IMG/VR virus record: IMGVR_UViG_3300049793_000366
Location: 372,001-436,000 of that record
Length of the DNA stretch: 64,000 bases
Reading direction: 5' to 3' (one strand)
Notes under the pieces: generated by a model
Database searches by the model: none
Seen by the model: the letters and a program-made list of their open reading frames with translations, nothing else
What the model was told of the DNA's origin: nothing
Part shown: piece by piece, positions 1 to 64,000 of the stretch
How the letters are laid out: every line of letters starts with the position of its first letter
How positions within the stretch are numbered: the first letter of the stretch is position 1
Translations under genes and position numbers: made by a program

Positions 1-1578
1 CACAATCGGTGTTTCAGCTTTGAATACCATTTTGTGTTCAAATAATTCTGGCCAATATTTATATAAGAAATTAACTAATAGAGCTACGATTGAATAACCA
101 TCATAATCCTGGTCACAATAGAATAAAATTCTACCATACCTTAGCGTACCTGGTATAACCTTCTGTCCTAATTTTAATCCCAACGCACCCATTAAGTTTA
201 CAACTTCATTATTAGCAACAAGCTTAACGTTAGTCATCTCTGTTGCGTTTACGAATTTACCGCGTAAAGAAAAGGCACCTTGGTATTGTGGGTCTCTGTA
301 TTTTCTAAATGCTGATGATGCTGAATCACCCTCGAATAAAGCTAAACTACATTTCCATCTATCTTTAGCTTTAGCATCAATTAACTTATCTACTTTTATT
401 TTAGATAAATTTTTATTAAGTTCTCTTGCCAATTTATTATCATCAGCCGCTTTCTTTTGTTGAATCCAATCTAAAATTAAATCTACAATTTCGGATTTTA
501 AAATATCCTTAATCATTTTATCAGTAACTTCGAATTGATATCCGAAATCTTTTATCTCTGTGATTAATTTCTCTTTAGTCTGTGAAGAGAATGCCGGGTT
601 GACAACCGTAGCATTTAAGAAAATAAATAAATGGTTCTTCAATTCAGATGGCTTAACATCAACTTTATGTTTCTTCTGAAAGTATTCTCTTAGCTTGGTT
701 AATATTTGGTTTAAAACATAATCAGTATGTGTACCACCGTCATATGTATCAGTAGAGTTAACAAAACTTATTTGTCTGAATCCATCATCAGATGGAGCAA
801 CCGCTAAAGACCATGATTTATCTTTTGTTGTTTCAAAGAAATACTTTGGTGTGTAATACTTAACGTAATCCTCAAATGTTTTAATCTGAATTAATTTATC
901 ATTGAAATATACTTTTATACTTGGATTACAACCAGCGATATCAAGTACACGCTTATGCAACAAACGCATATGTGATTCATCTATACCATTCATACCGAAT
1001 TTTTCATAATCAGGTGTGTATGATATTTGTGTGAAATTCTTAGTTGCCTTTTTAACCTTAGGTTGAGTCCTGTCTCTCATATTATTAGAGAACGCCTGAC
1101 TGTACTGGTTCTCACCATCACAGGTATCAATGATGAATTGTTTAGAATAGATATTAGTTAATGTAGAACCTACACCATTTGTACCAGCACCAGTCCTAGA
1201 TTCATCATCATTAAAGTTTGAACCAGCTTTCAGATTTGAAAATATCATTTCTGGAATCCACTCTTTATGTTCTTTATGTTTTACTACTGGTATACCACCA
1301 TTATCCCAAATAACAATAGTACCATTATTTATTGATACTTTAATTGTATTCAATTTTGAACCAGAACGTTTGTGTTCATCGACTGAGTTTGTAATAATTT
1401 CGTCGAATACTTTTAAAAATCCTGGATTATAAGTAATTGTAGTTAGCTCCATTTTACTTTCCTTGTTAGGAAGGTATTTGTTAGCCGTGTGTGGCTTAAT
1501 AGACCCGATATACATTCCTGGTCTCTTCAATACGTGTTCTATATCATCTAACTTCTTAAATTTGCTCTCAATGCTCAT
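1..1578 (-). CDS. DNA topoisomerase II large (ATPase/TOPRIM) subunit, T4 gp39+60/GyrB-like; runs off the window edge, so absent from the ORF track
   Basis: Manual translation of the minus strand from ATG at 1578 gives MSIESKFKKLDDIEHVLKRPGMYIGS (GHKL start) and later LFEGDSASSAFRK...FSLRGKFVNA (TOPRIM). Confidence 0.93.
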   Translation of the reverse strand, partial: MSIESKFKKLDDIEHVLKRPGMYIGSIKPHTANKYLPNKESKMELTTITYNPGFLKVFDEIITNSVDEHKRSGSKLNTIKVSINNGTIVIWDNGGIPVVKHKEHKEWIPEMIFSNLKAGSNFNDDESRTGAGTNGVGSTLTNIYSKQFIIDTCDGENQYSQAFSNNMRDRTQPKVKKATKNFTQISYTPDYEKFGMNGIDESHMRLLHKRVLDIAGCNPSIKVYFNDKLIQIKTFEDYVKYYTPKYFFETTKDKSWSLAVAPSDDGFRQISFVNSTDTYDGGTHTDYVLNQILTKLREYFQKKHKVDVKPSELKNHLFIFLNATVVNPAFSSQTKEKLITEIKDFGYQFEVTDKMIKDILKSEIVDLILDWIQQKKAADDNKLARELNKNLSKIKVDKLIDAKAKDRWKCSLALFEGDSASSAFRKYRDPQYQGAFSLRGKFVNATEMTNVKLVANNEVVNLMGALGLKLGQKVIPGTLRYGRILFYCDQDYDGYSIVALLVNFLYKYWPELFEHKMVFKAETPIV

Positions 1579-1697
1579 ATAATTGGTGAAGTGTCTTTTT
1601 TATTATATATGCCATTACGCATTTTACCTTTCTAAACTTTTGTCGGGAAAGGGAATAAAAGTGTAAAAGTTATATTTTTAAAAAATAAAAAGTTTGA

Positions 1698-3047
1698 ATG
1701 TTAGAATCCAAGAGTATTTCACAGTTTTTAGCGGATGAGTATAAAGAGTTTTCTCTCTACACAATAGAATCGAGAGCTATTCCATCAGTAATTGATGGAT
1801 TTAAACCAACGCAAAGAAAAATCATACACGTATCAAGTGGTATATGGAAAACCGGATCTGAGAAGACCCTTAAAGTGTTTCAATTAGCCGGTAAAGTAGC
1901 CTCAGATGCATTCTATCATCACGGTAATGCTTCACTTGAGAGTTCAATAATAACAATGGCTCAGAAGTTTAAAAACAATATGCCATTATTAGAAGAAGAC
2001 GGACAGTTTGGTTCTCTTCGCGCCCCTGAGCCTGGTGCGCCACGTTATATTGGTACTAAATTAAATAAAAACTTCCGATTACTTTATAAGGATTTCGAAT
2101 TACTTAAATTCAAAGAAGAAGAGGGTGAAGTAATTGAACCAAGATATTTCTTACCAATTATTCCAACCGTTTTATTAAATGGTTCTTCTGGAATTGCGGT
2201 AGGGTTTTCATCAAACGTATTGAATAGAAATCCTAAGGACATCATCGAAGCTTGTCAAAATGTATTGAGAGATAAAAAAGTAGGTAGTATAAAACCATTT
2301 ATACCTGACTTCAAAGGAACATACATACAAGATACTGATAACCCGAAGCGTTGGATTATCAGAGGTATTTACGAAATTGTTAATACATCAACGGTTAAAA
2401 TATCAGAACTTCCACCATCAATGACATATGAAAAGTATGAAGAGATATTGGATGAATTAGTTGAGAAGAAAGCAATTGCTGGTTACGATGATAACAGTAA
2501 AGATAAAGTTGATTACACTATTAAGTTCAACAGAGAATCTTTAGCTAAATATCTTGAAGAAGATAGACTATGGAAATTACTAAGATTAGAAGAAGCAGAA
2601 ACAGAAATCTACACAACATTGGATGAGTTTGGTAAATTAAAAATATTTGACTCACCTGACCAAATAGTAAAATACTTTGTTGACTTTAGATTAATATACT
2701 ATCACAAGAGAAAGAAATTTATGTTGGATAAATTACAACATGAAGTAAATGTTTTATCGAATAGAGGTAAATTTATAAAAGCAATTTTAGATGGTAAGTT
2801 AGAAATAAAGAATAGAAAGAAGGAAGAACTTATTAATGATATTGCTAGTTTAGAATTAGCAAAGATTGATGATTCATTTGATTACCTTTTACGTATGCCA
2901 CTTTGGTCTTTAACTAAAGAGTTATTTGATAAATTAAGAGAAGACTTCAAGATAAAGAAGGAAGAAATTAATGAATTAAAGGCAACGGATCCGAAGGATA
3001 TGTACAACTTAGACCTATCTGAATTGAAGAAGAAAGTCGTAGGATAG
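1698..3047 (+). CDS. DNA topoisomerase II breakage-reunion subunit, T4 gp52/GyrA-like
   Basis: RAIPSVIDGFKPTQRK, YHHGNASL, GQFGSL...PRYI (catalytic Tyr), IPTVLLNGSSGIAVGFSS. Confidence 0.93.
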   Translation: MLESKSISQFLADEYKEFSLYTIESRAIPSVIDGFKPTQRKIIHVSSGIWKTGSEKTLKVFQLAGKVASDAFYHHGNASLESSIITMAQKFKNNMPLLEEDGQFGSLRAPEPGAPRYIGTKLNKNFRLLYKDFELLKFKEEEGEVIEPRYFLPIIPTVLLNGSSGIAVGFSSNVLNRNPKDIIEACQNVLRDKKVGSIKPFIPDFKGTYIQDTDNPKRWIIRGIYEIVNTSTVKISELPPSMTYEKYEEILDELVEKKAIAGYDDNSKDKVDYTIKFNRESLAKYLEEDRLWKLLRLEEAETEIYTTLDEFGKLKIFDSPDQIVKYFVDFRLIYYHKRKKFMLDKLQHEVNVLSNRGKFIKAILDGKLEIKNRKKEELINDIASLELAKIDDSFDYLLRMPLWSLTKELFDKLREDFKIKKEEINELKATDPKDMYNLDLSELKKKVVG

Positions 3048-3065
3048 TAAATATTTTAATATATA

Positions 3066-3097
3066 TTTGGATATTGTCCGGAAATTAATTATATTTG
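3066..3097 (+). promoter_or_regulatory. Bacteroidota-type housekeeping promoter
   Basis: TTTG at 3066-3069 and TATATTTG at 3090-3097, 20 nt apart, just before the RNA ligase ATG. Confidence 0.75.
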
Positions 3098-3102
3098 TAT
3101 AA

Positions 3103-4446
3103 ATGAAGTGGCTTAAAGAAAGAGATAAATTTAGTATGAACGAATCAGTCGTGGTAAAACACAACATACCAACATATGATGAGTGCGTTGAAATGTGCGC
3201 TCAGGAATCACCATGTTTCTATGAGACTAAGCTGGTTTTAGATGGATATAATATATCTGTCTTTAACTATCGTCTTGCTATGTATAGCGATTTCGTTAAA
3301 CCAATCGCAGATAAGCCACAAATCAAAGCATATGAAATGAGAGGATTAACTTTCGTCTTCAATGAAGATGGAACAATCTTTAATCGTTTCCTTTTACTTG
3401 AGAAGTTCTTTAACTTAAATCAAGTTCCAGAGTCTATGTATTCTATTGTTAAGAACTACAAAATAAAGTATGTTAATAACAAAGAAGATGGTTCTATTGC
3501 TTCATTTATCAAATTACCGAATGGTAAAATATACGGTAAGTCAAAGATGTCATTTGATAATGACCAAGCTGATGGTATCAACAGAGTTTACAAAACTAAT
3601 AAGCAAATCAAATCACTTGTTGATTGGTGCTTAGATAACGATATCGCGCCTATTTTTGAATATGTTGCACCACATAATAGAATAGTTCTTAGATACACAA
3701 CTGAGGACTTAATATTATTGCGTCTAAGAGACAATAAGACTGGTAGGCACATTGACTTAAAGGATCATTTAGATAAGATTGGTGAGATTAAAATCGCACC
3801 ATTTGAAGATGATTTCGATGGTCTTGACCACCTAATTGAATTAGTTGCAAAGCAAACTGATAAAGAGGGTTGTATTGTACAAGCTGTTGACGAAAATGGT
3901 CACGACTTCTTATTTAAGCTTAAAACACCATGGTATTGTGAGAGACACGGTTTATTGACTGAGGACTTATACCGTGAGCATATTATTATTGGTTATATCT
4001 TACAAGACAAAATTGATGATATTCTTGGACAAATCCCAGAAGAAGAGAAAGAGGCGCACGAAAGAATCAATAAAATCATCAAGATAGCCAAAAAAGCTAT
4101 TGCTGATAAAGAAGCTGAAATACTTGGTTTCTATCAAGTTTATTTAGATATGAATGATAGAAAAGCATTTGCATTAAAGTATCACAGACACCCGTTATTT
4201 GCTATGACTATGGCTTATGTTAAAGGTGTATATATGAAAACTCTTTCAAAAGAAGAGATTGCTGAAATGTACGAAGGTGACTTTGACCGTTTCGCTATGA
4301 TTCTTAATCAGTGCGAATCATATGAAATAGCTAAAGAATGGCTTAGAGAACAAACTAAGTGGTTGATGATGGCAAGAGATTGGCTTCAAGACAAAGACCC
4401 TACTTTATTTTTCATAGATCCTATCGAAAGTGATGAAGATAACTAA
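3103..4446 (+). CDS. RNA ligase, T4 Rnl1-like
   Basis: Motif I KEDGS, FEYVAPHNRIV, EGCIV, FKLKTPWY. Confidence 0.85.
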   Translation: MKWLKERDKFSMNESVVVKHNIPTYDECVEMCAQESPCFYETKLVLDGYNISVFNYRLAMYSDFVKPIADKPQIKAYEMRGLTFVFNEDGTIFNRFLLLEKFFNLNQVPESMYSIVKNYKIKYVNNKEDGSIASFIKLPNGKIYGKSKMSFDNDQADGINRVYKTNKQIKSLVDWCLDNDIAPIFEYVAPHNRIVLRYTTEDLILLRLRDNKTGRHIDLKDHLDKIGEIKIAPFEDDFDGLDHLIELVAKQTDKEGCIVQAVDENGHDFLFKLKTPWYCERHGLLTEDLYREHIIIGYILQDKIDDILGQIPEEEKEAHERINKIIKIAKKAIADKEAEILGFYQVYLDMNDRKAFALKYHRHPLFAMTMAYVKGVYMKTLSKEEIAEMYEGDFDRFAMILNQCESYEIAKEWLREQTKWLMMARDWLQDKDPTLFFIDPIESDEDN

Positions 4447-4473
4447 CCCTGAACTAAAGTTCAGGGTTTTTTA
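4446..4473 (+). terminator. Intrinsic terminator
   Basis: aaccctgaac-taaa-gttcagggtt followed by a T tract. Confidence 0.8.
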
Positions 4474-4513
4474 TTTTGGCTTTTTAATATATAATAAAAA
4501 GCAAATAATTCAT

Positions 4514-5680
4514 ATGTCATGTTGTGGTGGTAGTAATAGACTTCTTGGTAATAACAATAACGTAATCAAGTATTATGGCTCAGACCTAATAGCGGTTGAG
4601 GGTTCAAACACTGTTGCGAAATTGCCATTGGGATTCATCAGAATACCATATAAACAAGTATTAACAAGTCGTATCATATTAAAACCTGGTCAATCAAACT
4701 ACTTACTTAACTTTTTAGGTATGGGTGACAATGCTAATTTACTATGTCTTACTGCTAAATATGAACTTAAAGCTAAAATAGAAACAGAAAACTACGTTCA
4801 GTACAATTATTTTGATGATTTCTCAAGAATGTATGCTTTCAATACTGTTTTAACTCTTTCTGGTAACTCTACAAACAGAGTTAAACAGATATACTTACAC
4901 AATCCAAATCAAGACTATTCAGTTACGATAGAAGTTATGTGTGCTGTTATTGATGAGACTTATTCATTCTTTAACTCTACGAGTGGTCAGGATATGGCTT
5001 TCTCTGGATTAGCATATACAGACATCGTTACATGGGTTCCGGGTGAATCTATTGCGATTTTAAATAGTACAAACGCAGTTCCACCATTAGGTGGTGTGCC
5101 GATGGCATATATTCAATTACAGAATATTTCTTCTATTGAGAGAGTTGGTAAGATTTTAATTATCGATGATACATCTTTAGGTTATATCTACCTTGATTTT
5201 ACTGACGAATTTAATGCTGAACAAGCACAATCATTAATATCATGGGCTACTGAAGGTACTGATAGAGTTATTCAAGACCTTGACCCAAGAGCCGATTTAT
5301 TGGATCCTATAATTTATTTTACATCGGATATCACATTGGTTGGTGCTACTGTTGCTGGTCCTTATAACTCAGACCAAGGTGACTACTTTGACTCTGCTAC
5401 TATATCACTTGGTACATACAGTGGTGCTATCACTAAGCTTGATATCATCAACTACACAATTGATTATGTATATGATAACAGAGGTGGTCTTACTGGTAGT
5501 ACAGCAGGTGATGGTTTAATCACACTTACAGCATCAAACATTATTGTTACTGGAACTGCAAATACACCACTTACTTATATCACAGTACCAGGAACATATT
5601 CTGTTACGTTTGATATTACCGACATTGCTGCTAACACAGTTGACCTTACTAACTATGTTATATTAAATGTAACGTCTTAA
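4514..5680 (+). CDS. Probable virion structural protein (start moved to ATG 4514)
   Basis: Thr/Ser/Gly/Asp-rich beta-type sequence, preceded by the AATATATA motif, next to other virion-like genes. Confidence 0.5.
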   Translation: MSCCGGSNRLLGNNNNVIKYYGSDLIAVEGSNTVAKLPLGFIRIPYKQVLTSRIILKPGQSNYLLNFLGMGDNANLLCLTAKYELKAKIETENYVQYNYFDDFSRMYAFNTVLTLSGNSTNRVKQIYLHNPNQDYSVTIEVMCAVIDETYSFFNSTSGQDMAFSGLAYTDIVTWVPGESIAILNSTNAVPPLGGVPMAYIQLQNISSIERVGKILIIDDTSLGYIYLDFTDEFNAEQAQSLISWATEGTDRVIQDLDPRADLLDPIIYFTSDITLVGATVAGPYNSDQGDYFDSATISLGTYSGAITKLDIINYTIDYVYDNRGGLTGSTAGDGLITLTASNIIVTGTANTPLTYITVPGTYSVTFDITDIAANTVDLTNYVILNVTS

Positions 5681-5682
5681 CA

Positions 5683-6192
5683 ATGGCTAACTTTATAAGA
5701 ACAAACTTCCTTGTACAACCATCAACTGGTGATACTGCTGTTTTCTTCAAAGATAAAAACGGTAATATTGTTCATGAGATTTTTGTTAAAACTATAACAG
5801 CTATATGGCACGATGGTCCAACTGTTAAGATTAAAAAGGACTCATCATCAAAGCCAACCATATTAGATTTCTCAACGTCACAAGAAGCATCAGTAGCTCT
5901 ACAAATAGCTAATAAAGCTATTGAAGATATTAAAGCTACATTACCATCTGGTGATATAAATCAGGATATTATAGATTATATTGATTTGAGATTTTCACAA
6001 TCATCTTTTCAGTATCATCAATTAACACCAATAACAAATTGGTTGATAACACATAACTTAGATAAGTTTCCAAGCGTAACAGTAACAGATAACTCATTAT
6101 ACGAAATAGAAGGATTAGTTAGATATTTAGATTCTAACACTGTTATGGTTTTATTTAACCAGGCTGTTGAGGGTTGGGTTTATATCAATTAA
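5683..6192 (+). CDS. Probable virion protein
   Basis: C-terminal W.I.HNL..FPSV.V.D...G.V.Y.D.N...V.F pattern, typical of phage tail/virion protein termini. Confidence 0.55.
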   Translation: MANFIRTNFLVQPSTGDTAVFFKDKNGNIVHEIFVKTITAIWHDGPTVKIKKDSSSKPTILDFSTSQEASVALQIANKAIEDIKATLPSGDINQDIIDYIDLRFSQSSFQYHQLTPITNWLITHNLDKFPSVTVTDNSLYEIEGLVRYLDSNTVMVLFNQAVEGWVYIN

Positions 6193-6762
6193 TTATTTAC
6201 CAGCTAAATAAACTCTTAACTTAGCTAATAACAATTCAGTTATTAAATCACTTGGATTCAAATGGTCTCTATATTTAATATCAACCTTAACTGACTTACT
6301 GATACTTTCATTTTTAGTACCATCACCTCTCGCGATTACTTCGTGGTAGTCATTTTCAGTAAGAGGCACTAAACAATAATAAAATTGTGATGTAGTTGTT
6401 TTACAAGCAAACACGGGTCTTTCAAATTCAAATTGATATCCTTCTCTAAGAACAATACCAGCTTCTTCTTCAAGTTCTCTTTTCAAAGCTTGCTCAGGAG
6501 ATTCACCAGTTTCAATTCTACCAGCAACAACAGTTAGGAAATAGTCATTACCTTCTACTTTTTTGAAAGTAGGTATATATTCTTGTCTAACAATAATTTG
6601 ATTCTCTTCAATTAAATATGGTAAACAAGCAACAACATTAGGTTCTTCTACCACTACCCAATCCTCAAAGTTAGTTACTTTTAAAAAGTCATTCTCAAAT
6701 ATAACTGGTTCGTCAGTTGGTGACGCTGGTTTTTTCTTTATAATTTTGCTGAATTTGTCCAT
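6193..6762 (-). CDS. NUDIX hydrolase
   Basis: Nudix box GRIETGESPEQALKRELEEEAG. Confidence 0.9.
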   Translation of the reverse strand: MDKFSKIIKKKPASPTDEPVIFENDFLKVTNFEDWVVVEEPNVVACLPYLIEENQIIVRQEYIPTFKKVEGNDYFLTVVAGRIETGESPEQALKRELEEEAGIVLREGYQFEFERPVFACKTTTSQFYYCLVPLTENDYHEVIARGDGTKNESISKSVKVDIKYRDHLNPSDLITELLLAKLRVYLAGK

Positions 6763-6779
6763 AGTTTATATATTAAAAT

Positions 6780-9041
6780 TTATATGTCGAATGACGGAAG
6801 AATTAAAGTTGAGTTTGCATTATCTCCGAATATCAACGCTGATGAGTCTCTTATGATTGTTTGATTCAATACTTTGTTATGAGTATCTTCTGCTATAACA
6901 TCATTGAATAATCTAATGTTGGTCATATTAGAATCAGAACCTAACACTGACATTTCAACATTTTCCAATGCGAATTCAAACGGTGTGATATCTGCTTCAT
7001 ATGTACTAACTAATAACAACTTAGATGAACCAAGATTACCAGCATCACTTTCTATTGATACATTACGTTTGTATATGTAATGAGTTATTTTACCTTGTCT
7101 TTGGTCAAGATTTAATAGGTAGCAATACCAAACATCTTCGCTTAATTCCGTAGCGGTTGATGCAGTAGAACCAGATAAGTTATATTGCGATACAGTACCA
7201 TTGTAAGTAAAGTTAATGTTATCAGCTTCTAAATCTATTCTATAACCAACCTCATTCACATCATCATAATTATTGATGAAATTATATTTCTCATTGATAA
7301 CATAGTTATTCAATTTAAACCATAACATAAACGCTCTGTTATCACCCTTCTGTAATAAAGAATCAGCAGATGTGTATGTAACAGCAGGAGTATCATAAGT
7401 AACTGAATTCATATCATAGTTTGATTTGCTTAATACAAGAGTTGAGTTCTCAATAAGTTCTTTATTTATCTTAGCTAAAACTTTATGTCTTACAACATCT
7501 CTTGTAAGAGTTCTATATTGGTCTTTGTTAGCAACATCTTTTAAATCATTAGTTGCTTCTAATCCAAATAATTCATCAATAGTTGAATTCTTAGTAAGTT
7601 CTTTAACCTTATTAGAAATTTCAACATCAGTGATTTGAACATTCGCAAGCTGGCTCCATTTCTTAAGCATTACTTTATAGTAAATAGATGCATTATTAAA
7701 CTGTCTGAATGGTTGTGCGTGTTCAACTCTAAACATTCTACTTATTTCCGGAAAATATAAGAAGTCATCTTTGTGTGGTCTACGTTGAACACCGAAGATA
7801 CTCTTAAAGTTTTCTTTAGTAATATGTATTTCAAATGTATCGAATAATGATAAATCAAATTGATTCATTACTATCTGATTATCAGGGAAGTTATTCTGGT
7901 CAACAGAAACTTTAACTACACCATCACAAGCAACATTTAATAATTGATACTCGTGGAACGTGTGGTCAATACCATTTGAATCAGCATCAGTAGCAAAGTA
8001 CACAACATCGAATCCAAGAATACTTGTTGCTTGATTTGCTAATACGTTTAACAAATCAGTTGCTTGATTCAAAGCATATGGTTTAAATAATTGACTCTTC
8101 TGTGCATCATTCAACGGCTTTATTAAATCTGTTAAAGGCCCACAATATTTAGACACGTCTAAAAATCCACCATCAGACGGTGGTAAATCACTATCATTCG
8201 CTGTGTTTGAGAATGATGCAATTATACTCTGAGCATTATCTCTTATTCCAAATAAATTAGATTTTAAATAATCCAATGAAACATTTTGAAAGTCACCGAT
8301 GATATTGAAATCATAAATATAAACATCACTTGTTGTTTTGTTTGTAAATTGATATTCAACCTCAAAGAATCTTATTGGATTAATACGTGCGCTAATAGCA
8401 TTATCTTTATTAAGTGGTTCCCACTTCGTCCAGTTTCTTTTATTATCTTGTGTATATCTCCATTCAGTTTTAATTGAATCGTTATTTGATGATAGTAATT
8501 CTATATCATCTATTCTAAATACTTTATAAACATAAGGTGGTGAGTAAATAACAGACTGTGTTGCTGATAACTTAATAGTAGGTTCAGTTGTCTCAAGTCT
8601 TTCTATATCACCTTCGATACTATATTCTTTTATTGAAATGATTCCAGATAATGAAATACCTTTTCTAACCCATTTTATTTGAATAGCTGATGTAGCAGAA
8701 GGGTCAAGATTAGGAAAATCGCTTATATCAAAGTAATTCTTCTTATATACAATTGAAGTAGTTGCTCCTGTAACAGTTTCTTCACTTTTCTTAGTGGTAA
8801 TTTGATACCATTCAGAATAGTTCACACCGTTATCAACGGATGCTCTCCACCATCTCTCTAAATATCGATTTTCTGTCTCATTGGTGGTCATATCATACAA
8901 TTCACAGAATTTAATCACATCAGTTAGTCCACTACCGGACACTATCTGTTGTTGATTAACGAGTGAAAAATCAAGGGTAGTACTGAACTGATCCTCAATG
9001 ATTACTGTACCATTCTGGGTATTGTAGTTAATTTCTTGCAT
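6780..9041 (-). CDS. Virion protein with a central T4 gp14-like neck domain
   Basis: FDLSLFDTFEIHITKENF...PHKDDFLYFPEISRMFRVEH resembles gp14 (EGDLIYFP..LFEI..VE), with long N- and C-terminal extensions. Confidence 0.55.
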   Translation of the reverse strand: MQEINYNTQNGTVIIEDQFSTTLDFSLVNQQQIVSGSGLTDVIKFCELYDMTTNETENRYLERWWRASVDNGVNYSEWYQITTKKSEETVTGATTSIVYKKNYFDISDFPNLDPSATSAIQIKWVRKGISLSGIISIKEYSIEGDIERLETTEPTIKLSATQSVIYSPPYVYKVFRIDDIELLSSNNDSIKTEWRYTQDNKRNWTKWEPLNKDNAISARINPIRFFEVEYQFTNKTTSDVYIYDFNIIGDFQNVSLDYLKSNLFGIRDNAQSIIASFSNTANDSDLPPSDGGFLDVSKYCGPLTDLIKPLNDAQKSQLFKPYALNQATDLLNVLANQATSILGFDVVYFATDADSNGIDHTFHEYQLLNVACDGVVKVSVDQNNFPDNQIVMNQFDLSLFDTFEIHITKENFKSIFGVQRRPHKDDFLYFPEISRMFRVEHAQPFRQFNNASIYYKVMLKKWSQLANVQITDVEISNKVKELTKNSTIDELFGLEATNDLKDVANKDQYRTLTRDVVRHKVLAKINKELIENSTLVLSKSNYDMNSVTYDTPAVTYTSADSLLQKGDNRAFMLWFKLNNYVINEKYNFINNYDDVNEVGYRIDLEADNINFTYNGTVSQYNLSGSTASTATELSEDVWYCYLLNLDQRQGKITHYIYKRNVSIESDAGNLGSSKLLLVSTYEADITPFEFALENVEMSVLGSDSNMTNIRLFNDVIAEDTHNKVLNQTIIRDSSALIFGDNANSTLILPSFDI

Positions 9042-9100
9042 ATGACTTATATATTAAAATTATAGCGTTGGAATTCAGATTTAACATTTATAGATAAATG

Positions 9101-9132
9101 TTTGGTTATTGTATAGAATGTCCTTATATTTG
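9101..9132 (+). promoter_or_regulatory. Bacteroidota-type promoter
   Basis: TTTG 9101-9104, TATATTTG 9125-9132. Confidence 0.7.
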
Positions 9133-9163
9133 TGTAGGATTTATAAAAATATCCAGTTGAAAG

Positions 9164-10321
9164 ATGAACATTAAACAAACATTCCTTAAACTGACAAGTC
9201 ACACTTACCCACATGGGACTGAGAGTGCGGTGTTGCCACTACTACCTAAGGAATTGAATACGGATGAATTTGGTAATCTTTACATAGAGATTGGAACTAC
9301 AACAACAATGTTCGCTTCTCATTTAGATACAGCCACTAAGGCTGATTGCCCTGTAAAACACGTATTTGATAATAATATTATCAAAACTGATGGTACTTCT
9401 ATTCTTGGTGCTGACGATAAAGCTGGTGTAACCATCATGCTTCATATGATTGAGAAGAAAATACCTGGTTTATACTATTTTTTCTTAGGTGAAGAAGTCG
9501 GTTGTGTCGGCTCTAAAAAATTAGCAGAAAAGCTAAAAACAACAAACATTTACCCACATATCAAAAAATGTATATCATTCGATAGACGCGGTACTAAATC
9601 GGTAATTAGCTTTCAATTCGGCACTCGATGCTGTTCTGATAACTTCGCTAAAGACCTTTCTTCTAAGATAAACTCAGTTAGTACATTAAAGCTTGAACCA
9701 GACCCAACTGGTCTTTATACTGACTCAGCACAATTTATTAAAATATTTCCTGAGTGTACAAATATCTCAGTTGGTTACCAAAATGAGCATACATTCAATG
9801 AGCTTCAAGATATTGTATACCTTGAACAACTTGCTGATGCCGTTATTAAAATTGACTGGGAAAAGCTTGTTGTAGAAAGAGATCCATCTGTTACTGAATA
9901 CGACTATAACGATGATTACTACGGTACTCAGTATGGTCAATACAGGAACAATTATAAGTCTTGGAACTATGGTAATAGAAACTACAACAATAGTGGTTTC
10001 TATGGTAGTGGTAGCAAAACAAAGGAAAAACCAGTAACTAAGAAGCAACACTTCTATGATGAAAAGTGGGAACACGTTACTACCATTGAGTCTGAGCTTG
10101 GTGAGATTACTAAAATAAATCTTCACCCAGAGAGATTGAAAGCAGAGTCTAACCTAATTCAGGATTTGTTTGACATACTTGAGATTAAAGCAGAGACTTA
10201 TACATGGGATGGGCTTGAATTGGTTGTAAATTACAGAAATAATGGTAAGACTGTATTCACTCGAAAGAAGTTAATGGATTTCTTACCTGAGATAGATTAC
10301 ACAGACTTCGTTGCAAAATGA
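9164..10321 (+). CDS. M28/M20-clan metallopeptidase with Tyr/Gly/Asn-rich linker
   Basis: ASHLDT, LGADDKAG, GEEVGCVGS, SFDRRG zinc-binding motifs. Confidence 0.8.
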   Translation: MNIKQTFLKLTSHTYPHGTESAVLPLLPKELNTDEFGNLYIEIGTTTTMFASHLDTATKADCPVKHVFDNNIIKTDGTSILGADDKAGVTIMLHMIEKKIPGLYYFFLGEEVGCVGSKKLAEKLKTTNIYPHIKKCISFDRRGTKSVISFQFGTRCCSDNFAKDLSSKINSVSTLKLEPDPTGLYTDSAQFIKIFPECTNISVGYQNEHTFNELQDIVYLEQLADAVIKIDWEKLVVERDPSVTEYDYNDDYYGTQYGQYRNNYKSWNYGNRNYNNSGFYGSGSKTKEKPVTKKQHFYDEKWEHVTTIESELGEITKINLHPERLKAESNLIQDLFDILEIKAETYTWDGLELVVNYRNNGKTVFTRKKLMDFLPEIDYTDFVAK

Positions 10322-10411
10322 AATTAGTAGACTTTGAATATTACGCGATACTCACCGTAGCAGGCTGTGCCTTTCTATATTGGGTTTTCACTAAACTAAA
10401 GAAACGATAAT

Positions 10412-10906
10412 ATGAAAACAATTGCTATTTACCCAGGTTCATTTAATCCATTTCATATTGGACATTTGAATATACTTGAAAAAGCAGAAAGAATGTTTGA
10501 TGAAGTTATAGTGGCTGTTGGGCAAAACCCAACCAAACCACAAACAGAAACGTATATCTCGCTTAGTGGTGTGGTTACAATCGTGAGCGATAAACCAAGA
10601 CATGAAGTTTTATCTTCTGTTTTAAATCGTAAAGTAGAGAGCTATGTTGGTTATCTAAGTGAATACATTAAGAATAAGATTGATAAAGACACCAGAATCG
10701 TTTTGGTGCGTGGTTTACGCAATGGTGATGATTTGGACTACGAGATTAACCAATTGCGTGTAATCGAGGATTTGATGGGTAAGGATAGGCTTAATGTTGT
10801 ATTCATTGCTTGTGATAAAGAATATGAACACATATCATCTACTGTGTGCCGTCAAATGGAAGTAATTGAGAAAAATTCAAGTTTAATATATTATCCTAAA
10901 ATCTAA
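10412..10906 (+). CDS. coaD: Phosphopantetheine adenylyltransferase-like nucleotidyltransferase
   Basis: YPGSFNPFHIGH, VRGLR..DLDYE, HISST. Confidence 0.8.
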   Translation: MKTIAIYPGSFNPFHIGHLNILEKAERMFDEVIVAVGQNPTKPQTETYISLSGVVTIVSDKPRHEVLSSVLNRKVESYVGYLSEYIKNKIDKDTRIVLVRGLRNGDDLDYEINQLRVIEDLMGKDRLNVVFIACDKEYEHISSTVCRQMEVIEKNSSLIYYPKI

Positions 10907-11367
10907 TGGACTTAAAAGAAGCTAAAAAGAATGTTGCATTTTTGAGAAGGCAACTTATATCATCAATAAAAAATGATGCGTGGTCTATGTCATTCGAAAG
11001 ATATAGTAATTCATCTGACGAGAGTAAAGGTAAGCGTTTTTGGGAGAACGAGAAATTCAAAATTTGCTTTGATACATCGTATAAAGAAAGCGGTGAATAT
11101 GAAATAAAAGCACATATTAAATCTCAGAACAATAACAGACCGAGTCTAAGCACTGTTGACTGGGAGGTATTAGATATATCCAGATTCAGAATGTGGTTCC
11201 TTAGAAGATTCTACCTAATGGTTAAGGGTACAACCTTTGAAGAAGAAAAAAGAAGAAAGAATTTTGAATCACGTATAATATCGGTTGCACATGAAGCACA
11301 AGCATTTATGAATACACATAAAGGTGTTGTTCGTGATGAAAAAATAAACGACCTTTTACAAAAGTGA
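10906..11367 (+). CDS. Hypothetical protein
   Basis: Coupled ORF with C-terminal RDEKINDLL motif. Confidence 0.6.
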   Translation: MDLKEAKKNVAFLRRQLISSIKNDAWSMSFERYSNSSDESKGKRFWENEKFKICFDTSYKESGEYEIKAHIKSQNNNRPSLSTVDWEVLDISRFRMWFLRRFYLMVKGTTFEEEKRRKNFESRIISVAHEAQAFMNTHKGVVRDEKINDLLQK

Positions 11368-11555
11368 GAGTACTCTGTGTAAATCAAGTAGACATCTATA
11401 AGTTAAAACAGTTCAATTGGTATACATCTACCAAAACTGTGAATGATTTATATGATATACAAGGCATTGGTTTAGTACCGTGTAGCAAGTTCATCACAGA
11501 AGAAGAGTATACCGAAAGGAAAAGACAAGAAAAGATAGAATTGGTTCTTAGTTAA
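11364..11555 (+). CDS. Small hypothetical protein
   Basis: Overlapping start/stop; C-terminal RQEKIELVL motif. Confidence 0.5.
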   Translation: MRVLCVNQVDIYKLKQFNWYTSTKTVNDLYDIQGIGLVPCSKFITEEEYTERKRQEKIELVLS

Positions 11556-13407
11556 TTCTATAAATGAAATAATAAGTACCATCGTAGTTTATTTCATTCT
11601 CGGTACCATCATATCCTGACAACATATGCCCTCTACCATCAGTATCTATACAATCTTCGATATAGGCATCTTTGTCAATAAATTCCAATAGTTTCTTACC
11701 ACCATTTTCATCAGCAATTCTACCGTTCTTATCGAATGATATAAGTCCCATTTCTTCTAACTTATCTAAAGGATCATCTTTTATATCCTGATTAAGTTCT
11801 TCTACTTTAGAGTTGATATCATCATCGGAATATTCCCAATAGTAATCATTATCTTCATCTTCAATCTGAGATATGATTTCTTCTAATTCTTCTATCTTCG
11901 CAAGAGTTTCTTTGTATAGCTTAGTACCTTTCTTCAAAGTTTCTAACTTCTCATATAGAGTATCTTTATCTGCGGTAACAGTATCTAATTTTTCCTGGGC
12001 GCCTTCTTTCATTGACTTCTCAATTCCCCAATTATCTGGTTCTTCTGCAATATAATCATAGTCGTAACCATAATAATCAGCAACCTTATCACCATCTATA
12101 TGTTTACCAATTAACCATCTATCACCACCAATCCCAATATCATCTAATAGATTATCCAAATCTTCCTTAGCTGCTTCAGTTGCTTCATCATCATTACCAA
12201 TAGCCCATTCTTTACCATCATCACCAACACTGAATATTCTTAAACCATAGTGTGTGTGGTCTTGCTCTTCTAATACATAAACAGACTCACCCTCTTCTAA
12301 TTCACCCTGTTCGATTAAGAATTCCTTCATAGCATTTGGATATGGATCATCATCCCATTCACCATCTTCTTGACGTTCAGCCGCTCTGTGCGCCCTTATC
12401 TTTGCTTTCTCTGCTTTTAATTTAGCTTCGAATTCTGCCAATTTTCTTTCTCTTTCTGCTTTCTGAACTTCTTTCTCTTTTAATTCTTTCTTATTAAGAG
12501 GTCTGAATACCTTACTTGGTATTTTACAAGTTTTAATAAAATCTTCAAATATTTCTGGTCTGTTTTGTGAGTCTTGGCATTCTCTTACTGTACCATCCTT
12601 TTTGATAGTAACACCCACAATATGTAGAGATTCATGTTTTTCGTAATTTAAGTTCCAAGCGAAGTATTGAGCATTGTTTTCATTCTCAACATAGTTATTC
12701 CATTGTGACATACCAGTTTCGTTACTGATACACCATTTAAAACTACCTAATTTATAAGAGTCAACGTAGTCAGCGATTCTAGCAACAATAACTTTATTCT
12801 TCTCATTTTTATATACCACTTTACTATTATCAGTCTCTTCGATTTTGCTAATAAGCTTTTCAAAAGATTCTTTATCTTTCATCTTATTAACAAATAATTG
12901 CATATCCACCATTAAATCATCAAGGTCTTTAACTCTACTTAATGATGATGTAAATACTTTAACATCAGCTTCAGTGAATTCATTCATAATTCGCGATGCT
13001 AAGTCAATATATGGTTTTTGCTTATCTTTATCCAATTCAAATAATTCACGTCTGATATCACCCTTAATTTCATTTAAAAGCTTCTTGGCTTTTCTTTCAT
13101 ATTCAAGCTCTTCAACATCATCATTTAACTCATTAAAGTCACTATATTCGTGAACAGCTTTAGGTAGTTTATTTAATATATCCTTATTGACTTTTAATAG
13201 GCGTAGAAGTCTTCTAATATCATCAATTGATATATTATCTTCTACTAAGAATTTAGTGAACATACCCAATAGGTTTGGTGTACGACTCATTAAGTTCTTA
13301 AGTTCAATATATTCTGGGCTATTTGCATCATAGTTAGAGTCGATGATAATTTTCTTAGCTAACTGTGCGTTTTCGTTTATGTCTTTAAAACTGATTAAGT
13401 GCTTCAT
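11548..13407 (-). CDS. Hypothetical protein, possibly capsid-internal
   Basis: 619 aa; N-terminal MKHLISFKDINEN; AATATATA upstream; LGSFKWCI segment and acidic C-terminal half. Confidence 0.65.
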   Translation of the reverse strand: MKHLISFKDINENAQLAKKIIIDSNYDANSPEYIELKNLMSRTPNLLGMFTKFLVEDNISIDDIRRLLRLLKVNKDILNKLPKAVHEYSDFNELNDDVEELEYERKAKKLLNEIKGDIRRELFELDKDKQKPYIDLASRIMNEFTEADVKVFTSSLSRVKDLDDLMVDMQLFVNKMKDKESFEKLISKIEETDNSKVVYKNEKNKVIVARIADYVDSYKLGSFKWCISNETGMSQWNNYVENENNAQYFAWNLNYEKHESLHIVGVTIKKDGTVRECQDSQNRPEIFEDFIKTCKIPSKVFRPLNKKELKEKEVQKAERERKLAEFEAKLKAEKAKIRAHRAAERQEDGEWDDDPYPNAMKEFLIEQGELEEGESVYVLEEQDHTHYGLRIFSVGDDGKEWAIGNDDEATEAAKEDLDNLLDDIGIGGDRWLIGKHIDGDKVADYYGYDYDYIAEEPDNWGIEKSMKEGAQEKLDTVTADKDTLYEKLETLKKGTKLYKETLAKIEELEEIISQIEDEDNDYYWEYSDDDINSKVEELNQDIKDDPLDKLEEMGLISFDKNGRIADENGGKKLLEFIDKDAYIEDCIDTDGRGHMLSGYDGTENEINYDGTYYFIYRIN

Positions 13408-13448
13408 ATTCTATATATATTAATAAAACTTGGCTTAAAAACCAGAAA

Positions 13449-13480
13449 TTTGGATTATATGAATTTAATCCGTATATTTG
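13449..13480 (+). promoter_or_regulatory. Bacteroidota-type promoter for the RNase P RNA
   Basis: TTTG 13449-13452, TATATTTG 13473-13480. Confidence 0.75.
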
Positions 13481-13493
13481 TTATGTTAAATTA

Positions 13494-13692
13494 TGATAGA
13501 CCGAAGGACGCATAGCACTACGGTGAGGAAGTTCAACACACCGACCTTCATGTAGGAGACCTAATCAGTCGCTTTGACTACACGGTGAAACTCAAAACAG
13601 GTTAGCGCAAGACAGGTCGCAATGATACCGAGGTGGAGGACAATAGACAAATTATGTGATAAAACAAAAAGTTGACTACACTTGGTTTATCA
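13494..13692 (+). ncRNA. rnpB: Minimal RNase P RNA (about 200 nt)
   Basis: P1 TGATAGACCGAAG/CTTGGTTTATCA; CR-I-like GAGGAAGTTCAAC; CR-V-like ACAAAAAGTTGACTAC. These form P4 AGU[U]CAAC/GUUGACU with the bulged U. CACGGTGAAACTC and GCAAGAC also resemble conserved regions. Confidence 0.8.
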
Positions 13693-13722
13693 GATTTAAC
13701 TTAACATTTAAAACAAAAAAGA

Positions 13723-14136
13723 ATGACATTAAAAGAGAAAATTGCCCAGGACTACATCGTTGCTTTTAAAGCAAGAGAGCCAAAGAAGAATACTTTAGGC
13801 TTCATTAAATCGGCTATCGATACTGCTGAGAAAAATGGTGGTAAATCAACAGATGAAGAAGTACTTGAAATCTTAATTAAGATGGAGAAAAACTTGAAAG
13901 ATGTTTTAGTGAATGAAGCTAAAGCTGGTGTATCATCTGATGCTACAAATGCTGAGATTGAAGTAATTCAATCTTATTTGCCTAAGAAATTATCAGAAGA
14001 TGAAATCAAGGCAGAAATTCAAAATGCTATCAATGGTGGTGCTAATAACATTGGTGCTATTATGGCTTTGTTTAAAGACAAACCAGTAGATAGAAAAGTA
14101 GTTTCAACTATTGCTAATTCAATGCTTGCTAAATAA
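13723..14136 (+). CDS. GatB/YqeY domain protein
   Basis: LKEKIAQDYIVAFKARE...EIEVIQSYLPKKLSEDEI...IGAIM. Confidence 0.85.
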   Translation: MTLKEKIAQDYIVAFKAREPKKNTLGFIKSAIDTAEKNGGKSTDEEVLEILIKMEKNLKDVLVNEAKAGVSSDATNAEIEVIQSYLPKKLSEDEIKAEIQNAINGGANNIGAIMALFKDKPVDRKVVSTIANSMLAK

Positions 14137-14144
14137 ATTATATC

Positions 14145-14519
14145 ATGGAGCTAACAACAGATAATGTTTCAAAGATTCTAAAAGATTCTTTATTCAAAGA
14201 TGGTGTGGACACCACTAACGCAGTAATTGTTGAGGGTGTGAGAGGTAAATTTGGATTTGACCCTACCCAATTAGAGAAAAATAAGCAACACATTGTAGAT
14301 ATGCTTTCCCAGCTACCAAATGAGTTTAAATCAACTGGTGGTGGCGGTTGGAGCTTTCTACAAGCTTGTATGCGAAGTGATGATGTACAGTGGGGAGACC
14401 ACACCAGCATTGATGAATTGATATGTTTAGGACTTGCAGTTGGTGAGGTATCTTTCTTAATGCCTCGTGATATGTGGTCTATGTTTCCTGGTGGAATGCC
14501 CTATTTTGCGATTAAATAA
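14145..14519 (+). CDS. Conserved-looking hypothetical protein
   Basis: GGGWSFLQAC...QWG...WSMFPGGMPY. Confidence 0.6.
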   Translation: MELTTDNVSKILKDSLFKDGVDTTNAVIVEGVRGKFGFDPTQLEKNKQHIVDMLSQLPNEFKSTGGGGWSFLQACMRSDDVQWGDHTSIDELICLGLAVGEVSFLMPRDMWSMFPGGMPYFAIK

Positions 14520-14847
14520 TGCTTTGGACTGATTATTGTTTATCAATATAAAATTGGTCACAGACGATAATCCAGCCCAAAAAGAGAATAAAATCTCAAG
14601 AATTAAGCAATTTTGAATAAAATAAATGTTAAATTAATCAATATGGTAATTATGTAACATTCAGTGGACGCGAGAGATAGAAAGGCTTCCAAGTATTTTT
14701 AGTCCAGTTTTAAACAACTATATGTTGAAAACTTAAAAAAATCCTTGATTATTGTAAAATTAGCCGTATCTTTACATCCAAGAATTTACAAATCGTAAAA
14801 GGAGAAGGTTGATGCCTATAAGTTTAACCAGAATTAAAAAAAAGAAA

Positions 14848-15783
14848 ATGAGTAAAGTAAAAGAGTCGCCAGATAAAAATGGCAACGGAAAACACGGTAA
14901 CGACAACGCTAACGGGCATCATAAAGCCGAAGGCCACTCGACTGCTGAAGCATCATCTTCATCATCAAAAACCGAAAAAGAAAAGTCACCCGCAAAACAA
15001 CATAGGAAAACAGAGGTGACTTCGAAGCTTAAAGAGCGTAAGCCAAGCTCTGATAAGTTAGGCAGTTTTTCCGTTAAGGATTTAGAATCCATGACACCAC
15101 AGCAAAGATGGCATCTTAGAAAACGTCTTGAAGCTCTAACGGGTAGCAAGAAGTCAACAAGCAAAGCCAAGGCTACAACCGGAAACGGTAAAAGAGGTCG
15201 CCCTGCTATCGGTGATGGTATGACACCACAACAAAGATGGCACCTGAAAAAGAAACAGGAAAAGGTAGCACTTCAAAAGAAGACAGGTCAGCCTGCTCCT
15301 AAAAGAGGTCGTCCTGCCGCTCCAATCAAAAGTGCCGCTGACTTAACACGTCAGAAAAGATGGCATCTTAAGCAGAAGCTTGAGAAATTGGAGAAAATGA
15401 AGAAAAAAGGCGCAATCTCTAAAGAAGTCAGAGCCGACATTCGCAACATCCGCGCATTACTTGACGAAAGCTACAAATCAGCTAAGACAGTAAAGGCTAA
15501 CAAAGCTAACAAAAGGATCTCTAATAAAGACCTTGCTTCAATGACACCTCAGAAACGTTGGTATCACAAGCACAAAGCTGACTTAGCTAAGACCAGAAAA
15601 ACAGGTAAGAAAACTACCAAAGTTCACAAGGTAACTGCTAAAGTTGCTTCTGGTAAGCGAATCTCAAACAGTGACTTAAAAACTGTTACTACTAAAAAAG
15701 TTAAAACAACTAAGAAACCAACAGCAAGGCTTTCCAACAAACAGTTGAAAAACATGAGCAAATTGGACAAAGTTTTATCTTAA
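14848..15783 (+). CDS. Highly basic nucleoid-like protein with AT-hook-like motifs and MTPQQRWH repeats (start moved to ATG 14848)
   Basis: Lys-rich; two KRGRPA motifs; four (M/L)T(P/R)Q(Q/K)RW(H/Y) repeats. Confidence 0.65.
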   Translation: MSKVKESPDKNGNGKHGNDNANGHHKAEGHSTAEASSSSSKTEKEKSPAKQHRKTEVTSKLKERKPSSDKLGSFSVKDLESMTPQQRWHLRKRLEALTGSKKSTSKAKATTGNGKRGRPAIGDGMTPQQRWHLKKKQEKVALQKKTGQPAPKRGRPAAPIKSAADLTRQKRWHLKQKLEKLEKMKKKGAISKEVRADIRNIRALLDESYKSAKTVKANKANKRISNKDLASMTPQKRWYHKHKADLAKTRKTGKKTTKVHKVTAKVASGKRISNSDLKTVTTKKVKTTKKPTARLSNKQLKNMSKLDKVLS

Positions 15784-15802
15784 TGGTAGAAACATCCATC
15801 AT

Positions 15803-15838
15803 AAAAAGAGCTATCATAATCATGGTAGCTCTTTTTTA
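15803..15838 (+). terminator. Intrinsic terminator
   Basis: aaaaagagctatca...tggtagctctttttt. Confidence 0.75.
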
Positions 15839-15848
15839 TTAAAACAAA

Positions 15849-15880
15849 TTTGGATATTAACGTATAATGTATTACATTTG
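15849..15880 (+). promoter_or_regulatory. Bacteroidota-type promoter
   Basis: TTTG 15849-15852, TACATTTG 15873-15880. Confidence 0.75.
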
Positions 15881-15911
15881 TATCAAACAATTATAAACAA
15901 ACAAAACAATT

Positions 15912-16103
15912 ATGAAAAACGGAGTAGTAAAATTCTTCAATGAAACTAAAGGTTTCGGCTTTATTAAAGCAGAAGATGGTCAAGAAATTTTTGTTCACGT
16001 AAGTGGATGTAAAGAAGAAATACAAGAAAACGACAATGTAGTTTTCGATGTACAAGAAGGAAAAAAAGGATTAAATGCGGTTAACGTAAAGTTAGCTGAC
16101 TAA
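15912..16103 (+). CDS. cspA: Cold-shock protein
   Basis: GVVKFFNETKGFGFI, IFVHVS, GKKGLNAVNV. Confidence 0.95.
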   Translation: MKNGVVKFFNETKGFGFIKAEDGQEIFVHVSGCKEEIQENDNVVFDVQEGKKGLNAVNVKLAD

Positions 16104-16116
16104 TATATACCTACCT

Positions 16117-16179
16117 ATGACTATTAAAAGAATTAAATTAGCTGATGATTGCCTAACCTGTCTAACTGTGACGGATTAG
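16117..16179 (+). CDS. Asp leader peptide MTIKRIKLADDCLTCLTVTD
   Basis: Short ORF after AATATATA, tandem GAT GAT codons, directly before a terminator and aspS. Confidence 0.75.
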   Translation: MTIKRIKLADDCLTCLTVTD

Positions 16180-16236
16180 TAATCTATTGACTATATAATT
16201 CGAAACCCAGTTAGACACGTTCTAACTGGGTTTTTT
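16159..16236 (+). promoter_or_regulatory. Attenuator (antiterminator/terminator) of aspS
   Basis: Terminator aaacccagttaga/tctaactgggttt + T tract (16203-16236); leader tgtctaactg (16159-16168) is the exact complement of cagttagaca (16208-16217). Confidence 0.8.
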
Positions 16237-16278
16237 ATTTGCACTAAAAATTATAAACTAAAAACAAAAACAATTATT

Positions 16279-17556
16279 ATGAAAAGAACAAACATCAATG
16301 AACTGAATGCCCATGTAGGTGAGACAGTTCTAATTAAAGGTTGGGTATCACAATTTAGAAAATTAAGTAAGATATCCTTTATTATTCTACGCGAGAGAAC
16401 AGGATATTGTCAAGTGATAGTACCAAAAGAAGTATTTTTCGAAACAATACATTCTGAATCAGTAGTAGAAATAGTTGGTACGGTTAAAGCTGAACCACAA
16501 TCTAAGTATAACGGTCTTGAGATTGTAGTAGAGAAGATAACTATTGTATCAAGCGCAGAAGTATTACCATTCCCAATCAGTAGAGAAGAAGGTGTACCAT
16601 TCAATACACTAAACACTTATCGACCATTGACACTGAGAAAAGAACAAGAGCGATGTATATTTAAAATACAGTCTGAAATTATTTGGGCATATAGAGAATA
16701 TCTTCGTTCACAAGGCTTCACTGAAATACAATCTACAAAACTATCTGCCGCTGGTTTAGAAGGTGGTTCAGAAATGTTTGAGATAAACTATTTTGGAGAG
16801 AAGATGTATCTAACACAAAGCCCGCAGTTCTATAAACAGATGATGGTTGGTGTATATGAACGAGTGTTTGAAGTTGGTAAAGTTTACAGAGCAGAAGGTT
16901 CTAATACAAACAAGCACTTAACAGAATTTGTTGGGTTTGAATTTGAAATGGGATTCATTGAATCAGTTGAAGAAGTAATGCAAATGGAAGAGAATGTACT
17001 TGAACACATATTCAATCATTTGAATGTAGTTTGTAAGTCTGAGCTATCACATTTATCAATTGAGTTGAAGTTTAATCCAATACCAAGAGTTACTTATTCA
17101 GAAGCTATTGAAATAATTAAACGTGAACATGGTATCACTTATGAGAAAGTAGGACTGAGTACCGAAGCTGAGAGATTGATTGGTGAATATATTCTGAAGA
17201 CACAAGGTTCAGAGTTTGTATTCATCACTAAATATCCATTATCAGAAAGACCATTCTATGCGATGCCATCACCAGAAGAAGGTATGTCTGAAACATTTGA
17301 ATTGCTTTATAAGGGGATGGAAATTACTTCTGGTGGTCAGCGCATTCATAACTATGAACAATTAGTTAAATCAATAGAAGCTAAGGGATTAAACCCAGAA
17401 GCATTTGAGAGCTACCTAATGGCATTTAAGTATGGTATGCCTACTCACGGAGGTATGGGTATCGGTGTAGAGCGAGTGCTTAAGCAAATGCTAAATTTGA
17501 ATACCGCAGAGGAAGCATCATTGATACCAAGAACTAAAGAGAGATACAGTCATTAA
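16279..17556 (+). CDS. aspS: Aspartyl-tRNA synthetase, short archaeal-type
   Basis: OB-fold N-terminus, QSPQFYKQ, YRAE, EITSGGQRIH, GMPTHGGMGIGVER. QSPQ favours AspRS over AsnRS. Confidence 0.88.
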   Translation: MKRTNINELNAHVGETVLIKGWVSQFRKLSKISFIILRERTGYCQVIVPKEVFFETIHSESVVEIVGTVKAEPQSKYNGLEIVVEKITIVSSAEVLPFPISREEGVPFNTLNTYRPLTLRKEQERCIFKIQSEIIWAYREYLRSQGFTEIQSTKLSAAGLEGGSEMFEINYFGEKMYLTQSPQFYKQMMVGVYERVFEVGKVYRAEGSNTNKHLTEFVGFEFEMGFIESVEEVMQMEENVLEHIFNHLNVVCKSELSHLSIELKFNPIPRVTYSEAIEIIKREHGITYEKVGLSTEAERLIGEYILKTQGSEFVFITKYPLSERPFYAMPSPEEGMSETFELLYKGMEITSGGQRIHNYEQLVKSIEAKGLNPEAFESYLMAFKYGMPTHGGMGIGVERVLKQMLNLNTAEEASLIPRTKERYSH

Positions 17557-17591
17557 TTGCAAATTAGGATTTTATTCCGTATATTTGGACA

Positions 17592-17984
17592 ATGACTGTA
17601 TCTGATTGTAATTTAATTGTACATCCTATTGGTGAGAGTTTCAGAATGTTTAAAAGAAACTCTCACCTTAATATAGATGATGTCGTGTTTTACTTAGATG
17701 GTTCACCAATTGGTGAATATCGAATGGTTGGTCCTTATAGAGTCGTAAAACATCACTCTGACTTAACAGATGCGAAAACTGGATATAAAATAACAAAGTT
17801 TGAATGTTACGATATAGAAAGAGGTGGGTTTGATTATTTAAATGTAGATAAAACATTCACTATGGGTCCAGAGATACCCAAAACTCACATTTATAAAAAA
17901 TATACATTCGCTTACAAACCATCTATTGATTTAGTAAGATGGTATAAGCTACATGAACTAACTGAGAATGGATCTGATTTATAA
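17592..17984 (+). CDS. Hypothetical protein
   Basis: Follows a TATATTTG promoter; first of a coupled gene run. Confidence 0.55.
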   Translation: MTVSDCNLIVHPIGESFRMFKRNSHLNIDDVVFYLDGSPIGEYRMVGPYRVVKHHSDLTDAKTGYKITKFECYDIERGGFDYLNVDKTFTMGPEIPKTHIYKKYTFAYKPSIDLVRWYKLHELTENGSDL

Positions 17985-18357
17985 AATAGAAGATTGGTAT
18001 ATTTATGATAATATGTTTAACCTAAAGTGTAGGTTTGTAGCTTCTATTGTACCAAAAGATTTTAGAATAACAGATTTATATCACATTATAAAATATAACG
18101 AGTCTATTGTTATTGATGATGTTAATACGAATGATTTGATATATGAACTTTTAGAAGGTACACATCAACCAAATTATAATGCTTATTCTATGAAGTGGAA
18201 TGAGACTAAGTTTGGTATTGATTTGACTAAATACAATACATTCTACATACAACCAATAGGTGAAGATGGTAAACTACAAGCTTATACATCATTCAATATT
18301 TGTAAGGTGAGTAGAGCTAAGGCTATGCGTGAGTATCAATTAAATAAATTAGTATGA
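17968..18357 (+). CDS. Hypothetical protein
   Basis: Coupled ORF; C-terminal REYQLNKLV. Confidence 0.55.
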   Translation: MDLIYKIEDWYIYDNMFNLKCRFVASIVPKDFRITDLYHIIKYNESIVIDDVNTNDLIYELLEGTHQPNYNAYSMKWNETKFGIDLTKYNTFYIQPIGEDGKLQAYTSFNICKVSRAKAMREYQLNKLV

Positions 18358-18605
18358 TATCATTGAAGGAAAATATAGATAAGGCAAAGAATCTTATCAA
18401 CGCAATTGATAGTTTGACAAATCCTGATGTGTATTTAAACACACGTACACGATATGCAAATGAGAAACAGCTTAGAAAAACTATGAAGAATTTTAGACGT
18501 TTATCTGTTGTTATTGATAAGCAAGTCAAAGAGGGTTCTCGTAATAAGTTTAAGGAATCTACTAGTCAAACACGCAGTAGAAAATTAAATACAATCTTTA
18601 AATAA
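18354..18605 (+). CDS. Hypothetical protein
   Basis: ATGA overlap with the upstream gene. Confidence 0.5.
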   Translation: MISLKENIDKAKNLINAIDSLTNPDVYLNTRTRYANEKQLRKTMKNFRRLSVVIDKQVKEGSRNKFKESTSQTRSRKLNTIFK

Positions 18606-18904
18606 TGTACGTATATAGTAAACGAACCATAGAGTATGTATTTAACGAGCGCAATGCACCAAAAGATGTTTGGTGTAATCTTAAGGGTACACTGAGACCT
18701 TTTGTAAATTTTAGTGTTCTACATAATGTTAGGTTCTACGGATATTTTGACCTGACAGAATATCAAATTACAGTTGACTACACTGAATATAATGAACGCA
18801 AATCAATTAGTGACTCAAAAGATACCTATGGTATCATTAAGACTATCACACCATGTATAAAACACATGGAGAGAGAAACTAATATAAATAACATCTTGAA
18901 ATGA
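18605..18904 (+). CDS. Hypothetical protein
   Basis: Coupled ORF; C-terminal RETNINNIL. Confidence 0.55.
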   Translation: MYVYSKRTIEYVFNERNAPKDVWCNLKGTLRPFVNFSVLHNVRFYGYFDLTEYQITVDYTEYNERKSISDSKDTYGIIKTITPCIKHMERETNINNILK

Positions 18905-19185
18905 ATATAATAAATCACACAACCACTGTATCTACGGAAGATATGCTTGATATAATATCAGACATCGATAAGAGAATTGGTGTTGAATTTTATGTTAGAA
19001 AAATAACTTCAATTGAATATGTTGAAAAGGCTGATTCGGGTATAACTACCTGGAAAAAACCAGAACATTTATTAGTTTCATATACTTGGTATAGTGATAA
19101 GATTAAAGATGGTAATGGTCACTGTGAAGTATATGAACCATTTACGAGAATAAGAGAAATAAAATTAAAGGCTATTACTCAATGA
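18901..19185 (+). CDS. Hypothetical protein
   Basis: Coupled ORF; C-terminal REIKLKAI. Confidence 0.55.
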   Translation: MNIINHTTTVSTEDMLDIISDIDKRIGVEFYVRKITSIEYVEKADSGITTWKKPEHLLVSYTWYSDKIKDGNGHCEVYEPFTRIREIKLKAITQ

Positions 19186-19517
19186 ACGTTTTATTTGTCT
19201 GTTCTGCTAATAAGCAAAGGTCAAGAACTGCTGAAGACCACTTCACATCTAAGTATAGTGATATAAAATTTCTCAGTGCTGGTACTAATATAAAAATTTG
19301 TAATCAAGAAGGAACTACACCACTCACAGAAGATTTATTAGAATGGGCTGATGTAGTTTACGTGATGGAAAACAAACATCTGAATCAAATAAAACAACAC
19401 ACTGGTTCGAAGTATAATAAGAAGATTAAGGTATTAAATATACCGGATATTTATAAGTACGGTGAAACTAAACTCATTGATATACTGGAAGATAAGATAA
19501 ATTTTGAAAATAATTGA
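19182..19517 (+). CDS. Low-molecular-weight protein tyrosine phosphatase family protein
   Basis: VLFVCSANKQRSRTAE P-loop; LNIPDIY. Confidence 0.88.
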   Translation: MNVLFVCSANKQRSRTAEDHFTSKYSDIKFLSAGTNIKICNQEGTTPLTEDLLEWADVVYVMENKHLNQIKQHTGSKYNKKIKVLNIPDIYKYGETKLIDILEDKINFENN

Positions 19518-19524
19518 AAATAAA

Positions 19525-19607
19525 TTTGCAAATTGAAAACTTTCACCTTACATTTGTATAAAATTAATAAGAAAAATAAAAAGGGAGCGAAAGCTTTATA
19601 ATATATA
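19525..19607 (+). promoter_or_regulatory. Dual promoter cassette (host-type promoter plus AATATATA)
   Basis: TTTG 19525, TACATTTG 19549-19556, AATATATA 19600-19607; near-identical copy at 47332-47414. Confidence 0.75.
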
Positions 19608-19612
19608 ACAAC

Positions 19613-19690
19613 ATGAAAACATTAATAAACATACAAGTTCAACCCGATCCGCAAGTGTCGTCTGCTGGCTGTATGTTTCATATGAGTTGA
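19613..19690 (+). CDS. Gln/Val/Pro/Asp leader peptide MKTLINIQVQPDPQVSSAGCMFHMS
   Basis: Short ORF between promoter and terminator; core QVQPDPQV. Confidence 0.75.
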   Translation: MKTLINIQVQPDPQVSSAGCMFHMS

Positions 19691-19714
19691 AAATAACTAT
19701 TTCAAATAATATCG

Positions 19715-19749
19715 AAAACCCTCAGTTAGCAATGACTGAGGGTTTTTTT
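19715..19749 (+). terminator. Attenuator terminator before the Asp/Pro tRNA-proS operon
   Basis: aaaaccctcagt/actgagggtttt + T tract; leader tgctggctg can pair with cagttagca. Confidence 0.8.
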
Positions 19750-19759
19750 ATGCCTAAAC

Positions 19760-19832
19760 GGAGCCATGGTTGAATGGTTACAATGCCACCCTGTCACGGT
19801 GAGCGATGCCGGTTCGAATCCGGTTGGTTCCG
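19760..19832 (+). tRNA. tRNA-Asp(GUC)
   Basis: Cloverleaf GGAGCCA/TGGTTCC, loop CTGTCAC, G73. Confidence 0.92.
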
Positions 19833-19910
19833 CAAAGTATCATAATCCAATCAAGAGTGTGGAGGATGAAGAGACCAATGCTTCTGTGGTTCTTATGATA
19901 CTAAAAATAC

Positions 19911-19984
19911 GACTCTGTAGCTCAGTTGGTTAGAGTGCCTGTTTGTCAAGCAGGAGGTCGCCGGTTCGAACCCGGTCATTGTCG
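19911..19984 (+). tRNA. tRNA-Asp(GUC), atypical body with two acceptor mismatches
   Basis: GACTCTG/CATTGTC, anticodon arm CCTGT-TTGTCAA-GCAGG. Confidence 0.75.
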
Positions 19985-19989
19985 CAAAA

Positions 19990-20063
19990 GGATCGTTAGT
20001 AGAGTTGGTTACAATGTCGCCCTGTCACGGCGAAGGTCACGGGTTCGAGTCCCGTACGGTCCG
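19990..20063 (+). tRNA. tRNA-Asp(GUC)
   Basis: GGATCGT/ACGGTCC, TCGCC-CTGTCAC-GGCGA. Confidence 0.92.
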
Positions 20064-20068
20064 CAAAT

Positions 20069-20139
20069 GTTTCGGTAGTTTAACTGGCTAGAATGGCCCC
20101 ATTCGGGGGTTGGTAGAGGTTCGAATCCTCTCTGAAACG
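20069..20139 (+). tRNA. tRNA-like RNA with a 5-nt anticodon loop (ATTCG); identity unassigned
   Basis: Intact acceptor GTTTCGG/CTGAAAC and T arm AGAGG-TTCGAAT-CCTCT; anticodon arm GCCCC-ATTCG-GGGGT. Confidence 0.55.
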
Positions 20140-20142
20140 CAA

Positions 20143-20393
20143 GAAAGTAGATGAGGTCATAGTGAGAGTGTACACTACTGTTATCTGGATGATAGCACTT
20201 CTGTATTAAAAAGACTCCGCTCTGAGTGGTTAGGTACCGTGTAGTATCTTCGCGTGTTCTCTGCTCGACAAAAGCAATGCCCAGTTGAAAGACTGTAAAA
20301 AAGCTGAGTCAGTGTATAAAGGGGAACGGGATATTAAAAGGTGTTAAACCTAAACTAAGTGGCTACACCGCACGGCTCAGCTCTCTACACTTC
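20143..20393 (+). ncRNA. Unidentified structured RNA, about 250 nt, between tRNAs
   Basis: Terminal pairing GAAAGTAGATGAG/CTCTCTACACTTC; GCTGAGTC/GGCTCAGC; several local hairpins; no ORF. Confidence 0.55.
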
Positions 20394-20466
20394 GGGATAT
20401 AGCGTAGTCCGGTATCGCGCCTGCTTTGGGAGCAGGAGGTCGTCAGTTCGAATCTGGCTATCCCGA
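20393..20466 (+). tRNA. tRNA-Pro(UGG)
   Basis: CGGGATA/TATCCCG, CCTGC-TTTGGGA-GCAGG. Confidence 0.92.
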
Positions 20467-20516
20467 CTGGAGCTTAGTTGTCAGTAGACTCGCGTTGGAA
20501 AGAGGAATTGTCAAAA

Positions 20517-20590
20517 CGAGATATAGCGTAGCCCGGTATCGCGCTTGCTTTGGGAGCAAGAGGCCGCAGGTTCGAATCCTGCTATCTCGA
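20517..20590 (+). tRNA. tRNA-Pro(UGG)
   Basis: CGAGATA/TATCTCG, CTTGC-TTTGGGA-GCAAG. Confidence 0.92.
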
Positions 20591-20594
20591 CAAA

Positions 20595-20813
20595 ATGAAA
20601 GTAGTTTGTGTAAATAATGGAAAAGAAACTAGAAGCGTCAATAATGACGTTACGGTTAATGATGTGTATGATGTTATATATGAACACACATCAGATTATT
20701 ACTTAACTAATGATAATAAAAAGAGACTCATGTACCCCAAAGATATGTTTATTACTTTGGATGAATTTAAAAAAGAAATTAGAAATAAAAAATTATTAAA
20801 TATAGGGTTATGA
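20595..20813 (+). CDS. Small hypothetical protein (true start ATG 20595; the ORF-track start lies in tRNA-Pro)
   Basis: MKVVCVNN...RNKKLLNIGL. Confidence 0.55.
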   Translation: MKVVCVNNGKETRSVNNDVTVNDVYDVIYEHTSDYYLTNDNKKRLMYPKDMFITLDEFKKEIRNKKLLNIGL

Positions 20814-21916
20814 GATTATCAGAAACAAAAATTTATAATATGTCAAGAGTTGGGAAAGATATTCTCTCAACATCTGAGTTGCTTGAGAAAGCAGGCTACA
20901 TTAAACAAGTTCAATCAGGATTATTTGTTCAGATGAATTTAATGAAACGTGTAGTGAACAACATTGAACGAATTGTAAAAGAAGAACTTGAAAAAATAAG
21001 TTGCTTAGAGATTGGATTAAACCAATTACAGAGCGCAGAAATTTGGAAACAAACAGGAAGATACGAAACATACGGATCTGAAATGTTTAAGTTGAAAGAC
21101 CGTTCAGATAAAGAAATGGTATTCACTGGTACGAATGAAGAGCTTGTAACCTTAGTGGCTAAGAATTATGTGAAGTCATATAGAGATTTATCTTTTACAT
21201 TCTATCAGATAAATAATAAGTTCCGTGATGAGATTAGATGCAACACTGGATTGATTAGATGTAAAGAGTTCTCAATGATGGATGCGTATTCATTTCACGA
21301 ATCAAAAGAACACTTACAAGCTTACTATGATAAGATGAGAGAATGTTACGTTAGAATCTTTGACAGACTTGGTTTGAAATACAGAATAGAATCTACTGAC
21401 TCAGGTGAGATTGGTGGTTCAGTATCAGAAGAGTTTGTAGTAACAACAAGTGATGGTGAAATAGAAGTTGGTCACATCTTCCAATTAGATACAAAGTATT
21501 CATCTAAGATGGAAGCAAGATTTGATGATAGAGAAGGTAAGAGTCAAGACATTGTTATGGGTTGTTACGGAATAGGTATCACTCGATTAGCACAAGTGTT
21601 AGCTGATGTTGGTAGAAGTGGTAACAACTTTAACTTTAGTGATGAAGTATCTGCTTATAAGTATGGTGTTGTAATCGCGAATGTTAATGACGAGAAACAA
21701 AAAGAAATTGGAGAAAAGATATACAAAAATTTGGTAGCTCAAGGATTATCCGTATATTTGGATGACCGAAACATAAGAATAGGTGAAAAGCTAAATGAAA
21801 TAGATGCTCTCGGTATTGCGAATAAAATATTAGTAGGTAAAAACATTGAAGAAAATATTTACGAAAAGAAAAAACTTTCCAGTGAGAATTGGATAAAAGA
21901 AGAAATAACATTATAA
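20810..21916 (+). CDS. proS: Prolyl-tRNA synthetase lacking the INS editing domain
   Basis: FRDEIR..GLIRCKEF.MMDAYSF; GEIGGSVSEEF joins IEVGHIFQL almost directly; MGCYGIGITR; C-terminal anticodon-binding domain. Confidence 0.92.
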   Translation: MRLSETKIYNMSRVGKDILSTSELLEKAGYIKQVQSGLFVQMNLMKRVVNNIERIVKEELEKISCLEIGLNQLQSAEIWKQTGRYETYGSEMFKLKDRSDKEMVFTGTNEELVTLVAKNYVKSYRDLSFTFYQINNKFRDEIRCNTGLIRCKEFSMMDAYSFHESKEHLQAYYDKMRECYVRIFDRLGLKYRIESTDSGEIGGSVSEEFVVTTSDGEIEVGHIFQLDTKYSSKMEARFDDREGKSQDIVMGCYGIGITRLAQVLADVGRSGNNFNFSDEVSAYKYGVVIANVNDEKQKEIGEKIYKNLVAQGLSVYLDDRNIRIGEKLNEIDALGIANKILVGKNIEENIYEKKKLSSENWIKEEITL

Positions 21917-21927
21917 TATATACAGCT

Positions 21928-21999
21928 ATGAACAATTTAGTACAACAAGTCCAGCAACAACAAATCAATCTGATGATTGACTGGACTCGTATTGGCTAA
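21928..21999 (+). CDS. Gln leader peptide MNNLVQQVQQQQINLMIDWTRIG
   Basis: Six Gln codons (5 CAA, 1 CAG) ahead of a terminator, four tRNA-Gln genes and glnS. Confidence 0.88.
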   Translation: MNNLVQQVQQQQINLMIDWTRIG

Positions 22000-22022
22000 A
22001 ATGTAATTAGTTCCAAATTTCG

Positions 22023-22057
22023 AAAACCCGTTAATCTGTGTGATTAACGGGTTTTTT
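22023..22057 (+). terminator. Attenuator terminator of the Gln operon
   Basis: aaaacccgttaatc/gattaacgggtttt + T tract; leader gattgac pairs with gttaatc. Confidence 0.85.
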
Positions 22058-22070
22058 GTTTGCCTAAAAT

Positions 22071-22151
22071 TGTCTGGTGGTGAAATGGCAGCCACATCCG
22101 CCTTTGAAGCGGATGCCGAAAGGCGTGTAGGTTCGACCCCTACCCAGACAG
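22071..22151 (+). tRNA. tRNA-Gln(UUG) with a long variable arm (type II body)
   Basis: TGTCTGG/CCAGACA, G73, TCCGC-CTTTGAA-GCGGA, variable arm GCC-GAAA-GGC. Confidence 0.8.
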
Positions 22152-22157
22152 CAACAT

Positions 22158-22230
22158 TGCGGAATCGTCTAACGGTTAGGATAACACCCTCTGAAGGTGT
22201 CTGGTGTGGGTTCGAATCCTACTTCCGCAA
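22158..22230 (+). tRNA. tRNA-Gln(CUG)
   Basis: TGCGGAA/TTCCGCA, ACACC-CTCTGAA-GGTGT. Confidence 0.88.
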
Positions 22231-22235
22231 CAAAT

Positions 22236-22309
22236 TGTTCTATGGTGTAACTGGTTAACACGTCCGACTTTGACTCGGAAGACTCTAGGTTCGAATCCTA
22301 GTAGAACAG
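22236..22309 (+). tRNA. tRNA-Gln(UUG)
   Basis: TGTTCTA/TAGAACA, TCCGA-CTTTGAC-TCGGA. Confidence 0.9.
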
Positions 22310-22318
22310 CTAAAATAT

Positions 22319-22389
22319 TCCTCTTTGGTCTAATGGTATGACGTTGGGTTTTGGTCCCAAAGGTGGTGGTTCGATTCCATCAAGAGGGA
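22319..22389 (+). tRNA. tRNA-Gln(UUG)
   Basis: TCCTCTT/AAGAGGG, TTGGG-TTTTGGT-CCCAA. Confidence 0.88.
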
Positions 22390-22420
22390 CAACAAATAGT
22401 AATAATTAAATACAAACAAT

Positions 22421-24040
22421 ATGAATTTCATTGAAGACAAAATAACAGAAAGGGGAATAATTGAAAGTTTTAAACTTCGTTTTCCACCAGAAAATAATGG
22501 CTTTTTACATATCGGTCATGCGAAATCTATATGCCTTAACTTTGGTTTAGCTGAAAAATATAACAGACCATGTAATTTAAGATTCGATGATACTAATCCA
22601 TCAAATGAATCAAATGAATTCACAGAGGCTATTAAGAGAGACATAGCATGGTTGGGTTATAGACCAGCTAATATTCATCACACATCAGACTACTTCGCAT
22701 TCCTATATGATTGTGCTAAGACATTAATCAGAAAAGGATTAGCATACGTTGATGATTCAACATCAGAAGAGATTGCGGCACTTAAAGGTACAACAACTTT
22801 AGCTGGTAGACCATCGCCTTATTACTCAAGAACAATCGAAGAGAATCTTGATTTGTTCGAGAGAATGAAGAACGGTGAATTCAATGAAGGTTCTAAAATA
22901 TTAAGAGCTAAGATTGACATGGCTTCTCCTAATATGATTTTGAGAGATCCTGTTTTATATCGTATCATCAACAAGACACACCACCACGTTGGTGATGCTT
23001 GGAAGATTTATCCAATGTATGACTTCGCTCACCCATTGTCTGACTTCATTGAAGGTATCACTGATTCACTTTGCACTTTAGAGTTCGAAGTACACAGACC
23101 ATTATATATGTGGGTACTTGAGAATTGTGATTTGAATGGTACATTACCAGAAGAAACAGAGTTCGCTCGTTTGAACATTGACTACACAGTTATGTCAAAG
23201 AGAAAGCTTAAGAGATTAGTTGAAGAGGGATTTGTTTCTGGTTGGGATGATCCAAGACTTCCAACAATTTCAGGTTTGAGAAGAAGAGGATATACACCAG
23301 CATCTATTAAAGATTTCTGTGATAGAATTGGTGTTACTCGTAAAGAGTCTGTTGTATCACACTTGTTACTTGAAGAGTGTTTAAGAAATGATTTAAACAA
23401 AGTAGCTAATCGTGTGATGGGTATAATGGATCCTGTTAAGTTAGTTATTACCAATTGGGATAACGGTACTGAAATGGTTGAGATTGAAAACAACCCAGAA
23501 GATGAAAGTGCTGGTAAGAGAATGGTTCCATTCAGTGGTGAAATATACATTGAACGTGAAGACTTCAGAGAAGAAGCTGATAACAAGTTTTTCCGATTGA
23601 AGCCAGGTTGTGAAGTAAGATTGAAGGGTGCTTGTGTAATCATGGCTAATGAAATTATCAAAGATTCAAATGGTAACATCATTGAAATCAGATGTACTTA
23701 TGACCCTAACAGTCGGTCAGGTATGACACTTGATAGAAAAGTTAAGGGTACTATTCACTGGGTATCAGTTGAACACGCTATTAAAGGAGAAGTTAAAGAG
23801 TACAGTAACTTATTCAATGTGGCTAATCCTGATGAGTTAGAAGACTTCGTAGAAGGATTGAACAAAGAGTCATTGATAGTTAATACGAATGCTTACTTTG
23901 AACCAGAAGCTTTGAATTGTTCAATCGATAAGCCAGTTCAAATGGTAAGAAAAGGTTACTATGTGATGGATAAAGATTCAACAACTAATTGCTTGATTTT
24001 CAATAAAACAGTTAATTTAAAAGAAGACCGTAATAAATGA
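22421..24040 (+). CDS. glnS: Glutaminyl-tRNA synthetase
   Basis: RFPPENNGFLHIGHAK, RFDDTNP, VMSKRKL, VKGTIHWVS. Confidence 0.95.
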   Translation: MNFIEDKITERGIIESFKLRFPPENNGFLHIGHAKSICLNFGLAEKYNRPCNLRFDDTNPSNESNEFTEAIKRDIAWLGYRPANIHHTSDYFAFLYDCAKTLIRKGLAYVDDSTSEEIAALKGTTTLAGRPSPYYSRTIEENLDLFERMKNGEFNEGSKILRAKIDMASPNMILRDPVLYRIINKTHHHVGDAWKIYPMYDFAHPLSDFIEGITDSLCTLEFEVHRPLYMWVLENCDLNGTLPEETEFARLNIDYTVMSKRKLKRLVEEGFVSGWDDPRLPTISGLRRRGYTPASIKDFCDRIGVTRKESVVSHLLLEECLRNDLNKVANRVMGIMDPVKLVITNWDNGTEMVEIENNPEDESAGKRMVPFSGEIYIEREDFREEADNKFFRLKPGCEVRLKGACVIMANEIIKDSNGNIIEIRCTYDPNSRSGMTLDRKVKGTIHWVSVEHAIKGEVKEYSNLFNVANPDELEDFVEGLNKESLIVNTNAYFEPEALNCSIDKPVQMVRKGYYVMDKDSTTNCLIFNKTVNLKEDRNK

Positions 24041-24543
24041 GTAATATATTAGATAAAATGTTTGATATGAATTTATCAGACTGTTTAGCAGCGTTAGTTA
24101 TCATAATAACATTCCTTACATTTATTATTAAAAAAACAAGGATAGGTTTTTTAAATTTTTGTTTATTTCTTTATAGAAAGGTTAAGTCTGTAATAGTTTT
24201 TATTCGTAGAAGTATAATATTATTTAGACTTCATAGGCTATTATCAAATTTGGATATTAATAGTGAATTTATAATTGATAAGGTTAAAATTAAAAAACAA
24301 ACACTCACAATATATAATGGTAAAAACAACATTGATATACATATTTCTAATAGTGACTTAGAAATGTTTTCTAAATATAAATTAAGTAAGTGGAAAAAAT
24401 CACTTCCACTTAGTATTTCACTATATATAGTAGATGGTATATTATTTAGAAATGAAGATGTATCTAAATTTACCAGAGAACATAGGCTATCTAAATATTT
24501 ACATGATTATATAAATGGAATAAAAACACCAAGTATTAATTAG
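24037..24543 (+). CDS. Hypothetical protein with N-terminal hydrophobic segment
   Basis: ATGA overlap with glnS. Confidence 0.5.
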   Translation: MSNILDKMFDMNLSDCLAALVIIITFLTFIIKKTRIGFLNFCLFLYRKVKSVIVFIRRSIILFRLHRLLSNLDINSEFIIDKVKIKKQTLTIYNGKNNIDIHISNSDLEMFSKYKLSKWKKSLPLSISLYIVDGILFRNEDVSKFTREHRLSKYLHDYINGIKTPSIN

Positions 24544-24544
24544 A

Positions 24545-24601
24545 ATGAAACACATTAACTCAAATAACGTAGTCGTAGTCAACAGGAATCCCGTCTGTTA
24601 G
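24545..24601 (+). CDS. Val leader peptide MKHINSNNVVVVNRNPVC
   Basis: Four consecutive Val codons (GTA GTC GTA GTC) ahead of a terminator and valS. Confidence 0.88.
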   Translation: MKHINSNNVVVVNRNPVC

Positions 24602-24623
24602 GCTACGCTATATCTATTATACT

Positions 24624-24655
24624 AACCCATCAGACAATCTCTGATGGGTTTTTTT
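24624..24655 (+). terminator. Attenuator terminator of valS
   Basis: aacccatcag/ctgatgggtt + T tract; leader gtctg pairs with cagac. Confidence 0.82.
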
Positions 24656-24694
24656 ATACCAAAAAATTACTAAAAAATTAAAACTAAAAATATT

Positions 24695-26224
24695 ATGAAA
24701 ACGAAATACACACCCGAAATTGAAAATGAAATCAACCAAGAATGGTTAGAAAATAAAACATACAAATCAACACCTGATGAGAGAGAAGCATTCACTATCA
24801 TCATGCCACCACCAAACATCACTGGTATACTTCACCTTGGACACATCTTGAATAACACAATACAAGATATTTTCATTAGAAGAAAGAAACAACTTGGTTA
24901 CAACACTTGTTGGATTCCTGGTATCGACCATGCTTCAATCGCAACAGAAGCTAAAATCATTCACTGGTTGAAAGAACAGAACATCGAGAAGAATGATCTG
25001 ACTAAAGAACAATTTCTTGAGTATGCTTGGCAATGGAAAGATAAATATGGTAACATAATCATCGACCAACTTAAACGATGTGGCTTTGCTTGTGATTGGG
25101 ATAGACTTACATTCACAATGGATAAACATCACTCTGATAGAATCTATGAAATGTATGACAGACTTAAAGCTGGCAACATCATATATCGCGGTACTAAAAC
25201 AATGGCTTATGACCCATTAGCTAAAACATACTTATCAGACTCGGAAACGTTTGAGAAGAATGGTAAACTATTCTCTGAGAGAACAGGCGCTAAGATTGAA
25301 ATGAAAGACACTGAGCAGATATTTATCGATATGAATAAGATTGCTCAACCCGCACTTGATAGTATCGGAGAACGCATTAAAATGATTCCTGATACAGCAT
25401 TCCCATCTTATAAGAATTGGTTTGATAACTTACAAGATTGGTGTATCTCAAGACAGTTAACATGGGGTCACTCTATACCAGATGATGAAGGAACTTTTGA
25501 TACTTGGTTCTCTTCTTGGTTATGTGCTATCACAGCATTTAAATCACAAGAAGAAATAGATTACTATATGCCATCAGACTTCATCATTACTGGTCAAGAC
25601 ATCGCTTTCTTTTGGATTGCTAAGATGATAATGGCGAATGATTACTGGGATAAATCTATACCGTTTCATAACATCTACTTCACTGGTATTATGAGAGATA
25701 AAGACGGTAAGAAGTTTGCGAAGCAGTTTAATAATTCACCAGACATTATGAATTTGATGGAAGAGCATGGCGCTGACTCATTGCGATTCTCAACTATCAT
25801 TAACCATCACGCTGGTATGGATTCTAAATGGACTATGGATCAATTGTTACAGGGTAAAAGATTCTGTAATAAGATTTGGAATATCAACAAGCTAATGTCT
25901 TCGTGGCAACCATCTGATATAGAAATGTCAGACAAACAAAGAGAATCATTGAATACTTGGAAGATGCAGTTTGCTTCTGCTAAGAATAGCTACAAGCAAC
26001 TATTTGATGATGAGCTTAGATTCTCAGAAGCTTTGATATTAACCTACAATCTTATTTGGGAAGACTTTTCATCTGGGTTACTTGAAGCCATAAAGCCTGA
26101 ACAGGGCATTTGGCCAAATTTAAACCGTGAGCTGTATGATTGTTTAATGAGTGATTTCAGAGAATTGATGCTAATGTTGGAGCCATTTATGCCATTCATA
26201 AGCAATTATATGTTGAATAAGTAA
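24695..26224 (+). CDS. valS: Valyl-tRNA synthetase, 509 aa, CP1 editing domain deleted
   Basis: PPPNITGILHLGH, PGIDHASIAT, DWCISRQLTWGH, FDTWFSS; KMSKS equivalent is KFAKQ. Confidence 0.9.
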   Translation: MKTKYTPEIENEINQEWLENKTYKSTPDEREAFTIIMPPPNITGILHLGHILNNTIQDIFIRRKKQLGYNTCWIPGIDHASIATEAKIIHWLKEQNIEKNDLTKEQFLEYAWQWKDKYGNIIIDQLKRCGFACDWDRLTFTMDKHHSDRIYEMYDRLKAGNIIYRGTKTMAYDPLAKTYLSDSETFEKNGKLFSERTGAKIEMKDTEQIFIDMNKIAQPALDSIGERIKMIPDTAFPSYKNWFDNLQDWCISRQLTWGHSIPDDEGTFDTWFSSWLCAITAFKSQEEIDYYMPSDFIITGQDIAFFWIAKMIMANDYWDKSIPFHNIYFTGIMRDKDGKKFAKQFNNSPDIMNLMEEHGADSLRFSTIINHHAGMDSKWTMDQLLQGKRFCNKIWNINKLMSSWQPSDIEMSDKQRESLNTWKMQFASAKNSYKQLFDDELRFSEALILTYNLIWEDFSSGLLEAIKPEQGIWPNLNRELYDCLMSDFRELMLMLEPFMPFISNYMLNK

Positions 26225-26234
26225 TATATAGAGT

Positions 26235-26615
26235 ATGAAACATCTTAAGAAGTTTAACGAGAATATATTCTCTGATAGAGGCGAATACATAAGAGCTACA
26301 TTAACTGAGCTTGTAGATGATATTGATGCTGAATTAACTTACTCTGATAAGGGTAGTGATGAGTATTATAAGGTTACTTATAAGATACCAACTGATGGGA
26401 TAAACTTCACAGGTAGTATGCTTGTTCCAGATATAAACAAGATTATTGAGTTTAATAATCTAAACAATAGAATAGCTATTGCTTTTAAGAAAGCATTATT
26501 GAAATTAAATGCTGATAATATTTTAGGGTTATTTGATATTACTCATCATCATACACATTATGAATATGATTTATGTGCTTATGTTAAAGTAAAAGAAGAA
26601 AATGAAGTATCTTAG
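26235..26615 (+). CDS. Hypothetical protein, MKHLKKFNE N-terminus
   Basis: AATATATA upstream. Confidence 0.6.
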   Translation: MKHLKKFNENIFSDRGEYIRATLTELVDDIDAELTYSDKGSDEYYKVTYKIPTDGINFTGSMLVPDINKIIEFNNLNNRIAIAFKKALLKLNADNILGLFDITHHHTHYEYDLCAYVKVKEENEVS

Positions 26616-27471
26616 ATTATACGAAGCATCACATAGAGACGCTAAATTACAAGAGCTTATAAGTGCTTTTGAGTATAACCGTAATTGGGAACCAGTAAGT
26701 GGTGCCGAATATCCAGATACCGTAAAAGCATTCGTTCATAAGTTAAATAGTAATTTCATAGTAAAGGTTTTATTCAGAAAGAGTAGTCAGGATTTAACAA
26801 CGGTGAATTGTTATTTATATGATGTGAAGGATGATTCTATGTCGTACTTGGATAATGTTGAAGACCCACATATCACAGCAAATAGATATCTAAGAGGTAT
26901 TGGTAATTCATATGGTAGAGAATCTTATAATCCTCTTGAAATACCAGATTGGTGCGTCAAGATAGCTGAGAAGCAAATGGAATACTATAAAGTATTAAAT
27001 AAGTTTCCATCAGAAGAAGAGATGAATAGCTTCATTGAAGAGCTTATTGATTTTAGATTTGCTAAACCATTAAATGAGTTTGATTTGATTGACTTGAAGT
27101 TTGGTTATATTGATTATAGTTTTCCTAAAGATATATGGGATGATAATGTTTATTATCACAAAGACAATAAATCAACAAGAGAGCCGCTTTATGTCGCTTA
27201 TTTGGAATCAAGTACAGCCGCGTATGATATCTATGTGAAATACAGAGATGAGTTTAAATCTGGTAAAGACTATTGTGATAAAGTGAAGCAGTGCTTAACT
27301 GAATGCTTTGAAATTGCTAAGAAGAAAATATCTGCTATTTATGGGTTTGAAGCCAATATATTTACATCAACTGATTTTGATGAGCATAATCTTGAACAGC
27401 TACAAAGATTAATGGATAGTGGTGAGTATGGTAGAAATTACAGAATAATTATTACATTCAAATTAAAATAA
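26602..27471 (+). CDS. Hypothetical protein, MKYLRLYEA N-terminus
   Basis: 289 aa coupled ORF. Confidence 0.6.
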   Translation: MKYLRLYEASHRDAKLQELISAFEYNRNWEPVSGAEYPDTVKAFVHKLNSNFIVKVLFRKSSQDLTTVNCYLYDVKDDSMSYLDNVEDPHITANRYLRGIGNSYGRESYNPLEIPDWCVKIAEKQMEYYKVLNKFPSEEEMNSFIEELIDFRFAKPLNEFDLIDLKFGYIDYSFPKDIWDDNVYYHKDNKSTREPLYVAYLESSTAAYDIYVKYRDEFKSGKDYCDKVKQCLTECFEIAKKKISAIYGFEANIFTSTDFDEHNLEQLQRLMDSGEYGRNYRIIITFKLK

Positions 27472-27499
27472 AAAGAGCGAGATAATTCTCGCTCTTTTA
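27471..27499. terminator. Bidirectional intrinsic terminator
   Basis: aaaaagagcgaga-taat-tctcgctctttt between convergent genes. Confidence 0.8.
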
Positions 27500-27877
27500 C
27501 TATCTTGGAAAACCAATTCCTCTATTACCAGTTGATATTTTAAAATTACCTGGTTTGAATAGTTCTAAGATATACTTCTGACACAATTCGGTATCAAAAG
27601 GTTTACAGGAGAACACGTCAATGAAAGTCCAACCCTTATCTTCAAATGAATGTACAGAAATATGGCTCTCTGCGATGATAACTATACCAGTTATCCCTTT
27701 GTCTTCTGGAACTAACCCAGCATACGGAAACACATAAGGTTGTGTGATTGGTGTCATACCAATCATCTCAGGCATCTCTTTTAGAAATTTAAAGTGCAAA
27801 TCATAGTTTGCTAAGACTTCCTTAGGGCAATCCCATAGGTCAATCATAATGTGAGGTCCAAATACTTCTTCGTTCAT
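27500..27877 (-). CDS. speD: S-adenosylmethionine decarboxylase proenzyme
   Basis: GPHIMIDLWDC; IIAESHISVH (E-S autocleavage site); IDVFSCKPFD. Confidence 0.9.
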   Translation of the reverse strand: MNEEVFGPHIMIDLWDCPKEVLANYDLHFKFLKEMPEMIGMTPITQPYVFPYAGLVPEDKGITGIVIIAESHISVHSFEDKGWTFIDVFSCKPFDTELCQKYILELFKPGNFKISTGNRGIGFPR

Positions 27878-27947
27878 TATTTTGATTATTTTTGAGATTA
27901 TATATAAAATAAGGTACTCGGTATTGAAAATTAATATATACTTTTAT

Positions 27948-28367
27948 ATGAAGTATTTAATTCTATTCGAAGCATATGTCAGTACGACAGTAAATCCGGT
28001 TACTAAGCTATTAAGAAGCTATAATAACTGGACTGTTAAATGGAATCATAATACAACATATAACCACGATATCTTAGCCAGGATTCAAAAGAGAACTGGT
28101 CTCAGCATTGATGAGATAAATGAGAAGCTTAAGAAAGTAATCGACAGGATTGAAGTATTGGTATATTCCGGACATATTAAGGAAGATGGTGATTATGCGT
28201 TCAAAATGAAGAATTCTGACTTTACCTTCCTAATTAACATCGATACTTATGATACAGCTAACTCACTGTATATCAGAACTATACTGGATAAAGGGATGAA
28301 GATTTACTCGACAGAGGGTGAATTTACCCTGTTTGAAGGAAAAAAGTACGAAAATATCGAATTTTAA
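27948..28367 (+). CDS. Hypothetical protein, MKYLILFEA N-terminus (start moved to 27948)
   Basis: AATATATA just upstream of ATG 27948. Confidence 0.6.
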   Translation: MKYLILFEAYVSTTVNPVTKLLRSYNNWTVKWNHNTTYNHDILARIQKRTGLSIDEINEKLKKVIDRIEVLVYSGHIKEDGDYAFKMKNSDFTFLINIDTYDTANSLYIRTILDKGMKIYSTEGEFTLFEGKKYENIEF

Positions 28368-28428
28368 CATAATTTTCGGACGAAATTATTTGCAAATCCG
28401 GATCATTTGCCTTATATTTGTATTATAA

Positions 28429-28671
28429 ATGACAGATATGACAAACACAACTAACATAAAGAAAAAGTTCACTCAAGTATTATTTCAAAATGATGCTAAC
28501 GTTTGGATGATAGATCCAGTTATGTTAGAGAAAATCACTAATAGATTTCCTGAGTTAAATTCTGCTGAAAATCAGAAGTTTCTTAATGAGTTTGTTGATT
28601 TCTTAAACTTAAGTCAAATCAATGAAGATTTCGAAAAGACTTTCGAAATTTTTGAAACTATCTACGGTTAG
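28429..28671 (+). CDS. Hypothetical protein
   Basis: Preceded by TTTG/TATATTTG promoter. Confidence 0.5.
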   Translation: MTDMTNTTNIKKKFTQVLFQNDANVWMIDPVMLEKITNRFPELNSAENQKFLNEFVDFLNLSQINEDFEKTFEIFETIYG

Positions 28672-29501
28672 TCTTCAAGAACTACCTTCGTATCAAAGTC
28701 AACTATAATTTCAAATCCCGGAACTTTGTGGGAGTATTCACCCTCTGGTTTCACGATAGCATAACCAAAGTGGTTTAGTTTCTTACAAAGCTTTTCAATT
28801 AGTTGATTTACTTCCTCAGCCATTGGTCTATCACTTACAACAGATATAACATCACGTAGACTAAGTTTACCATCTTGAATTGCTTTCTTTACTTCTCTTT
28901 TATCATCAATGGTGAACATTTTTCTAACAACTAATTCATCTTTGTCGTGTGACTTACCAGCCATAACAATTAGATGGTCAAAGTGACGTTCAGCGTGTAT
29001 TATCTTACGAGATAAGCTGATATGAACATCATGTTCCATTAGTTCATTTAATAGATAATTGTACTCATCAATTGTAATTGGATATTGAAGTGCTATCTTA
29101 GAATTAAGAGCATCCACACCAAGAAAAGATTCGTGTAATTTACTTGCGTCATAGATAATGAAATTGTCTTCGTTTCTATGTGCTTTATATTTATGACCAT
29201 CAATGCCTAATCCAAGTAAGAACTCAGATGCTTTGCTATCACCACCTAATTTAGTAGATAGTAATCTATATGTAGTCGAAAACTTATTTGAATGTAATTC
29301 TGGTTCAATCTTAGACAATAAAGAATTTGATGGTTTCTCATCCCAATCTTCAAGCTTTAAATGTGATAACAATGTTGAATCGTGTACCCATTTATTTAAA
29401 CCAGATGTATAGTACTTAGCCAACTCAGTATTTGATTTAAGATGTAAACCCCAACCATAAGTATTATGTGTAAATTCTTCGAATAGTCTTAAGTGTTTCA
29501 T
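28668..29501 (-). CDS. Putative ADP-ribosyltransferase-like (ART-PolyVal-type) protein, MKHLRLFEE N-terminus
   Basis: YGWGLHL...AKYY and ASEFLLGLGIDGHKY...NFIIYD resemble ART-PolyVal-type motifs (recalled, not searched). Confidence 0.5.
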   Translation of the reverse strand: MKHLRLFEEFTHNTYGWGLHLKSNTELAKYYTSGLNKWVHDSTLLSHLKLEDWDEKPSNSLLSKIEPELHSNKFSTTYRLLSTKLGGDSKASEFLLGLGIDGHKYKAHRNEDNFIIYDASKLHESFLGVDALNSKIALQYPITIDEYNYLLNELMEHDVHISLSRKIIHAERHFDHLIVMAGKSHDKDELVVRKMFTIDDKREVKKAIQDGKLSLRDVISVVSDRPMAEEVNQLIEKLCKKLNHFGYAIVKPEGEYSHKVPGFEIIVDFDTKVVLED

Positions 29502-30052
29502 TCCCAAATAAAATATGTTTTCTTATCATCTTGTTCTTCAATATAACCATCTGGTTTAAATTGTTCATCAGGCATATTGTATGTATATAACGCAGTTGAA
29601 TATGTAGCTTTCAATCCAGGATAAGACATAGACATCTTAGTTTTCTCATGTGTCTTCTCGAATATTAATTTTGATGTGTCTACCACATCTAATCCCAATT
29701 CTTCTTCTAAACATCTAATTGCTGATTGTTCTGATGTTTCACCAGCAATACATTTCTCACCACATCTTTTAGTACCTCTTCTTCTAACTCTACCATCATT
29801 AAATTCTTGTCTATCTTCAACCAATCGCTTACCGTTATTCTCAACGGCTACTGCTACAACACTAACAAATCTAATTAATTCACCATCTATTTCTTTAAGT
29901 ACGGTTTCTTTATCATCAATTTCTTTTTGTAGATGTTTAATATTTTTAGCGGATCCTTTACCCCACTCAGATAATGGAATACCAAAACTTAAAAGCTTTT
30001 CTTCAAGCGATTGTTCTTGGTTGAAATTCTCATAAATCTTTAAATATCTCAT
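29498..30052 (-). CDS. NUDIX-like protein, MRYLKIYEN N-terminus
   Basis: Degenerate Nudix box GEKCIAGETSEQSAIRCLEEELG. Confidence 0.7.
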   Translation of the reverse strand: MRYLKIYENFNQEQSLEEKLLSFGIPLSEWGKGSAKNIKHLQKEIDDKETVLKEIDGELIRFVSVVAVAVENNGKRLVEDRQEFNDGRVRRRGTKRCGEKCIAGETSEQSAIRCLEEELGLDVVDTSKLIFEKTHEKTKMSMSYPGLKATYSTALYTYNMPDEQFKPDGYIEEQDDKKTYFIWE

Positions 30053-30630
30053 CTGTGTACTTTATATTTTTCGGTATCAGTGTTTAAAACTTTATCAAGT
30101 GTTAAAGCACCATTGCTTTGATAAGTATCAAACATGAGTTTTATTACATCAAGTGGTACACCGTGTGTATTTCTTTGAGCTAGTTCTTCTGGACTTAATC
30201 CTGATGTACCAACATCTTCGAAATGTATATTTTCATCAGCATAACCTATTGATAAGGCATAGAGAATATATTCTCTAGGGTCAGAGACTCTTATATTTGT
30301 GTTATCAATAATTACTGGTGAAATACCAGCATTCATCGATTCTTTAGCATTTTCTAAATTCTTCTTGTGAAAATTTGATAATTGACTGAAATCATTCTCA
30401 GCTTTCATTTTATCAAAAAAATCTCTATAATTACCAGTTTCATCAATTAATGAATCGGTAGAGTGAATAACACCATTCTCAATAAGTGATTTAGCTCTGG
30501 TTGATTTACCAGAACCAGGTAACCCACGCATGATTATTAATACATCATTTGGTCTTGTTACGGGTACACCCAAAGCATTATTCGGTACTTCAATGTTTTC
30601 GAAATTTTCATAAAGCTTTATATACTTCAT
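30049..30630 (-). CDS. P-loop kinase of the polynucleotide kinase/AAA_33 type, MKYIKLYEN N-terminus
   Basis: LIIMRGLPGSGKST, VIIDNTN, RNTHGVP. Confidence 0.85.
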   Translation of the reverse strand: MKYIKLYENFENIEVPNNALGVPVTRPNDVLIIMRGLPGSGKSTRAKSLIENGVIHSTDSLIDETGNYRDFFDKMKAENDFSQLSNFHKKNLENAKESMNAGISPVIIDNTNIRVSDPREYILYALSIGYADENIHFEDVGTSGLSPEELAQRNTHGVPLDVIKLMFDTYQSNGALTLDKVLNTDTEKYKVHR

Positions 30631-30631
30631 A

Positions 30632-31108
30632 TTAGATATAGAATGTTCTTGATGAAAGTTTTAATTGAGCAGGCGTTAAATTCATCTCACCTAACATACC
30701 AACGAAATTTGGTTGATAGCTACCCAATATTCTAAGAATTGTAAGGAAATTGTTTACTGATTTTCTATCAGCAAATTTATTATAATCTCTCCAAGAAATA
30801 GTACCATCTTGTGCTATTGTTGCACAAACTCTATGAGCATTATTAGGCTCAGAGTGGAAATTACAAACAATTGAATATGCTGTCTTTTCTCTTAATATAT
30901 CCAATGATTTAAATGTAGCATCGCTGAATGTTCTAACTTCACCAACAAGTATATTAAATTTATACTCATCTATCTTTTTGCGTTCCATTTCAGCACCGTG
31001 TTCACGTACTTTTTTGGCTCTCTCCTTCTGCCCTAAATCTTGAAATTTATTAGCTGCTGATGTGTAAGTATCATAGTCCAATTCTTCAAATTTTTTAAGA
31101 TGTTTCAT
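30632..31108 (-). CDS. Hypothetical protein, MKHLKKFEE N-terminus
   Basis: First gene of a three-to-four gene minus-strand run after AATATATA. Confidence 0.6.
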   Translation of the reverse strand: MKHLKKFEELDYDTYTSAANKFQDLGQKERAKKVREHGAEMERKKIDEYKFNILVGEVRTFSDATFKSLDILREKTAYSIVCNFHSEPNNAHRVCATIAQDGTISWRDYNKFADRKSVNNFLTILRILGSYQPNFVGMLGEMNLTPAQLKLSSRTFYI

Positions 31109-31158
31109 TTAATCAAGTGGTATTTTTTAATATATATTAAAAACACAATCTCAATATA

Positions 31159-31617
31159 ATGAAGCGTATCTGGAGATTTGACTTTAAGGTAAACACAGAA
31201 AAGCTCAATCGTGCATATGAGCAGATTACAAACGACGATAAGGATTATTTAGCAACAGCTAGTATCTATGGTTCGTTTGATATTGAGTTGAAGAATAAAT
31301 GCCAATCCTTCCTAATTGCCGCGATAAGTGACATCGAAATCTACAAAGAGATGTTCAATAAATACAAAATAAAGTGTAAAATCGCTGATATTACACCAGA
31401 TTGTATAGATGGTAAGTTAGACATAGAAATGGATATCATTGATTTTATGGGTGTCAGAAACGATTTGAGTGACTATTTCATAGAGCAAGTTGAGATAATT
31501 GTCTATGAGAACTTAACTATGGATAGGGTATTGGATAAGATATCTATGTCCGGAATAAAGTCTCTTGGTAGAATTGAGCGTAAATTTATGGACGACCTGA
31601 GCCATACTATCGAATAA
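31159..31617 (+). CDS. Hypothetical protein with C-terminal DUF6576-like helix pair
   Basis: LTMDRVLDKISMSGIKSLGRIERKFMDDLS. Confidence 0.55.
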   Translation: MKRIWRFDFKVNTEKLNRAYEQITNDDKDYLATASIYGSFDIELKNKCQSFLIAAISDIEIYKEMFNKYKIKCKIADITPDCIDGKLDIEMDIIDFMGVRNDLSDYFIEQVEIIVYENLTMDRVLDKISMSGIKSLGRIERKFMDDLSHTIE

Positions 31618-31665
31618 GTTCAAACTTTACTTGTTTTTTACGAATAATATCCTTACTTTTGTACT

Positions 31666-32091
31666 ATGTGGTTATATTTAGACGATAAGCGTAAGGATCC
31701 TACCGTTTCTCATAATGATGAGAGAGGTCTTGGTTTACCAATTGGTAAGTCCAGAGAGTGGATTATTGCCCGAAATTATCAAGAATTCGTTGATTTACTA
31801 ACCGCTAACTTCGAAATAATCGAGTTTATAAGCTTTGACCACGATATTTCATCTTATGATATTGATGAAAATGAATTGACTGGTAAGGATGCCGCAGACT
31901 TTCTAATCAATATGTGCTTGGATAACAACAGAACATTACCAGATTGGTTTGTTCATTCTGATAACACTGGTGGTAACAAAAATATTAGACAGCTACTTGC
32001 TAATTATATGTTCAGAGTTGAGGGAAGAGTTGATAGAATGATACTAGATGCTTACGGATTTTACAAAGATAAATTTTATTATAGACCATGA
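31666..32091 (+). CDS. Receiver-fold protein of the predicted cyclic-phosphate-processing type
   Basis: LYLDDKR, ISFDHDI, TGKDAADFL, VHSDN. Confidence 0.7.
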   Translation: MWLYLDDKRKDPTVSHNDERGLGLPIGKSREWIIARNYQEFVDLLTANFEIIEFISFDHDISSYDIDENELTGKDAADFLINMCLDNNRTLPDWFVHSDNTGGNKNIRQLLANYMFRVEGRVDRMILDAYGFYKDKFYYRP

Positions 32092-32759
32092 ACTATCACG
32101 CATTAACAGTACAAAGAGGTAAAGGATTCGGTAAGTCTGTATTGGGATTCCCAACAGCTAATGCTACTGCTTATATTGGAAACAATGTATCAAATGATTT
32201 AGTTGGTGCATGGGTGGTTATTGTTTCTGTTCATGGTCTTAACGGTGAATTTAAAGGATTCGCTGGTGTTTCTAAAACAGGTTCTAGTAAAAGTACCAAT
32301 CTGGTATTTGAGACGCATATATTAGACTTCTCTGCTGATTTATATGATAAGAAAATAAATATCACACTTATTAAAAAAATAAGGGATGCTATCACTTTTA
32401 AATCACTTGAAGAGTCGAAAGAACAAATTAAAAAAGACTTTGAGGTTGCTTCTAATTGGGATTTAAAAAGAACTTGTGATAACTGTAAATTCTTCGTTAA
32501 AAAAGACTATGGGTACTCAAACTATACTGTTGAGGGTACTGATGGTTATTGCTCAGTAAAGAAGCATCCAATTGATTCATTTGAGGTTAGTAGTGGTCAT
32601 ATGCAAGAGTATGAACAAGCTAAAGAATGCTCATACTTTTATGAAGGTGAATGTTGGAGTTGTGATGTTGATGGTGATGAACCTTATCCAACAGACGAGT
32701 GGATTAAATCAGAATTACGAGATTTTACGATTAAATATATTACCGATGATAAAATATAG
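32088..32759 (+). CDS. Riboflavin kinase domain with a Cys-rich C-terminal extension
   Basis: RGKGFGKSVLGFPTAN, FETHILDFSADLYDKKI, F.SLEE.KEQI..D. Confidence 0.8.
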   Translation: MNYHALTVQRGKGFGKSVLGFPTANATAYIGNNVSNDLVGAWVVIVSVHGLNGEFKGFAGVSKTGSSKSTNLVFETHILDFSADLYDKKINITLIKKIRDAITFKSLEESKEQIKKDFEVASNWDLKRTCDNCKFFVKKDYGYSNYTVEGTDGYCSVKKHPIDSFEVSSGHMQEYEQAKECSYFYEGECWSCDVDGDEPYPTDEWIKSELRDFTIKYITDDKI

Positions 32760-33078
32760 ATTATCCGAATATGGAAAACATACCGACTTCACCGAACTAA
32801 GCGAAGCTGTTAAACACTGTGAGAGTAAAAACATTACTGATGGTGAGCATGGTCGTCTTTGGTTAATGGTTAAGAATAGAGGCGCTGGCTATGAGTGGTT
32901 AAAAGCAAACAGAGAATTATACATAGATAAATATATGATTCTTTCATATACACGTAGAGGAAATATCTATATCTGGGATGAAGATTCTAATAACTGGTAC
33001 GAGTCTGAAATGTACTGGGAACTGTGTAGAAGAATGGGTGAGATATTGACTGAAGTAGCAAACAATATAGAAATATGA
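32746..33078 (+). CDS. Hypothetical protein (start moved to 32746)
   Basis: In-frame ATG overlapping the upstream stop. Confidence 0.5.
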   Translation: MIKYRLSEYGKHTDFTELSEAVKHCESKNITDGEHGRLWLMVKNRGAGYEWLKANRELYIDKYMILSYTRRGNIYIWDEDSNNWYESEMYWELCRRMGEILTEVANNIEI

Positions 33079-33644
33079 ATCCATATTTAATATTAGATAA
33101 TTTTCTTTCTAAAGAAAAATGTGACGAGTTAGTTAACCTATCTGAGTCTATCGGATATAGTGAAGCTGATTTATCATTACCGGGTGGTCCAAAGATGATT
33201 AAGAATTATAGAAACAATTCTCGCGTCTTATATCGTAGTGAAGAATTACGAAAAGAATTAGAATATATGATTCTACCATTCGCACCAAAAACACTCACCT
33301 TCATAAAAGAAGGTGGTATATTAGAATATAAAGAATTTCTCAAATTATCTGGCAATTTCAGATTTTATAAATATCAACCAGGTGAAGAATTCAAAATGCA
33401 CAGAGACGGCAATAACCTTGAAGAAGGTGGTGTTTCGTTAGTGACAATACTTCTGTATTTAAATGATGCTGAGTTGGGTGGTGAGACAAATCTGTGTGAT
33501 AATTTTCTATTGGAAGAACCAATATTAGTCAAGCCCGAAACTGGTAAGCTACTTATGTTTGAGCATACCGTTATGCACTCAGGTCTGAAATTAGAAGCTG
33601 GTGTTAAATACATTCTTAGAACAGATTTAATATACAATGCTTGA
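33075..33644 (+). CDS. 2OG-Fe(II) oxygenase, prolyl-4-hydroxylase-like
   Basis: FRFYKY, HRD, LYLND..GGET, HSG, KYILR. Confidence 0.88.
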   Translation: MNPYLILDNFLSKEKCDELVNLSESIGYSEADLSLPGGPKMIKNYRNNSRVLYRSEELRKELEYMILPFAPKTLTFIKEGGILEYKEFLKLSGNFRFYKYQPGEEFKMHRDGNNLEEGGVSLVTILLYLNDAELGGETNLCDNFLLEEPILVKPETGKLLMFEHTVMHSGLKLEAGVKYILRTDLIYNA

Positions 33645-34116
33645 TAAGATACACAACATAATTATCTACGCTCATTTCGCGTGTAATCATTTTAGAAATA
33701 AAAGTTTAGGGTTTGTAACGAAAGATATTGACTTCAATAAACTATTAGAACACGAACACGAGTATCTACAAGAGAAGGTAGATAAATATCTCAGTAAAGA
33801 AATTTCGGTAACTGAGTTAAATCACAATGAAATTGTTATAATGTGGTTTAACAAACCAAGTGTTAATTCATTGGGTGCATTGATTGAATATTTTATGCCA
33901 CTCATTGATAAAATAAAAACAACAACTAATTTACTACCCAAAACCGAACTGATAGATAGTAGTGGTAGCCTAACGGGTATCACCGACCAATTTTTCACAG
34001 TACATGGTGCCGACTACTCAGTTATACGCGAAATAGAATCTTATATGCACTCTTATAGCGAAGAAGTTTGGGAAGAAGTCATAAGAGATTCTAAAATTCA
34101 AAACATTATACAGTAA
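33637..34116 (+). CDS. Hypothetical protein
   Basis: C-terminal RDSKIQNII. Confidence 0.55.
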   Translation: MLDKIHNIIIYAHFACNHFRNKSLGFVTKDIDFNKLLEHEHEYLQEKVDKYLSKEISVTELNHNEIVIMWFNKPSVNSLGALIEYFMPLIDKIKTTTNLLPKTELIDSSGSLTGITDQFFTVHGADYSVIREIESYMHSYSEEVWEEVIRDSKIQNIIQ

Positions 34117-34132
34117 TACGCATACAATAGGT

Positions 34133-34603
34133 ATGAAATCTGATTTATTGAAAACAATAGATGAAACATACCTGTTAACATATTTTGGTAGCAGAGTTTT
34201 AGTCGCTACATTCTGTGGTCTTGTAATAGGCTGGGAGCGTGAGTTAAAGAGTAAAATAGCAGGCATTAGAACAAATGTACTTGTTTGTGTTGGTGCTTGT
34301 TTAATGACCAGTATGTCCTTTCTGGTAGCTGATTACTACACAGACTTAGATCCAATGAGAGTAGTTGGTCAAATCGTCACTGGTGTTGGTTTTCTTGGCG
34401 CTGGTGTAATCTTCAAATCAAATGATAACAAAGTCACTGGTGTAACGACTGCCGCCTTTATATGGGTAATGTGTGCGCTTGGGATATTATCTGGTTGTGG
34501 GTTTGTTTTACTACCAATAATATTAACAGTGGGTTTATTAGTGATATCGTTTATCTTCAAGCATCTTGAAGACAGAATTGATAAGTATAAGAAAGAAAAC
34601 TAA
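34133..34603 (+). CDS. MgtC/SapB family membrane protein
   Basis: GLVIGWERE...AGIRTN.LV, QIVTGVGFLGAGVI, G.TTAA.IW. Confidence 0.9.
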   Translation: MKSDLLKTIDETYLLTYFGSRVLVATFCGLVIGWERELKSKIAGIRTNVLVCVGACLMTSMSFLVADYYTDLDPMRVVGQIVTGVGFLGAGVIFKSNDNKVTGVTTAAFIWVMCALGILSGCGFVLLPIILTVGLLVISFIFKHLEDRIDKYKKEN

Positions 34604-34624
34604 TATATAACTAAAATTAGTAAC

Positions 34625-34825
34625 ATGAATATGAAATGTGAAAGATGTTTTGTCCCAGGTAATGTATCAAAGATGTCAATCTTCAATACACAAATGATTT
34701 GCCCTGAGTGTCAAAAGAAAGAAGAAGCTCATCCAGAATATAACACAGCGAAGGAAGCTGAGTTAAATGCTGTTCAAAATGGTGACTATAATTTCCCAGG
34801 CATAGGTTTACCAAGTGATTTATAA
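34625..34825 (+). CDS. Small Cys-pair (zinc-finger-like) protein
   Basis: CERC...ICPEC. Confidence 0.6.
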   Translation: MNMKCERCFVPGNVSKMSIFNTQMICPECQKKEEAHPEYNTAKEAELNAVQNGDYNFPGIGLPSDL

Positions 34826-34836
34826 AAAACTATATT

Positions 34837-35094
34837 ATGAAATTTACAACTGTTACATTCGATGGTGATGAAGAAAGTGTTATGGCTCTCTATATAGATG
34901 GTGAACTACACGATTACGGTGATTGGTACCATGATAAGATAAATGTGAAGATATCCTCATTTATAGATGGTGTACGGTTCTCAATGGTTGATGTCGATGA
35001 AGAAAAGATTGAGTGTAAGAATAAAGAACTAATAACACAAACTACTGAGTTAGGTTATAGTCCACCAATGAAATTAAGCGATATTACCGATTAG
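34837..35094 (+). CDS. Hypothetical protein
   Basis: 85 aa acidic ORF. Confidence 0.5.
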   Translation: MKFTTVTFDGDEESVMALYIDGELHDYGDWYHDKINVKISSFIDGVRFSMVDVDEEKIECKNKELITQTTELGYSPPMKLSDITD

Positions 35095-35169
35095 TGAGGA
35101 TTTAATTTAAACTTTAATAGTCTGATATAGAGTAAATTAAGAGAAAATTTGAAAATAATTGAAAATAAA

Positions 35170-35252
35170 TTTGGAAATTGAAAACTTTTAACCTTATCTT
35201 TGTATAAATAATAATCAAATACTCAAAAGAGAGAAAACAATTTTAATATATA
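35170..35252 (+). promoter_or_regulatory. Dual promoter cassette
   Basis: TTTG 35170, TATCTTTG 35195-35202, AATATATA 35245-35252. Confidence 0.75.
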
Positions 35253-35256
35253 AGTC

Positions 35257-35361
35257 ATGTTAGTTATCAGTTCACATAAACATTTTAGTAAATCTAATAA
35301 GTGGTTTAGCCACTCTGGTTCGTGCTATGGCGTTTGTGTAAACTCTACTACAATGATGTAA
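35257..35361 (+). CDS. His/Lys/Phe/Trp/Ser leader peptide MLVISSHKHFSKSNKWFSHSGSCYGVCVNSTTMM
   Basis: Core HKHFSKSNKWFSHS ahead of a terminator and the His/Lys/Trp/Phe/Ser tRNA array. Confidence 0.8.
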   Translation: MLVISSHKHFSKSNKWFSHSGSCYGVCVNSTTMM

Positions 35362-35383
35362 AGAATTTAAATCACAATACTCG

Positions 35384-35416
35384 AAGCTCGAACCGTAAAA
35401 AGTTCGAGCTTTTTTT
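35384..35416 (+). terminator. Attenuator terminator
   Basis: aagctcgaac/gttcgagctt + T tract; leader tggttcgtgct pairs with agctcgaaccg. Confidence 0.82.
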
Positions 35417-35441
35417 GTGCCTAAATTTTAAAAATTTATAT

Positions 35442-35514
35442 GGTGATTATCGTCCAATGGTTAGGACATACGTTTGTGAAGCGTAGGATATGGGTTCGAG
35501 TCCCATTAGTCACA
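35442..35514 (+). tRNA. tRNA-His(GUG)
   Basis: G-1, GTGATTA/TAGTCAC, TACGT-TTGTGAA-GCGTA; A73 rather than C73. Confidence 0.85.
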
Positions 35515-35527
35515 CAAGAAATAAAAT

Positions 35528-35615
35528 GCATCTGTATCCGTAGTTGGCCGAACGGTCCTGACTCTTAATCAGATGAACGAAAGTTCCACCACAGGTTCGA
35601 ATCCTGTCAGATGCA
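35528..35615 (+). tRNA. tRNA-Lys(CUU) with a long variable arm (type II body)
   Basis: GCATCTG/CAGATGC, CTGA-CTCTTAA-TCAG, variable arm GAAC-GAAA-GTTC. Confidence 0.78.
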
Positions 35616-35619
35616 CAAA

Positions 35620-35690
35620 GGGGGTTTAGCTCAATGGGAGCAGACGTATTATTAATATACGTAAGGAGAAGTTCGAATCTTAAGCCTCCG
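35620..35690 (+). pseudogene. Degenerate tRNA-like element
   Basis: Acceptor GGGGGTT/AGCCTCC and D arm present; T stem only 3 bp; extended anticodon arm with loop TATTAAT. Confidence 0.45.
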
Positions 35691-35697
35691 CAATATT

Positions 35698-35771
35698 TGA
35701 GGGGTAGCTCAGTGGTAAGAGCGCCGGGACGGAAAACCCGGAGGTCGTTGGTTCGAATCTAACCCCCTCTA
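35698..35771 (+). tRNA. Initiator-like tRNA body with an 8-nt anticodon loop ACGGAAAA
   Basis: U1-U72 mismatch, GAGGGG/CCCCTC, CCGGG/CCCGG stem, AGGTC variable loop. Confidence 0.6.
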
Positions 35772-35779
35772 CAAAGAAT

Positions 35780-35851
35780 ACATCTGTGGTGTAACTGGCA
35801 ACATGACGGTCTCCAAAACCGTTGTTATAGGTTCGAATCCTATCAGATGTG
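35780..35851 (+). tRNA. tRNA-Trp(CCA)
   Basis: ACATCTG/CAGATGT, ACGGT-CTCCAAA-ACCGT. Confidence 0.92.
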
Positions 35852-35856
35852 CAAAT

Positions 35857-35929
<73 letters not shown>

Positions 35930-35934
35930 CAAAT

Positions 35935-36007
35935 GGTGATTGTAGCTCAGTGGTAGAGCGTTGGTTTGTGGAACCAAATGTCGCGGGTTCGATACCCGTC
36001 TTTCACC
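35935..36007 (+). tRNA. tRNA-His(GUG)
   Basis: G-1:C73, TTGGT-TTGTGGA-ACCAA; two U-U mismatches in the acceptor. Confidence 0.82.
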
Positions 36008-36014
36008 CAAATAT

Positions 36015-36087
36015 GGAGCCTAAGCTAACTAGGTAGAAGCGCAAGACTGAAAATCTTGAGGATCCGGTTCGATACCGGAAGGCTCCA
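36015..36087 (+). tRNA. tRNA-Phe(GAA)
   Basis: GGAGCCT/AGGCTCC, CAAGA-CTGAAAA-TCTTG. Confidence 0.9.
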
Positions 36088-36131
36088 CAATATTTCGAAT
36101 CTTTTTTAGATGTTTCGAACTTAATATATAA

Positions 36132-36698
36132 ATGAAACGCATTTTATATATGAAAGAGGAAATATTAAAACTAAGGAGCGAAGGCAAAACATTCAATGAG
36201 ATTAAAACAATATTGAACTGTTCAAAATCTACAATATCATATTATTGTAGTGATGGACAAAAAGAAAAAACTATAAAAAGAACAAAAAAAAGAAGAGAAA
36301 ATTTAATACTTAGTAAACTTGAAAAATTCAAAAGCAGAAAAATAAAAAATACTAAAGAATCTGTTAGAAAATTTCAAAAAAGAGATAATGATATAAAGAA
36401 GAGAGGTAAAGTAAATAACAATTTAAATACTACATTTAGCTGGACTGACGTTATTGAAAAATTTGGTGAAAATACTAATTGTTATTTATCTGGTGAGAAA
36501 ATAAATTTATATGAAAAAGGTTATAGCTTTGACCATATAATACCAGTAAGCTTGGGTGGAGATAATAGCTTAGATAACCTTGGTGTATCAAACGAAAAGG
36601 TTAATAGAATGAAAACTGATATGATACCAGATGAATTTATAAACTGGTGTAGAAAAATATTAGAATTCAATGGATATAAAGTTGAAAAATTCAATTAA
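36132..36698 (+). mobile_element. Free-standing HNH homing endonuclease with N-terminal HTH
   Basis: CYLSGE...SFDHIIPVSLGGDNSLDNL...N.MK; inserted in a tRNA array. Confidence 0.82.
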
Positions 36699-36699
36699 A

Positions 36700-36738
36700 A
36701 TGAAAACAATGAAAACTGAAATAAAACGAAAACGATAG
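36700..36738 (+). CDS. Lys-rich mini-ORF MKTMKTEIKRKR
   Basis: ATG..TAG directly abutting a hairpin before tRNA-Lys. Confidence 0.5.
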   Translation: MKTMKTEIKRKR

Positions 36739-36767
36739 TTCCGTAGTTGAATGCTACGGACGAATAT

Positions 36768-36840
36768 AATTCCGTAGCTCAATTGGTGGAGCGTCTGACT
36801 TTTAATCAGAAGGTTGTGGGTTCAAGTCCCATCGGGATTA
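36768..36840 (+). tRNA. tRNA-Lys(UUU)
   Basis: AATTCCG/CGGGATT, TCTGA-CTTTTAA-TCAGA. Confidence 0.9.
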
Positions 36841-36870
36841 CAAAAAAATAAAATATTAAAAATAAAAACG

Positions 36871-36903
36871 ATGAAAACTATAAAACGAAAATATAAACGG
36901 TAA
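36871..36903 (+). CDS. Lys-rich mini-ORF MKTIKRKYKR
   Basis: ATG..TAA directly abutting a hairpin before tRNA-Lys. Confidence 0.5.
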   Translation: MKTIKRKYKR

Positions 36904-36937
36904 GACGTGGTTCGCCTTGAGCTACGTCACCGAAAAT

Positions 36938-37012
36938 GACTCTGTAGCTTAATGGCGAAGCACTCGGCTTTTAACCGAGGGATTGTGGGTTCGAGTCCCA
37001 CCAGGGTCACCA
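36938..37012 (+). tRNA. tRNA-Lys(UUU), CCA encoded
   Basis: GACTCTG/CAGGGTC, CTCGG-CTTTTAA-CCGAG. Confidence 0.92.
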
Positions 37013-37014
37013 AA

Positions 37015-37098
37015 GCGTCTGTCGCTCAGTGGCCGAGAGCATCAGTCTTTTAAACTGAAGGAGCAATCCCATCGTTGGTTCGAATCCAACCAGACGCA
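37015..37098 (+). tRNA. tRNA-Lys(UUU) with a long variable arm (type II body)
   Basis: GCGTCTG/CAGACGC, TCAGT-CTTTTAA-ACTGA, variable arm GGA-GCAA-TCC. Confidence 0.8.
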
Positions 37099-37121
37099 CT
37101 AAACTAAAAAAGAAAGTGCAA

Positions 37122-38324
37122 ATGGAAACAGTAAATTGTAGAATACTAAACAGAAGACTTCACGGAAAGTCTGCGTTCTTAGATGTGTTAGCGAATGGTC
37201 AACATTTACAAACATATCTTAACATAAATGAAGTTGAGAACTTCACTGAGTTGACAGAATTACCAATAGGTTCTTTCATTAGAATTAACGGGGAATACTT
37301 CACAACCAGAACTGGTCACTACACGTTGAGAATAGATAATGCTCATGTATTATTTATACCTAACAGAATACTACCAGTAGTTCAAGACGATGGTGAGAAT
37401 AGATTCAATGAAGTAACAAACGTTGAATCTATTAGAAGAAGAAGATACCTTCAAACGATATTGAATGCTGAGGAAAGGCAAACATTCGTTACAAGGTCAA
37501 GAGTTATAAATACAATAAGGAATTTCTTTATACAAAGAGATTACTTAGAAGTAGAAACTCCAATCTTACAACCAGTTTACGGTGGTGCTGAAGCTACACC
37601 ATTCGTAACAAGATTCGAATCACTTGATTCAGACTTCTATCTAAGGATAGCACCTGAATTATATTTGAGAAGAATGATAATTGGTGGGTATGATAGGGTG
37701 TTTGAGATTGGTAGAAACTTTAGAAATGAAGGACTATCTAACAGACATAACCCGGAGTTTACTTTCATTGAGGTGTATACCGCATTTGAAAATTATAACT
37801 TTAGTATGGATGTAGTAACTGAATTGTTTACAGAAATATTCAATCAGTTCGGTGAAGTTGAGTATCAGGGTAACAGAATTAATTTCTCTAACATAGAGAG
37901 AAGAAGTTACACTGAGTTAGTAGCTCAACACTGTAATGTTGATACCACAACATTAACAGATAATGAATTGGTAGCGTTGTTTGAAAATGAAGTTGAAGGT
38001 AATTTAATTAACCCAACTATTGTATATGATTACCCAGCTAGTGTAAGTCCTTTAGCGCAAGTTAGAGAAGATAACCCAAGCATAGCTGAACGTTTTGAAA
38101 TATATGTTGGTGGAATGGAAATTGGAAATGCATACTCTGAGTTGAACGATGTGAATAGACACATCGAGAACATTGGAACAGAAGATGCAGACTTCGTAGA
38201 GGCACTCGAATATGGAATGCCACCTACAACAGGAATAGGACTCGGTATAGATAGAATTGTAATGATTCTTACAAACCGAGCAATAAGAGACGTTATATTC
38301 TTCCCAGCGATGAGAAGAGCATAA
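37122..38324 (+). CDS. lysS: Lysyl-tRNA synthetase class II, shortened
   Basis: YGGAEATPF, YLRIAPELYL, FRNEG..RHNPEF, RFEIYVGGMEIGNAYSELND, YGMPPTTGIGLGIDR. Confidence 0.93.
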   Translation: METVNCRILNRRLHGKSAFLDVLANGQHLQTYLNINEVENFTELTELPIGSFIRINGEYFTTRTGHYTLRIDNAHVLFIPNRILPVVQDDGENRFNEVTNVESIRRRRYLQTILNAEERQTFVTRSRVINTIRNFFIQRDYLEVETPILQPVYGGAEATPFVTRFESLDSDFYLRIAPELYLRRMIIGGYDRVFEIGRNFRNEGLSNRHNPEFTFIEVYTAFENYNFSMDVVTELFTEIFNQFGEVEYQGNRINFSNIERRSYTELVAQHCNVDTTTLTDNELVALFENEVEGNLINPTIVYDYPASVSPLAQVREDNPSIAERFEIYVGGMEIGNAYSELNDVNRHIENIGTEDADFVEALEYGMPPTTGIGLGIDRIVMILTNRAIRDVIFFPAMRRA

Positions 38325-38331
38325 CAAAGAT

Positions 38332-38413
38332 ACATTCGCTCATTGGCGTGACCAGCCGGCTCCAACCCGGTAATGCGTAAGCGTGGTTGAGGGTTCGAAT
38401 CCCTACGAGTGTA
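38332..38413 (+). tRNA. tRNA-Trp(CCA)-like with long variable arm and reduced D arm
   Basis: ACATTCG/CGAGTGT, GCCGG-CTCCAAC-CCGGT, variable arm ATGC-GTAA-GCGT. Confidence 0.6.
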
Positions 38414-38493
38414 CAAAACCCGGAAACACAGGTTCGAATCCTGGGGCTTCATTGAAAGATGCGGCATAGTATAGTGGTAGTGCGCCGGGACTT
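38414..38493 (+). other. tRNA 3' half followed by a tRNA 5' half (permuted-tRNA-like)
   Basis: AAAACCCGG-AAAC-ACAGG-TTCGAAT-CCTG first, then TA-GTAT-AGTGGTA-GTGC-G-CCGGG-ACTT. Confidence 0.4.
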
Positions 38494-38578
38494 GGAAGAT
38501 TGGCAGAGTGGTTTATCGTCTTTGTTTGCTAAACAAATGGGTGTAACAGCCCCACAGGTTCGAATCCTGTATCTTCCG
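38494..38578 (+). tRNA. tRNA-Ser(GCU)
   Basis: GGAAGAT/ATCTTCC, G73, TTTGT-TTGCTAA-ACAAA, long variable arm. Confidence 0.9.
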
Positions 38579-38642
38579 CAAGCAATCAGTGTGGTAACGT
38601 ACTGATATAATTTTTATATATACTATAAAATGTATTATAAAA

Positions 38643-39383
38643 ATGGAATGTAATGTGTGTAGTAAATCTTTTAAAACCGAAAGTGGTTTTAAGAGCCATA
38701 CTAAGAAGTCATGTGATAAACATATAAATAAATGTAGAAATAAAAATTGCCCAAAGTGTGGTTTTAAGATAGCAAATAAAATAGAAAGTCACATAAACAT
38801 ATGTGATGGGTCTGGACCAAGAAGATTAAAAAAAAGAAGAGAAGGTGGGCATCAGTGGGCGAAGGGTAAAACATATGAAGAGCTTTTTGGAAAAGAGAAA
38901 GCACAAGAACGTATAGAAGAGCTTAAATTAAATTATAAAGAAAACCCAATCATTATAGATGATGATGTGGAACAAGAGAGAAGGAATAAGATAAGAATAA
39001 AGATAATTGAACGCTATGCTAATGGTTGGGAATCTACTGCTGGTCGATGTAAGAAGATTTCATATTTTAGTAATGTAGCAGGTAACATTAAAGTAGATGG
39101 TACTTGGGAATTATCAGTAGCAAAATACTTAGATAGCTTAGGTGTAAATTGGATTAGAAATAAAAAACGATTTAAATATTTCAACTCTATTAAAAATAGA
39201 ACATCAACTTATTGTCCTGATTTTTATGTAGAAGAATGGGGTTGTTTTATAGAAGTGAAGGGATATAAAACAGAACTCGATGATATAAAATGGGCAAACT
39301 TTAAAGACAAATTGGAAATTTGGGATAAAGATAAGTTAACGAGTTTAGGAATAGATATAAGATATAAAAAGAAAAGAGTATGA
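38643..39383 (+). mobile_element. Putative homing endonuclease, PD-(D/E)xK type with zinc-finger N-terminus
   Basis: YCPDFYV..WGCFIEVKGY; KGKTYEELFG repeat-like segment. Confidence 0.72.
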
Positions 39384-40102
39384 AAAAGTATTTAATAGGA
39401 ATTCAACCAACAGGAAAGATACATATTGGTAATTATCTTGGTTGCTTGAAGAAAGGGCTTGAGTTACAAGAGAAAGGTAACGATGTAACTTTTCTTATAG
39501 CTAACTATCATTCACTAACGACTGATAGCTATACTGATGAAACTGAGAAGGAATTGGTAAGACTTGGTTGTAAAAATGTGAAAAGACAAACACCTGAGTA
39601 CACTGAATTGTTTTTCAAACTATGTTGTAATATGAACTTAGGTACTCTTACTAAGATGCCTCAGTACAAAGACAAGAAAGAAACAGCTAAGTATGACATG
39701 GGTATATTACTATATCCAGTTCTTATGACGGCAGATATTATGATGAATGATCCTGACGTTGTAATTGTTGGTAAAGACCAAGTACCACATTTAGAATTGT
39801 GTAATGATATTTCTAAAAGAGTAGGTGGTAGAGAATATGCTTATGAGTTTGGTGATGTAGATAAGATTATGTCACTATCAGATCCAACTAAGAAGATGTC
39901 AAAATCTTTGGGTGATAATCATGTGATGTATGTATTCGATGATGATTACGAAAAGAAAATGAAGAAAGCCAATGCTAATGAAGATGGCTTAAATAATCTT
40001 AGAAAAATAGCTACGTGCCTTGATTTACCAGTAGATTCATACATAATGAACATTGATTTGAAAATGGCAATTGCTGATAAAATGAAAAAATTATTTAATT
40101 AA
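39380..40102 (+). CDS. trpS: Tryptophanyl-tRNA synthetase, 240 aa
   Basis: GIQPTGKIHIGNYLG, YPVLMTADI, VGKDQVPHLE, KMSKS. Confidence 0.92.
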   Translation: MKKYLIGIQPTGKIHIGNYLGCLKKGLELQEKGNDVTFLIANYHSLTTDSYTDETEKELVRLGCKNVKRQTPEYTELFFKLCCNMNLGTLTKMPQYKDKKETAKYDMGILLYPVLMTADIMMNDPDVVIVGKDQVPHLELCNDISKRVGGREYAYEFGDVDKIMSLSDPTKKMSKSLGDNHVMYVFDDDYEKKMKKANANEDGLNNLRKIATCLDLPVDSYIMNIDLKMAIADKMKKLFN

Positions 40103-40145
40103 TTTGCATAATAGACAAAACATAACTATATTTGCTTAATATATA
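40103..40145 (+). promoter_or_regulatory. Dual promoter
   Basis: TTTG 40103, TATATTTG 40127-40134, AATATATA 40138-40145. Confidence 0.75.
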
Positions 40146-40150
40146 ACAAT

Positions 40151-40219
40151 ATGAAAACAACAATGACAATAACAATTTCTCGCTCGCGTTCATCGCGTTC
40201 ACTACCTCTGGTGGTCTGA
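40151..40219 (+). CDS. Ser/Arg leader peptide MKTTMTITISRSRSSRSLPLVV
   Basis: SRSRSSRS core; all Ser codons TCN, all Arg codons CGY. Confidence 0.85.
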   Translation: MKTTMTITISRSRSSRSLPLVV

Positions 40220-40246
40220 GATTGTATTGTCTAATAAATAATACTT

Positions 40247-40278
40247 AACCCTTGGACTTCACTGTTCAAGGGTTTTTT
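40247..40278 (+). terminator. Attenuator terminator
   Basis: aacccttgga/ttcaagggtt + T tract; leader-end ggtctgag pairs with cttggact. Confidence 0.8.
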
Positions 40279-40292
40279 GTTATGTGTAAATT

Positions 40293-40379
40293 GGAAGAGT
40301 AAAGCGTAATTGGTATCGCCCCAGTCTTGAAAACTGGTATCGGGAAACTGGTGTGCAGGTTCGAGTCCTGTCTCTTCCG
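40293..40379 (+). tRNA. tRNA-Ser(UGA)
   Basis: GGAAGAG/CTCTTCC, CCAGT-CTTGAAA-ACTGG, long variable arm. Confidence 0.92.
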
Positions 40380-40384
40380 CAAAT

Positions 40385-40456
40385 GGTCGCATCGTCCAAC
40401 GGATAGGATAACATCTTGCGAAGGTGTTGATGAAGGTTCGAATCCTTCTGCGACTA
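40385..40456 (+). tRNA. tRNA-Arg(GCG)
   Basis: GGTCGCA/TGCGACT, ACATC-TTGCGAA-GGTGT. Confidence 0.85.
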
Positions 40457-40462
40457 CAATAA

Positions 40463-40552
40463 GAGTGGGTGACTGAGATAGGTTTAAGGTGACCGGGCAT
40501 GAAACCCCGGTGTCCCGTGAAGGGACCGTAGGTTCGAATCCTACTCCACTTT
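40463..40552 (+). tRNA. Ser-like type II tRNA with an 8-nt anticodon loop CATGAAAC
   Basis: GAGTGGG/TCCACTT, ACCGGG/CCCGGT stem, variable arm GTCCC-GTGAA-GGGAC. Confidence 0.6.
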
Positions 40553-40561
40553 TATTAATTA

Positions 40562-40646
40562 GGAAGTTTGGTAGAGTGGCCGATTGCGGTAGTCTTGAAA
40601 ACTACTGAGGGTAATACCTCCGAGAGTTCGAATCTCTCAGCTTCCT
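40562..40646 (+). tRNA. tRNA-Ser(UGA)
   Basis: GGAAGTT/AGCTTCC, GTAGT-CTTGAAA-ACTAC; U73. Confidence 0.88.
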
Positions 40647-40651
40647 CAAAT

Positions 40652-40725
40652 GCACACGTAGCTCAACTGGATAGAGTATCTGACTACGAATCAGAAGGTT
40701 GTAGGTTCGAATCCTACCGAGTGTA
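40652..40725 (+). tRNA. tRNA-Arg(ACG)
   Basis: TCTGA-CTACGAA-TCAGA. Confidence 0.9.
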
Positions 40726-40730
40726 CTAAT

Positions 40731-40807
40731 GCCTTAGTAATGGCCACCGCTTCGAACGGTGAGACGCATAACGGATGAAAATGCAGGTTCGAATCCTGTC
40801 TAAGGCT
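40731..40807 (+). tRNA. D-armless tRNA-Arg(UCG)-like RNA with long variable region
   Basis: Perfect GCCTTAG/CTAAGGC, only TA-ATGGC before CACCG-CTTCGAA-CGGTG, canonical T arm. Confidence 0.6.
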
Positions 40808-40812
40808 CAACT

Positions 40813-40898
40813 GGAAAGGTACCCAAGTGGACTAAGGGGACTGCTTGGAAAGCAGTTAGGATGTAACAGTCGCAAGAGTTCGAATCTCTTTCTTTCCG
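40813..40898 (+). tRNA. tRNA-Ser(GGA)
   Basis: GGAAAGG/TCTTTCC, ACTGC-TTGGAAA-GCAGT, long variable arm. Confidence 0.9.
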
Positions 40899-41010
40899 CA
40901 CTGGGCGCAAGCGGGTTCAAACACCGCCTTTGGAGATAGCTACCAATGAAGCATTTGTGGTGATGCGGCTCAATTTATTTATTATTTAAAATTTATCCGT
41001 ATATTTAACT

Positions 41011-42282
41011 ATGCTACAACTAAACTACATTCGAGAAAATAAAGACGAAGTTATTAAACGTCTTGCTATTAAAAATTTAATAGATGCTGATGTCACAATC
41101 AATACACTTATTGATAAAGACAATGAGCGAAAAAGAATTAAGAAGGAAGGTGATGATACCAGAGGTGAACTTAATGCAATCACTGATACTATTCGTGATT
41201 TAGTAAAAGCTGGTAGGAAAGATGAAATAGCAAATGAGAAAGAGAAGACCACTAAGCTTAAACTAAAATTAGAAATGCTTGATGAAGCATTTAAGTTAAT
41301 AGATAGTGATATCTATGAAACACTAATTCGCCTACCAAACATTGCACACGAAAGTGTACCGAAAGGAAAAACACCAGAGGATAATGATATTATTTATGAG
41401 TATGGTGAAAAGCCAACTCTATACGATGGTGCTAAACCACATTGGGATTTAACTACAAAGTATAATCTGATTGACTTCGAATTAGGTGTTAAGATAGCTG
41501 GTGCTGGATTCCCTGTTTATAAAGACAAAGGAGCAAAATTACAAAGAGCTTTGATAAATTATTTTCTTGATAAAGCAACAGAGAATGGTTACATCGAAGT
41601 ACAACCACCAATTGTAGTAAATGAACAAAGTGGTTTTGGTACTGGTCAACTACCAGACAAAGAAGGTCAGATGTATCACATTGGTGAAGATAAGTTATAT
41701 TTAATACCAACTGCTGAAGTTCCTATTACAAATATCTATCGCGATGTTATATTAAACGAAGATGAATTACCAATTAAGAATTGTGGTTATACACCATGTT
41801 TCAGAAGAGAAGCGGGTAGTTATGGTAAAGATGTAAGAGGGTTAAATCGTTTACATCAATTTGATAAAGTAGAAATTGTACAAGTAGTTAAGCCAGAAAA
41901 TAGCTATCTTGCACTAGAAGAAATGCGCGAGTATGTAGCTCAGTTATTGAGAGAATTAGAACTACCATTTAGAACATTGAAATTATGTGGTGGTGACATG
42001 AGCTTCGCGAGTGCATTGACATATGATATGGAAGTATGGAGTGCGGCACAAGAAAAATGGTTAGAAGTAAGTAGTGTGAGTAACTTTGAAACATTTCAAA
42101 CAAATAGATTGAAGTGTAGATATAGAACAACAGATGGTAATAAATTACCACATACGTTAAATGGTAGTGCGTTAGCCTTACCAAGAATCGTAGCCGCTAT
42201 ACTTGAGAATAACCAAACAGAAGCGGGTATAAAAGTACCCAAAGTGCTAATACCATATACCAGATTTGAACTTATAAACTAA
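41011..42282 (+). CDS. serS: Seryl-tRNA synthetase, Bacteroidota-like
   Basis: GTGQLPDKEGQMY, LIPTAEVP, CFRREAGS, HQFDKVE, EVSSVSN, HTLNGSALALPR. Confidence 0.96.
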   Translation: MLQLNYIRENKDEVIKRLAIKNLIDADVTINTLIDKDNERKRIKKEGDDTRGELNAITDTIRDLVKAGRKDEIANEKEKTTKLKLKLEMLDEAFKLIDSDIYETLIRLPNIAHESVPKGKTPEDNDIIYEYGEKPTLYDGAKPHWDLTTKYNLIDFELGVKIAGAGFPVYKDKGAKLQRALINYFLDKATENGYIEVQPPIVVNEQSGFGTGQLPDKEGQMYHIGEDKLYLIPTAEVPITNIYRDVILNEDELPIKNCGYTPCFRREAGSYGKDVRGLNRLHQFDKVEIVQVVKPENSYLALEEMREYVAQLLRELELPFRTLKLCGGDMSFASALTYDMEVWSAAQEKWLEVSSVSNFETFQTNRLKCRYRTTDGNKLPHTLNGSALALPRIVAAILENNQTEAGIKVPKVLIPYTRFELIN

Positions 42283-42308
42283 GGTATAAACTTTGTATTA
42301 TTTTTAAA

Positions 42309-42770
42309 ATGGATATAGTAACTGATAATCTTTTACTGGTTGATGATAGTGAATCAGACCAAGAGCTAATAAGAAGGGCTTTTGAAACGCTGGAAATTTC
42401 AAATGAACTTATCATAATAGGTAATGCTCCTGATGCGCTAAAATATCTAAGAAGAACAAGTGTTCAACCAATGTTAATAATATGTGACATGGATATGCCA
42501 GGTATGTCTGGTTTAGACTTAAAGAGAGAAATACACAATGACTTAGAATTAAGAAAGAAGTGTATACCATTTATATTTATAACTGGTGGTGAGTCAGAAG
42601 AAACTATTAATAATGCCTTCTTTGAGTACTGTGTTCAGGGATATTTTCCAAAGTGTAATAATTTCGAAGACACTGTTAAAATGTTAGAGCTTATTATAAA
42701 TTATTGGTCAGCCTGTAGATTCCCACATAATACTTTCAATTTGATTAAGAGGGGAAAACAACATAGGTAG
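42309..42770 (+). CDS. Stand-alone response regulator receiver
   Basis: LLVDDSE, IICDMDMPGMSG (phospho-Asp), FIT, conserved Lys in YFPK. Confidence 0.88.
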   Translation: MDIVTDNLLLVDDSESDQELIRRAFETLEISNELIIIGNAPDALKYLRRTSVQPMLIICDMDMPGMSGLDLKREIHNDLELRKKCIPFIFITGGESEETINNAFFEYCVQGYFPKCNNFEDTVKMLELIINYWSACRFPHNTFNLIKRGKQHR

Positions 42771-42787
42771 TTTTATATATAACCTAT

Positions 42788-43015
42788 ATGAAAACATTTA
42801 CAGATAAGCTAAACGAATCTATATCACTACCAGAGAAAAATGGTTGGTATTGGGTATTAATAAATGGGTATGAACAACCAACACCTTGTTGGTATTCACA
42901 TGATGAAGATGGTGGTTACTTTCTTCCTGGTGGAATGGGTGACTCAAGTAGTATGGGCTTATTTGTTGATGATATAGCTAAAGTTGGTCCAGAGATAATC
43001 GTACCTGAATTTTAA
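42788..43015 (+). CDS. Small hypothetical protein, MKTFTDKLNES N-terminus
   Basis: TATATA upstream. Confidence 0.55.
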   Translation: MKTFTDKLNESISLPEKNGWYWVLINGYEQPTPCWYSHDEDGGYFLPGGMGDSSSMGLFVDDIAKVGPEIIVPEF

Positions 43016-43019
43016 ACTA

Positions 43020-43051
43020 TTTGCAAATTAGAAATATAATCCGTATCATTG
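43020..43051 (+). promoter_or_regulatory. Bacteroidota-type promoter
   Basis: TTTG 43020-43023, TATCATTG 43044-43051. Confidence 0.6.
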
Positions 43052-43055
43052 CACT

Positions 43056-43124
43056 ATGAAAACATTAAACATCAATACTCATTTTCACTTTCACTTCGAA
43101 AACCTCGAACTGGGAGTCCATTGA
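43056..43124 (+). CDS. His/Phe leader peptide MKTLNINTHFHFHFENLELGVH
   Basis: HFHFHF directly before a terminator, hisS and pheS. Confidence 0.9.
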   Translation: MKTLNINTHFHFHFENLELGVH

Positions 43125-43151
43125 TATTGATATAACTATATAATCATTATG

Positions 43152-43179
43152 AAGCCCAGACGAGAATCTGGGCTTTTTT
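43152..43179 (+). terminator. Attenuator terminator of hisS-pheS
   Basis: aagcccaga/tctgggctt + T tract; leader ctcgaactggg pairs with cccagacgag. Confidence 0.85.
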
Positions 43180-43216
43180 ATTTGCAAAAATTTAAACAAA
43201 ATAAAACAAAGAAATC

Positions 43217-43852
43217 ATGGAAATTAAATTAGAATCAACTTACAAAGGAACAAGAATACTATTCGCTGAAACTGCGAAAACAAAAAGAACAATCATTAAC
43301 AAGATGATTGAAATACTTGAATCATATGGCTATCAAGAAATGATGATACCAATTATTCAAAAGCAAGATACTTTTAAATCTAAAGTAGGTGCTGAAAACC
43401 AAAAGATGATGTACACCTTCAAAGATATGGGTGACAGAGATTTGTGTTTAGCACCAGAGTATACCGCGGTTATTCAACAACTTGCTAAAGAAAAGTTTAA
43501 ATTCAACAAAGATGTTAAGCTATTTTATGTAGCTGAGTGTTTCAGAGGTGAGAACACACAAGCTGGTCGATTTAGACAGTTCACTCAATTTGGTGTTGAG
43601 GTGATAAACCCAAGAGAAGACTACTCTGATGAAATGTTAGAGATAGCAAAAAAGTTAATTGAAATATGTACTGATAACTATGAAGTGAATACTGACGCGA
43701 CCAGAGGCTTAGACTACTATAAAGGTGGTAAGGGCTTCGAGATTGGTTGCCCAGAGTTGGGATCCTCTAAGCAAGTATGTGGTGGTGGTTCTTATGAAGG
43801 TGGTATCGGATTCGCTATCGGTGTTGACCGAATACTAATACTTAAAAAATAA
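43217..43852 (+). CDS. hisS: Histidyl-tRNA synthetase, catalytic domain only (211 aa)
   Basis: LCLAPEYT, FRGENTQAGRFRQFTQFGVE, RGLDYY, GGGSY, GFAIGVDR, then stop. Confidence 0.88.
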   Translation: MEIKLESTYKGTRILFAETAKTKRTIINKMIEILESYGYQEMMIPIIQKQDTFKSKVGAENQKMMYTFKDMGDRDLCLAPEYTAVIQQLAKEKFKFNKDVKLFYVAECFRGENTQAGRFRQFTQFGVEVINPREDYSDEMLEIAKKLIEICTDNYEVNTDATRGLDYYKGGKGFEIGCPELGSSKQVCGGGSYEGGIGFAIGVDRILILKK

Positions 43853-43860
43853 AACAGTTT

Positions 43861-44961
43861 ATGAAATATTTAAATAAAGAAGAAATAGAAAAAACTCTTT
43901 CTCTTAAAGACTTAACAGAAGATACACATCACGCCATCGGTATGATGGTAAGTGAAATAAAAAATGCTTTAGAATCCAAATATGGATTAGAAGCTAATGA
44001 AATAAGAACATCACCTATTGTTGATGTTAAAGATAACTATGATAGATTGTATTATCCACAAGACACGATTACCAAATCAAGTAGGTATACTCGTTGGATT
44101 GATGATAATACAATTCTACGTACACAAATGACTGCTTGTATACCAAATGCTTTGAGTAAGTTAAATACAAATGATTCTCTCATGTTGTGTCCTGGTATGG
44201 TATATCGTCGTGATGTTGTAGATAAAACTCACGTTGGTGAACCGCATCAAATGGATGTATGGCGAGTAACAAAAGACAAAGTGTATAACAGGCAGGATCT
44301 ACTTGAATTGGTAGAAACTATTATAAATGTTGTATTACCTGGTGTTCAGTGGCGCTATAATGAAACTTCGCACTACTACACCAAAGATGGTATTGAAGTA
44401 GAAGTTTATGTAAATGATAACTGGTTAGAGATTCTTGAGTGTGGTTTAGCTCTACCTGAGCTTTTAAGCGACTCTGGGTTAAATCCTGATACTTGGTCAG
44501 GCTTAGCGTTAGGAATTGGCTTAGATAGAGCTGTAATGCTTAGAAAGGGTATAGCTGATATTCGGATATTAAGAAGTGATAATCCGAAAATATCTAAGCA
44601 AATGTCCACATTATTAAATTATATTTCCGTATCTTCACAACCACAAATAAAAAGAGACTTATCGATTGCGGTTGATAGTGATGTTAATAATGAAGATTTG
44701 GGTGATATTATACGAAATTTGATGGGTGATGAAGTAAAAATCATCGAACAAGTGGTTATTATATCTGAAACCAAATATGAAGATTTATTAGAACACGTAA
44801 GAGAAAGACTTGGTATGACTGACAATATGAAAAATATACTACTTAGAGTTATAATATGCCCTCTCGATAAAGCTATGACTAAGACTGAAGCTAATGAGAT
44901 TTATACTCATTTATATAGTAAATTACATCAGGGAAATATTGGGTACACAATTAATATATAG
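43861..44961 (+). CDS. pheS: Monomeric phenylalanyl-tRNA synthetase (alpha catalytic domain fused to anticodon-binding FDX-ACB domain)
   Basis: LRTQMT, YRRDVVDKTH...HQMD, WLEILECG, ALGIGLDRAVML..GIADIR; C-terminal RDLSIAV. Confidence 0.88.
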   Translation: MKYLNKEEIEKTLSLKDLTEDTHHAIGMMVSEIKNALESKYGLEANEIRTSPIVDVKDNYDRLYYPQDTITKSSRYTRWIDDNTILRTQMTACIPNALSKLNTNDSLMLCPGMVYRRDVVDKTHVGEPHQMDVWRVTKDKVYNRQDLLELVETIINVVLPGVQWRYNETSHYYTKDGIEVEVYVNDNWLEILECGLALPELLSDSGLNPDTWSGLALGIGLDRAVMLRKGIADIRILRSDNPKISKQMSTLLNYISVSSQPQIKRDLSIAVDSDVNNEDLGDIIRNLMGDEVKIIEQVVIISETKYEDLLEHVRERLGMTDNMKNILLRVIICPLDKAMTKTEANEIYTHLYSKLHQGNIGYTINI

Positions 44962-44964
44962 TAA

Positions 44965-45828
44965 ATGAAACATCTTAAGAAATTTGAAGCACATCAGAGA
45001 AAGTATGATACAATACAAGGTAAAGACATCGCTGAATGTTTTTATGAATTTATAGAAGATTTCGGTGGTTCAATAGACACAAGAAGGAGTGATCCTTTCG
45101 GTGATACTGGTTACTTCGATAACGCATCTATATATGGTGCTAAAAATTGTCAAATAGATATTAATAAAACATGGTTTGCTAACACCTACTGCTATCATTT
45201 TTCATATAGAAATTCTGGTAGTAGTTATAGAGGTGATTTACCTAATGGCTATTATAAAAATTTTGATGGTGTTAATGGTGAATATAAAACAGCTCTTGAG
45301 AAAGGTACAAAAAGAGCAATGTCACTACTTGATATCGATGCATCAAGAGTACATATCGGTTCATTCTCAGCACATGGTGGACAGTTAGATATAATGTTCT
45401 TCCCAAATGAAAGCAATCCATCATTCAAAGAATACAAAGATGTTGAATTATACGGATGTAATGCTATTGTTGAGTTAGATAAGCTGGGATATTATTTACA
45501 GTGTAATCTTATTAGACACAATAATATGTTCCAGGTTTATAATTTAAATCATCAGATACAATCTATGCCATGTATCATTGGTTATATTGATTGTTATTAT
45601 GCTTACTTCAATTCACTGTTTGCTTTTGATGATGAAGAGAAATTAGCAAGTAAGAAACCATTTGAGAAATGGATGATGAAATTATGGGAAGATGTTTGTA
45701 AGAAGGTTGGTATTACTAAGAATTTTCAAAGGATATTTAAACACTACAAAATAACAACGCCACAATTTATGCGTTATATAGCAGACCATCAAGATACATT
45801 TGATGCTAAACAATTTTCAGGCAAATAA
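44965..45828 (+). CDS. Hypothetical protein, MKHLKKFEA N-terminus
   Basis: AATATATA upstream. Confidence 0.6.
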   Translation: MKHLKKFEAHQRKYDTIQGKDIAECFYEFIEDFGGSIDTRRSDPFGDTGYFDNASIYGAKNCQIDINKTWFANTYCYHFSYRNSGSSYRGDLPNGYYKNFDGVNGEYKTALEKGTKRAMSLLDIDASRVHIGSFSAHGGQLDIMFFPNESNPSFKEYKDVELYGCNAIVELDKLGYYLQCNLIRHNNMFQVYNLNHQIQSMPCIIGYIDCYYAYFNSLFAFDDEEKLASKKPFEKWMMKLWEDVCKKVGITKNFQRIFKHYKITTPQFMRYIADHQDTFDAKQFSGK

Positions 45829-46201
45829 ACTTAATAGTTACTTTACTGTTTTGAATTGTTGTTTTGAAATATTTTAGTAATTCAGTTAGCGAAACACCTA
45901 TTTCGGATGGCTTACCAGATAAATCTGGGTAATGTATATAAACTGTATCAGATGAATCCTTTTCAAAGGCTAATGCATTACCATTCCACTTAACCACATT
46001 TAGTCCATGTCCACACGCTAATACTTTTTTAATAGATGATTCAATTTCAGCTATAACATCAGAATCAATTGTTAGTTCACCTTCATAGAATAATCTACCT
46101 TCTTCTTCCCAGAATGAAAATCCGATATCAACTAGATTCTGAATCGATGATTCGATATCAGTATTACTTTCAAACTTTTCAAACTTCTTTAAATATTTCA
46201 T
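45806..46201 (-). CDS. Hypothetical protein, MKYLKKFEK N-terminus
   Basis: 131 aa. Confidence 0.6.
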   Translation of the reverse strand: MKYLKKFEKFESNTDIESSIQNLVDIGFSFWEEEGRLFYEGELTIDSDVIAEIESSIKKVLACGHGLNVVKWNGNALAFEKDSSDTVYIHYPDLSGKPSEIGVSLTELLKYFKTTIQNSKVTIKFICLKIV

Positions 46202-46207
46202 TAAATA

Positions 46208-47221
46208 TTATGTGTAAAATTCTATTTCAACTACAGTATCTACTAATAATGAATCTTGTGTATTTCCTGTCATTGCTGAACCAGTGTAAATCTCAGCAAC
46301 ACCATCATTTCTAAAATTCAAATGAAAGGATTGGTCCGGATGATTTGAATTTGGTGTAATTCTATAAACTATTTTAGTATATGGAAACCCCAACGATGAA
46401 AAATCACATTTATAATATCCTTGTGAATCTCTAGACCAGTTAAAATTACCAGCATTATTTGAAACATCAGTTTTGCTAGGATTACCAGTACCAGATTGGC
46501 TTATTAATACTCTATACCATTTTGTTGGTAGACCAAAGTCTGATGCTGTTGGTATAACAGGTGGAGTTGGTGCAGTACTCATCGTAGAACCATCAGGGAA
46601 ATGTATTAAACCATCACCAGTAAATATTATAGGAGTTCTATAATAAGAAAATGAACCACCACTACCACTTTGCCAAGAAGTGAATGCTATTTTATAATAT
46701 TTATCGTTAGTTGTATCGTGCATTATAAGAACCTCACCAGGTAGTGATAAGAAATCACCAATTTCATTCAATACTGTGTTTCTTAATGTATCATATGTTC
46801 TACTTTTAGCAGTAGAGAAATCATCACCTTCACTACTATATGCCCATTCAGTATTTGTTGGATATGGGTCAGTGCCACTAGCACTACTTTCGAATAATGG
46901 ATTATATAAAAACCCACTATTATTTCTTGTAATTTGAACATCGGTATCAATTATATCAACTATCGTATTACCTGAACCTGCGGTGTGATTAAATGAAATC
47001 GTAGAACCCATAGAGAAAAACGATAGATTTAGTGAGCTGAATGTTGGACTAGTTGGTAGTTCAGGTATTTCCGGTGACACAATAGTTAATACACCTAAGT
47101 AATCCATTTTTTTAAAAAGCCCATCTGCGATATCAATTCCTATTATATAAGATCCTGATTCTGGATATTGTTCAGATGTTATTGTAGAAAAATTTAATGG
47201 TCCTGTTATGATTTTTGACAT
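46208..47221 (-). CDS. Probable virion/fibre-associated protein
   Basis: Ser/Thr/Gly/Pro-rich; AATATATA upstream. Confidence 0.5.
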   Translation of the reverse strand: MSKIITGPLNFSTITSEQYPESGSYIIGIDIADGLFKKMDYLGVLTIVSPEIPELPTSPTFSSLNLSFFSMGSTISFNHTAGSGNTIVDIIDTDVQITRNNSGFLYNPLFESSASGTDPYPTNTEWAYSSEGDDFSTAKSRTYDTLRNTVLNEIGDFLSLPGEVLIMHDTTNDKYYKIAFTSWQSGSGGSFSYYRTPIIFTGDGLIHFPDGSTMSTAPTPPVIPTASDFGLPTKWYRVLISQSGTGNPSKTDVSNNAGNFNWSRDSQGYYKCDFSSLGFPYTKIVYRITPNSNHPDQSFHLNFRNDGVAEIYTGSAMTGNTQDSLLVDTVVEIEFYT

Positions 47222-47331
47222 ACGTTTTTAGTTTTTTATTATTATTCTATATATTAAAATGATAAATAATAATTTTAATAGTCTGAAAGGTAGGTAGTTA
47301 CTGCGTTTTTGAAAAATATTTTAATATTATA

Positions 47332-47414
47332 CTTGCAAATCGAAAACTTTCACCTTACATTTGTATAAAATTAATCAGAAATAGAAAAAGGGAGCATTAG
47401 CTTCTTAATATATA
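47332..47414 (+). promoter_or_regulatory. Dual promoter cassette
   Basis: TACATTTG 47356-47363, AATATATA 47407-47414; near copy of 19525-19607. Confidence 0.75.
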
Positions 47415-47436
47415 AAAAAGATAAAAAACTAAAACA

Positions 47437-47532
47437 ATGAACACTTTAATCTACATAGGGTATATAGCGGAAGGCGGTTATGAAGCGGGGAGCTTCGTGA
47501 ATGGCTTGGTTTTACCTATGCGTAAAGTGTGA
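47437..47532 (+). CDS. Tyr/Ile/Gly/Ala/Glu leader peptide MNTLIYIGYIAEGGYEAGSFVNGLVLPMRKV
   Basis: Core YIGYIAEGGYEAG with two ATA codons. Confidence 0.85.
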   Translation: MNTLIYIGYIAEGGYEAGSFVNGLVLPMRKV

Positions 47533-47558
47533 TGATATAAACATACTTAACAAATTCG

Positions 47559-47590
47559 AAACCCAGTCATTCAAATGACTGGGTTTTTTT
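47559..47590 (+). terminator. Attenuator terminator
   Basis: aaacccagtcatt/aatgactgggttt + T tract; leader tgaatggcttggttt (47498-47512) pairs with aaacccagtcattca. Confidence 0.85.
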
Positions 47591-47600
47591 ATGCCTTAAT

Positions 47601-47673
47601 GGTCCTATCGGCAAGTTGGTTAAGCCGCCACCCTTTCAAGGTGGAGTCACGGGTTCAAGTCCCGTTGGGACTA
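47601..47673 (+). tRNA. tRNA-Glu(UUC)
   Basis: CCACC-CTTTCAA-GGTGG. Confidence 0.92.
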
Positions 47674-47688
47674 CAAAAGATAATAGAT

Positions 47689-47762
47689 GGTCCGTTCGTC
47701 TATGCGGTCTAGGACATCGCCCTTTCACGGCGAGAACACGGGTTCGAATCCCGTACGGATCA
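47689..47762 (+). tRNA. tRNA-Glu(UUC)
   Basis: TCGCC-CTTTCAC-GGCGA. Confidence 0.92.
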
Positions 47763-47830
47763 CGAAGCAATTAAGCGCGGGAGGTTGCGCCTCCGATGAT
47801 AGAGATATCAGGGTTTTCTACCGCGTATAT

Positions 47831-47902
47831 GTTCTTATCGACTAAGGGTTAGGTCACCATCCTCTCAAGATGGAGATACGGGTTCGAATCCCGTTGAGAA
47901 TA
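47831..47902 (+). tRNA. tRNA-Glu(CUC)
   Basis: CCATC-CTCTCAA-GATGG. Confidence 0.88.
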
Positions 47903-47907
47903 CAAAT

Positions 47908-47989
47908 GGGTCAGTCGTCTAGCGGCAATGGCTGGAGACTGTAAATCTCCTCTCTTCGGAGTTCGTAGGTTCGAGTCCTACCTGGCCCA
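47908..47989 (+). tRNA. tRNA-Tyr(GUA)
   Basis: GGAGA-CTGTAAA-TCTCC, variable arm. Confidence 0.92.
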
Positions 47990-48001
47990 CACGAATAAAA
48001 T

Positions 48002-48083
48002 GGATCGTTAGCAAAGCGGCAAAGTCGGGAGACTGTAAATCTCCTCCCTTCGGGGTTCGTAGGTTCGAGTCCTACACGGTCCA
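48002..48083 (+). tRNA. tRNA-Tyr(GUA)
   Basis: GGAGA-CTGTAAA-TCTCC, variable arm. Confidence 0.9.
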
Positions 48084-48088
48084 CAAAA

Positions 48089-48170
48089 GCGAGTATAGTA
48101 TAATGGATGCTATGCTGGATTATACCGCACTTCCAATGCGGTGATGAGAGTTCGATTCTCTCTACTCGCT
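48089..48170 (+). tRNA. tRNA-Gly(UCC) with a 12-nt D-loop insertion
   Basis: GCGAGTA/TACTCGC, U73, CCGCA-CTTCCAA-TGCGG; extra TGCTATGCTGGA. Confidence 0.75.
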
Positions 48171-48403
48171 CTAAAAAATAAAATTAAAATGAACAATTGA
48201 ATTAATTGAATAGGTTAGCTGATATACAAAGTGTTAATTGTATTCTCAGTAATGTATGCCTTACAAAACAAAAACATGAAATGTCGTATCTACGAAGATG
48301 ATTATGAAACATCGGTATATGACTTCAACAACAACATACGAAGAAGAAGTATGTTGACAAACATAACAAACTATTACTCAAACGTAGATGAGTAATAGTA
48401 GAT

Positions 48404-48476
48404 GCGAAAGTAGCTCAGTTGGTAGAGCGTAACCTTGCCAAGGTTAAGGTCGCGGGTTCGAGACCCGTCTTTCGCT
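48404..48476 (+). tRNA. tRNA-Gly(GCC)
   Basis: GCGAAAG/CTTTCGC, TAACC-TTGCCAA-GGTTA. Confidence 0.93.
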
Positions 48477-48572
48477 CAAATGCCGAGTTGAAAGGGAACG
48501 CACAGTCGGCGGACTGCCCCTCGGCTCCAACTTGATGGAAAACAATAAACCCGTCCAACCAGACGTAAAATC

Positions 48573-48645
48573 GCGAAAGTAGCTCAACTGGTAGAGCGAT
48601 AGCCTTCCAAGCTATAGGTTGCGGGTTCGAAACCCGTCTTTCGCT
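48573..48645 (+). tRNA. tRNA-Gly(UCC)
   Basis: GCGAAAG/CTTTCGC, ATAGC-CTTCCAA-GCTAT. Confidence 0.93.
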
Positions 48646-48766
48646 CACTGAAAGGTATAAAGGTTGCAAACTTTATATTGAGTAGTAGCGTTGCTGACCG
48701 CTTAATAAAGAATGGCAATTGTTTCAATAACGTTTATGAAATAATTGTTTAGTTCAGCGAACATTT

Positions 48767-48859
48767 GCGAAGATAACAGCACTGGCACGTTCAGCCAGCC
48801 CACGTAAAAATATGCTGTATTGGATAGTGGTGAGTATGGTTCGAATCCTACTCTTCGCA
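48767..48859 (+). ncRNA. tRNA-like RNA with intact acceptor and T arm but remodelled core
   Basis: GCGAAGA/TCTTCGC, T arm GTA[T]GG-TTCGAAT-CCTAC; ACAGC/GCTGT encloses CTGGC-ACGTTCA-GCCAG. Confidence 0.5.
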
Positions 48860-48870
48860 CAAAATAAAAT

Positions 48871-48943
48871 GCTGGTGTAGCTCAATGGTCAGAGCAGGAC
48901 GCTTATATCGTCAAGGTTGTGGGTTCGAGTCCCGCCATCAGTA
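48871..48943 (+). tRNA. tRNA-Ile(UAU)
   Basis: GCTGGTG/CATCAGT, GACG-CTTATAT-CGTC. Confidence 0.85.
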
Positions 48944-48964
48944 CAAAAAATAAAAAAGAATTAA

Positions 48965-49153
48965 ATGAGTTCTAATACATTAACATCACACCACGGTGAA
49001 AGTAATGCTTCACGAGCGGATAAAATGTCTGGTTGGATTTCTCGCTATAAAAAAGAAACTAAAGCAAGAGGTAAAATGAGCATAGCGAAGAAATTGGCGG
49101 CCAGAAAAAGAAGAATGTTTTTAAAGAATCCTAAATTTTGGGATAAGATATAA
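48965..49153 (+). CDS. Small basic hypothetical protein inside the tRNA array
   Basis: 62 aa, Lys/Arg-rich, A-rich translation initiation region. Confidence 0.5.
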   Translation: MSSNTLTSHHGESNASRADKMSGWISRYKKETKARGKMSIAKKLAARKRRMFLKNPKFWDKI

Positions 49154-49161
49154 AACGACAA

Positions 49162-49235
49162 GGGGAATTAGCTCAGTTGGCTAGAGCGTCTGTCTTGCAC
49201 ACAGAAGGCCATCGGTTCGAATCCGATATTCTCCA
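49162..49235 (+). tRNA. tRNA-Ala(UGC)
   Basis: G3-U70, TCTGT-CTTGCAC-ACAGA. Confidence 0.93.
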
Positions 49236-49239
49236 CAAT

Positions 49240-49313
49240 GGGCGATTGGTGAAACTGGCTATCACACCTGATTTGCACTCAGGAATTACGGACTCGGATT
49301 CCGTATCTGTCCA
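49240..49313 (+). tRNA. tRNA-Ala(UGC), degenerate
   Basis: CCTGA-TTTGCAC-TCAGG; bulged acceptor; atypical T loop CTCGGAT. Confidence 0.55.
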
Positions 49314-49367
49314 CAGTTCAATATGTAAACACTCCACTTTTATATATACTATAAAAGGTAATATAAA

Positions 49368-50144
49368 ATGGATTGCAAAAACATAGAATGTGAAAATAAA
49401 GTAATTGATAATAGAAAATACTGCTCATTAAAATGTAGGAATGTTTATGTCAATAAGTATTTAAGAAATTATAATAAACTAGCAACTACTTTAAAGGTAA
49501 AAGGTAATAAGAGAAAAGAAGAATATAATCATAATCCTAAAAAATGTAAAAACTGTGATTCTATTATTACTTTTGAAAAAAGAAGAAATGAATATTGTGG
49601 GCATTCATGTCATGCAACAAAGAGTAATAGTGAGAGAGAATTTAATTGGGGTGATAAAATAAGTAGTGGTATAAGAGAGTACTTAGTTAGCAATGGTAAA
49701 CCATATAAAGCTGAATATACATTAAGCTGTAAGTATTGTAGTAATGTTTTTATAAACAAGCGAAAGGAAATTAAATATTGCTCAATTGAATGTAGAAAAA
49801 GTAAAAGAAGAGAAAATATGAATGAGCTTCAAAAGTATAAACAAAATGCATCGTTTAAGTTTAATTTAAAAACCTACTCTGATGAATTTGATTTTACTTT
49901 GATAGAAAAATACGGATGGTACTCACCATCAAATAAATCTAATAATTTGGATGGCGTGAGTAGAGACCACATGATTTCAATTGTAGAAGGATTCGAAATG
50001 GGAGTTGATCCAAGTATAATTGCTCATCCAGCCAATTGTAGGCTTATGAGACACAGTGAGAATATCGGTAAAAATAAAACCTCATCTATTACATTAGATG
50101 AATTGCTTGAAAGAATTAAAATGTTTAACGAAAAATACAATTAA
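49368..50144 (+). mobile_element. Putative homing endonuclease with zinc-finger repeats and an HNH-like C-terminus
   Basis: Three C..C...(K/E)YC...C repeats; SRDHMISI..G...HPANC. Confidence 0.7.
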
Positions 50145-50145
50145 A

Positions 50146-50898
50146 ATGGAAAATAGTTTATATAGTATAAATAGTTTGGTATTCTGGACTGAAAAGGAAT
50201 TACGAATACGTAGATTTATAGAGCAAACTTTCTGTGAAGAAATTAAAACAATTCTTCTTAAAGAAAATCAAGCTTGGAAATTTACACAAATCGAAGCACC
50301 GTGTCTAATACCACACGAGTTAGTTAATCAGAATTATACAAAAGAAGATATCTTCTTTATTGAGAAGACATCAGCGGATGAACCACAGATGGTTTTGAAG
50401 CCAGAGACAACACCGAGTTCATATGTGTATGCTCAGTATCTTTTGAATAATCATATGGTACAACCACCATTTGTTATCTGGCAAACCTCAAAGTCATTCA
50501 GACGAGAGCAAGACCAAGTAATAAAGAATATGAGGTTGAAAGAGTTTTATCAACAAGAGTTTCAATGTATCTATACAAAAGAAACACTTAATGATTATCA
50601 AGAAAAAGTATTGGAACCAATAAGGAAAATGTTTCAAGACTTGATAGCTCTACCAACAAGAATAGTAGAAAGTGATAGACTTCCTTCATATAGTATGAGA
50701 ACTATGGACATAGAAGTTTATAATGAAGATAAATGGATGGAAGTTTGTTCAATATCAAAGAGAACAGATTTTCCTGACAAAGCAAAATTCACTGTTAAGA
50801 ATAACGTAGTAGAAAAAGAACTTATCGTACTTGAAATAGCAATCGGTGTTGATAGATGTCTTTACAACTATGTTAAGAGAACAGAATTAGAAAAATAA
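50146..50898 (+). CDS. glyS: Glycyl-tRNA synthetase, dimeric (eukaryote/archaeal) type, catalytic core only (start moved to 50146)
   Basis: LKPETT, WQTSKSFRRE...RLKEFYQQEFQ, WMEVCSIS.RTDF, EIAIGVDR, then stop. Confidence 0.8.
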   Translation: MENSLYSINSLVFWTEKELRIRRFIEQTFCEEIKTILLKENQAWKFTQIEAPCLIPHELVNQNYTKEDIFFIEKTSADEPQMVLKPETTPSSYVYAQYLLNNHMVQPPFVIWQTSKSFRREQDQVIKNMRLKEFYQQEFQCIYTKETLNDYQEKVLEPIRKMFQDLIALPTRIVESDRLPSYSMRTMDIEVYNEDKWMEVCSISKRTDFPDKAKFTVKNNVVEKELIVLEIAIGVDRCLYNYVKRTELEK

Positions 50899-50937
50899 AA
50901 ATACAGAAAAAAGGAGGACCCAGGCTGTGGACGCAAT

Positions 50938-51768
50938 TTAATAATAAACGAATACGAATCTTTTTGTAAGAGTAGAGGAATACACTTTCAATTAGACGAT
51001 AAAGTTAACCCTTATGACGAAACAACTTTATTTTGTCCTGCTGGAATGCAGCAGTTCAAATCTAAGTTTAAGGGTGATGAGATTGGAACATTAAGTAATG
51101 TACAATCTTGTATTAGACTTAATGATATTGATGAGATTGGTGATGGAACTCACCTCTTATATTTTAATATGATTGGTCTATTTTCGTTTAGAGAGCTTAC
51201 AGTTAAACAATCAATTGATTTTTGGCTTGAGTTTTTAAACAGACTGGGACTTAAACCAGATTACATCACGATTCATCCCGATAAAATGGATGAATGGTCA
51301 ATCTTCTATAAAGAGTATGATGTAGAGATTAAACCTGATACTGAATGTATTTGGAGTGATGGTGAGATTGGTGGTTACTGTACTGAATTCTACATAGACG
51401 GTGTTGAGATTGGTAACATAGTTAATCCTCTCGGTACTTGTATAGATGTTGGATTTGGATTAGAACGATTACAGATGTTCACTGAACAAAGAACACACGA
51501 CAACAAGGATAGTATTTTAATAGAAACAATTAACAAAATAATTCAAAGTGGATATGAACCATCAAATATTAAACAAGGGTATGTATTACGTAAGTTATTG
51601 AGGCAGTTATATAAGAACGGTGGCTCAATGGAGCATACCTTCTATGAACAAGAGGTCAAGAGACAACAAAAGATTCTTGAACGATACAATAAACTTAAAG
51701 ATAAACATAAAGATAAACCCAAAGACTGGTGGTGGGAAACAATGGGCATTGACTTAGATTTACTTTAG
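50938..51768 (+). CDS. alaS: Alanyl-tRNA synthetase, aminoacylation domain only; no in-frame ATG at the expected N-terminus
   Basis: Upstream of track ATG 51046 the frame continues LIINEYESFCKSRGIH...PYDETTLFCPAG, matching the AlaRS start. Also QSCIR, IDVGFGLER, GYVLRKLLR. Confidence 0.85.
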   Translation, partial: LIINEYESFCKSRGIHFQLDDKVNPYDETTLFCPAGMQQFKSKFKGDEIGTLSNVQSCIRLNDIDEIGDGTHLLYFNMIGLFSFRELTVKQSIDFWLEFLNRLGLKPDYITIHPDKMDEWSIFYKEYDVEIKPDTECIWSDGEIGGYCTEFYIDGVEIGNIVNPLGTCIDVGFGLERLQMFTEQRTHDNKDSILIETINKIIQSGYEPSNIKQGYVLRKLLRQLYKNGGSMEHTFYEQEVKRQQKILERYNKLKDKHKDKPKDWWWETMGIDLDLL

Positions 51769-51805
51769 GTGGTAAATCACACATGGAGATTCTAATATAT
51801 AGGAT

Positions 51806-52426
51806 ATGTGTAAAGTTAAAATAGACCTTAATTCTAAAAGTTTTTGTTATTATTTAGGATTTTTGTGGGCAGATGGGTATATCTCAAAAGATAAGCACTA
51901 TAAAATTTATCTAACTCTTAAAGAGGAAGATGGTAGAGCTATTGAGAAGTATATAAAATCAGTTGGTGATATTAAAATGAAGTATAAAAAGTCAACTGGT
52001 CAAATATCGCATTATATAGGTGATAAGGAATTACACTCATTTTTGAAAAGCAATGGATATTATACTAAATCAACTGATAGTCCATCAACTTTACTAAATA
52101 TTATACCAGATAATATGAAGCCATATTTCTTCTTAGGGTTAATAGATGGTGATGGTGGATTCTACTTCTACAAAAAGGGATATTTAAGAAATTTTACAGT
52201 AACATCATCAGAACACCAAGATTGGTCTCATATGATTAAGCTGTCTGAATATTTGGATATTAATAAGTATGATATTATCAAGAGAAATACTGGAAAGGGA
52301 ATGAACTCTGTTTATAGAATAAACAACAAAAAGGACATAGAAAAAATACACAACTATATTTATAGTGATATTAATTTTATACCTTTGACTAGAAAATATT
52401 TAATTAGTACTGAAATCATTAAATGA
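51806..52426 (+). mobile_element. LAGLIDADG homing endonuclease
   Basis: YYLGFLWADG and FFLGLIDGDG. Confidence 0.85.
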
Positions 52427-52432
52427 TAAATT

Positions 52433-53512
52433 ATGAAATTTGAAAAATTCCCACATACATTTACACTAACCAACGATAGAAAGTTACGTGTGAAATTCGG
52501 TATAGATCCTACATCAGATAAACTGCACTTAGGACATTTAATTCCTTTACAGCTCGTGAAAGAGTTCAAAGATGATGGTCACCAAATAGATATCATCTTA
52601 GGAACTTTCACGGCTCAAATGGGAGACCCGTCTGGTAAAGATACCATGCGACCTATACTAACACCAGAACAAACAAAAGCCAATGCTGAGTCAATCATTT
52701 CACAGTTGAGTAGAATATTAGGCGAAGGATTTAACATACACTTTAATCACACATGGTTTGAGTCTATGTCAATGCCACAAATGATGTCTATCATTTCTAA
52801 ATTCTCTGTTGGTAATTTACTAAGTCGAGATTCATTTCAGAATAGAATGGAAAATAATAACCCAATTGGTATGCACGAACTAATCGTACCTATCTTACAG
52901 GGATTTGATTCAGTTCAATTAAATTCTGATGTAGAGATTGGTGGCTCTGACCAACTATTCAATTTCAAAGTGAGTAGACAAATGCAAGAAGTATCTGGTC
53001 AAGCACCTGAGAATTGTTTTCTTATGCCAATTATAAATGGTACTGATGGTCGTAAGATGTCTAAGTCATTCAATAATTGTATATTCATAAACGATTCACC
53101 AGAAGATGTTTTTGGTAAAGCTATGTCTATATCAGATTCAACTATGTTTGAATGGTTGCCATTATTCTTTGAGACTATTGAGAAGCAACATCCGTTGAAG
53201 TTAAAAAAGATGTTAGCATTTAAGATAACAGAACTTATTTGGGGTAGTGAATCAGCAGAGAAGGGTAGAGAACACTTCGAATCTGTTATACAAGGTGATT
53301 CAATTCCGGATGATATTACAGAGATAAACAATAAGTTAATACTAGAAGTAGTACAAACTATGCGTAAGTCTTCTCGTTCTGAGGCACGTAGATTACTATT
53401 AGCAAATGCGGTTAAGGTAAATGGTCAAGTTGTTAATAGTGAAGAAACACAATTGAACACTGGTGATATTGTTAAAGTTGGTAAGAGAGATTTTGCTAAG
53501 ATTGCTTCGTAA
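52433..53512 (+). CDS. tyrS: Tyrosyl-tRNA synthetase
   Basis: GIDPTSDKLHLGH, LQGFDS, EIGGSDQLFN, KMSKS, C-terminal S4-like domain. Confidence 0.94.
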   Translation: MKFEKFPHTFTLTNDRKLRVKFGIDPTSDKLHLGHLIPLQLVKEFKDDGHQIDIILGTFTAQMGDPSGKDTMRPILTPEQTKANAESIISQLSRILGEGFNIHFNHTWFESMSMPQMMSIISKFSVGNLLSRDSFQNRMENNNPIGMHELIVPILQGFDSVQLNSDVEIGGSDQLFNFKVSRQMQEVSGQAPENCFLMPIINGTDGRKMSKSFNNCIFINDSPEDVFGKAMSISDSTMFEWLPLFFETIEKQHPLKLKKMLAFKITELIWGSESAEKGREHFESVIQGDSIPDDITEINNKLILEVVQTMRKSSRSEARRLLLANAVKVNGQVVNSEETQLNTGDIVKVGKRDFAKIAS

Positions 53513-53897
53513 AGTTTGACACTTGTTGTTTATATCTCTCCTTAAGTTTGTTTAATCTTGGTAGAAATATAGACTTACCTTCATCTGTAAGATACTTATC
53601 GAGTCTTGGTTCTATGTATATTAAACTCTCACGAATATAGTTTAGTAATTTACTTATTACTTCCGGATTTCTTACTTGTGATAGGTTATTACTAATATAA
53701 TCCGAATATTTCTGACCAAATATCTTAGGGCTTCTGAATTCTTTTAGAATATTACTAAGTTCTGTGCTTGAATCTGATGAGTTACCATATGATGCTAACT
53801 TACTTATATTCAATGTTATAAAGAACCCAAAGTCTGATAGGAAGTCTTCCCAATCACTTATTTTATTGTTTTCATTGAAGCTCTTAATAAATCTCAT
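53496..53897 (-). CDS. Hypothetical protein, MRFIKSFNEN N-terminus
   Basis: AATATATA upstream on the minus strand. Confidence 0.6.
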   Translation of the reverse strand: MRFIKSFNENNKISDWEDFLSDFGFFITLNISKLASYGNSSDSSTELSNILKEFRSPKIFGQKYSDYISNNLSQVRNPEVISKLLNYIRESLIYIEPRLDKYLTDEGKSIFLPRLNKLKERYKQQVSNFTKQS

Positions 53898-53963
53898 TAG
53901 TTATATATTAAAATATTTGGATAGAAGCAGAAAAATCCATATATTTGGACGAAATTAACCCGG

Positions 53964-54392
53964 ATGTATCAGATAACTAAAAGTAGTAATTCAGGCTCAA
54001 CAAAGGTGGTAGATAGAATCTATTTTGAGATATCTTCATCAAAGACGCTGGCATCGTACATTCGGTTAAAAGAAGACCTGAGGATGCAGGATGAAGACTT
54101 TCTACTGGTGTACGGTGAATCATTGAAGCGCATACAGTTTAGTAGAGATTATTTAACCAAGAGGAAAGAAGAATGTGGGTCACTAACGTGTACATATTGT
54201 CAGGCTGAGAATTTAGTGATAGAGTACGAGGGAATGAGAGTGTCTAATAAAATTAAAGCTACGATAGACCATGTTTTAGCTTTATCGAAGGGTGGTGATA
54301 TGTATGATTTGAAGAATATAGTTGTTGCTTGTGGTAAGTGCAATAGTAAGAAATCAGATAAATCAGTGGAGGAATTTTTATGTATTGGATAA
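53964..54392 (+). CDS. HNH endonuclease
   Basis: CTYC...TIDHVLALSKGG...ACGKCNSKK. Confidence 0.85.
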   Translation: MYQITKSSNSGSTKVVDRIYFEISSSKTLASYIRLKEDLRMQDEDFLLVYGESLKRIQFSRDYLTKRKEECGSLTCTYCQAENLVIEYEGMRVSNKIKATIDHVLALSKGGDMYDLKNIVVACGKCNSKKSDKSVEEFLCIG

Positions 54393-54700
54393 ATTCAAAT
54401 AACGGAGATTATGTAAGTCTTGATAGAGTACCACAAGGTACACCACAGACATATACGCTTCATTTGATTGATAGAACGTGTGATGGTGTCAGGTTACTTT
54501 ATGAGAAGCATACATTGAATGAAAAGGAGTTTAAACTATTGAAAGGATTCTTACCAATTAAAGCTAAGAAGTTTCACAATAGAGATACCACTAAGTATAA
54601 AACCTTTGGTAAAGGTGGTGTTATAACTGACTCTAAAAGAACAGATGTACCGAATATGCGTGATATAAGAAATGAAATTTTAGATGGACTATTGAAATAA
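54380..54700 (+). CDS. Hypothetical protein
   Basis: C-terminal RNEILDGLL. Confidence 0.55.
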   Translation: MYWINSNNGDYVSLDRVPQGTPQTYTLHLIDRTCDGVRLLYEKHTLNEKEFKLLKGFLPIKAKKFHNRDTTKYKTFGKGGVITDSKRTDVPNMRDIRNEILDGLLK

Positions 54701-55353
54701 TGTTTAGAAAGTATTATCATATAAAAATCAATCTTCAACTTGACAAGCTGAAAGAAATTGGTATTGAATACACTAAGCAAGAGCTTGATGGAAATTTAGC
54801 ACCTGATAAATTATTTGAATTGTATATTACTTTCTTTCCACGCGGTGACGATAGAATATTAGCCAATGAGGAATTACGCGATAAAGGAGTGTTTAAGATA
54901 GAGAAAACATTCTCGACATCAAACTCAGCTTTGAGAAGTGTTGGAAATGTTTACACACCATATTGTATGCTTGAGGATATAATGCTTAAGACATTAGAGC
55001 GTTTAAAGTTTTTAATTGATGCTGGTATGTTAAGCTATACAACGAGTGATGAACCATTGTATCTATGTTCTATTTCATTATCGAATAAGATAACTGGTTC
55101 TAAATTAGAATTAGTTAAATTCATTAAAGATGCTACTGGTCTTGGTTTAAAAGAATCAAAAGATATAGTTGATGCCGCAATAGATATAGAAACAAAAACG
55201 AATAAGAGTGTGATTAATTTTAATTTAACTGAGAGTGAGATTGTAAACTTCAATCAAGTAGTTATTGATAGGAATGTTTCACCACTTAATTTTCATTTTG
55301 ATGGTCACTTAGTTTTAAGAAATAACAAATTAGAAAAATTATTAAATGATTAA
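54700..55353 (+). CDS. Protein containing a ribosomal protein bL12 C-terminal-like domain
   Basis: KLELVKFIKDATGLGLKESKDIVD. Confidence 0.7.
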   Translation: MFRKYYHIKINLQLDKLKEIGIEYTKQELDGNLAPDKLFELYITFFPRGDDRILANEELRDKGVFKIEKTFSTSNSALRSVGNVYTPYCMLEDIMLKTLERLKFLIDAGMLSYTTSDEPLYLCSISLSNKITGSKLELVKFIKDATGLGLKESKDIVDAAIDIETKTNKSVINFNLTESEIVNFNQVVIDRNVSPLNFHFDGHLVLRNNKLEKLLND

Positions 55354-55726
55354 TTCCTGCGAAGAAATAAAACTTGAAGTAGTTAACACTAACCGCTATC
55401 GTGATGGTGGAACTGTCGGTATTGACGTGATGATGGTTGATAGAGAAGTATCTGGTGATTTAATGATATCACCAGATTACCGAGTGCTATTCATTTCAGA
55501 ACGAATTGAGTTCAGATTACCTTACTCATTTAGTAAAGGTAGAGAAGAAGGTGTTTATATAAACTATCAAGGAAGACAACAACCTGGTAGGTTTTATAAT
55601 GTAACCATACTTAGACTATTGTTACAAGCAGTTACCGAAATGTCTGATGTTCATATCAGAGACTTATTTATGAACGAGATTAAAAAGGAATTAAGAGAGC
55701 AAGGAATAAACGAATTAACAAAGTGA
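55346..55726 (+). CDS. Hypothetical protein
   Basis: C-terminal REQGINEL. Confidence 0.55.
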   Translation: MINSCEEIKLEVVNTNRYRDGGTVGIDVMMVDREVSGDLMISPDYRVLFISERIEFRLPYSFSKGREEGVYINYQGRQQPGRFYNVTILRLLLQAVTEMSDVHIRDLFMNEIKKELREQGINELTK

Positions 55727-56328
55727 TAGACTACAACGACATATTAAAAAGAGCTGGGTTATCAGACAATGATGTGATAAGTGCATATCAGTATGGATCT
55801 CGTGTATATGGAAATTTCACAAACGCATCTGATTGGGATTTTATATTCATTGTTAAGAATAAAGTGAATGAACAATTTTCTGATAACAAGATTAATATAA
55901 ACTTTTTTGATGAAGTTGGTCACAAGACACGTATTCTAAACCATGAGATATCAGCATTAGAAACATTATACCTTGATGATGAATTCATATTGAAGGAATC
56001 GTATAAAGTACCGTTTAAACTTGATTTAAGTATGCTTAGACACTCTTTATCAAGTAAGTCTTCTAACTCATGGGTTAAAGCAAAGAAGAAGCTTACAATC
56101 AAAGAGGACTATGATTTAGATGTTGGACGTAAATCATTGTGGCACTCTATAAGAATTATAGACTTTGGTATTCAGATAGCAACAACTGGTAAGATTTATA
56201 ACTACGGTTCTTGTAACTCAATGTACAGAGATATAATTCAATCTTATGATTGGACTACTCTATTCGAAAGATATAAAGATGATTACAATAAGATATTAAC
56301 TGAATTTAGAAAGGTAGCACCGAAATGA
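55723..56328 (+). CDS. Pol-beta superfamily nucleotidyltransferase
   Basis: YGSRVYG...SDWDF. Confidence 0.8.
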   Translation: MIDYNDILKRAGLSDNDVISAYQYGSRVYGNFTNASDWDFIFIVKNKVNEQFSDNKININFFDEVGHKTRILNHEISALETLYLDDEFILKESYKVPFKLDLSMLRHSLSSKSSNSWVKAKKKLTIKEDYDLDVGRKSLWHSIRIIDFGIQIATTGKIYNYGSCNSMYRDIIQSYDWTTLFERYKDDYNKILTEFRKVAPK

Positions 56329-56705
56329 TGGACTTACGATTGTTTCAAAATATAATCTATTCAGTATTCAGAGGTAAAGAGTTGAGTATCTATCCTATAA
56401 ATCCAAATACGAATAAGGGAGCCGCTGCTATTGATAGACACAGCCTTAAGGGTGAGACACCAATACCATTTCAACTTGCTAGGTTATTAATAGATAGAAA
56501 TATAATGATTGAAGAGTCTGGTAACTTTGAAACACGCGAGAGACATTTTGTTTTAGATATGGATGTATTCAAAGAGAAGTCTATTGAATTACATAGCTTC
56601 ATGTCAACATTTGGTGATTGGTCGCATTTTGAACCATTAGTTACAATATATCGTGATAATAAAATTAATAAAATATTAGATGGAGGAAAAAAAACTAACA
56701 TATAA
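56325..56705 (+). CDS. Hypothetical protein
   Basis: C-terminal RDNKINKIL. Confidence 0.55.
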   Translation: MMDLRLFQNIIYSVFRGKELSIYPINPNTNKGAAAIDRHSLKGETPIPFQLARLLIDRNIMIEESGNFETRERHFVLDMDVFKEKSIELHSFMSTFGDWSHFEPLVTIYRDNKINKILDGGKKTNI

Positions 56706-56958
56706 AGATTTTGACATAGGACAATATGTTGTGTGTGTTTCTATTTTCGAAAAAGAGAAACCACATATGGATTTTTGGGAACAACACCTGACTGTTGGTA
56801 AGTCATATAGGATTGAAGACCTTGAGTGGCGATTTGGTGATAAGATTTGTGTGAAGTCTGACAATGGTAAGACATCTATGTTCGTACCAATTGAGTTGTT
56901 TGATGATAAACAAGTATTGCGAGATTTGAAAATCGACAAAATAATAAATGAAGAATAA
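56680..56958 (+). CDS. Hypothetical protein
   Basis: C-terminal RDLKIDKII. Confidence 0.55.
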   Translation: MEEKKLTYKDFDIGQYVVCVSIFEKEKPHMDFWEQHLTVGKSYRIEDLEWRFGDKICVKSDNGKTSMFVPIELFDDKQVLRDLKIDKIINEE

Positions 56959-57280
56959 AAGAGACATACGCAAGAATTTTAAAATATCCGTTCTTAAGAG
57001 AGACAGGTATACTTGTCGCGTATGTGATACTGTGTACAAAGTAGGTGAAGCAGATGATATGCTTGATGCACATCATATCACAGATAGGAATGAAATGCCT
57101 AATGGTGGTTATGTAGTTGAGAATGGTATATCAGTATGTAAGAAAGACTGTCATTTTAAAGTAGAGAAGTTTCACATCTTTGAAGGTAAAGATTGGGAAC
57201 CAGGTTTACATCCTACTGACTTATATAAAATGATTGGTTCATCAAAAGAGAAAGCAATATTAGCCAGTGAGAAGTTATGA
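56948..57280 (+). CDS. HNH endonuclease
   Basis: VLKRDRYTCRVC...LDAHHI...N.ISVC..CH. Confidence 0.8.
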   Translation: MKNKRDIRKNFKISVLKRDRYTCRVCDTVYKVGEADDMLDAHHITDRNEMPNGGYVVENGISVCKKDCHFKVEKFHIFEGKDWEPGLHPTDLYKMIGSSKEKAILASEKL

Positions 57281-57624
57281 GTTATATAGATCCAAATAGT
57301 AAAAGTAGTGAGATACAACCCACATCGATGGTTTATGTGAGTATTAACCCAATGAGTGGTGGTAAGCACATGAAATATGAATCAACAATCGTGATGAAGC
57401 TTGGTGGTATTGATAATGCTACCAACCTAAGTGAAATGGTTGATGAATACATATCAGTTTGTGAAATACAAAATGGGTTCTATGAAGACTATCATCGCAA
57501 TAGTTTAAGTGAACTACATAAAGCTTATGTTGCTAATAGCACAAGCAGAGCAATCGCACTAGAGAAGATGCGAGTTTTTTTAAAGGAACAAATAAGAAGA
57601 GAACAACTAAGAAAAATATTATGA
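57277..57624 (+). CDS. Hypothetical protein
   Basis: C-terminal RREQLRKIL. Confidence 0.55.
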   Translation: MSYIDPNSKSSEIQPTSMVYVSINPMSGGKHMKYESTIVMKLGGIDNATNLSEMVDEYISVCEIQNGFYEDYHRNSLSELHKAYVANSTSRAIALEKMRVFLKEQIRREQLRKIL

Positions 57625-58328
57625 AAACATTAAATAACTGGAGAGTAGCTCCTGATTATCCAAGAATACCACATCTATCTAAAGACATTTCAAATATGTC
57701 GAATGATGATATTGTGTTAGATACTGCTACATTTCCATTCACAGCAGACTATCAAGAAAAAGTAGATGGTGCCAACTTAGGTATCTCTTGGAACAATGAT
57801 GGTCCCGTTGTACGAAATAGAAACTTCGTATTGAATAAAGGCTATACTAAAACCAAAACACCATCTAAAAGACAATTCGTTAATACATGGCAGTGGATTC
57901 ACAAACACGAAGATGATATCAAAGAAGTCATTGATAGATGGATGGCACCACTGACAATCTATGGTGAGTGGATGTGGGCTAAACATTCGATAGAATATAA
58001 TAAGCTACCAGACTTATTCTTAGCTTATGATATTTGGTCTCCATTAGATAATAAATTCGTATCTGTTAGTAAGATGGAAGAATTGCTTGATGGTACAAAC
58101 ATTAGGTATATCCCATCAATCAGAAAAGAGTTTAAAACTATTAGCGATGTTAAGCAAACATCAGAGTTGAAGTCTAAATATACGGATGATTATGCAGAGG
58201 GTATAGTAATCAAAATTTGCTCAGAAAGATGGGTTGAGAAAACATACAAGGTTGTCAATCAGTTCTACAACAGAAGAGACGATTTCAATGATGTAGATAT
58301 TATCCGGAATAAGGTGCTTGATATTTAA
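57621..58328 (+). CDS. Second ATP-dependent RNA ligase (Rnl2/Rnl3-like nucleotidyltransferase domain)
   Basis: YPRIPHL, QEKVDGANLGI, YGEW, AYDI, EGIVIK, YKVV. Confidence 0.82.
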   Translation: MKTLNNWRVAPDYPRIPHLSKDISNMSNDDIVLDTATFPFTADYQEKVDGANLGISWNNDGPVVRNRNFVLNKGYTKTKTPSKRQFVNTWQWIHKHEDDIKEVIDRWMAPLTIYGEWMWAKHSIEYNKLPDLFLAYDIWSPLDNKFVSVSKMEELLDGTNIRYIPSIRKEFKTISDVKQTSELKSKYTDDYAEGIVIKICSERWVEKTYKVVNQFYNRRDDFNDVDIIRNKVLDI

Positions 58329-58384
58329 TACAACTATTTGCTTTTTTGATATAAAATTAAAAAATAGTATTATATCAAATCAGC

Positions 58385-58909
58385 ATGAGAAAGCAGAAAC
58401 AGCAACTACATAGACTCAACAATCAAATCACACACGAAACAGTGAGAGTGATATCTGATGAGAATGGACAGAGGTTATCAACTGTAATGTCAATAAATGA
58501 GGCACTGCAATTAGCAGATAGTCTTGCTGTTGATTTAGTAGAGGTAACACCTAATGCTAACCCACCTATTTGTAGAGTTGTGGAGTATGGTAAATTCCTT
58601 TATGAGTTAAAGAAAAAGGAAAAAGAAAACTCTAAGAAATCTCAACAACAAGAAGTTAAAGAGTTAAGACTAACCCCTCACACTGATGAACATGACTTCG
58701 AGTTTAAGCTAAAACACGCAGAGGCTTGGCTTAAGAAAGGAGATAAAGTAAAAGCTACTGTCTTCTTCAAAGGAAGAGAAATAGTTTACCAGGATCAAGG
58801 TAGAGTACTTTTGCTTAAATTAGCTGATACATTAAAGGATATTTCAAAGGCTGAGAGTTTACCTATTCTGATGGGTAAACGAATGTCGATAACGATATCA
58901 CCTAAATAA
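58385..58909 (+). CDS. infC: Translation initiation factor IF-3
   Basis: DLVEVTPNANPPICRVVEYGKFLYE, KELRL, GDKVK, GRE. Confidence 0.95.
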   Translation: MRKQKQQLHRLNNQITHETVRVISDENGQRLSTVMSINEALQLADSLAVDLVEVTPNANPPICRVVEYGKFLYELKKKEKENSKKSQQQEVKELRLTPHTDEHDFEFKLKHAEAWLKKGDKVKATVFFKGREIVYQDQGRVLLLKLADTLKDISKAESLPILMGKRMSITISPK

Positions 58910-58978
58910 ATATTATTATGAACACATTATATACACCGCGCCCAGTAGTCTTTTAAGTTAAAAATAACTTAAACTACT

Positions 58979-59272
58979 ATGAATAATAAGATTTACAACT
59001 TCACTCCAAAACAGCGGAAGAAAGATTTACGTTTCTATAAATTAAGTCTCTATGATGAATCACCACTTCAATTTCTATTAGAAGATGAAGAATGGTGTCA
59101 TATATCCAAGTGGTATAGCTGGACTAGTCATGCTCCTGCTTGGTACAGAAGACAAAAGAATAAAAAACTAAAAGCTAAAGCTAAACAGGCTTTGTATAAA
59201 CAATTAACGTATGGTATAGATGATATTAACTATCCGTTATTCACTAAAAATGCTGGCTATGATTGGTGGTAA
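58979..59272 (+). CDS. Hypothetical basic protein
   Basis: 97 aa. Confidence 0.5.
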   Translation: MNNKIYNFTPKQRKKDLRFYKLSLYDESPLQFLLEDEEWCHISKWYSWTSHAPAWYRRQKNKKLKAKAKQALYKQLTYGIDDINYPLFTKNAGYDWW

Positions 59273-59301
59273 AAAATATTTTAAAAAAAATTAAAAATAA
59301 A

Positions 59302-59332
59302 TTTGCAATATCAAAAAATGTCCATATTTTTG
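59302..59332 (+). promoter_or_regulatory. Bacteroidota-type promoter of the HU/ncRNA operon
   Basis: TTTG 59302-59305, TATTTTTG 59325-59332. Confidence 0.65.
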
Positions 59333-59414
59333 TGACATAAATAAGAAGAATAAATTTTAACAAAAAATATTTAGTTAGAATGTAAACTTTTTAAAACATC
59401 AACATTATAACATC

Positions 59415-59441
59415 TCACTTCGGTGAAAACGTTCTTTAAAA
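59415..59441 (+). promoter_or_regulatory. Putative boxB-boxA antitermination element
   Basis: Hairpin TCAC-TTCG-GTGA followed by GTTCTTTAAAA. Confidence 0.5.
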
Positions 59442-59476
59442 TATTTCATTTTTGTTTTTTAAATACTGAGCTAAAT

Positions 59477-59549
59477 GGCGCTGTCGTCTACTGGAAGGAC
59501 GCTACTTTGTTCAAAGTGGAAACATACGGTTCGAATCCTATCGGCGCTA
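59477..59549 (+). tRNA. Glu-like tRNA-like RNA with extended anticodon arm and bulged T stem
   Basis: GGCGCTG/CGGCGCT; CTACTTT-GTTC-AAAGTGG; ATA[C]GG/CCTAT. Confidence 0.55.
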
Positions 59550-59665
59550 CAAATGTTAAAAGTTAGAAAAATATTTAAACTTCTCTAAACTTTTAAAAAC
59601 TCAAAGATTATAACATATAACTTTGTACAACATAACAAGCAAAGTAAATAAAAAACAAAAGAAAA

Positions 59666-59938
59666 ATGAATAAAGCTGAATTAATTGATGTTATTGCGAA
59701 AGAAGCAAACTTAACAAAAACATCCGCTACACAAGCGTTAGACGCAACTCTTGCTGCTATCACTAGCTCTTTGAGCAATGGCGACAAGGTAACACTTGTA
59801 GGTTTTGGTACATTTTCAGTTTCTAAGAGAGCAGCCCGCAAAGGTCGCAATCCAAAAACTGGTGAAGTAATCCAAATCTCTGCAAAGAATGTTGCAAAGT
59901 TCAAAGCTGGTTCTGAGTTATCTTCTTCAGTGAAGTAA
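59666..59938 (+). CDS. hup: HU family DNA-binding protein
   Basis: [34 protein letters not shown]. Confidence 0.96.
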
Positions 59939-59986
59939 TTTAAAATCACGCGAGAGTTGATTCCAAAAGAGTAAACTCTCGTACAT

Positions 59987-60060
59987 GGCGCAATCGTCTA
60001 CCGGAAGGACGCTACCCCATTTCAGGGTAGAAACGTATGGTTCGAATCCTGCTTGCGCTA
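59987..60060 (+). tRNA. Glu-like tRNA-like RNA with 6-bp anticodon stem and bulged T stem
   Basis: GGCGCAA/TTGCGCT; CTACCC-CATTTCA-GGGTAG; GTA[T]GG/CCTGC. Confidence 0.6.
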
Positions 60061-60069
60061 CAATGTGCC

Positions 60070-60460
60070 AATCTCGGTTGGCTTCTCAGTGAGGTGAACA
60101 CTGTGCTATATATGAGAAGTTGTTGTCAACTTTTATAACTAAAAAACACATTGCGTTCATTTTAATACGGCAAATTTTCACTGGTTAAAAACCGAGCGTA
60201 AATGTCTTGTAACGTAAGAGCTTAATAAATTGGGTGGAAGATACGCCGCCAAGTATTGAGTTAAACACATTAAGTTGTGTGAGTCGATGCGAACAAAAAG
60301 GTCCAGTAGTTAGACTGCCTTTAAGGTTTATGATTCATAATAGAATTATATTCTTTACTGAAAATGAATACACAACTAGGCCTGTGGTTGAGGAAGTTGA
60401 ACATCGATTAGATGTGAGAGTCTCCGAAATGTATTCAACAGTTCAAAAAGCTCTTACTTA
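60070..60460 (+). ncRNA. Unidentified structured RNA, about 400 nt
   Basis: Long-range pairs CTCGGTT/AACCGAG, GTAAGAGCTT/AAGCTCTTAC, GAATAC/GTATTC, GCTTCTCA/TGAGAAGT, plus many hairpins. Confidence 0.55.
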
Positions 60461-60490
60461 GCTTGTTTATAAGTAAAATTATTATAAGTT

Positions 60491-60500
60491 CGTTCTTTGA
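60491..60500 (+). promoter_or_regulatory. Putative boxA
   Basis: CGTTCTTTGA just before the large ncRNA. Confidence 0.45.
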
Positions 60501-60518
60501 TTTAAAAATTTAAAAATA

Positions 60519-61272
60519 TTGGGCAGTATAGTGTCCTACACAAATCTTCGGGTTTGTGTGAAAATAAAGCTGGTAACAGTCTATAAAGCAAACGTAGAGT
60601 TTGCGACTTCTTCACGGGAGTTTAACTATAAAATACTTAGTATGTCTTTGATGGACGAATGTTCAATGAGATATCATCATCCAACTATGGTGATTGCGTC
60701 AGAAATGATTACAAGAAAGGTAGGGTATTATGTGCGAAATGTCCAAACATTAGTGCGTGTGCTATCTGATTAAGTTATACAACGTATAGTTTATATTCGC
60801 AAGGGTATTTATTATACATGGGCGACTGAAGCAGACGTGAGCTGGAAACTCACAGAAGGGCGTTTAGTATTTTGTTCTCAAAAGGAACGAAGCTATACCA
60901 CACAGGCGTCCTTCATACAAATAGTTGTTATCTAACATGATTTTGAAATATCAAAAAAGCAAAATCTGTGTGGCGCTGGAGTCGAAAGGTCTCTAATTCC
61001 ATCCGTTGCGAAACGAAGATGGAGTCTAATATCCCGCAAGGATATGGATTTAGCTAAGAAAAATCTAGTGGGCGCAACCCTTAGTCAGTTCGCAAGACTG
61101 AATAGACAGAGTAGCAGTTGAGTAGACAAACTGGTCAAACAGTTCTAGCGATACGAGTGATTACCGTAAGGAATCGAGACTGACAGAATACTTATCGCAA
61201 GGTGAGTGGATAATGAGAGAACCAATAATGCTCAGAAAGATTTGTCGACCAAAGCTATAATCTCAAGCTTTT
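60519..61272 (+). ncRNA. Large ornate ncRNA, GOLLD-like (about 750 nt)
   Basis: Five CGCAA-loop hairpins, UUCG/GCGA/GAAA loops, long-range helices (GAAGGGCG/CGTCCTTC, CACACAG/CTGTGTG); tRNA-flanked phage context; family call is from memory. Confidence 0.6.
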
Positions 61273-61276
61273 TTAC

Positions 61277-61350
61277 GGCGTGTTCGTCTATCGGAAGGAC
61301 GCTACCCCATTTCAGGGTAGAAACGTATGGTTCGAATCCTGCACACGCTA
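61277..61350 (+). tRNA. Glu-like tRNA-like RNA, near copy of 59987-60060
   Basis: Identical from GGAAGGAC through the T arm; acceptor GGCGTGT/ACACGCT co-varies. Confidence 0.6.
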
Positions 61351-61368
61351 CTGAGTAAAATAAAATAT

Positions 61369-61481
61369 GGCGAGTTCTTCTAGCGGACTAAGCTGAACAA
61401 CGCACTTCTACTGTGTTATTCGCTTAAAGGATGCCGTTCTTTTCAGAATGGAGACAGCAGGTTCGAATCCTCTACTCGCTA
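61369..61481 (+). tRNA. tRNA-like RNA of the same family with a hairpin inserted in the D loop
   Basis: GGCGAGT/ACTCGCT; CCGTTCT-TTTC-AGAATGG; AG[C]AGG/CCTCT; about 35-nt D-loop insert. Confidence 0.5.
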
Positions 61482-61530
61482 CAAACAGTAATGCCAAGTT
61501 TTCCAGACTCTTTTATTGTTTACCATGAAG

Positions 61531-61562
61531 AAGCCGATGTGATTTATCATATCGGTTTTTTT
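61531..61562 (+). terminator. Intrinsic terminator ending the ncRNA operon
   Basis: aagccgatgtga-tt-tatcatatcggtt + T tract. Confidence 0.75.
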
Positions 61563-61563
61563 A

Positions 61564-61595
61564 TTTGGTCATGTCCGGAATTATGATTATATTTG
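61564..61595 (+). promoter_or_regulatory. Bacteroidota-type promoter
   Basis: TTTG 61564-61567, TATATTTG 61588-61595. Confidence 0.72.
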
Positions 61596-61635
61596 TAACT
61601 GAATAATTTTTTTCACTTAAAACCAAAAAACAAAC

Positions 61636-63402
61636 ATGAAAGTATTTGCAATTATCTTATCACTAATCCTTGGTTGGTTATGTTATTATTTCGGAATGCC
61701 AACATTATCATTCGGCTTCATTGGATGGCCATCAACATTAATGGTAATGTCTATTCCACTTATTCTACTTGATGTAGAAGAACGAGAAGGTATGTTTAAA
61801 ACAGGAGTGGGTATAGCAGTCTTTGGTTTGTTTTTCTTAACCATTGTACCGATGCTTACAAGTTGGTCACTATTTCGCTCTGACGCATATAAATCATTAC
61901 TTGGTACAGTAAACGAAAAGAGTATAAACTCCACAATTGAACCTATCAATCCTGAGAATATTGTAATAATTGATGAACAAACAGCACATCGATTAGCTGA
62001 TAAATGCTTAAATGAATATCCGGATGCTCGTGCTATTGGTTCAGAAGTTGAACTTGGTTCACTTACACTACAAAAAGTTGGTGATAAGATGTACTATGTT
62101 GCTCCGCTATTACACCGCTCATTCTTTAAGTGGTCTTCTAACTCACAGGGTACACCAGGTTATGTTATGATTAACACAACGAATGACAAAGATGTTAAGT
62201 TTGTACAAGAAGTAAATGGTAAAAAACTACGCATTAAATATCAAGAGGGTGCCTGCTTTGGTGATAATATAGAACGACACATTTATACATCTGGTTATAA
62301 AACAAAAGGAGTATCAGATTATTCTTTTGAAGTTGATGATAATGGTACACCTTATTACATCGCCACTATATATGAGAAACAAGTTGGATATGCTGGTGAA
62401 GATGCTACTGGTGTTATAACGGTTGATGTTGCCTCTGGTGAGATTACAGAATACTCAGTAAAAGAAACACCTACATGGATTGATAGAATTTACCCAGTTG
62501 ACTTTATTAAGACACAGGTTGATGATTGGGGTTATTTCTCACATGGTTGGTTAAATCCATCTGACAAAGATAGGTTAGAGTCAACTGATGGTATATCGTT
62601 AGTATATGGTAATGATGGTCAGTGCTACTTCTATTGTGGTTTAACATCTGTTGGTAAGGATCAATCATCTATTGGATTTTTAATGATAAACTCTCGAACT
62701 AAGGAAGTTAATTACTATCATCAAGGTGGTGCTACCGAACAAGCCGCTATGGCATCTGCTGAGGGTAAAGTACAAGAGAAAGGTTATGCCGCAAGTCACC
62801 CAAGACCATATAACATTGATGGTATATGGACATATGTTATGGCTCTGAAAGATAAAGAGGGATTAATCAAAATGGTTGCTCTGGTATCAGTTAAGAATTA
62901 TGATATCGTTGGTGTTGGTCAAGACATAAAAGACGCTATACGTCAATACAAATCAGCTTTAAACTCAAGTGGTAACGTCACTACATTTGAAGGTAAGAAG
63001 TCAGACTTTGAAGTAACTGGTAAGATAACCCGATTCTCTGTTGATAATCGAAGTGGTAACTCTTATTACTATTTTATGATTGATACTATTAAAACTAAAA
63101 TATTCGTAGCAACATCCAATATATCTGATGAAGTAGTTTTAACACAGCTTAATGATATAGCAACTGTAACGTTTGCTGATGCTAATTCATATCTTATTGA
63201 TGTAAGAACCTTTGATAATAAGGGACTGAGCTTATCTAAGAGCGAAAGTCAGAATAAAGTTGAAAAATATTTTAAAACAGTTAACGATTCAATTAGTATA
63301 AAGCAAGACGCAAATGATGCAAATGCTTTATGGGACACATTGAGTGAATCTAAAAAAGCTGAAATTTTGAAATCATATCAAAAGACAAACACTAAAAAGT
63401 AA
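61636..63402 (+). CDS. Membrane-anchored hypothetical protein
   Basis: N-terminal hydrophobic helices followed by a large soluble domain. Confidence 0.7.
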   Translation: MKVFAIILSLILGWLCYYFGMPTLSFGFIGWPSTLMVMSIPLILLDVEEREGMFKTGVGIAVFGLFFLTIVPMLTSWSLFRSDAYKSLLGTVNEKSINSTIEPINPENIVIIDEQTAHRLADKCLNEYPDARAIGSEVELGSLTLQKVGDKMYYVAPLLHRSFFKWSSNSQGTPGYVMINTTNDKDVKFVQEVNGKKLRIKYQEGACFGDNIERHIYTSGYKTKGVSDYSFEVDDNGTPYYIATIYEKQVGYAGEDATGVITVDVASGEITEYSVKETPTWIDRIYPVDFIKTQVDDWGYFSHGWLNPSDKDRLESTDGISLVYGNDGQCYFYCGLTSVGKDQSSIGFLMINSRTKEVNYYHQGGATEQAAMASAEGKVQEKGYAASHPRPYNIDGIWTYVMALKDKEGLIKMVALVSVKNYDIVGVGQDIKDAIRQYKSALNSSGNVTTFEGKKSDFEVTGKITRFSVDNRSGNSYYYFMIDTIKTKIFVATSNISDEVVLTQLNDIATVTFADANSYLIDVRTFDNKGLSLSKSESQNKVEKYFKTVNDSISIKQDANDANALWDTLSESKKAEILKSYQKTNTKK

Positions 63403-63408
63403 TATATA

Positions 63409-63915
63409 ATGGGTGATATGCCACAACATCTTGAAATTGAACGTAAGTTTTTGGTTAAAGACTTACCGAATAGAAAACCGTCATGTATAGTACAAATTGA
63501 CCAATACTATTGGAAAAATCCAAAGGGTGTCTGGGAGCGTGTGAGAACATGGCACACTAACACTGGTGAGAGACGATGGATTCACACCGTTAAAAAATAT
63601 CTCAGCAAGGGAGTCAACATCGAAGACGAGAAAGACATCACCGAATCAGAATATAAAAGCTTTATTAAGAAGTGTTCAAGTGTTGGTCAGAGTGGTAAAT
63701 TTATCTCAAAGACAAGACATATATACATTGATGCGAACAAGATGAAGTGGGAGATAGATGTGTTCAATACTGGTGCTAAGATTATTATGGCAGAGGTTGA
63801 ATTACCTAAGAAAAGCTTTAGACTTAAGATACCAAAGTTTGTAAAGGAGATAGTATTATTAGAAGTGACTGAACTAAAGAAGTTCAGCAATCGCAACTTA
63901 GCAAACGAAATATAA
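63409..63915 (+). CDS. CYTH (triphosphate tunnel) domain protein
   Basis: EIERKFLV, ERVR, KTRH, WEIDVF, AEVEL. Confidence 0.88.
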   Translation: MGDMPQHLEIERKFLVKDLPNRKPSCIVQIDQYYWKNPKGVWERVRTWHTNTGERRWIHTVKKYLSKGVNIEDEKDITESEYKSFIKKCSSVGQSGKFISKTRHIYIDANKMKWEIDVFNTGAKIIMAEVELPKKSFRLKIPKFVKEIVLLEVTELKKFSNRNLANEI

Positions 63916-64000
63916 ATGCGCTTTAAAATTATATGCAATGACAAGGAGTTCGAACACGAAGTCTCTGTTAAAAATATTACTTACTTTGGTAAACCAGGTA

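What the first reader, a model, noticed from the sequence alone, without database searches (positions are those of the whole stretch)
36700..37012. Two Lys-rich mini-ORF + hairpin modules that could control tRNA-Lys folding rather than termination
Seen twice with the same layout. MKTMKTEIKRKR* (36700-36738) and MKTIKRKYKR* (36871-36903) end directly at a hairpin (tccgtag/ctacgga; gacgtgg/ctacgtc) with no U tract, followed by tRNA-Lys(UUU). In both, the hairpin 3' strand is also complementary to the tRNA 5' end (gctacgga 36753-36760 with tccgtagc 36771-36778; gagctac 36919-36925 with gtagctt 36944-36950). All Lys codons are AAA. Inference: a ribosome reaching the stop masks the hairpin 5' strand, so the 3' strand invades and misfolds the tRNA. 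Stalling on AAA lets the hairpin form and the tRNA mature. That would be a translation-coupled tRNA-maturation switch.
Basis: partly seen in the sequence, partly recalled or inferred. Interest (0 to 1): 0.78.

Follow-up and report, generated by a model that had tools for sequence, protein, structure and literature searches.

The report
Leader-peptide switch gating phage tRNA-Lys
Huge bacteriophages place a tiny lysine-rich coding sequence and a hairpin in front of their lysine tRNA, arranged so that a translating ribosome could decide whether the tRNA folds correctly; this would be a way of controlling a tRNA that has not been described before.

Summary
The window lies in a 508-kb phage genome. 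Both modules are as described: a mini-ORF, a hairpin that starts at the stop codon and has no U tract, then tRNA-Lys(UUU).

I found the same module in about 40 distinct sequences from other huge-phage and metagenome contigs, always before a tRNA-Lys(UUU). The ORF (consensus MKTKxKYKR*) looks coding: Lys sits at codons 2, 4, 6 and 8, Arg uses five synonymous codons, and the frame is always intact. The hairpin base lies within 2 nt of the stop in 34 of 34 leaders, although 20 different stems are used.

The hairpin loop and 3' strand are complementary to nt 1-18 of the module's own tRNA, and this co-varies (0 of 20,000 permutations reach the observed value). In equilibrium folding, masking 4 or more nt after the stop drops the acceptor-stem probability from a median of 0.94 to 0.00. 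Non-cognate leaders (0.52) and shuffled leaders (0.72) do not do this.

The layout is that of an attenuator (1:2, 2:3, 3:4) whose "3:4" helix is the tRNA itself. Translation, the direction of control and the effect on maturation are all inferred. I found no natural precedent.

The parts
36132..36698 (+). HNH endonuclease gene (188 aa) inserted between tRNA-Phe and module 1. It is not part of the switch. Its stop codon lies 1 nt before the first ATG of mini-ORF 1.
   Evidence: Pfam HNH_4 4.4e-09. A close relative's contig departs from the window upstream of 36711 and reads a tRNA-like 3' end there instead. No other module has an HNH gene in front of it.
36700..36738 (+). Mini-ORF 1, MKTMKTEIKRKR*. 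The conserved core starts at the second ATG, 36709. It has five AAA Lys codons.
   Evidence: It is homologous to the family consensus MKTKxKYKR*. A close strain reads MKKKTEIKRKR*, still in frame.
36740..36760 (+). Hairpin P1 of module 1: region 1 = 36740-36747, loop 36748-36752, region 2 = 36753-36760. It starts 1 nt after the stop.
   Evidence: RNAfold -11.6 kcal/mol, z -3.7. In a close strain 36753 G>A turns a G.U pair into A-U.
36744..36785 (+). Alternative helix P2 of module 1: leader 36744-36760 pairs with tRNA nt 4-18 (36771-36785). P2 excludes both P1 and the acceptor and D stems.
   Evidence: RNAduplex -18.0, z -4.9. It is the MFE of the whole precursor.
36768..36841 (+). tRNA-Lys(UUU) number 1 (regions 3 and 4 of the switch).
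   Evidence: ARAGORN; Rfam tRNA 72.1 bits.
36871..36903 (+). Mini-ORF 2, MKTIKRKYKR*, with four AAA Lys codons.
   Evidence: A close strain has TAT>CGT (Tyr to Arg) with the frame kept, and all its indels lie in the UTR 36843-36858.
36898..36932 (+). Hairpin P1 of module 2: core 36904-36913 / 36919-36928 (10 bp). An outer 4 bp (36898-36901 / 36929-36932) overlaps the last sense codon and the stop.
   Evidence: RNAfold -15.1 (core) and -19.3 (with the outer stem), z -4.3.
36915..36955 (+). Alternative helix P2 of module 2: leader 36915-36928 pairs with tRNA nt 1-3 and 7-15.
   Evidence: RNAduplex -15.1. With the ORF plus 8 nt masked, the MFE switches from P1 plus cloverleaf (-45.8) to P2 (-38.1), with an estimated barrier of about 22 kcal/mol.
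36938..37012 (+). tRNA-Lys(UUU) number 2, with an encoded CCA.
   Evidence: ARAGORN and Rfam 70.6 bits. A close strain shows a compensatory acceptor-stem change, 36943 T>C with 37003 A>G.
37015..37099 (+). tRNA-Lys(UUU) number 3. It has no module of its own and begins 2 nt after number 2.
37116..38324 (+). Lysyl-tRNA synthetase homologue, directly downstream of the three tRNA-Lys genes.
   Evidence: Pfam tRNA-synt_2 1.6e-75. Best NCBIfam match is lysine--tRNA ligase, 421.7 bits, which is below the curated cut-off of 468.

Best explanation
Each module is a ribosome-operated RNA switch built like a leader-peptide attenuator, except that the final helix is the tRNA itself. There are four regions. 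Region 1 is the hairpin 5' strand, which starts at the stop codon of a 9-12-codon ORF with Lys at every second codon. Region 2 is the hairpin loop and 3' strand. Region 3 is tRNA-Lys nt 1-18 (acceptor 5' strand and D arm). Region 4 is the rest of the tRNA. Region 2 can pair either with region 1 (hairpin P1) or with region 3 (P2). When P1 forms, the tRNA folds. When P2 forms, the acceptor and D stems cannot form.

Shown here: the ORF, the P1 position and the P2 complementarity are conserved and co-vary, and the two states are nearly isoenergetic in silico.

Inferred: a ribosome that decodes the Lys codons and reaches the stop unwinds region 1 while the polymerase is making the tRNA. Region 2 then captures the nascent tRNA 5' half, and the precursor is trapped in a form that RNase P cannot process. 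A ribosome stalled at hungry Lys codons upstream, or the absence of a ribosome, leaves P1 closed and the tRNA matures. The result would be negative feedback of tRNA-Lys(UUU) output on Lys decoding capacity.
For: 1. Conservation.
- The same ORF-hairpin-tRNA-Lys(UUU) layout occurs in LR745206.1 and LR756502.1, which were found only through tRNA-array similarity.
- Pattern scans gave 35 distinct sequences in all, counting those two and the window's own two modules.
- All 7 viral loci retrieved by the tRNA 5' sequence alone carry it.

2. Coding signature.
- With codon 9 left free in the scan, all 9 tRNA-linked hits had Arg (CGA, CGG, CGC or AGA) and a TAA or TAG stop.
- Over the whole set, Arg uses five codons, Thr uses ACT/ACA, codon 5 is hypervariable, Lys at codons 2, 6 and 8 is nearly invariant, and where codon 4 is not Lys codon 5 usually is.
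- A close strain keeps both frames, and its indels lie only in the UTR.
- The genome's own genes lack Shine-Dalgarno sites and have A-rich starts like the mini-ORF.

3. Geometry.
- The hairpin base lies -2 to +2 nt from the stop in 34 of 34 leaders, with 20 different outer stems.

4. P2 co-variation.
- Cognate duplex energy is -13.9 against -9.8 +/- 0.66 kcal/mol for permuted pairings; 0 of 20,000 permutations reach it.
- On a plain MAFFT alignment, 84.8% of cells pair against 76.6 +/- 1.2 for shuffles, and 5 of 6 pairs show double changes. Slid registers reach 52% at most.
- Both P1 and P2 are stronger on the + strand RNA than on the - strand (p about 1e-4).

5. Switch behaviour.
- Acceptor-stem probability has a median of 0.94 when unmasked or with a ribosome stalled upstream. 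It falls to 0.00 once 4 or more nt after the stop are masked.
- The same mask gives 0.52 for non-cognate leaders and 0.72 for shuffled tails.
- The estimated refolding barrier is 17-22 kcal/mol.

6. Specificity.
- Among 412 tRNAs in all fetched loci, only tRNA-Lys(UUU) has a mini-ORF rich in its own codons: 40 copies with one, 34 later copies without, and 0 of 21 tRNA-Lys(CUU).
Against: - There is no RNA, ribosome or processing data; no RNA run was listed.
- Equilibrium folding ignores tRNA tertiary structure, modification and kinetics.
- For module 1 and a few relatives, P2 is predicted even without a mask.
- A terminating ribosome normally leaves quickly. The outer part of P1 is not used in P2 and could re-nucleate the hairpin.
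- A stall at the last Lys codon (codon 8) would put the ribosome edge at the P1 base, close to the flipping threshold of 2-4 nt. The sign of the response is therefore not fixed by geometry.
- Conservation of Tyr7 and Thr3 is not explained by a pure Lys-codon sensor.
- Most instances were found with patterns that impose MKT...K-R-stop, and many are related, so the counts overstate independence.
Confidence: 0.55

Rival explanations
1. The architecture is the same, but the purpose is processing or folding assistance rather than Lys sensing. P2 would be a transient helix that holds the tRNA 5' half, or creates a double-strand-specific nuclease site, until the array transcript is cut. Translation of the ORF would simply open P1 constitutively.
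For: P1 and P2 are conserved and mutually exclusive. The module sits inside polycistronic tRNA arrays, about 20 nt after the preceding tRNA.
Against: It does not explain why Lys codons at positions 2, 4, 6 and 8 are the most conserved feature of the ORF, nor why only tRNA-Lys(UUU) among 412 tRNAs has the module.
Confidence: 0.15
2. It is a transcription attenuator. P1 would be a pause or termination signal for the host or a phage RNA polymerase, possibly factor-dependent. P2 would be the antiterminator. Together they would control read-through into the tRNA-Lys genes and, in this window, LysRS.
For: The 1:2 / 2:3 topology and the Lys-rich leader match the trp, his and pheST leaders. Three tRNA-Lys genes and a LysRS homologue follow in the window.
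Against: None of 34 hairpins is followed by a U tract, and no + strand terminator was called. The antiterminator would destroy the fold of the first product. With this geometry, Lys hunger would favour P1 and so termination, which is the wrong sign for homeostasis. In other genomes LysRS lies elsewhere.
Confidence: 0.12
3. The mini-ORF encodes a small basic peptide that has a function of its own, for example acting on the ribosome or on RNA. The hairpin would be an mRNA-stabilising or processing element.
For: There is amino-acid-level conservation, with synonymous Arg and Thr codons.
Against: The peptide has only 9 residues. Residue 5 is hypervariable, residue 3 varies T/S/K, residue 9 varies R/L/P, and Tyr7 becomes Arg in a close strain. 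This idea does not explain the co-varying complementarity to the tRNA or the exclusive link to tRNA-Lys(UUU).
Confidence: 0.05
4. There is no function. On this view the hairpins are decayed partial duplications of the tRNA 5' end, or DNA palindromes (operator, recombination or homing site), and the ORFs are chance products of A-rich spacer.
For: The hairpin 5' strand plus loop resembles the tRNA 5' end (family D2). The genome is AT-rich. An HNH homing-type gene sits next to module 1.
Against: Intact ORFs in about 40 distinct sequences have a fixed stop-to-hairpin distance but 20 different stems. Complementarity tracks each tRNA. G.U pairs make both helices strand-specific at the RNA level. The HNH gene is absent from every other instance, including a close strain. 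No tRNA model matches the hairpins.
Confidence: 0.03

Closest known systems
Ribosome-mediated transcription attenuators (trpL, hisL, and especially pheM of the pheST operon, where a leader peptide controls an aminoacyl-tRNA synthetase). Cited from established knowledge.
   Same: There is a short leader ORF enriched in codons of the sensed amino acid, followed by overlapping alternative helices 1:2, 2:3 and 3:4. Ribosome position selects among them.
   Different: Here 3:4 is not a U-tract terminator but the acceptor and D stems of a tRNA. The ORF ends at the base of region 1 rather than inside it. The product is the tRNA that reads the sensed codons. No terminator is present (0 of 34).
Translational attenuation of ermC and cat leaders. 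Cited from established knowledge.
   Same: A ribosome on a short leader ORF masks segment 1 of a four-segment structure. Segment 2 then re-pairs with segment 3, which changes the state of segment 4.
   Different: In ermC the freed element is a ribosome-binding site and the stall depends on a drug. Here the disrupted element is a tRNA cloverleaf and no downstream start codon is involved.
Synthetic RNase P riboswitch (Nucleic Acids Res 2021, PMC7897497).
   Same: A structured 5' leader decides whether a pre-tRNA is a substrate for 5' maturation. This shows that the principle works in E. coli.
   Different: That system is engineered, ligand-driven (theophylline aptamer) and sequesters the single-stranded leader. 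The phage element is natural, apparently ribosome-driven and sequesters tRNA nt 1-18.
T-box riboswitches.
   Same: They are cis-RNA elements linking tRNA status to expression of translation-supply genes.
   Different: T-boxes bind tRNA in trans through a specifier codon, lack an ORF, and control protein genes. No T-box model matches the window.
Phage tRNA-Lys genes as counter-defence against tRNA-Lys anticodon nucleases (PrrC; PARIS with phage T5 tRNA-Lys). Cited from memory, not tested here.
   Same: A phage supplies its own tRNA-Lys(UUU), the tRNA species those nucleases attack.
   Different: No regulatory leader has been described for those tRNAs. The link to defence is only a hypothesis for why Lys in particular is sensed.

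Membership tests
Leader-peptide transcription attenuator (trp/his/pheST type) | Short leader ORF enriched in codons of the regulatory amino acid | tested here: met
   ORFs have 9-12 codons with 4-5 Lys. Lys at codons 2, 4, 6 and 8 is the most conserved feature.
Leader-peptide transcription attenuator (trp/his/pheST type) | Mutually exclusive helices selected by ribosome position | tested here: met
   P1, P2 and the tRNA stems overlap. Masking 4 or more nt after the stop flips the predicted fold. This is in silico only.
Leader-peptide transcription attenuator (trp/his/pheST type) | Final helix is an intrinsic terminator (G+C stem plus U tract) | tested here: not met
   None of 34 leaders has 5 or more T in the 9 nt after P1. 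No + strand terminator was called at either hairpin.
Leader-peptide transcription attenuator (trp/his/pheST type) | Controls downstream protein-coding biosynthetic or synthetase genes | tested here: not met
   A tRNA gene follows 4-26 nt after the hairpin in every case. LysRS is adjacent only in this window.
Translational attenuation (ermC/cat type) | The alternative structure sequesters the ribosome-binding site or start codon of a downstream ORF | tested here: not met
   No ORF starts in or after the structure; the sequestered segment is tRNA nt 1-18.
T-box riboswitch | Match to the T-box covariance model (specifier loop, T-box antiterminator) | tested here: not met
   Rfam at gathering threshold finds only tRNAs and GOLLD in the window.
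Intrinsic terminator of the upstream HNH gene | Stem-loop followed by a U tract on the transcribed strand | tested here: not met
   The hairpin is present in relatives that have no upstream gene.
tRNA pseudogene or remnant | Recognisable tRNA architecture or a tRNA model match over the hairpin | tested here: not met
   Neither ARAGORN nor Rfam calls a tRNA at 36739-36767 or 36898-36937. There is only a 12-of-14 nt similarity of the hairpin 5' half to the tRNA 5' end.
Leader-controlled RNase P processing (principle of the synthetic RNase P riboswitch) | Leader conformation changes the rate of RNase P cleavage of the pre-tRNA | not testable with these tools
   This needs an RNase P assay. Only the loss of the acceptor stem is predicted.

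The most novel reading that the evidence does not exclude
This would be a natural autoregulatory circuit in which a tRNA measures its own decoding activity. Ribosomes reading Lys codons in a leader peptide on the pre-tRNA transcript would decide, through strand exchange with the tRNA's own 5' half, whether that tRNA-Lys(UUU) folds and matures. Huge phages could use it to release their own tRNA-Lys when host tRNA-Lys is scarce or has been cleaved by anticodon-nuclease defences.
Probability: 0.4. Interest if true: 0.92.

Novelty: new variant of a known kind. Interest (0 to 1): 0.85.

Why it matters
tRNA genes are generally treated as constitutively processed products. Regulated tRNA supply is known mainly at the level of transcription or degradation.

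A leader peptide that gates the folding of the very tRNA that reads its codons would add a third output to ribosome-mediated attenuation, after terminators and ribosome-binding sites. It would also be the first natural counterpart of engineered RNase P riboswitches. It would show that huge phages do not merely carry tRNA arrays but tune individual tRNAs to translational demand.

The element is compact (about 75 nt), modular and apparently portable to any tRNA by changing region 2. That makes it directly testable and potentially useful for controlling suppressor tRNAs. If it responds to tRNA-Lys depletion, it also bears on the arms race between phages and tRNA-Lys-cleaving defence systems.

Tried and rejected
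- Close protein relatives of the LysRS homologue in viral contigs gave no loci, so I used DNA patterns instead.
- Promoter reading of the conserved TATAAA inside the ORF: rejected. The promoter scan is at chance level (17 found against 14.2 expected). The module lies inside tRNA arrays. The variation follows codon logic.
- Minus-strand terminator at 36760-36740 reported by the scan: rejected. It is a by-product of the A-rich ORF on the + strand, and no converging gene exists there.
- Repeat of the ORF motif elsewhere in the window: none beyond the two modules.
- Cellular genomes: both pattern matches in 185,579 species genomes were chance hits with no tRNA-Lys nearby.
- Cultured phages: in the phage record collection, only the uncultured LR745206.1 matched beyond the tRNA itself. 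No isolate is therefore available.
- Analogous modules for other amino acids: one chance-level Leu hit among 317 non-Lys tRNAs.
- Broad set of phage tRNA-Lys(UUU) genes with a similar D arm: 20 of 22 distinct leaders lack the module and serve as background, with duplex energies of -3.7 to -13.6.
- RNA evidence: no RNA run was listed. DNA contigs gave only strain variation.
- Literature: four searches found no natural precedent.

Full report
CONTEXT. The window is bases 372001-436000 of a 507,910-bp virus record, estimated 97% complete. The record has 32-37% G+C and 61 tRNA genes, 39 of them in the window. It also encodes aminoacyl-tRNA synthetase homologues and a GOLLD RNA. The nearest records are the uncultured 634-kb and 642-kb phages LR745206.1 and LR756502.1. 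The huge-phage survey reports that its five genomes of more than 634 kb all fall in the Mahaphage clade and are predicted to infect Bacteroidetes (PMC7162821); these two records match that size range, but I did not check their identity against the paper. The region of the finding reads: tRNA-Phe, an HNH endonuclease gene (36132-36698), module 1 with tRNA-Lys(UUU), module 2 with tRNA-Lys(UUU), a third tRNA-Lys(UUU), and a LysRS homologue at 37116-38324.

THE OBSERVATION.
- The hairpins are somewhat longer than stated: 8 bp at 36740-36747/36753-36760, and 10 bp at 36904-36913/36919-36928 with a 4-bp outer extension that overlaps the stop.
- The complementarity to the tRNA is also longer than stated. 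It runs through the D arm, giving 15 pairs for module 1 and 12 for module 2.
- Against shuffles of each leader, the duplexes have z = -4.9 and -2.9, and the hairpins z = -3.7 and -4.3.
- Among the 28 tRNAs of this genome that have leaders of 35 nt or more, these two have by far the strongest leader:tRNA complementarity: -18.0 and -15.1 kcal/mol, with the next at -10.4.
- The two modules are tandem paralogues. Their differences are informative all the same: two hairpin pairs changed on both sides, and the ORFs differ by indels of 3 and 6 nt.

RELATIVES. The two uncultured phages were found only through their tRNA arrays. Both carry the same arrangement before their first tRNA-Lys(UUU): MKTKLKYKR* plus an 11-bp hairpin in one, MKTKRKYKR* plus a different hairpin in the other.
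- Pattern scans of viral and metagenome contigs, filtered with ARAGORN, brought the total (with those two loci and the window's own modules) to 35 distinct sequences, all before tRNA-Lys(UUU). Several lie on contigs of 385-640 kb.
- Those patterns impose part of the peptide, so I added two retrievals that ignore the ORF.
- In the first, all 7 viral loci holding one particular tRNA 5' sequence have an intact mini-ORF with an abutting hairpin. New variants there are MKSKRKYKR*, MKSKLKYKR* and MKKKLKYKL*.
- In the second, a broad set of phage tRNA-Lys(UUU) genes showed that the module is lineage-restricted: 2 of 22 distinct leaders carry it.
- No true instance occurs in 185,579 species genomes.

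IS THE ORF CODING?
- In the scan where codon 9 and part of the stop were left free, all nine tRNA-linked hits had Arg, using four different codons including AGA, and a TAA or TAG stop.
- Over the whole set, Arg uses five codons and Thr uses ACT/ACA. Codon 5 is hypervariable. Lys at 2, 6 and 8 is nearly invariant, and where codon 4 is not Lys codon 5 usually is. AAG occurs as well as AAA.
- A close strain seen in other metagenomes keeps both frames. Its indels lie only in the UTR 36843-36858, a two-base change turns Tyr7 of ORF 2 into Arg, and a G.U pair in hairpin 1 becomes A-U.
- The absence of a Shine-Dalgarno site is not an argument against translation. Only 4.6% of the genome's 241 long ORFs have one, against 5.6% of random windows. 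Their upstream regions are A-rich like that of the mini-ORF, as expected for Bacteroidota-type initiation (established knowledge).

THE RNA ARCHITECTURE.
- The hairpin base lies -2 to +2 nt from the end of the stop codon in 34 of 34 distinct leaders, although 20 different outer stem sequences are used. The tRNA follows 4-26 nt later. None has a U tract.
- The hairpin loop and 3' strand pair with nt 1-18 of the module's own tRNA. The cognate mean is -13.9 kcal/mol against -9.8 +/- 0.66 when tRNAs are permuted among 18 distinct 5' ends; 0 of 20,000 permutations reach it.
- On an unfitted MAFFT alignment, the six core pairs (tRNA nt 4-9) are paired in 84.8% of cells against 76.6 +/- 1.2 for shuffles. 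Five of the six pairs show changes on both sides. Slid registers reach 52% at most.
- Examples of co-variation: TCCGTA with TACGGA, CTCGTA with TACGAG, CCCGTA with TACGGG, and GTAACTC with GAGTTAC.
- Both helices are more stable as + strand RNA than as the - strand (28 of 35 and 26 of 35 cases, p about 1e-4). This argues for RNA pairing with G.U rather than a DNA palindrome.

SWITCH BEHAVIOUR IN SILICO.
- For 34 precursors, the median acceptor-stem probability is 0.94 with no constraint or with a ribosome stalled upstream. It is 0.88 when masking stops at the stop codon, 0.12 at +2 nt, and 0.00 from +4 nt onward. Between 28 and 31 of the 34 are below 0.2 in that range.
- With the same mask, non-cognate leaders give 0.52 and shuffled tails give 0.72.
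- Where the two states differ, the estimated direct-path barrier from the P2 state back to hairpin plus cloverleaf is 17-22 kcal/mol. A co-transcriptionally formed P2 could therefore persist.
- These are equilibrium or heuristic calculations. They ignore tRNA tertiary contacts.

MECHANISM. The layout is that of an attenuator, 1:2 / 2:3 / 3:4, with the tRNA as 3:4.
- A ribosome that decodes the alternating Lys codons and reaches the stop opens region 1 while the tRNA 5' half emerges. Region 2 captures that half, and the precursor cannot acquire the acceptor and D stems that RNase P needs.
- A ribosome held at hungry Lys codons, most often the first ones, far from P1, leaves the hairpin closed and the tRNA matures. 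So does the absence of a ribosome.
- The result would be negative feedback on tRNA-Lys(UUU). AAA is the second most used codon of this phage at 5.3%.
- P1 could also act as a pause hairpin that synchronises polymerase and ribosome, as in the trp leader. That is inference.
- Weak points: how long the ribosome dwells at the stop, the ambiguous geometry of a stall at codon 8, and the unexplained conservation of Tyr7.

RIVALS. I considered four alternatives: a processing or chaperone role without Lys sensing; factor-dependent transcription attenuation; a functional peptide; and non-functional remnants or DNA palindromes. The Rival explanations section weighs each in turn. The last is effectively excluded by the comparative data.

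COMPARISON WITH KNOWN SYSTEMS.
- The element works like leader-peptide attenuation and ermC-type strand exchange. It fails the defining features of both, having neither a terminator nor a sequestered start site.
- It is not a T-box.
- Its output resembles the engineered RNase P riboswitch (PMC7897497).
- Four literature searches found no natural case of a leader peptide or cis leader controlling tRNA folding.
- I classify it as a new variant of ribosome-mediated attenuation with a new kind of output.

VERDICT.
The structure and its conservation are shown; function and direction are inferred.
- Interest is 0.85.

Noticed in passing
window 60855-61269 (+), with a tRNA-like match at 61277-61350: A full-length GOLLD RNA (Rfam RF02032, 232 bits, model positions 1-416) is followed 8 nt later by a tRNA that only Rfam calls. 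A tRNA-Lys(UUU) without a module lies upstream at 59987-60061.
   Followed up: no
window 19704-19759, 22013-22070, 35383-35442, 47545-47600 (variant near 40240-40292): A strong hairpin, a run of 6-7 T and then (A/G)T(T)TGCCT(A/T)AA occur four times in the 508-kb genome, always on the + strand and always just before a tRNA cluster. This may be a terminator plus promoter or start signal for the tRNA transcription units. The unit starting near 35420 would include both Lys modules.
   Followed up: partly
G000:C1:121630-121702 (outside the window): There is a suppressor-type tRNA with anticodon CUA, which ARAGORN labels Pyl. TAG ends 11 of 23 distinct 9-codon mini-ORF sequences (module 1 among them) but only 17 of 241 long ORFs. 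Part of the reason is that the G of TAG is the first hairpin pair. TAG read-through would carry ribosomes into the hairpin.
   Followed up: no
window 35698-35772: ARAGORN reports a tRNA with a four-base anticodon (GGAA) and an 8-nt loop. Rfam scores it 53.6 bits. It could be a frameshift-type tRNA or a miscalled loop.
   Followed up: no
window 36132-36698 and 38643-39383: An HNH endonuclease gene and a zinc-finger ORF are interspersed in the tRNA array. The HNH gene is absent at this junction in a close strain, as expected for a mobile homing-type gene. Its stop is 1 nt before the first ATG of mini-ORF 1, so termination-reinitiation is possible in this genome only.
   Followed up: partly
window 38354-38493; also G000:C1:320238-320331 and 320758-320926: Spacers between annotated tRNAs contain T-arm-like motifs (GGTTCGAATCC and similar) that no tool calls as tRNA. 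They may be decayed, split or intron-bearing tRNA genes.
   Followed up: no
window 39380-40102 and 34133-34603: There is a short (240 aa) class I Trp/Tyr-type synthetase homologue and an MgtC-family protein next to the tRNA clusters.
   Followed up: no
L272 (IMGVR_UViG_3300036770_006325, 37 kb): A minimal version of the module, MKRKR* plus a hairpin complementary to the tRNA 5' end (duplex -16.1), sits on a much smaller contig. The element may therefore not be confined to huge genomes.
   Followed up: no

Follow-up and report, generated by a model that had tools for sequence, protein, structure and literature searches.

A short Ser/Arg-rich reading frame at the head of a phage tRNA array probably acts, in our assessment, as the sensor of a ribosome-mediated (leader-peptide) transcription attenuator that would govern the tRNA genes and the seryl-tRNA synthetase (SerRS) gene behind it. 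The unit lies in a 64,000-nucleotide stretch (the window; positions 372,001 to 436,000 of IMG/VR virus record IMGVR_UViG_3300049793_000366), where it is one of five leader-terminator-tRNA array units. In silico support for this assignment covers the anatomy of the unit, the match between leader and array, the position of the alternative RNA structure, and conservation with covariation. With somewhat less confidence, we also favor a genome-wide version of the scheme, with one attenuator for each tRNA and synthetase operon, each written in the codons of its own tRNAs, forming an isoacceptor-resolved closed loop.

The leader encodes the peptide MKTTMTITISRSRSSRSLPLVV and is the sole open reading frame (ORF) candidate ending just 5′ of the terminator (Table 1); the T run of that terminator ends some 14 nt ahead of the first of seven tRNA genes, which are followed by the SerRS gene. 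The array content proposed by an earlier, sequence-only reading was borne out by ARAGORN, Rfam and folding, with the addition of a third UGA gene (40462-40553) that had gone uncounted. That reading had also noted the lack of AGY and AGR readers in the array, and none emerges even at 80% ARAGORN thresholds. Two of the RNAs are unusual. The first tRNA-Ser(UGA) scores 44.9 bits with a Sec-type model, which is under the cut-off, and the Arg(UCG)-like RNA, which no Rfam model detects, has a connector of about 21 nt ahead of its T arm; the same D-arm-less architecture recurs in a related locus (L024). Terminator prediction finds none between the array and SerRS, and the next one on the + strand after the SerRS and receiver-domain genes lies at 43151-43176, the receiver-domain gene probably being the last of the unit.

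Table 1. Features of the Ser/Arg unit and its surroundings (window coordinates).
Feature	Position	Strand	Basis
tRNA-Ser(GCU), AGY reader, outside the Ser/Arg unit	38494-38579	+	ARAGORN
Promoter-like element: TTTG (40103-40106), 20-nt spacer, TATATTTG (40127-40134)	40103-40134	+	Sequence
TAATATATAA box, 4 nt 5′ of the leader ATG	40137-40146	+	Sequence
Leader ORF, 22 codons plus TGA (ATG at 40151, TGA at 40217-40219)	40151-40219	+	Read directly and by script
Hairpin 1:2 (40165-40179 with 40218-40231), around the control block	40165-40231	+	Minimum-free-energy fold
Control block, codons 10-17: TCT CGC TCG CGT TCA TCG CGT TCA	40178-40201	+	Eight consecutive Ser/Arg codons
Antiterminator: GUCUGAG (40214-40220) with CUUGGAC (40251-40257)	40214-40257	+	Masked-ribosome folding
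Intrinsic terminator (hairpin 40247-40274): 11-bp stem, 6-nt loop, six-T run	40247-40278	+	Prediction
tRNA-Ser(UGA), atypical	40293-40380	+	ARAGORN; Rfam tRNA model, 36 bits
tRNA-Arg(GCG)	40385-40457	+	ARAGORN; Rfam, 59 bits
Class II Ser-type tRNA, anticodon UGA in an 8-nt loop	40462-40553	+	ARAGORN; Rfam, 29.2 bits; fold
tRNA-Ser(UGA)	40562-40647	+	ARAGORN; Rfam, 47.2 bits
tRNA-Arg(ACG)	40652-40726	+	ARAGORN; Rfam, 65 bits
Arg(UCG)-like RNA without D arm	40730-40809	+	Fold: acceptor, anticodon (loop CUUCGAA) and T arms
tRNA-Ser(GGA)	40813-40899	+	ARAGORN; Rfam, 52.4 bits
Seryl-tRNA synthetase gene, 423 aa	41011-42282	+	Pfam Seryl_tRNA_N, tRNA-synt_2b
Response-regulator receiver-domain gene	42309-42770	+	Pfam Response_reg
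Class II synthetase	after Asp/Glu/Pro unit		
Gln/Glu-type synthetase	after Gln unit		
Class II D/K/N-type synthetase	after Lys unit		
Trp/Tyr-type synthetase	after His/Lys/Trp/Phe unit		

As had been noted before and as direct reading of the sequence confirms, the five Ser codons of the leader (TCT, TCG, TCA, TCG, TCA) all belong to the TCN family, and its three Arg codons (CGC, CGT, CGT) are all CGY. Measured against the window's own codon usage (TCN, 0.71 of Ser codons; CGN, 0.255 and CGY, 0.171 of Arg codons), the three-of-three CGY count has a chance probability of 0.005, and the five-of-five TCN count, at P = 0.18, is not significant. Taken together, all eight control codons can be decoded by tRNAs of the array, against 4.3 expected (P = 0.003); the same decodability test applied to the homologous leader of LR756502 gives P = 0.0015.

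The leader and the stretch separating it from the array contain the remaining parts of a leader-peptide attenuator: besides the ORF and its codon cluster there are a predicted intrinsic terminator, a weak (7 bp) antiterminator and a region 1 strand. We infer that the leader is translated and that the terminator is functional. Across nine homologues, 94% of cells in the terminator alignment are paired and three pairs show compensatory changes, a covariation value that none of 500 shuffles reached. In the minimum-free-energy fold, hairpin 1:2 could serve as an anti-antiterminator or pause hairpin, with region 1 capturing region 2 in the absence of a stalled ribosome. The predicted antiterminator joins a strand that contains the stop codon of the leader to the 5′ arm of the terminator, and an inner hairpin (40224-40230 paired to 40238-40244) lies between the two. 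In masked-ribosome folds this helix is paired for A-site positions 19-43 (ORF nucleotides) and is lost further downstream; under the assumed ribosome footprint, the competent zone does not extend to the last two control codons. The window helix is short, including two G-U pairs among its seven, and the alternative fold amounts to about -12 kcal/mol. The terminator is retained in every full-length minimum-energy fold and in most full-transcript masked-ribosome folds, and the antiterminator is seen only with the terminator 3′ arm still untranscribed. Because the window antiterminator is weak and the full-length fold keeps the terminator, the switch must be kinetic. Among relatives, the window register of the helix is not conserved (40% paired); an equivalent helix, shifted in register by 2, is 87% paired and has three covarying pairs.

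The same layout recurs beyond this locus. In the window, all five arrays at the head of a tRNA cluster are preceded by a short ORF and then a strong hairpin and T run, a tRNA following within about 50 nt, and each has exactly one leader ORF candidate; more than 30 further units are present in related huge phages (LR756502, LR756501, and IMG/VR and metagenome relatives). Each of the five window units is accompanied by a synthetase of the cognate type as judged by Pfam, SerRS in the case of the Ser/Arg unit. When leaders and arrays were permuted, the pairing of each leader with its own array gave the best match of all, both in the window (1 of 120) and in LR756502 (1 of 5040). Codon-by-codon ribosome masking of 21 leaders sequestered the terminator 5′ arm only with the A site in or before the matched block, and the sequestered zone ended within 3 codons of the matched-block end in 20 of the 21, the Fisher test of this stall zone and several of the counts including homologous, non-independent leaders.

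These regularities bear on a simpler account, in which the hairpin is no more than the terminator of the Trp/Tyr-type synthetase gene lying upstream, the ORF has arisen by chance and the tRNAs have a transcript of their own. The terminator does lie 145 nt past the stop of that gene (ORF 39380-40102), and short ORFs abound in AT-rich DNA; we nonetheless regard this account as very improbable, since a promoter-like element separates the upstream gene from the ORF, the T run stops so close to the first tRNA, and a run of eight consecutive Ser/Arg codons has a probability of about 2e-8 from residue frequencies. The permutation result in two genomes and the coincidence of stall zone and matched codons in the 21 leaders likewise argue against it. 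It is scarcely credible that the leader RNA instead binds tRNA directly through its codons, untranslated, in the manner of a T-box specifier. The correspondence between codons and downstream anticodons would suit such binding, but no T-box or other riboswitch model matches, including the T-box covariance model at the Ser/Arg unit itself. Moreover, ATG, reading frame and stop codon are conserved among homologous leaders, whose lengths differ by whole codons (24 versus 25; 21 versus 22), and the placement of the stop codon within the antiterminator strand can be understood only if a ribosome translates the leader.

The sequence-only reading had gone further, arguing that specific tRNA isoacceptors are sensed rather than amino-acid pools. 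The part of this proposal that stands is that leader codons follow the isoacceptors encoded downstream and not just the amino acids; the Ser counts do not carry it, and the opposition to amino-acid pools is a false choice, because what the stalled ribosome reads is aminoacyl-tRNA, a supply set by tRNA, SerRS and amino acid alike. For Arg, the evidence for codon-family matching is strong. CGN makes up at most 25% of genomic Arg codons, yet leaders preceding ACG, GCG or UCG arrays use it in 26 of 30 Arg codons, and those preceding Arg(UCU) arrays use AGA in 8 of 9; codon family and anticodon family are associated with Fisher P = 6e-5 over all leaders and P = 0.007 with one leader per type. A Lys/Arg leader (L032) ahead of two Arg(ACG) genes contains CGT, CGC and CGA, which is the set read by an inosine-34 Arg(ACG) tRNA under standard wobble rules. 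The CGA of relatives downstream of the block lies within the antiterminator strand, so that RNA pairing, rather than decoding, may fix it. A Leu leader (L002) contains all six Leu codons ahead of UAG, GAG, CAA and UAA tRNAs. NNG codons, which the U34 tRNAs of the arrays read only via wobble, are favored in leaders (22 of 38 versus 5 expected).

For Ser, codon-family matching is suggestive only. All ten other Ser/Arg leaders contain AGY codons and are accompanied by a Ser(GCU) gene, whereas the window unit has neither, and AGT codons of the relatives are replaced by TCG, TCG and ATT at the orthologous positions of the window leader. A Ser(GCU) gene is present upstream, at 38494, and is nearly identical to the one inside the Ser/Arg array of a relative (L004); comparison of the loci suggests that the window unit lost its AGY codons and Ser(GCU) after that tRNA moved. 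An independent parallel is provided by L023, where the leader is likewise TCN-only and the only Ser tRNAs are UGA and GGA. The Ser claim thus rests on two events, this relocation and the L023 parallel, and is no more than suggestive; the TCN and AGY counts against relatives give Fisher P = 0.15, which is not significant. Two further observations concern Ser codons elsewhere: AGY codons are conserved in His/Lys/Phe/Trp leaders even with no Ser tRNA seen downstream, and two arrays contain Ser(CGA) (L002, L012), yet their leaders have no TCG.

The relocated Ser(GCU) had been assigned to the leader at 35257, and AGY codons had been noted there. Those codons exist (AGT, AGT, AGC), but so do five TCN codons, and an AGY share of 3 in 8 Ser codons equals background. 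Control by that leader is not supported: between it and the tRNA lie LysRS, two small Lys-rich ORFs and an HNH gene that has a box of its own upstream. The LR756502 orthologue of the 35257 leader retains AGT codons, though Ser(GCU) there sits in the other array.

It could still be that the attenuator is real and senses general Ser/Arg supply or charging, its codons having been chosen as rare, slow or G+C-rich for sensitivity and RNA structure. The enrichment of rare TCG, CGC, GGG and GCG in leaders, the small CGCG hairpin formed by the control block, the charging of all Ser isoacceptors by the SerRS of the operon, and Ser TCN/AGY counts that are not significant by themselves would all fit. We nevertheless judge this unlikely, given that leaders of Arg(UCU) arrays use AGA, the commonest Arg codon, instead of rare CGN, and that the Leu leader matches a full Leu tRNA set with all six codons. 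The change of AGT to TCG at two orthologous Ser positions occurred, moreover, in the one lineage without Ser(GCU) in the array, and L023 repeats the association of TCN-only codons with UGA and GGA tRNAs.

In the attenuator that we favor, transcription would start a few nucleotides 5′ of the leader ATG, and a ribosome would translate the leader with polymerase running ahead. With plentiful aminoacyl-tRNAs for TCN and CGY codons, the ribosome would reach the TGA and cover 40214-40220, and hairpin 1:2 would form instead after its departure; with that strand occupied, the terminator hairpin would fold and transcription would halt before the tRNAs. Were these tRNAs scarce or uncharged, the ribosome would stall in codons 10-16, leaving 40214-40220 to pair with the terminator 5′ arm and polymerase to enter the array and SerRS. 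Since the control codons are read by the very tRNAs that the unit produces, the loop would be closed on itself, and supply would be adjusted to demand codon family by codon family.

Host-pool decay, phage codon demand and host anticodon nucleases are candidate causes of such scarcity during infection. A tentative extension, which we hold to be possible rather than probable, keeps this mechanism and assigns it the purpose of detecting attack on the host tRNA pool, with replacement tRNAs made only for the codon families hit; its suggested triggers, the anticodon nucleases of defense systems or a shut-off of host tRNA synthesis, are equally tentative. The presence of one sensor per codon family with replacement tRNAs as output, and the near-complete tRNA and synthetase sets that the phage carries, are in keeping with this purpose. 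So is the rarity of CGN in the phage's own genes, which makes its own demand alone a weak reason for three CGN readers. That phage tRNAs may counter tRNA-targeting defenses is an idea already advanced in a published study (PMC10264068), and it lends the extension further support. The sequence, however, does not identify the cause of scarcity, and no defense or anti-defense gene is linked to the units; the extension refines the attenuation model and is not an alternative mechanism.

Classical leader-peptide attenuators (trpL, hisL, leuL, thrL, ilvL, pheL) belong to amino-acid biosynthesis operons. The phage units have in common with them a short ORF, clustered control codons and 1:2, 2:3 and 3:4 hairpins ending in an intrinsic terminator, and leaders for several amino acids (thr, ilv) and rare codons used for sensitivity (leu) are likewise known from the classical systems. 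Unlike these, the phage units would control tRNA genes and a synthetase instead of biosynthetic enzymes, their output would feed directly back on the decoding step sensed, they are encoded by a phage, five or more of them to a genome and each serving a different tRNA set, and the choice of leader codons tracks the isoacceptors present. None of the Rfam leader families reaches its gathering threshold, the only match being His_leader (21.1 bits versus 49, E = 0.68). The E. coli pheST operon is a cellular case in which a synthetase is under pheM leader-peptide attenuation by one amino acid; there too a translation-supply gene stands behind a leader with cognate amino-acid codons, but the operon has no tRNA genes. 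An attenuator ahead of the E. coli tRNA-Phe gene pheV was considered and rejected, as the K-12 upstream region shows no leader or terminator. T-box riboswitches bind uncharged tRNA directly, without a ribosome, and control synthetase genes by antitermination. They resemble the phage unit in sensing the state of one tRNA via codon-anticodon contact, in antitermination and in isoacceptor-level specificity, and differ in that the phage unit is proposed to need a ribosome.

Discrimination between the TCN and AGY families as a regulatory signal has a precedent in the serine sensor of Bacillus subtilis sinR, where the response is lost once TCN codons are exchanged for synonymous AGY codons (PMC3862929); what that sensor affects is protein yield, no terminator being involved, and it is unconnected with tRNA genes. 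In mycobacteria, leaderless poly-Cys short ORFs act as attenuators of cysteine-related operons (bioRxiv 10.1101/834739), resembling the phage leaders in a regulatory ORF rich in one codon type and in a very short or absent 5′ UTR, leaderlessness in the phage being guessed only from where the TAATATATAA box lies. Our literature search found no published description of leaders before tRNA genes, and a classic bacterial control device apparently finds its first application to tRNA genes here. We are inclined to read the genome-wide set as the first instance of ribosome-mediated attenuation of tRNA genes and as a possible detector of host tRNA depletion or cleavage.

The reasons for which phages maintain tRNA genes, and the uses to which they put them, have been under debate for decades, and the adjustment of tRNA supply to codon demand is a question of general interest. 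If the model holds, it offers a direct and testable mechanism, in which decoding speed at chosen codons is sensed and answered with the tRNAs for them, and huge phages would regulate, not merely carry, a private translation apparatus. For synthetic biology, the unit would represent a natural modular part with a codon-specific read-out of tRNA availability, and the natural variants among relatives (AGY gain or loss, split versus merged leaders, CGN versus AGA) are ready-made controls.

The synthetase gene shares 81% nucleotide identity with LR756502.1 and 71% with LR756501.1, and similarity at this level places the phage in the Mahaphage group of huge phages (curated genomes of 642-735 kb; source contig, 508 kb). 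A locus search with the SerRS protein recovered the source contig alone, and more distant relatives (L010, L011, L013) have Ser/Arg tRNAs with no recognizable leader. Bacteroidetes are the predicted host of Mahaphage-type phages (PMC7162821), and the related huge phages probably have such hosts. The TAATATATAA box, which may be a phage promoter or initiation region, precedes all but one of the five leaders in the window, the remaining one having a variant of it, and also stands ahead of several ordinary ORFs; a pattern scan for this box plus ATGAAAAC returned mostly unrelated contigs, with the leader layout in only about 10 loci. The element at 40103-40134 resembles the Bacteroidetes -33/-7 type and is a candidate promoter. 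Window-wide, TAnnTTTG is not enriched (50 sites versus an estimated 43 or so); its enrichment is confined to the region upstream of leaders, where it occurs within 75 nt 5′ of 10 of 22 leaders (11 sites), against about 1 expected as estimated from base composition.

The leader of the Ser/Arg unit (leader 40151, a short ORF named by its start coordinate) uses TCT, TCG, TCA, TCG and TCA for Ser and CGC, CGT and CGT for Arg, bearing out the sequence-only reading that all five Ser codons are TCN and all three Arg codons CGY. As had been proposed, the downstream tRNA array contains Ser(GGA), Arg(GCG), Arg(ACG) and an Arg(UCG)-like RNA, which has a UCG loop and lacks a D arm; UGA anticodons occur in three genes, one with an 8-nt anticodon loop, rather than in two. 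The array likewise lacks AGY and AGR readers, none being seen even at relaxed detection thresholds. Given the window's own codon usage, the chance that all three Arg codons would be CGY is P = 0.005, that all five Ser codons would be TCN is P = 0.18, and that all eight would be readable by the array is P = 0.003.

Features of the Ser/Arg unit, of the other leader units and of unusual tRNA-like genes (window coordinates unless a related-phage locus, L006, L008 or L024, is named)
Feature	Position	Detail
Promoter-like element	upstream of leader 40151	TTTG, 20-nt spacer, TATATTTG
TAATATATAA box	40137	ahead of leader ORF
Leader ORF	40151-40219	22 codons
Hairpin and T run	40247-40278	11 bp
tRNA or tRNA-like genes		seven; first ~14 nt past T run
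SerRS gene	41011-42282	
Receiver-domain gene	42309-42770	stand-alone response-regulator type; probably last gene of unit
Next terminator	43151	+ strand
TAATATATAA boxes	4485, 19599, 34601, 35244, 36122, 40137, 47406, 63400	
Leader	19613	Pro, Asp codons; Asp, Glu, Pro tRNAs
Leader	21928	six Gln codons; four Gln tRNAs
Leader	35257	His, Lys, Phe, Trp codons; His, Lys, Phe, Trp tRNAs
Leader	47437	Tyr, Ile (ATA), Gly, Ala, Glu codons; Glu, Tyr, Gly, Ile(UAU), Ala tRNAs
D-arm-less tRNA-like genes	40730-40809; L024 11609-11688; 38324-38409	
Odd-loop tRNAs	40462-40553; 35698-35772; L006 15089-15173; L008 10099-10186	

The Arg match recurs in related phages. Twelve Ser/Arg or Lys/Arg leaders precede arrays with no Arg anticodons other than ACG, GCG or UCG, and CGN accounts for 26 of their 30 Arg codons; the four AGR codons all lie outside the control blocks (the codon runs matched to the array). 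One caveat is that in relatives the CGA codon lying downstream of this block belongs to the antiterminator strand. CGN makes up only 9-25% of genomic Arg codons. A simple preference for rare codons is ruled out by the reciprocal case, in which AGA accounts for 8 of 9 Arg codons in leaders ahead of arrays opening with Arg(UCU). The association between Arg codon family and array anticodon is significant across all leaders (Fisher P = 6e-5) and with one leader per type (P = 0.007).

For Ser, a tracking of array isoacceptors by leader codons is suggestive, a grade given because TCN/AGY matching is not significant by counts alone. Each of the ten other Ser/Arg leaders combines AGY and TCN codons and has Ser(GCU) within its array. 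Where the nearest leader type has its three AGT codons, the window reads ATT, TCG and TCG, and the window's Ser(GCU), at 38494, is nearly identical to that inside the array of a relative (L004). A second, independent case (L023) places four TCN codons ahead of Ser(UGA) and Ser(GGA) only. The proposal that Ser(GCU) is instead controlled by leader 35257, which has AGT and AGC codons, proved weak. The two are separated by LysRS, an HNH gene that has a TAATATATAA box to itself, and two small hairpin-associated ORFs rich in Lys; the AGY share of this leader equals background, and its orthologue in LR756502 retains the same AGT codons despite Ser(GCU) residing in the other array of that genome.

When the ribosome footprint was masked codon by codon and the transcript folded as far as the terminator loop, for all five window leaders and 16 from relatives, the 5′ arm of the terminator was caught by an upstream strand only with the A site inside the matched block of codons or upstream of it. 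In 20 of the 21 leaders, this capture zone stopped no more than 3 codons from where the block ends. In the masked folds of the Ser/Arg leader, 40214-40220, a segment that includes the stop codon, pairs with 40251-40257 as antiterminator. A ribosome at the stop codon would cover this first antiterminator strand, and with no ribosome 40218-40231 is predicted to be captured by 40165-40179; so modeled, the leader follows classical four-region attenuator logic. Among nine homologues, the terminator shows 94% of cells paired and three compensatory pairs, a level seen in 0 of 500 shuffles, while the antiterminator of relatives, conserved two columns off the window's register, is 87% paired with three covarying pairs; length differences among homologous leaders are whole codons. 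From this wholly computational evidence we infer translation and termination, and consider it likely that leader 40151 is a ribosome-mediated attenuator.

The phage device displays every testable structural feature of the leader-peptide attenuator class and would work as the trp, his, leu, thr and ilv attenuators do; its leaders matched neither Rfam leader families nor the T-box. The novelty lies in its target and its closed loop: phage-borne tRNA genes and their synthetase would be controlled by many parallel copies, each matched to the tRNAs that it governs. Full-text literature searches found no published description of such tRNA-gene attenuators. E. coli pheV, considered as a precedent, was rejected because its upstream sequence shows neither a leader nor a terminator.

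A script requiring a hairpin with a T run and then a tRNA returned five sites in the window, each immediately preceded by the end of a single short ORF. The observed leader-array pairing is the best among 120 permutations in the window and among 5040 in LR756502 (seven units). Relatives add Lys, Leu, Lys/Arg, Asn/Val/Thr and Trp/His units, and units also carry a synthetase of matching type. The single composite leader of the window at 47437-47532 (Tyr, Ile, Gly, Ala, Glu) precedes one long array; LR756502 has Glu/Tyr and Ile/Gly/Ala leaders (locus L014, 2949-3041 and 3657-3740), each before half of that array. Judged from these sequences, leader content follows array partitioning.

Other codon signs bear on isoacceptor tuning. 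One Leu leader (L002) contains all six Leu codons ahead of UAG, GAG, CAA and UAA tRNAs, and ATA leader codons are matched by Ile(UAU). Across leaders, G-ending codons (TCG, GCG, GGG, CCG, GTG) are favoured, and NNG codons that array U34 tRNAs can read only by wobble number 22 of 38 against 5 expected; such a preference would give the sensor peak sensitivity to tRNA concentration. Isoacceptor sensing, as originally claimed, agrees with the Arg family match and suggestively with Ser, but its opposition to amino-acid pools was too sharp, because a stalled ribosome reports aminoacyl-tRNA. The presence of SerRS among the operon's genes suggests that the unit also corrects charging. Strict isoacceptor tuning of the leaders we hold to be somewhat less probable than attenuation itself.

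TAATATATAA boxes lie 0-22 nt upstream of the start codons of leaders and some ordinary genes, and may be phage promoters yielding leaderless or near-leaderless mRNAs. Two very short ORFs (36700-36760 and 36871-36928; 12 and 10 codons), rich in Lys AAA with Arg CGA/CGG, each precede a single Lys(UUU) gene. After each ORF comes a hairpin that lacks a T run, and the 5′ arm of the first hairpin repeats the tRNA's own 5′ end. These may represent a different, terminator-less control. Homing-endonuclease genes split units within arrays (HNH, 36132-36698; by eye, a GIY-YIG-looking ORF at L006 15384-15965).

The D-arm-less genes retain acceptor, anticodon and T arms, with a connector of ~21 nt ahead of the T arm, and matched no tRNA model; two lineages (window and L024) have kept the Arg(UCG) version, and the gene directly ahead of Ser(GCU) is possibly a Trp(CCA) version. 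Class II Ser-type tRNAs with UGA in 8- or 9-nt anticodon loops are conserved across relatives, and ARAGORN reports a second odd tRNA as '(ggaa)'; these odd-loop tRNAs could be four-base decoders or decoys. A more distant relative (L010) carries at 3122 a tRNA whose CUA anticodon makes it a TAG suppressor, and no recognisable leader was seen for its Ser/Arg tRNAs.

The window, an AT-rich stretch (33.6% G+C) of a 508-kb IMG/VR contig, has arrays totalling 39 tRNA genes, as well as a GOLLD RNA and several aminoacyl-tRNA synthetase genes. Its nearest named relatives are the curated huge phage genomes LR756502.1 (642-kb) and LR756501.1 (735-kb), and Bacteroidetes are the predicted hosts for replication of the largest such phages (PMC7162821). 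Anticodons unusual for bacteria occur in Arg(GCG) at 40385, Gly(ACC) at 48089 and Ile(UAU) at 48871. The tRNAs without a preceding leader are a lone Lys(UUU) gene at 59987 and the gene at 61277-61350, 8 nt past a full-length GOLLD RNA (232 bits; 60855-61350 with the tRNA).

What the first reader, a model, noticed from the sequence alone, without database searches (positions are those of the whole stretch)
43056..44961. HFHFHF leader in front of the hisS-pheS pair
Alternating His/Phe codons precede exactly these two synthetase genes. ttcga/tcgaa lies in the 1:2 helix, and ctcgaactggg/cccagacgag is the antiterminator. This is the clearest two-input case and is independent support for the whole interpretation.
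Basis: partly seen in the sequence, partly recalled or inferred. Interest (0 to 1): 0.8.

Follow-up and report, generated by a model that had tools for sequence, protein, structure and literature searches.

The report
Phage His/Phe leader-peptide attenuator
A giant bacteriophage carries a 22-codon mini-gene with alternating histidine and phenylalanine codons, followed by a switchable stop signal, which most likely turns on the phage's own His- and Phe-charging enzymes only when the cell runs short of charged His or Phe tRNA.

Summary
A 22-codon ORF at 43056-43124 (MKTLNINTHFHFHFENLELGVH*) lies between a Bacteroidetes-type promoter and a strong intrinsic terminator. Directly downstream are a 211-aa HisRS-like core and a 366-aa single-chain PheS-like ligase.

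The RNA has the classical 1:2 / 2:3 / 3:4 attenuator layout. The His/Phe codons sit in arm 1, and the stop codon places a terminating ribosome on arm 2.

Relatives provide a natural experiment:
- Two other loci with the hisS-like + pheS-like pair keep HFHFHF.
- Homologous leaders in front of hisS-like alone read HHHF or HHHFLH.
- Five phage leaders in front of pheS-like alone are Phe-only.

The window holds at least seven more leader/terminator units whose codons mirror the tRNA arrays and synthetases behind them. The true leader-to-gene pairing scores best of 40,320 permutations.

"hisS" is a truncated HisRS-like core. "pheS" belongs to NCBIfam's "PheS-related mystery ligase SrmL", not canonical pheS.

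The mechanism is a known kind (pheMST, hisL). A phage setting, a His+Phe code and membership in a tRNA/synthetase attenuator set appear unreported in the searched literature. Nothing has been tested experimentally.

The parts
43020..43051 (+). Putative Bacteroidetes-type promoter: -33 TTTG (43020-43023), 20-nt spacer, -7 box TATCATTG (43044-43051; one mismatch to TAnnTTTG). It ends 4 nt before the leader ATG, so the leader mRNA would be nearly leaderless.
   Evidence: Read directly. The exact pattern TTTG-N19-21-TAnnTTTG occurs 12 times in the window, all on the + strand, against 1.9 expected. The perfect version sits at the same place in L096 and L101. Promoter function is inferred.
43056..43124 (+). 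Leader ORF of 22 codons: MKTLNINTHFHFHFENLELGVH*
   Evidence: Conserved in L101 (1 residue differs) and L096 (5 residues differ, none in HFHFHF).
43080..43097 (+). Regulatory codons His-Phe-His-Phe-His-Phe (CAT TTT CAC TTT CAC TTC)
   Evidence: Between the window and L096 there is only one synonymous change here (CAC to CAT), while codons 15-18 carry four amino-acid changes.
43087..43099 (+). Region 1 (5' arm of the 1:2 hairpin); overlaps codons 11-15
   Evidence: MFE and centroid folds.
43104..43117 (+). Region 2. It pairs with region 1 (TCGAA, TGGGAGT) or, alternatively, with region 3 (CTCG, CTGGG).
43151..43164 (+). Region 3: the terminator 5' arm GAAGCCCAGA plus CGAG of the loop. CCCAG and CGAG pair with region 2 to form the antiterminator.
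   Evidence: In L096 and L097 the CTCG/CGAG pairing is lost on both sides and replaced by ATCTGGG/CCCAGAT.
43167..43179 (+). Region 4 (terminator 3' arm TCTGGGCTTT) and the U-tract
   Evidence: a 10-bp stem with 5 G-C pairs, about -15.6 kcal/mol.
43217..43852 (+). Mini HisRS-like protein, 211 aa. It is a class II core that lacks the insertion and anticodon-binding domains.
   Evidence: Pfam PF13393 at 5e-21. TIGR00442 at 150 bits, below the cutoff of 287. PDB HisRS hits at 1e-26 align APEYT, FRGE..GRFRQFTQFGVE, RGLDYY, GGGSYE and GFAIGVDR to the HisRS motifs. More than 1,700 relatives, many named histidyl-tRNA synthetase by JGI.
43861..44961 (+). Single-chain PheS-like ligase, 366 aa (PheS catalytic core plus FDX-ACB domain, mitochondrial-PheRS-like architecture). 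It starts 8 nt after the hisS-like stop.
   Evidence: Pfam PF01409 at 2.6e-35 plus PF03147. NF051887 SrmL at 434 bits (cutoff 300); TIGR00469 pheS_mito at 158 bits (below 258). PDB PheRS alpha hits at 2e-23.
44965..45828 (+). orf287, unknown function. It starts 3 nt after the pheS-like stop and is probably the last gene of the same transcription unit.
   Evidence: coordinates. No Pfam, NCBIfam or PHROG hit. Co-transcription is inferred from spacing only.

Best explanation
This is a ribosome-mediated (leader-peptide) transcription attenuator in a huge phage of a Bacteroidetes-type host. It works as an OR gate for two amino acids.

Proposed sequence of events:
1. Host-type RNA polymerase starts at a -33/-7 promoter a few bases before the leader AUG (inferred).
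2. A ribosome translates the 22-codon leader behind the polymerase.
3. If His-tRNA(His) and Phe-tRNA(Phe) are plentiful, the ribosome runs to the UGA at 43122 and covers region 2. The terminator (regions 3:4, 43151-43176 plus the U-run) forms and transcription stops before the genes.
4. If either charged tRNA is scarce, the ribosome stalls on one of the six alternating CAY/UUY codons (43080-43097). That holds region 1 and leaves region 2 free.
5. Region 2 then pairs with region 3 (CUGGG/CCCAG plus UCG/CGA) before region 4 is made. The terminator cannot form, and the polymerase reads into the mini-HisRS, the PheS-like ligase and probably orf287.

Shown computationally: the ORF, the three alternative helices, the terminator, the gene identities, and the co-variation of leader codons with gene content across relatives.

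Inferred: the promoter, coupling of translation to transcription, the actual response to starvation, and the enzymatic activities.
For: Anatomy:
- The ORF and HFHFHF are present.
- The MFE fold is a 1:2 hairpin plus the terminator, z = -5.0.
- With the ribosome footprint placed on codons 9-14 and region 4 untranscribed, region 2 pairs with the terminator 5' arm at -11 to -14 kcal/mol. This beats 297 of 300 shuffles.
- With the ribosome at the stop codon, only the terminator forms.

Genes:
- Pfam, NCBIfam and PDB searches identify a HisRS-like core and a PheS-like ligase.
- The gaps are 8 nt and 3 nt, with no terminator between the genes.

Natural experiment:
- Pair loci L101 (HisRS-like 92% identical) and L096 (87%) keep HFHFHF. 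L096 has only a synonymous change in the regulatory codons, while the flanking codons change and pairing is preserved.
- In L097-L100 (85%), hisS-like is not followed by pheS-like. The homologous leader reads MTINLNIFNVHHHFDRIDLGVH*.
- L158 (81%) has hisS-like alone behind MISKFVNKHHHFLHR*.
- pheS-like alone is preceded by Phe-only leaders: FNFFF in LR745206, FTYFFF, FSFFMFDFF, FNFFSFF and FKFSFTSFFF. Each has its own terminator and antiterminator.

System context:
- Seven further leader/terminator units in the window mirror their downstream tRNA and aaRS genes.
- The true leader-to-gene assignment is the best of 40,320 permutations.
- These units show the same fold logic.
- The HKWF leader is conserved in LR745206 and LR756502, and the SR leader in L096.

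Host-type promoter: the pattern is enriched, 12 observed against 1.9 expected. The closest published relatives, of 634 kb and more, were predicted to infect Bacteroidetes (PMC7162821).
Against: - There are no expression, termination or ribosome data.
- On the full-length RNA the terminator remains the thermodynamic optimum even with region 1 masked. Antitermination therefore has to be kinetic, as in classical attenuators.
- A ribosome stalled on the last Phe codon would reach about 43108 and cover part of region 2, leaving only CUGGG/CCCAG.
- The -7 box has one mismatch in this phage.
- The three HFHFHF loci are close relatives and probably represent one evolutionary origin, so the His+Phe case has few independent replicates.
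- The hisS-only leaders still keep one or two Phe codons.
- Most (about 80% identical) relatives of the mini-HisRS have no leader at all and sit between RNA-ligase genes.
- Neither enzyme's specificity is proven. The mini-HisRS lacks an anticodon-binding domain and scores below the NCBIfam cutoff. The second enzyme belongs to a family NCBI calls a 'mystery ligase'.
Confidence: 0.75

Rival explanations
1. It is a single-input attenuator. Only the Phe codons (or only the His codons) matter, and the other residue is an incidental spacer like the non-Phe residues in other Phe leaders.
For: Phe leaders of relatives carry varied spacers: N, S, T, Y, M, D. The hisS-only leaders keep an F after HHH. 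The HF design is seen in only one closely related group.
Against: - All three spacers are His, whose background frequency is 1.8%.
- His is nearly absent from the five pheS-only leaders: four have none, and L002 has a single His just after its Phe run.
- His becomes a run of three when hisS-like is the only synthetase behind the leader: in the homologous L097 leader and in the similarly built L158 leader.
- The His codons show only a synonymous change between the window and L096.
Confidence: 0.1
2. There is no attenuation. The hairpin is simply the terminator of the upstream genes (SerRS, receiver-domain protein, 75-aa ORF), and the small ORF is a chance reading frame.
For: A terminator after 43015 would be expected anyway. 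AT-rich DNA yields many short ORFs. Alternating XYXYXY hexapeptides of some kind occur about 1.7 times per window by chance.
Against: - A promoter-like element lies between the upstream gene and the ORF.
- The ORF is conserved with a codon-level selection pattern.
- Its codon content tracks the downstream genes in relatives.
- Region 2 is complementary both to region 1 and to the terminator arm beyond shuffle expectation.
- The same design recurs at least 8 times in the window, with matching codon and gene identities.
Confidence: 0.05
3. The leader is translated and senses His/Phe, but control acts by another route. Examples are Rho-dependent termination, mRNA stability, translational coupling to hisS-like, or a nascent-peptide arrest, rather than the intrinsic-terminator switch.
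For: The antiterminator is modest (-11 to -14 kcal/mol) against the terminator (-15.6 kcal/mol). Phage or host factors are unknown. The conserved C-terminal tail LGVH* in four leaders could hint at a peptide-level role.
Against: - A canonical G+C-rich stem followed by a U6 tract sits exactly where the model needs it.
- The conserved tail coincides with RNA region 2, so RNA pairing explains its conservation.
- Non-homologous leaders (L158 and the Phe leaders) share the RNA logic but not the peptide tail.
Confidence: 0.07

Closest known systems
E. coli pheM-pheST attenuator (leader-peptide control of phenylalanyl-tRNA synthetase)
   Same: A short leader ORF rich in Phe codons, followed by an intrinsic terminator, controls a PheRS operon by ribosome stalling. 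PMC3831192 lists pheMST among attenuation-controlled operons for tRNA aminoacylation. The mechanistic details are from my own knowledge of the classical work.
   Different: - This one is in a phage.
- The enzyme is a single-chain PheS-like ligase with no pheT.
- The leader interleaves His codons, and a HisRS-like gene sits in the same operon.
- The promoter is Bacteroidetes-type and the mRNA nearly leaderless.
- No sequence homology to pheM was tested or is claimed. The resemblance is analogy, not membership.
hisL (his operon leader) and multi-amino-acid leaders such as thrL (Thr/Ile), ilvL (Ile/Val/Leu) and ivbL
   Same: Runs of regulatory codons lie in arm 1 of a 1:2/2:3/3:4 switch. Some natural leaders integrate more than one amino acid. 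hisL and ilvL are cited in PMC3831192. A Streptomyces ilvL with Val, Ile and Leu codons is in PMC8079986.
   Different: - Those leaders control biosynthetic operons, and their mixed codons reflect shared pathways.
- Here the mix (His and Phe, which are biosynthetically unrelated) reflects the two charging enzymes placed behind the leader.
- The strict alternation HFHFHF is unusual.
Leader-peptide attenuators before aaRS genes in Streptomyces lividans (alaL-alaS, thrL-thrS, trpL2-trpS, leuL2-leuS)
   Same: Short leader peptides, often from leaderless transcripts and enriched in the cognate amino acid, lie upstream of synthetase genes (PMC8079986).
   Different: Those are bacterial, with one amino acid and one gene each. 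There is no phage case, no two-enzyme two-amino-acid case, and no tRNA arrays.
T-box riboswitches
   Same: They have the same physiological logic: synthetase expression rises when the cognate tRNA is uncharged, through a terminator/antiterminator choice.
   Different: T-boxes bind tRNA directly and need no translation. No T-box or any other Rfam family was found at 43000-43220. This element has a translated ORF instead.

Membership tests
Ribosome-mediated (leader-peptide) transcription attenuator | Short ORF with a cluster of codons for the regulating amino acid(s) | tested here: met
   22 codons, HFHFHF at codons 9-14. 7 of 21 residues are H or F against a 6.5% background, P = 2.6e-4. The hexapeptide is expected 1.5e-3 times per window.
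Ribosome-mediated (leader-peptide) transcription attenuator | Intrinsic terminator between the leader ORF and the structural genes | tested here: met
   A 10-bp stem with 5 G-C pairs and a U6 tract at 43151-43179, 37 nt before the hisS-like ATG.
Ribosome-mediated (leader-peptide) transcription attenuator | Mutually exclusive 1:2, 2:3 (antiterminator) and 3:4 helices. The regulatory codons lie in or before arm 1, and the stop codon is placed so that a terminating ribosome occludes arm 2. | tested here: met
   Folds with and without ribosome-footprint constraints and a shuffle control at 3/300. This is prediction only. The full-length MFE keeps the terminator, so the switch must be kinetic.
Ribosome-mediated (leader-peptide) transcription attenuator | Regulated genes concern the same amino acid(s), and the link holds in relatives | tested here: met
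   HisRS-like plus PheS-like genes follow the leader. Pair loci read HFHFHF, hisS-only loci read HHHF or HHHFLH, and pheS-only loci have F-only leaders.
Ribosome-mediated (leader-peptide) transcription attenuator | Read-through increases when the cognate aminoacyl-tRNA is limiting | not testable with these tools
   Needs a reporter, in vitro transcription-translation, or Term-seq of infected cells.
T-box riboswitch | Match to the T-box covariance model (specifier loop, T-box sequence) | tested here: not met
   The Rfam gathering scan of the whole window found only tRNAs and GOLLD, and nothing at 43000-43220.
Histidine--tRNA ligase (NCBIfam TIGR00442 equivalog) | Full-length score above the curated cutoff; catalytic core plus anticodon-binding domain | tested here: not met
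   150 bits against a cutoff of 286.75. The 211-aa protein lacks the insertion and C-terminal anticodon-binding domains. The core motifs (motif 2, RGLDYY, GGGSYE, motif 3) do align to solved HisRS structures. It is HisRS-like, and its activity is untested.
PheS-related mystery ligase SrmL (NCBIfam NF051887) | Score above the curated cutoff over the full model | tested here: met
   434.3 bits against a cutoff of 300, model positions 2-349 of 349. The family name itself says the function is unknown.
Canonical bacterial PheRS alpha subunit (TIGR00468) / mitochondrial-type PheRS (TIGR00469) | Score above the curated cutoff; for the bacterial type, a partner pheT beta subunit | tested here: not met
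   119 bits (cutoff 237) and 158 bits (cutoff 258). No pheT-like gene is adjacent. The architecture (PheS core plus FDX-ACB) resembles mitochondrial PheRS.

The most novel reading that the evidence does not exclude
The HF leader is one element of a phage-encoded, codon-addressed regulon. At least eight leader-peptide attenuators in this 64-kb stretch each gate a tRNA array and/or synthetase operon, and each leader is written in the codons served by the genes behind it:
- Gln leader: 4 tRNA-Gln plus GlnRS.
- Ser/Arg leader: a tRNA Ser/Arg array plus SerRS.
- His/Lys/Trp/Phe leader: that tRNA array.
- Ile/Tyr/Gly/Ala/Glu leader: that tRNA array.
- Val leader: ValRS.
- His/Phe leader: the two ligases.

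On this reading a virus measures, codon by codon, which charged tRNAs the infected cell lacks, whether from starvation, host shut-off or tRNA-cleaving defences. It then switches on only the matching replacement parts. Leader-peptide attenuation of tRNA genes themselves appears not to have been described.
Probability: 0.6. Interest if true: 0.9.

Novelty: new variant of a known kind. Interest (0 to 1): 0.78.

Why it matters
Huge phages are known to carry many tRNAs and up to 15 synthetases (PMC7162821), but how and when these genes are used is an open question. A leader-peptide attenuator in front of them implies that they are not constitutive take-over tools. They would be on-demand spares, induced by a shortage of the specific charged tRNA.

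The His/Phe leader is the cleanest test case, because its two-letter code matches a two-gene operon and relatives with one gene have a one-letter code. This makes the idea directly testable with a simple reporter.

It also gives functional hints for two poorly understood protein families. The 211-aa mini-HisRS and the 'mystery ligase' SrmL family sit behind His and Phe sensors respectively. That argues they really act on tRNA(His) and tRNA(Phe) charging.

Finally, it extends classical attenuation to viruses, to a Bacteroidetes-type SD-less and nearly leaderless context, and, in the neighbouring units, to tRNA genes.

Tried and rejected
- An exact 15-mer from the conserved leader tail (CTGGGAGTCCATTGA) found 54 viral loci. 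All but the phage's own contig were chance matches with no leader context.
- IMG/VR held no close relative of the pair beyond the source contig.
- The one other pair in the metagenome scan (L015) is a 1.5-kb contig cut before the leader. Its pheS-like start is out of frame with the nearby ATG, so it could not be looked up by exact protein.
- Thermodynamic folding of the full leader with region 1 masked did not give the antiterminator. It appears only when region 4 is withheld. I therefore treat the switch as kinetic.
- The small ORF before hisS-like in LR745206 (MRALHTYKITIDLG) is not His-rich, so I do not count it as a His leader.
- Most relatives of the mini-HisRS have no leader.
- Rfam found nothing upstream of bacterial SrmL genes.
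- Pfam, NCBIfam and PHROGs gave nothing for orf287 or the 75-aa upstream ORF.
- Literature searches found no description of phage leader-peptide attenuators for tRNA or aaRS genes, and nothing on 'SrmL'.
- A formal covariation count on the four alignable leaders was not run, because the helices are nearly invariant among them. Structural support rests instead on independent recurrence and shuffle tests.
Full report
**1. What the window is**

The window is part of a huge phage.
- Its DNA is 72-78% identical over the two synthetase genes to the 634-kb and 642-kb uncultured phages LR745206 and LR756502.
- It is identical to IMG/VR contig 3300049793_000366, 508 kb.
- It carries about 40 tRNA genes and a GOLLD RNA.
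- It has a dense set of synthetase genes:
  - non-discriminating AspRS
  - ProRS
  - GlnRS
  - a ValRS of only 509 aa
  - LysRS
  - a 240-aa TrpRS-like protein
  - SerRS
  - a 266-aa GlyRS-like protein
  - TyrRS
  - the two genes of this finding
- The published relatives of 634 kb and more were predicted to infect Bacteroidetes. The paper describing them does not mention attenuators or leaders (PMC7162821).

**2. The observation**

The ORF 43056-43124 reads MKTLNINTHFHFHFENLELGVH*. Codons 9-14 (43080-43097) are CAT TTT CAC TTT CAC TTC.
- CTCGAACTGGG is at 43104-43114 and CCCAGACGAG at 43155-43164.
- A strong terminator-like site (GAAGCCCAGA / TCTGGGCTTT plus a U-run, 43151-43179) follows.
- hisS-like starts 37 nt later. 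pheS-like starts 8 nt after the hisS-like stop. A third ORF (orf287) starts 3 nt after the pheS-like stop.
- By composition, HFHFHF or FHFHFH is expected 1.5e-3 times in the six-frame translation. It is the only alternating His/Phe run in the window; the one other run made only of H and F is HFFFF in another frame.
- Alternating hexapeptides of any kind are not rare (1.7 expected, 5 seen). The significance therefore lies in which residues alternate and where the run sits.

**3. RNA anatomy**

The 151-nt leader folds at -37.5 kcal/mol, z = -5.0. The fold has two parts.
- A hairpin in which region 1 (43087-43099, overlapping codons 11-15) pairs with region 2 (43104-43117).
- The terminator hairpin (regions 3:4).

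Ribosome-footprint constraints give the following.
- With a footprint on any of codons 9-14 and the transcript ending inside the terminator loop, region 2 pairs with the terminator's 5' arm. The pairs are CUGGG 43110-14 with CCCAG 43155-59, and UCG 43105-07 with CGA 43161-63, at -11 to -14 kcal/mol.
- This is better than 297 of 300 dinucleotide shuffles of the intervening sequence.
- With the ribosome at the stop codon, only the terminator forms.
- With the whole RNA present, the terminator wins even when region 1 is masked. The choice must therefore be kinetic, as in classical attenuators (established knowledge of trp, his and phe attenuation).

**4. Promoter**

TTTG (43020) - N20 - TATCATTG (43044-43051) is a one-mismatch match to the Bacteroidetes -33/-7 consensus TTTG...TAnnTTTG (the consensus is from my own knowledge).
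- The exact pattern occurs 12 times in the window, all on the + strand, against 1.9 expected. Three of these sit upstream of other leaders.
- L096 and L101 have the perfect TATATTTG box at the same place.
- The box ends 4 nt before the AUG, so the leader is probably translated from a nearly leaderless mRNA (inference).
- Leaderless leader peptides are known in Streptomyces (PMC8079986).

**5. The genes**

- *43217-43852 (211 aa).* This is a HisRS-like class II core.
  - It matches Pfam tRNA-synt_His and solved HisRS structures at 1e-26. Motif 2, RGLDYY, GGGSYE and motif 3 all align.
  - It has no insertion domain and no anticodon-binding domain, and it scores below the NCBIfam hisS cutoff.
  - It belongs to a large family of more than 1,700 proteins from huge-phage contigs.
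- *43861-44961 (366 aa).* This is a PheS catalytic core plus an FDX-ACB domain.
  - It is a clear member of NCBIfam NF051887, 'PheS-related mystery ligase SrmL' (434 bits). It scores below the cutoffs for canonical or mitochondrial PheRS models.
  - No pheT is present.
- Both phage tRNA-His genes have an encoded G at position -1. This is the identity element read by the HisRS catalytic domain (my own knowledge), so a domain-less HisRS could still work.

**6. Comparative test of the two-input idea**

| Downstream gene(s) | Locus | Leader |
|---|---|---|
| hisS-like + pheS-like | window | MKTLNINTHFHFHFENLELGVH* |
| hisS-like + pheS-like | L101 (HisRS-like 92% identical) | MKTININTHFHFHFENLELGVH* |
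| hisS-like + pheS-like | L096 (87%) | MKTININTHFHFHFDRIDLGVH* |
| hisS-like alone | L097-L100 (85%) | MTINLNIFNVHHHFDRIDLGVH* |
| hisS-like alone | L158 (81%) | MISKFVNKHHHFLHR* |
| pheS-like alone | L002 (LR745206) | MNTNTTFNFFFSHKMV* |
| pheS-like alone | L016 | MNKYFTYFFFTSFR* |
| pheS-like alone | L004 | ..FSFFMFDFF.. |
| pheS-like alone | L018 | ..FNFFSFF.. |
| pheS-like alone | L075 | ..FKFSFTSFFF.. |

- Between the window and L096, the six regulatory codons differ by one synonymous change. Codons 15-18 changed four times while keeping the RNA pairing.
- The antiterminator is also rebuilt differently in L096: AUCUGGG/CCCAGAU replaces CUCG..CUGGG/CCCAG..CGAG.
- The L097 leader is plainly homologous to the window's. 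It has the same tail, the same terminator and the same region 2.
- The L158 leader has its own terminator.
- Each pheS-only leader has its own terminator and antiterminator. His is nearly absent from these leaders: four have none, and L002 has a single His just after its Phe run.
- Genes downstream in the single-gene operons have no synthetase domains.
- In LR745206 the two genes lie 270 kb apart.
- In short, leader codons follow gene content: H and F for the pair, H for hisS-like alone, F for pheS-like alone.
- Caveats:
  - The three HF loci are close relatives.
  - The His leaders retain one or two Phe codons.
  - Most relatives of the mini-HisRS have no leader at all and lie between two RNA-ligase genes.

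**7. The wider system**

I scanned for ATG ORFs of 8-40 codons ending less than 90 nt before a strong terminator. On the + strand it found the following units.

| Leader position | Key residues | Downstream genes |
|---|---|---|
| 21928 | QQVQQQQ | 4 tRNA-Gln + GlnRS |
| 24545 | VVVV | ValRS |
| 40151 | SRSRSSRS | tRNA Ser/Arg array + SerRS |
| 35257 | HKHFSKSNKWFSH | tRNA His, Lys, Trp, Phe array |
| 47437 | IYIGYIAEGGYEAG | tRNA Glu, Tyr, Gly, Ile, Ala array |
| 19613 | QVQPDPQV | tRNA Asp, Glu, Pro + ProRS (weaker match) |
| 16117 | ..DD.. | AspRS (weaker match) |

- Scoring each leader against each downstream set, the true assignment is the single best of 40,320 permutations. Six of the eight leaders score best on their own set.
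- All units show the same three-helix logic.
- The HKWF leader is conserved at the peptide level in LR745206 and LR756502, in front of equivalent tRNA arrays.
- The SR leader is conserved in L096.
- The HF unit is thus one member of a coherent set, and it is the one with the sharpest natural control.

**8. Mechanism proposed**

The element is an OR-gate attenuator. A shortage of either His-tRNA or Phe-tRNA stalls the ribosome in region 1. The 2:3 antiterminator then forms, and the mini-HisRS, the PheS-like ligase and probably orf287 are transcribed. When both charged tRNAs are plentiful, transcription terminates at about 43179.
- Shown computationally: the sequence features, the predicted structures, their statistical support, the gene families, and the comparative co-variation.
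- Inferred: promoter use, coupling of translation to transcription, the physiological response, and the enzyme specificities.

**9. Comparison with known systems**

- It works like the E. coli pheM-pheST attenuator and hisL (PMC3831192).
- It also works like the leader peptides before alaS, thrS, trpS and leuS in Streptomyces (PMC8079986).
- Mixed-codon leaders are known for biosynthetic operons (ilvL, thrL).
- It is not a T-box.
- It is new in four respects:
  - the viral setting;
  - the His+Phe code tied to a two-enzyme operon;
  - the unusual enzymes;
  - membership in a set that also gates tRNA arrays.
- Searches of 8.4 million papers and preprints found no description of such a system. 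This is absence from that library, not proof of novelty.

**10. Verdict**

- It is a new variant of a known kind.
- Interest is 0.78.
- Confidence is about 0.75 for the attenuator with two functional inputs, and higher (about 0.85) for 'it is a leader-peptide attenuator' alone.

Noticed in passing
window 35257-35413, then tRNAs 35443-36088; L163 680-850; L164 1289-1440: The leader MLVISSHKHFSKSNKWFSHSG... plus a terminator precedes a tRNA array of His, Lys, (odd tRNA), Trp, Phe, His, Phe. Its His/Lys/Trp/Phe codons mirror the array. The motif H-K-x-F-S-K-x-x-K-W-F-S is conserved in LR745206 and LR756502 before equivalent arrays. This would be leader-peptide attenuation of tRNA genes.
   Followed up: partly
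window 47437-47588, then tRNAs 47601-49312: The leader MNTLIYIGYIAEGGYEAGSF... plus a terminator precedes tRNA Glu x3, Tyr x2, Gly x3, Ile, Ala x2. The leader core is made of exactly these five amino acids. A GlyRS-like gene (50098) and TyrRS (52433) lie further downstream.
   Followed up: partly
window 40151-40275 (and L096 1479-1600); 21928-22055; 24545-24651; 19613-19747; 16117-16234: Further leader/terminator units are present. SRSRSSRS precedes a tRNA Ser/Arg array plus SerRS and is conserved in L096. QQVQQQQ precedes 4 tRNA-Gln plus GlnRS. VVVV precedes ValRS. QVQPDPQV precedes tRNA Asp/Glu/Pro plus ProRS (ambiguous). ..DD.. precedes the non-discriminating AspRS (weak).
   Followed up: partly
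L001, L156, L157, L159-L162 (relatives of window 43217-43852): In most relatives (about 80% identical), the 210-aa mini-HisRS has no leader and is sandwiched between two RNA-ligase (PF09414) genes. This suggests a link to tRNA repair. The window itself has a T4 Rnl1-like RNA ligase at 3103-4446.
   Followed up: no
L021, L024, L025, L034, L043, L056, L060, L064 and others (high-GC contigs with SrmL homologues): The roughly 43%-identical SrmL genes on high-GC contigs, presumably bacterial, are preceded by a conserved small frame (..ARRF[ST][RC]P[RP][TA]P[AS]G.W.A..) and a very G+C-rich terminator (ACGCCCCCCGG...CCGGGGGGCGTTTT). No Rfam family matches. This may be an undescribed leader or riboswitch for this 'mystery ligase'.
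   Followed up: partly
window 60855-61350: A GOLLD RNA (232 bits) is immediately followed by a tRNA-like gene (61277-61350) that Rfam finds but ARAGORN does not. A Bacteroidetes-type promoter follows at 61564.
   Followed up: no
window 24695-26224, 39380-40102, 50098-50898, 37116-38324: Several synthetases are strongly shortened: a ValRS of 509 aa, where the match skips the middle of the full-length ValRS models (the editing domain presumably missing); a TrpRS-like protein of 240 aa; a GlyRS-like protein of 266 aa; and a LysRS of 402 aa starting at about model position 55. Minimal catalytic cores seem to be a theme of this phage.
   Followed up: no
window 35698-35772; L096 1751-1843: ARAGORN calls tRNAs with four-base anticodons (ggaa in the window, ttaa in L096). 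Unusual anticodons also occur elsewhere: Gly-ACC at 48089, Arg-GCG at 40385 and Ile-TAT at 48871.
   Followed up: no
window 3066, 9101, 13449, 15849, 19525, 21730, 28389, 35170, 40103, 53916, 59302, 61564: TTTG-N19-21-TAnnTTTG (the Bacteroidetes sigma-A type promoter pattern) occurs 12 times, all on the + strand, against 1.9 expected. Most lie just upstream of genes or leaders. This supports a Bacteroidetes-type host RNA polymerase.
   Followed up: partly
window 42309-42770: A stand-alone response-regulator receiver-domain protein (153 aa) lies between SerRS and the His/Phe unit. Its partner and role are unknown.
   Followed up: no
window leaders at 43056, 19613, 40151, 24545, 47437; L002, L004: Many leaders begin alike (MKTLNIN, MKTLINI, MKTTMTI, MKHINSN, MNTLIYI, MNTNTT, MNMLNKN). 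This could reflect common descent by duplication, or a shared need for an A-rich, unstructured start for SD-less initiation.
   Followed up: no
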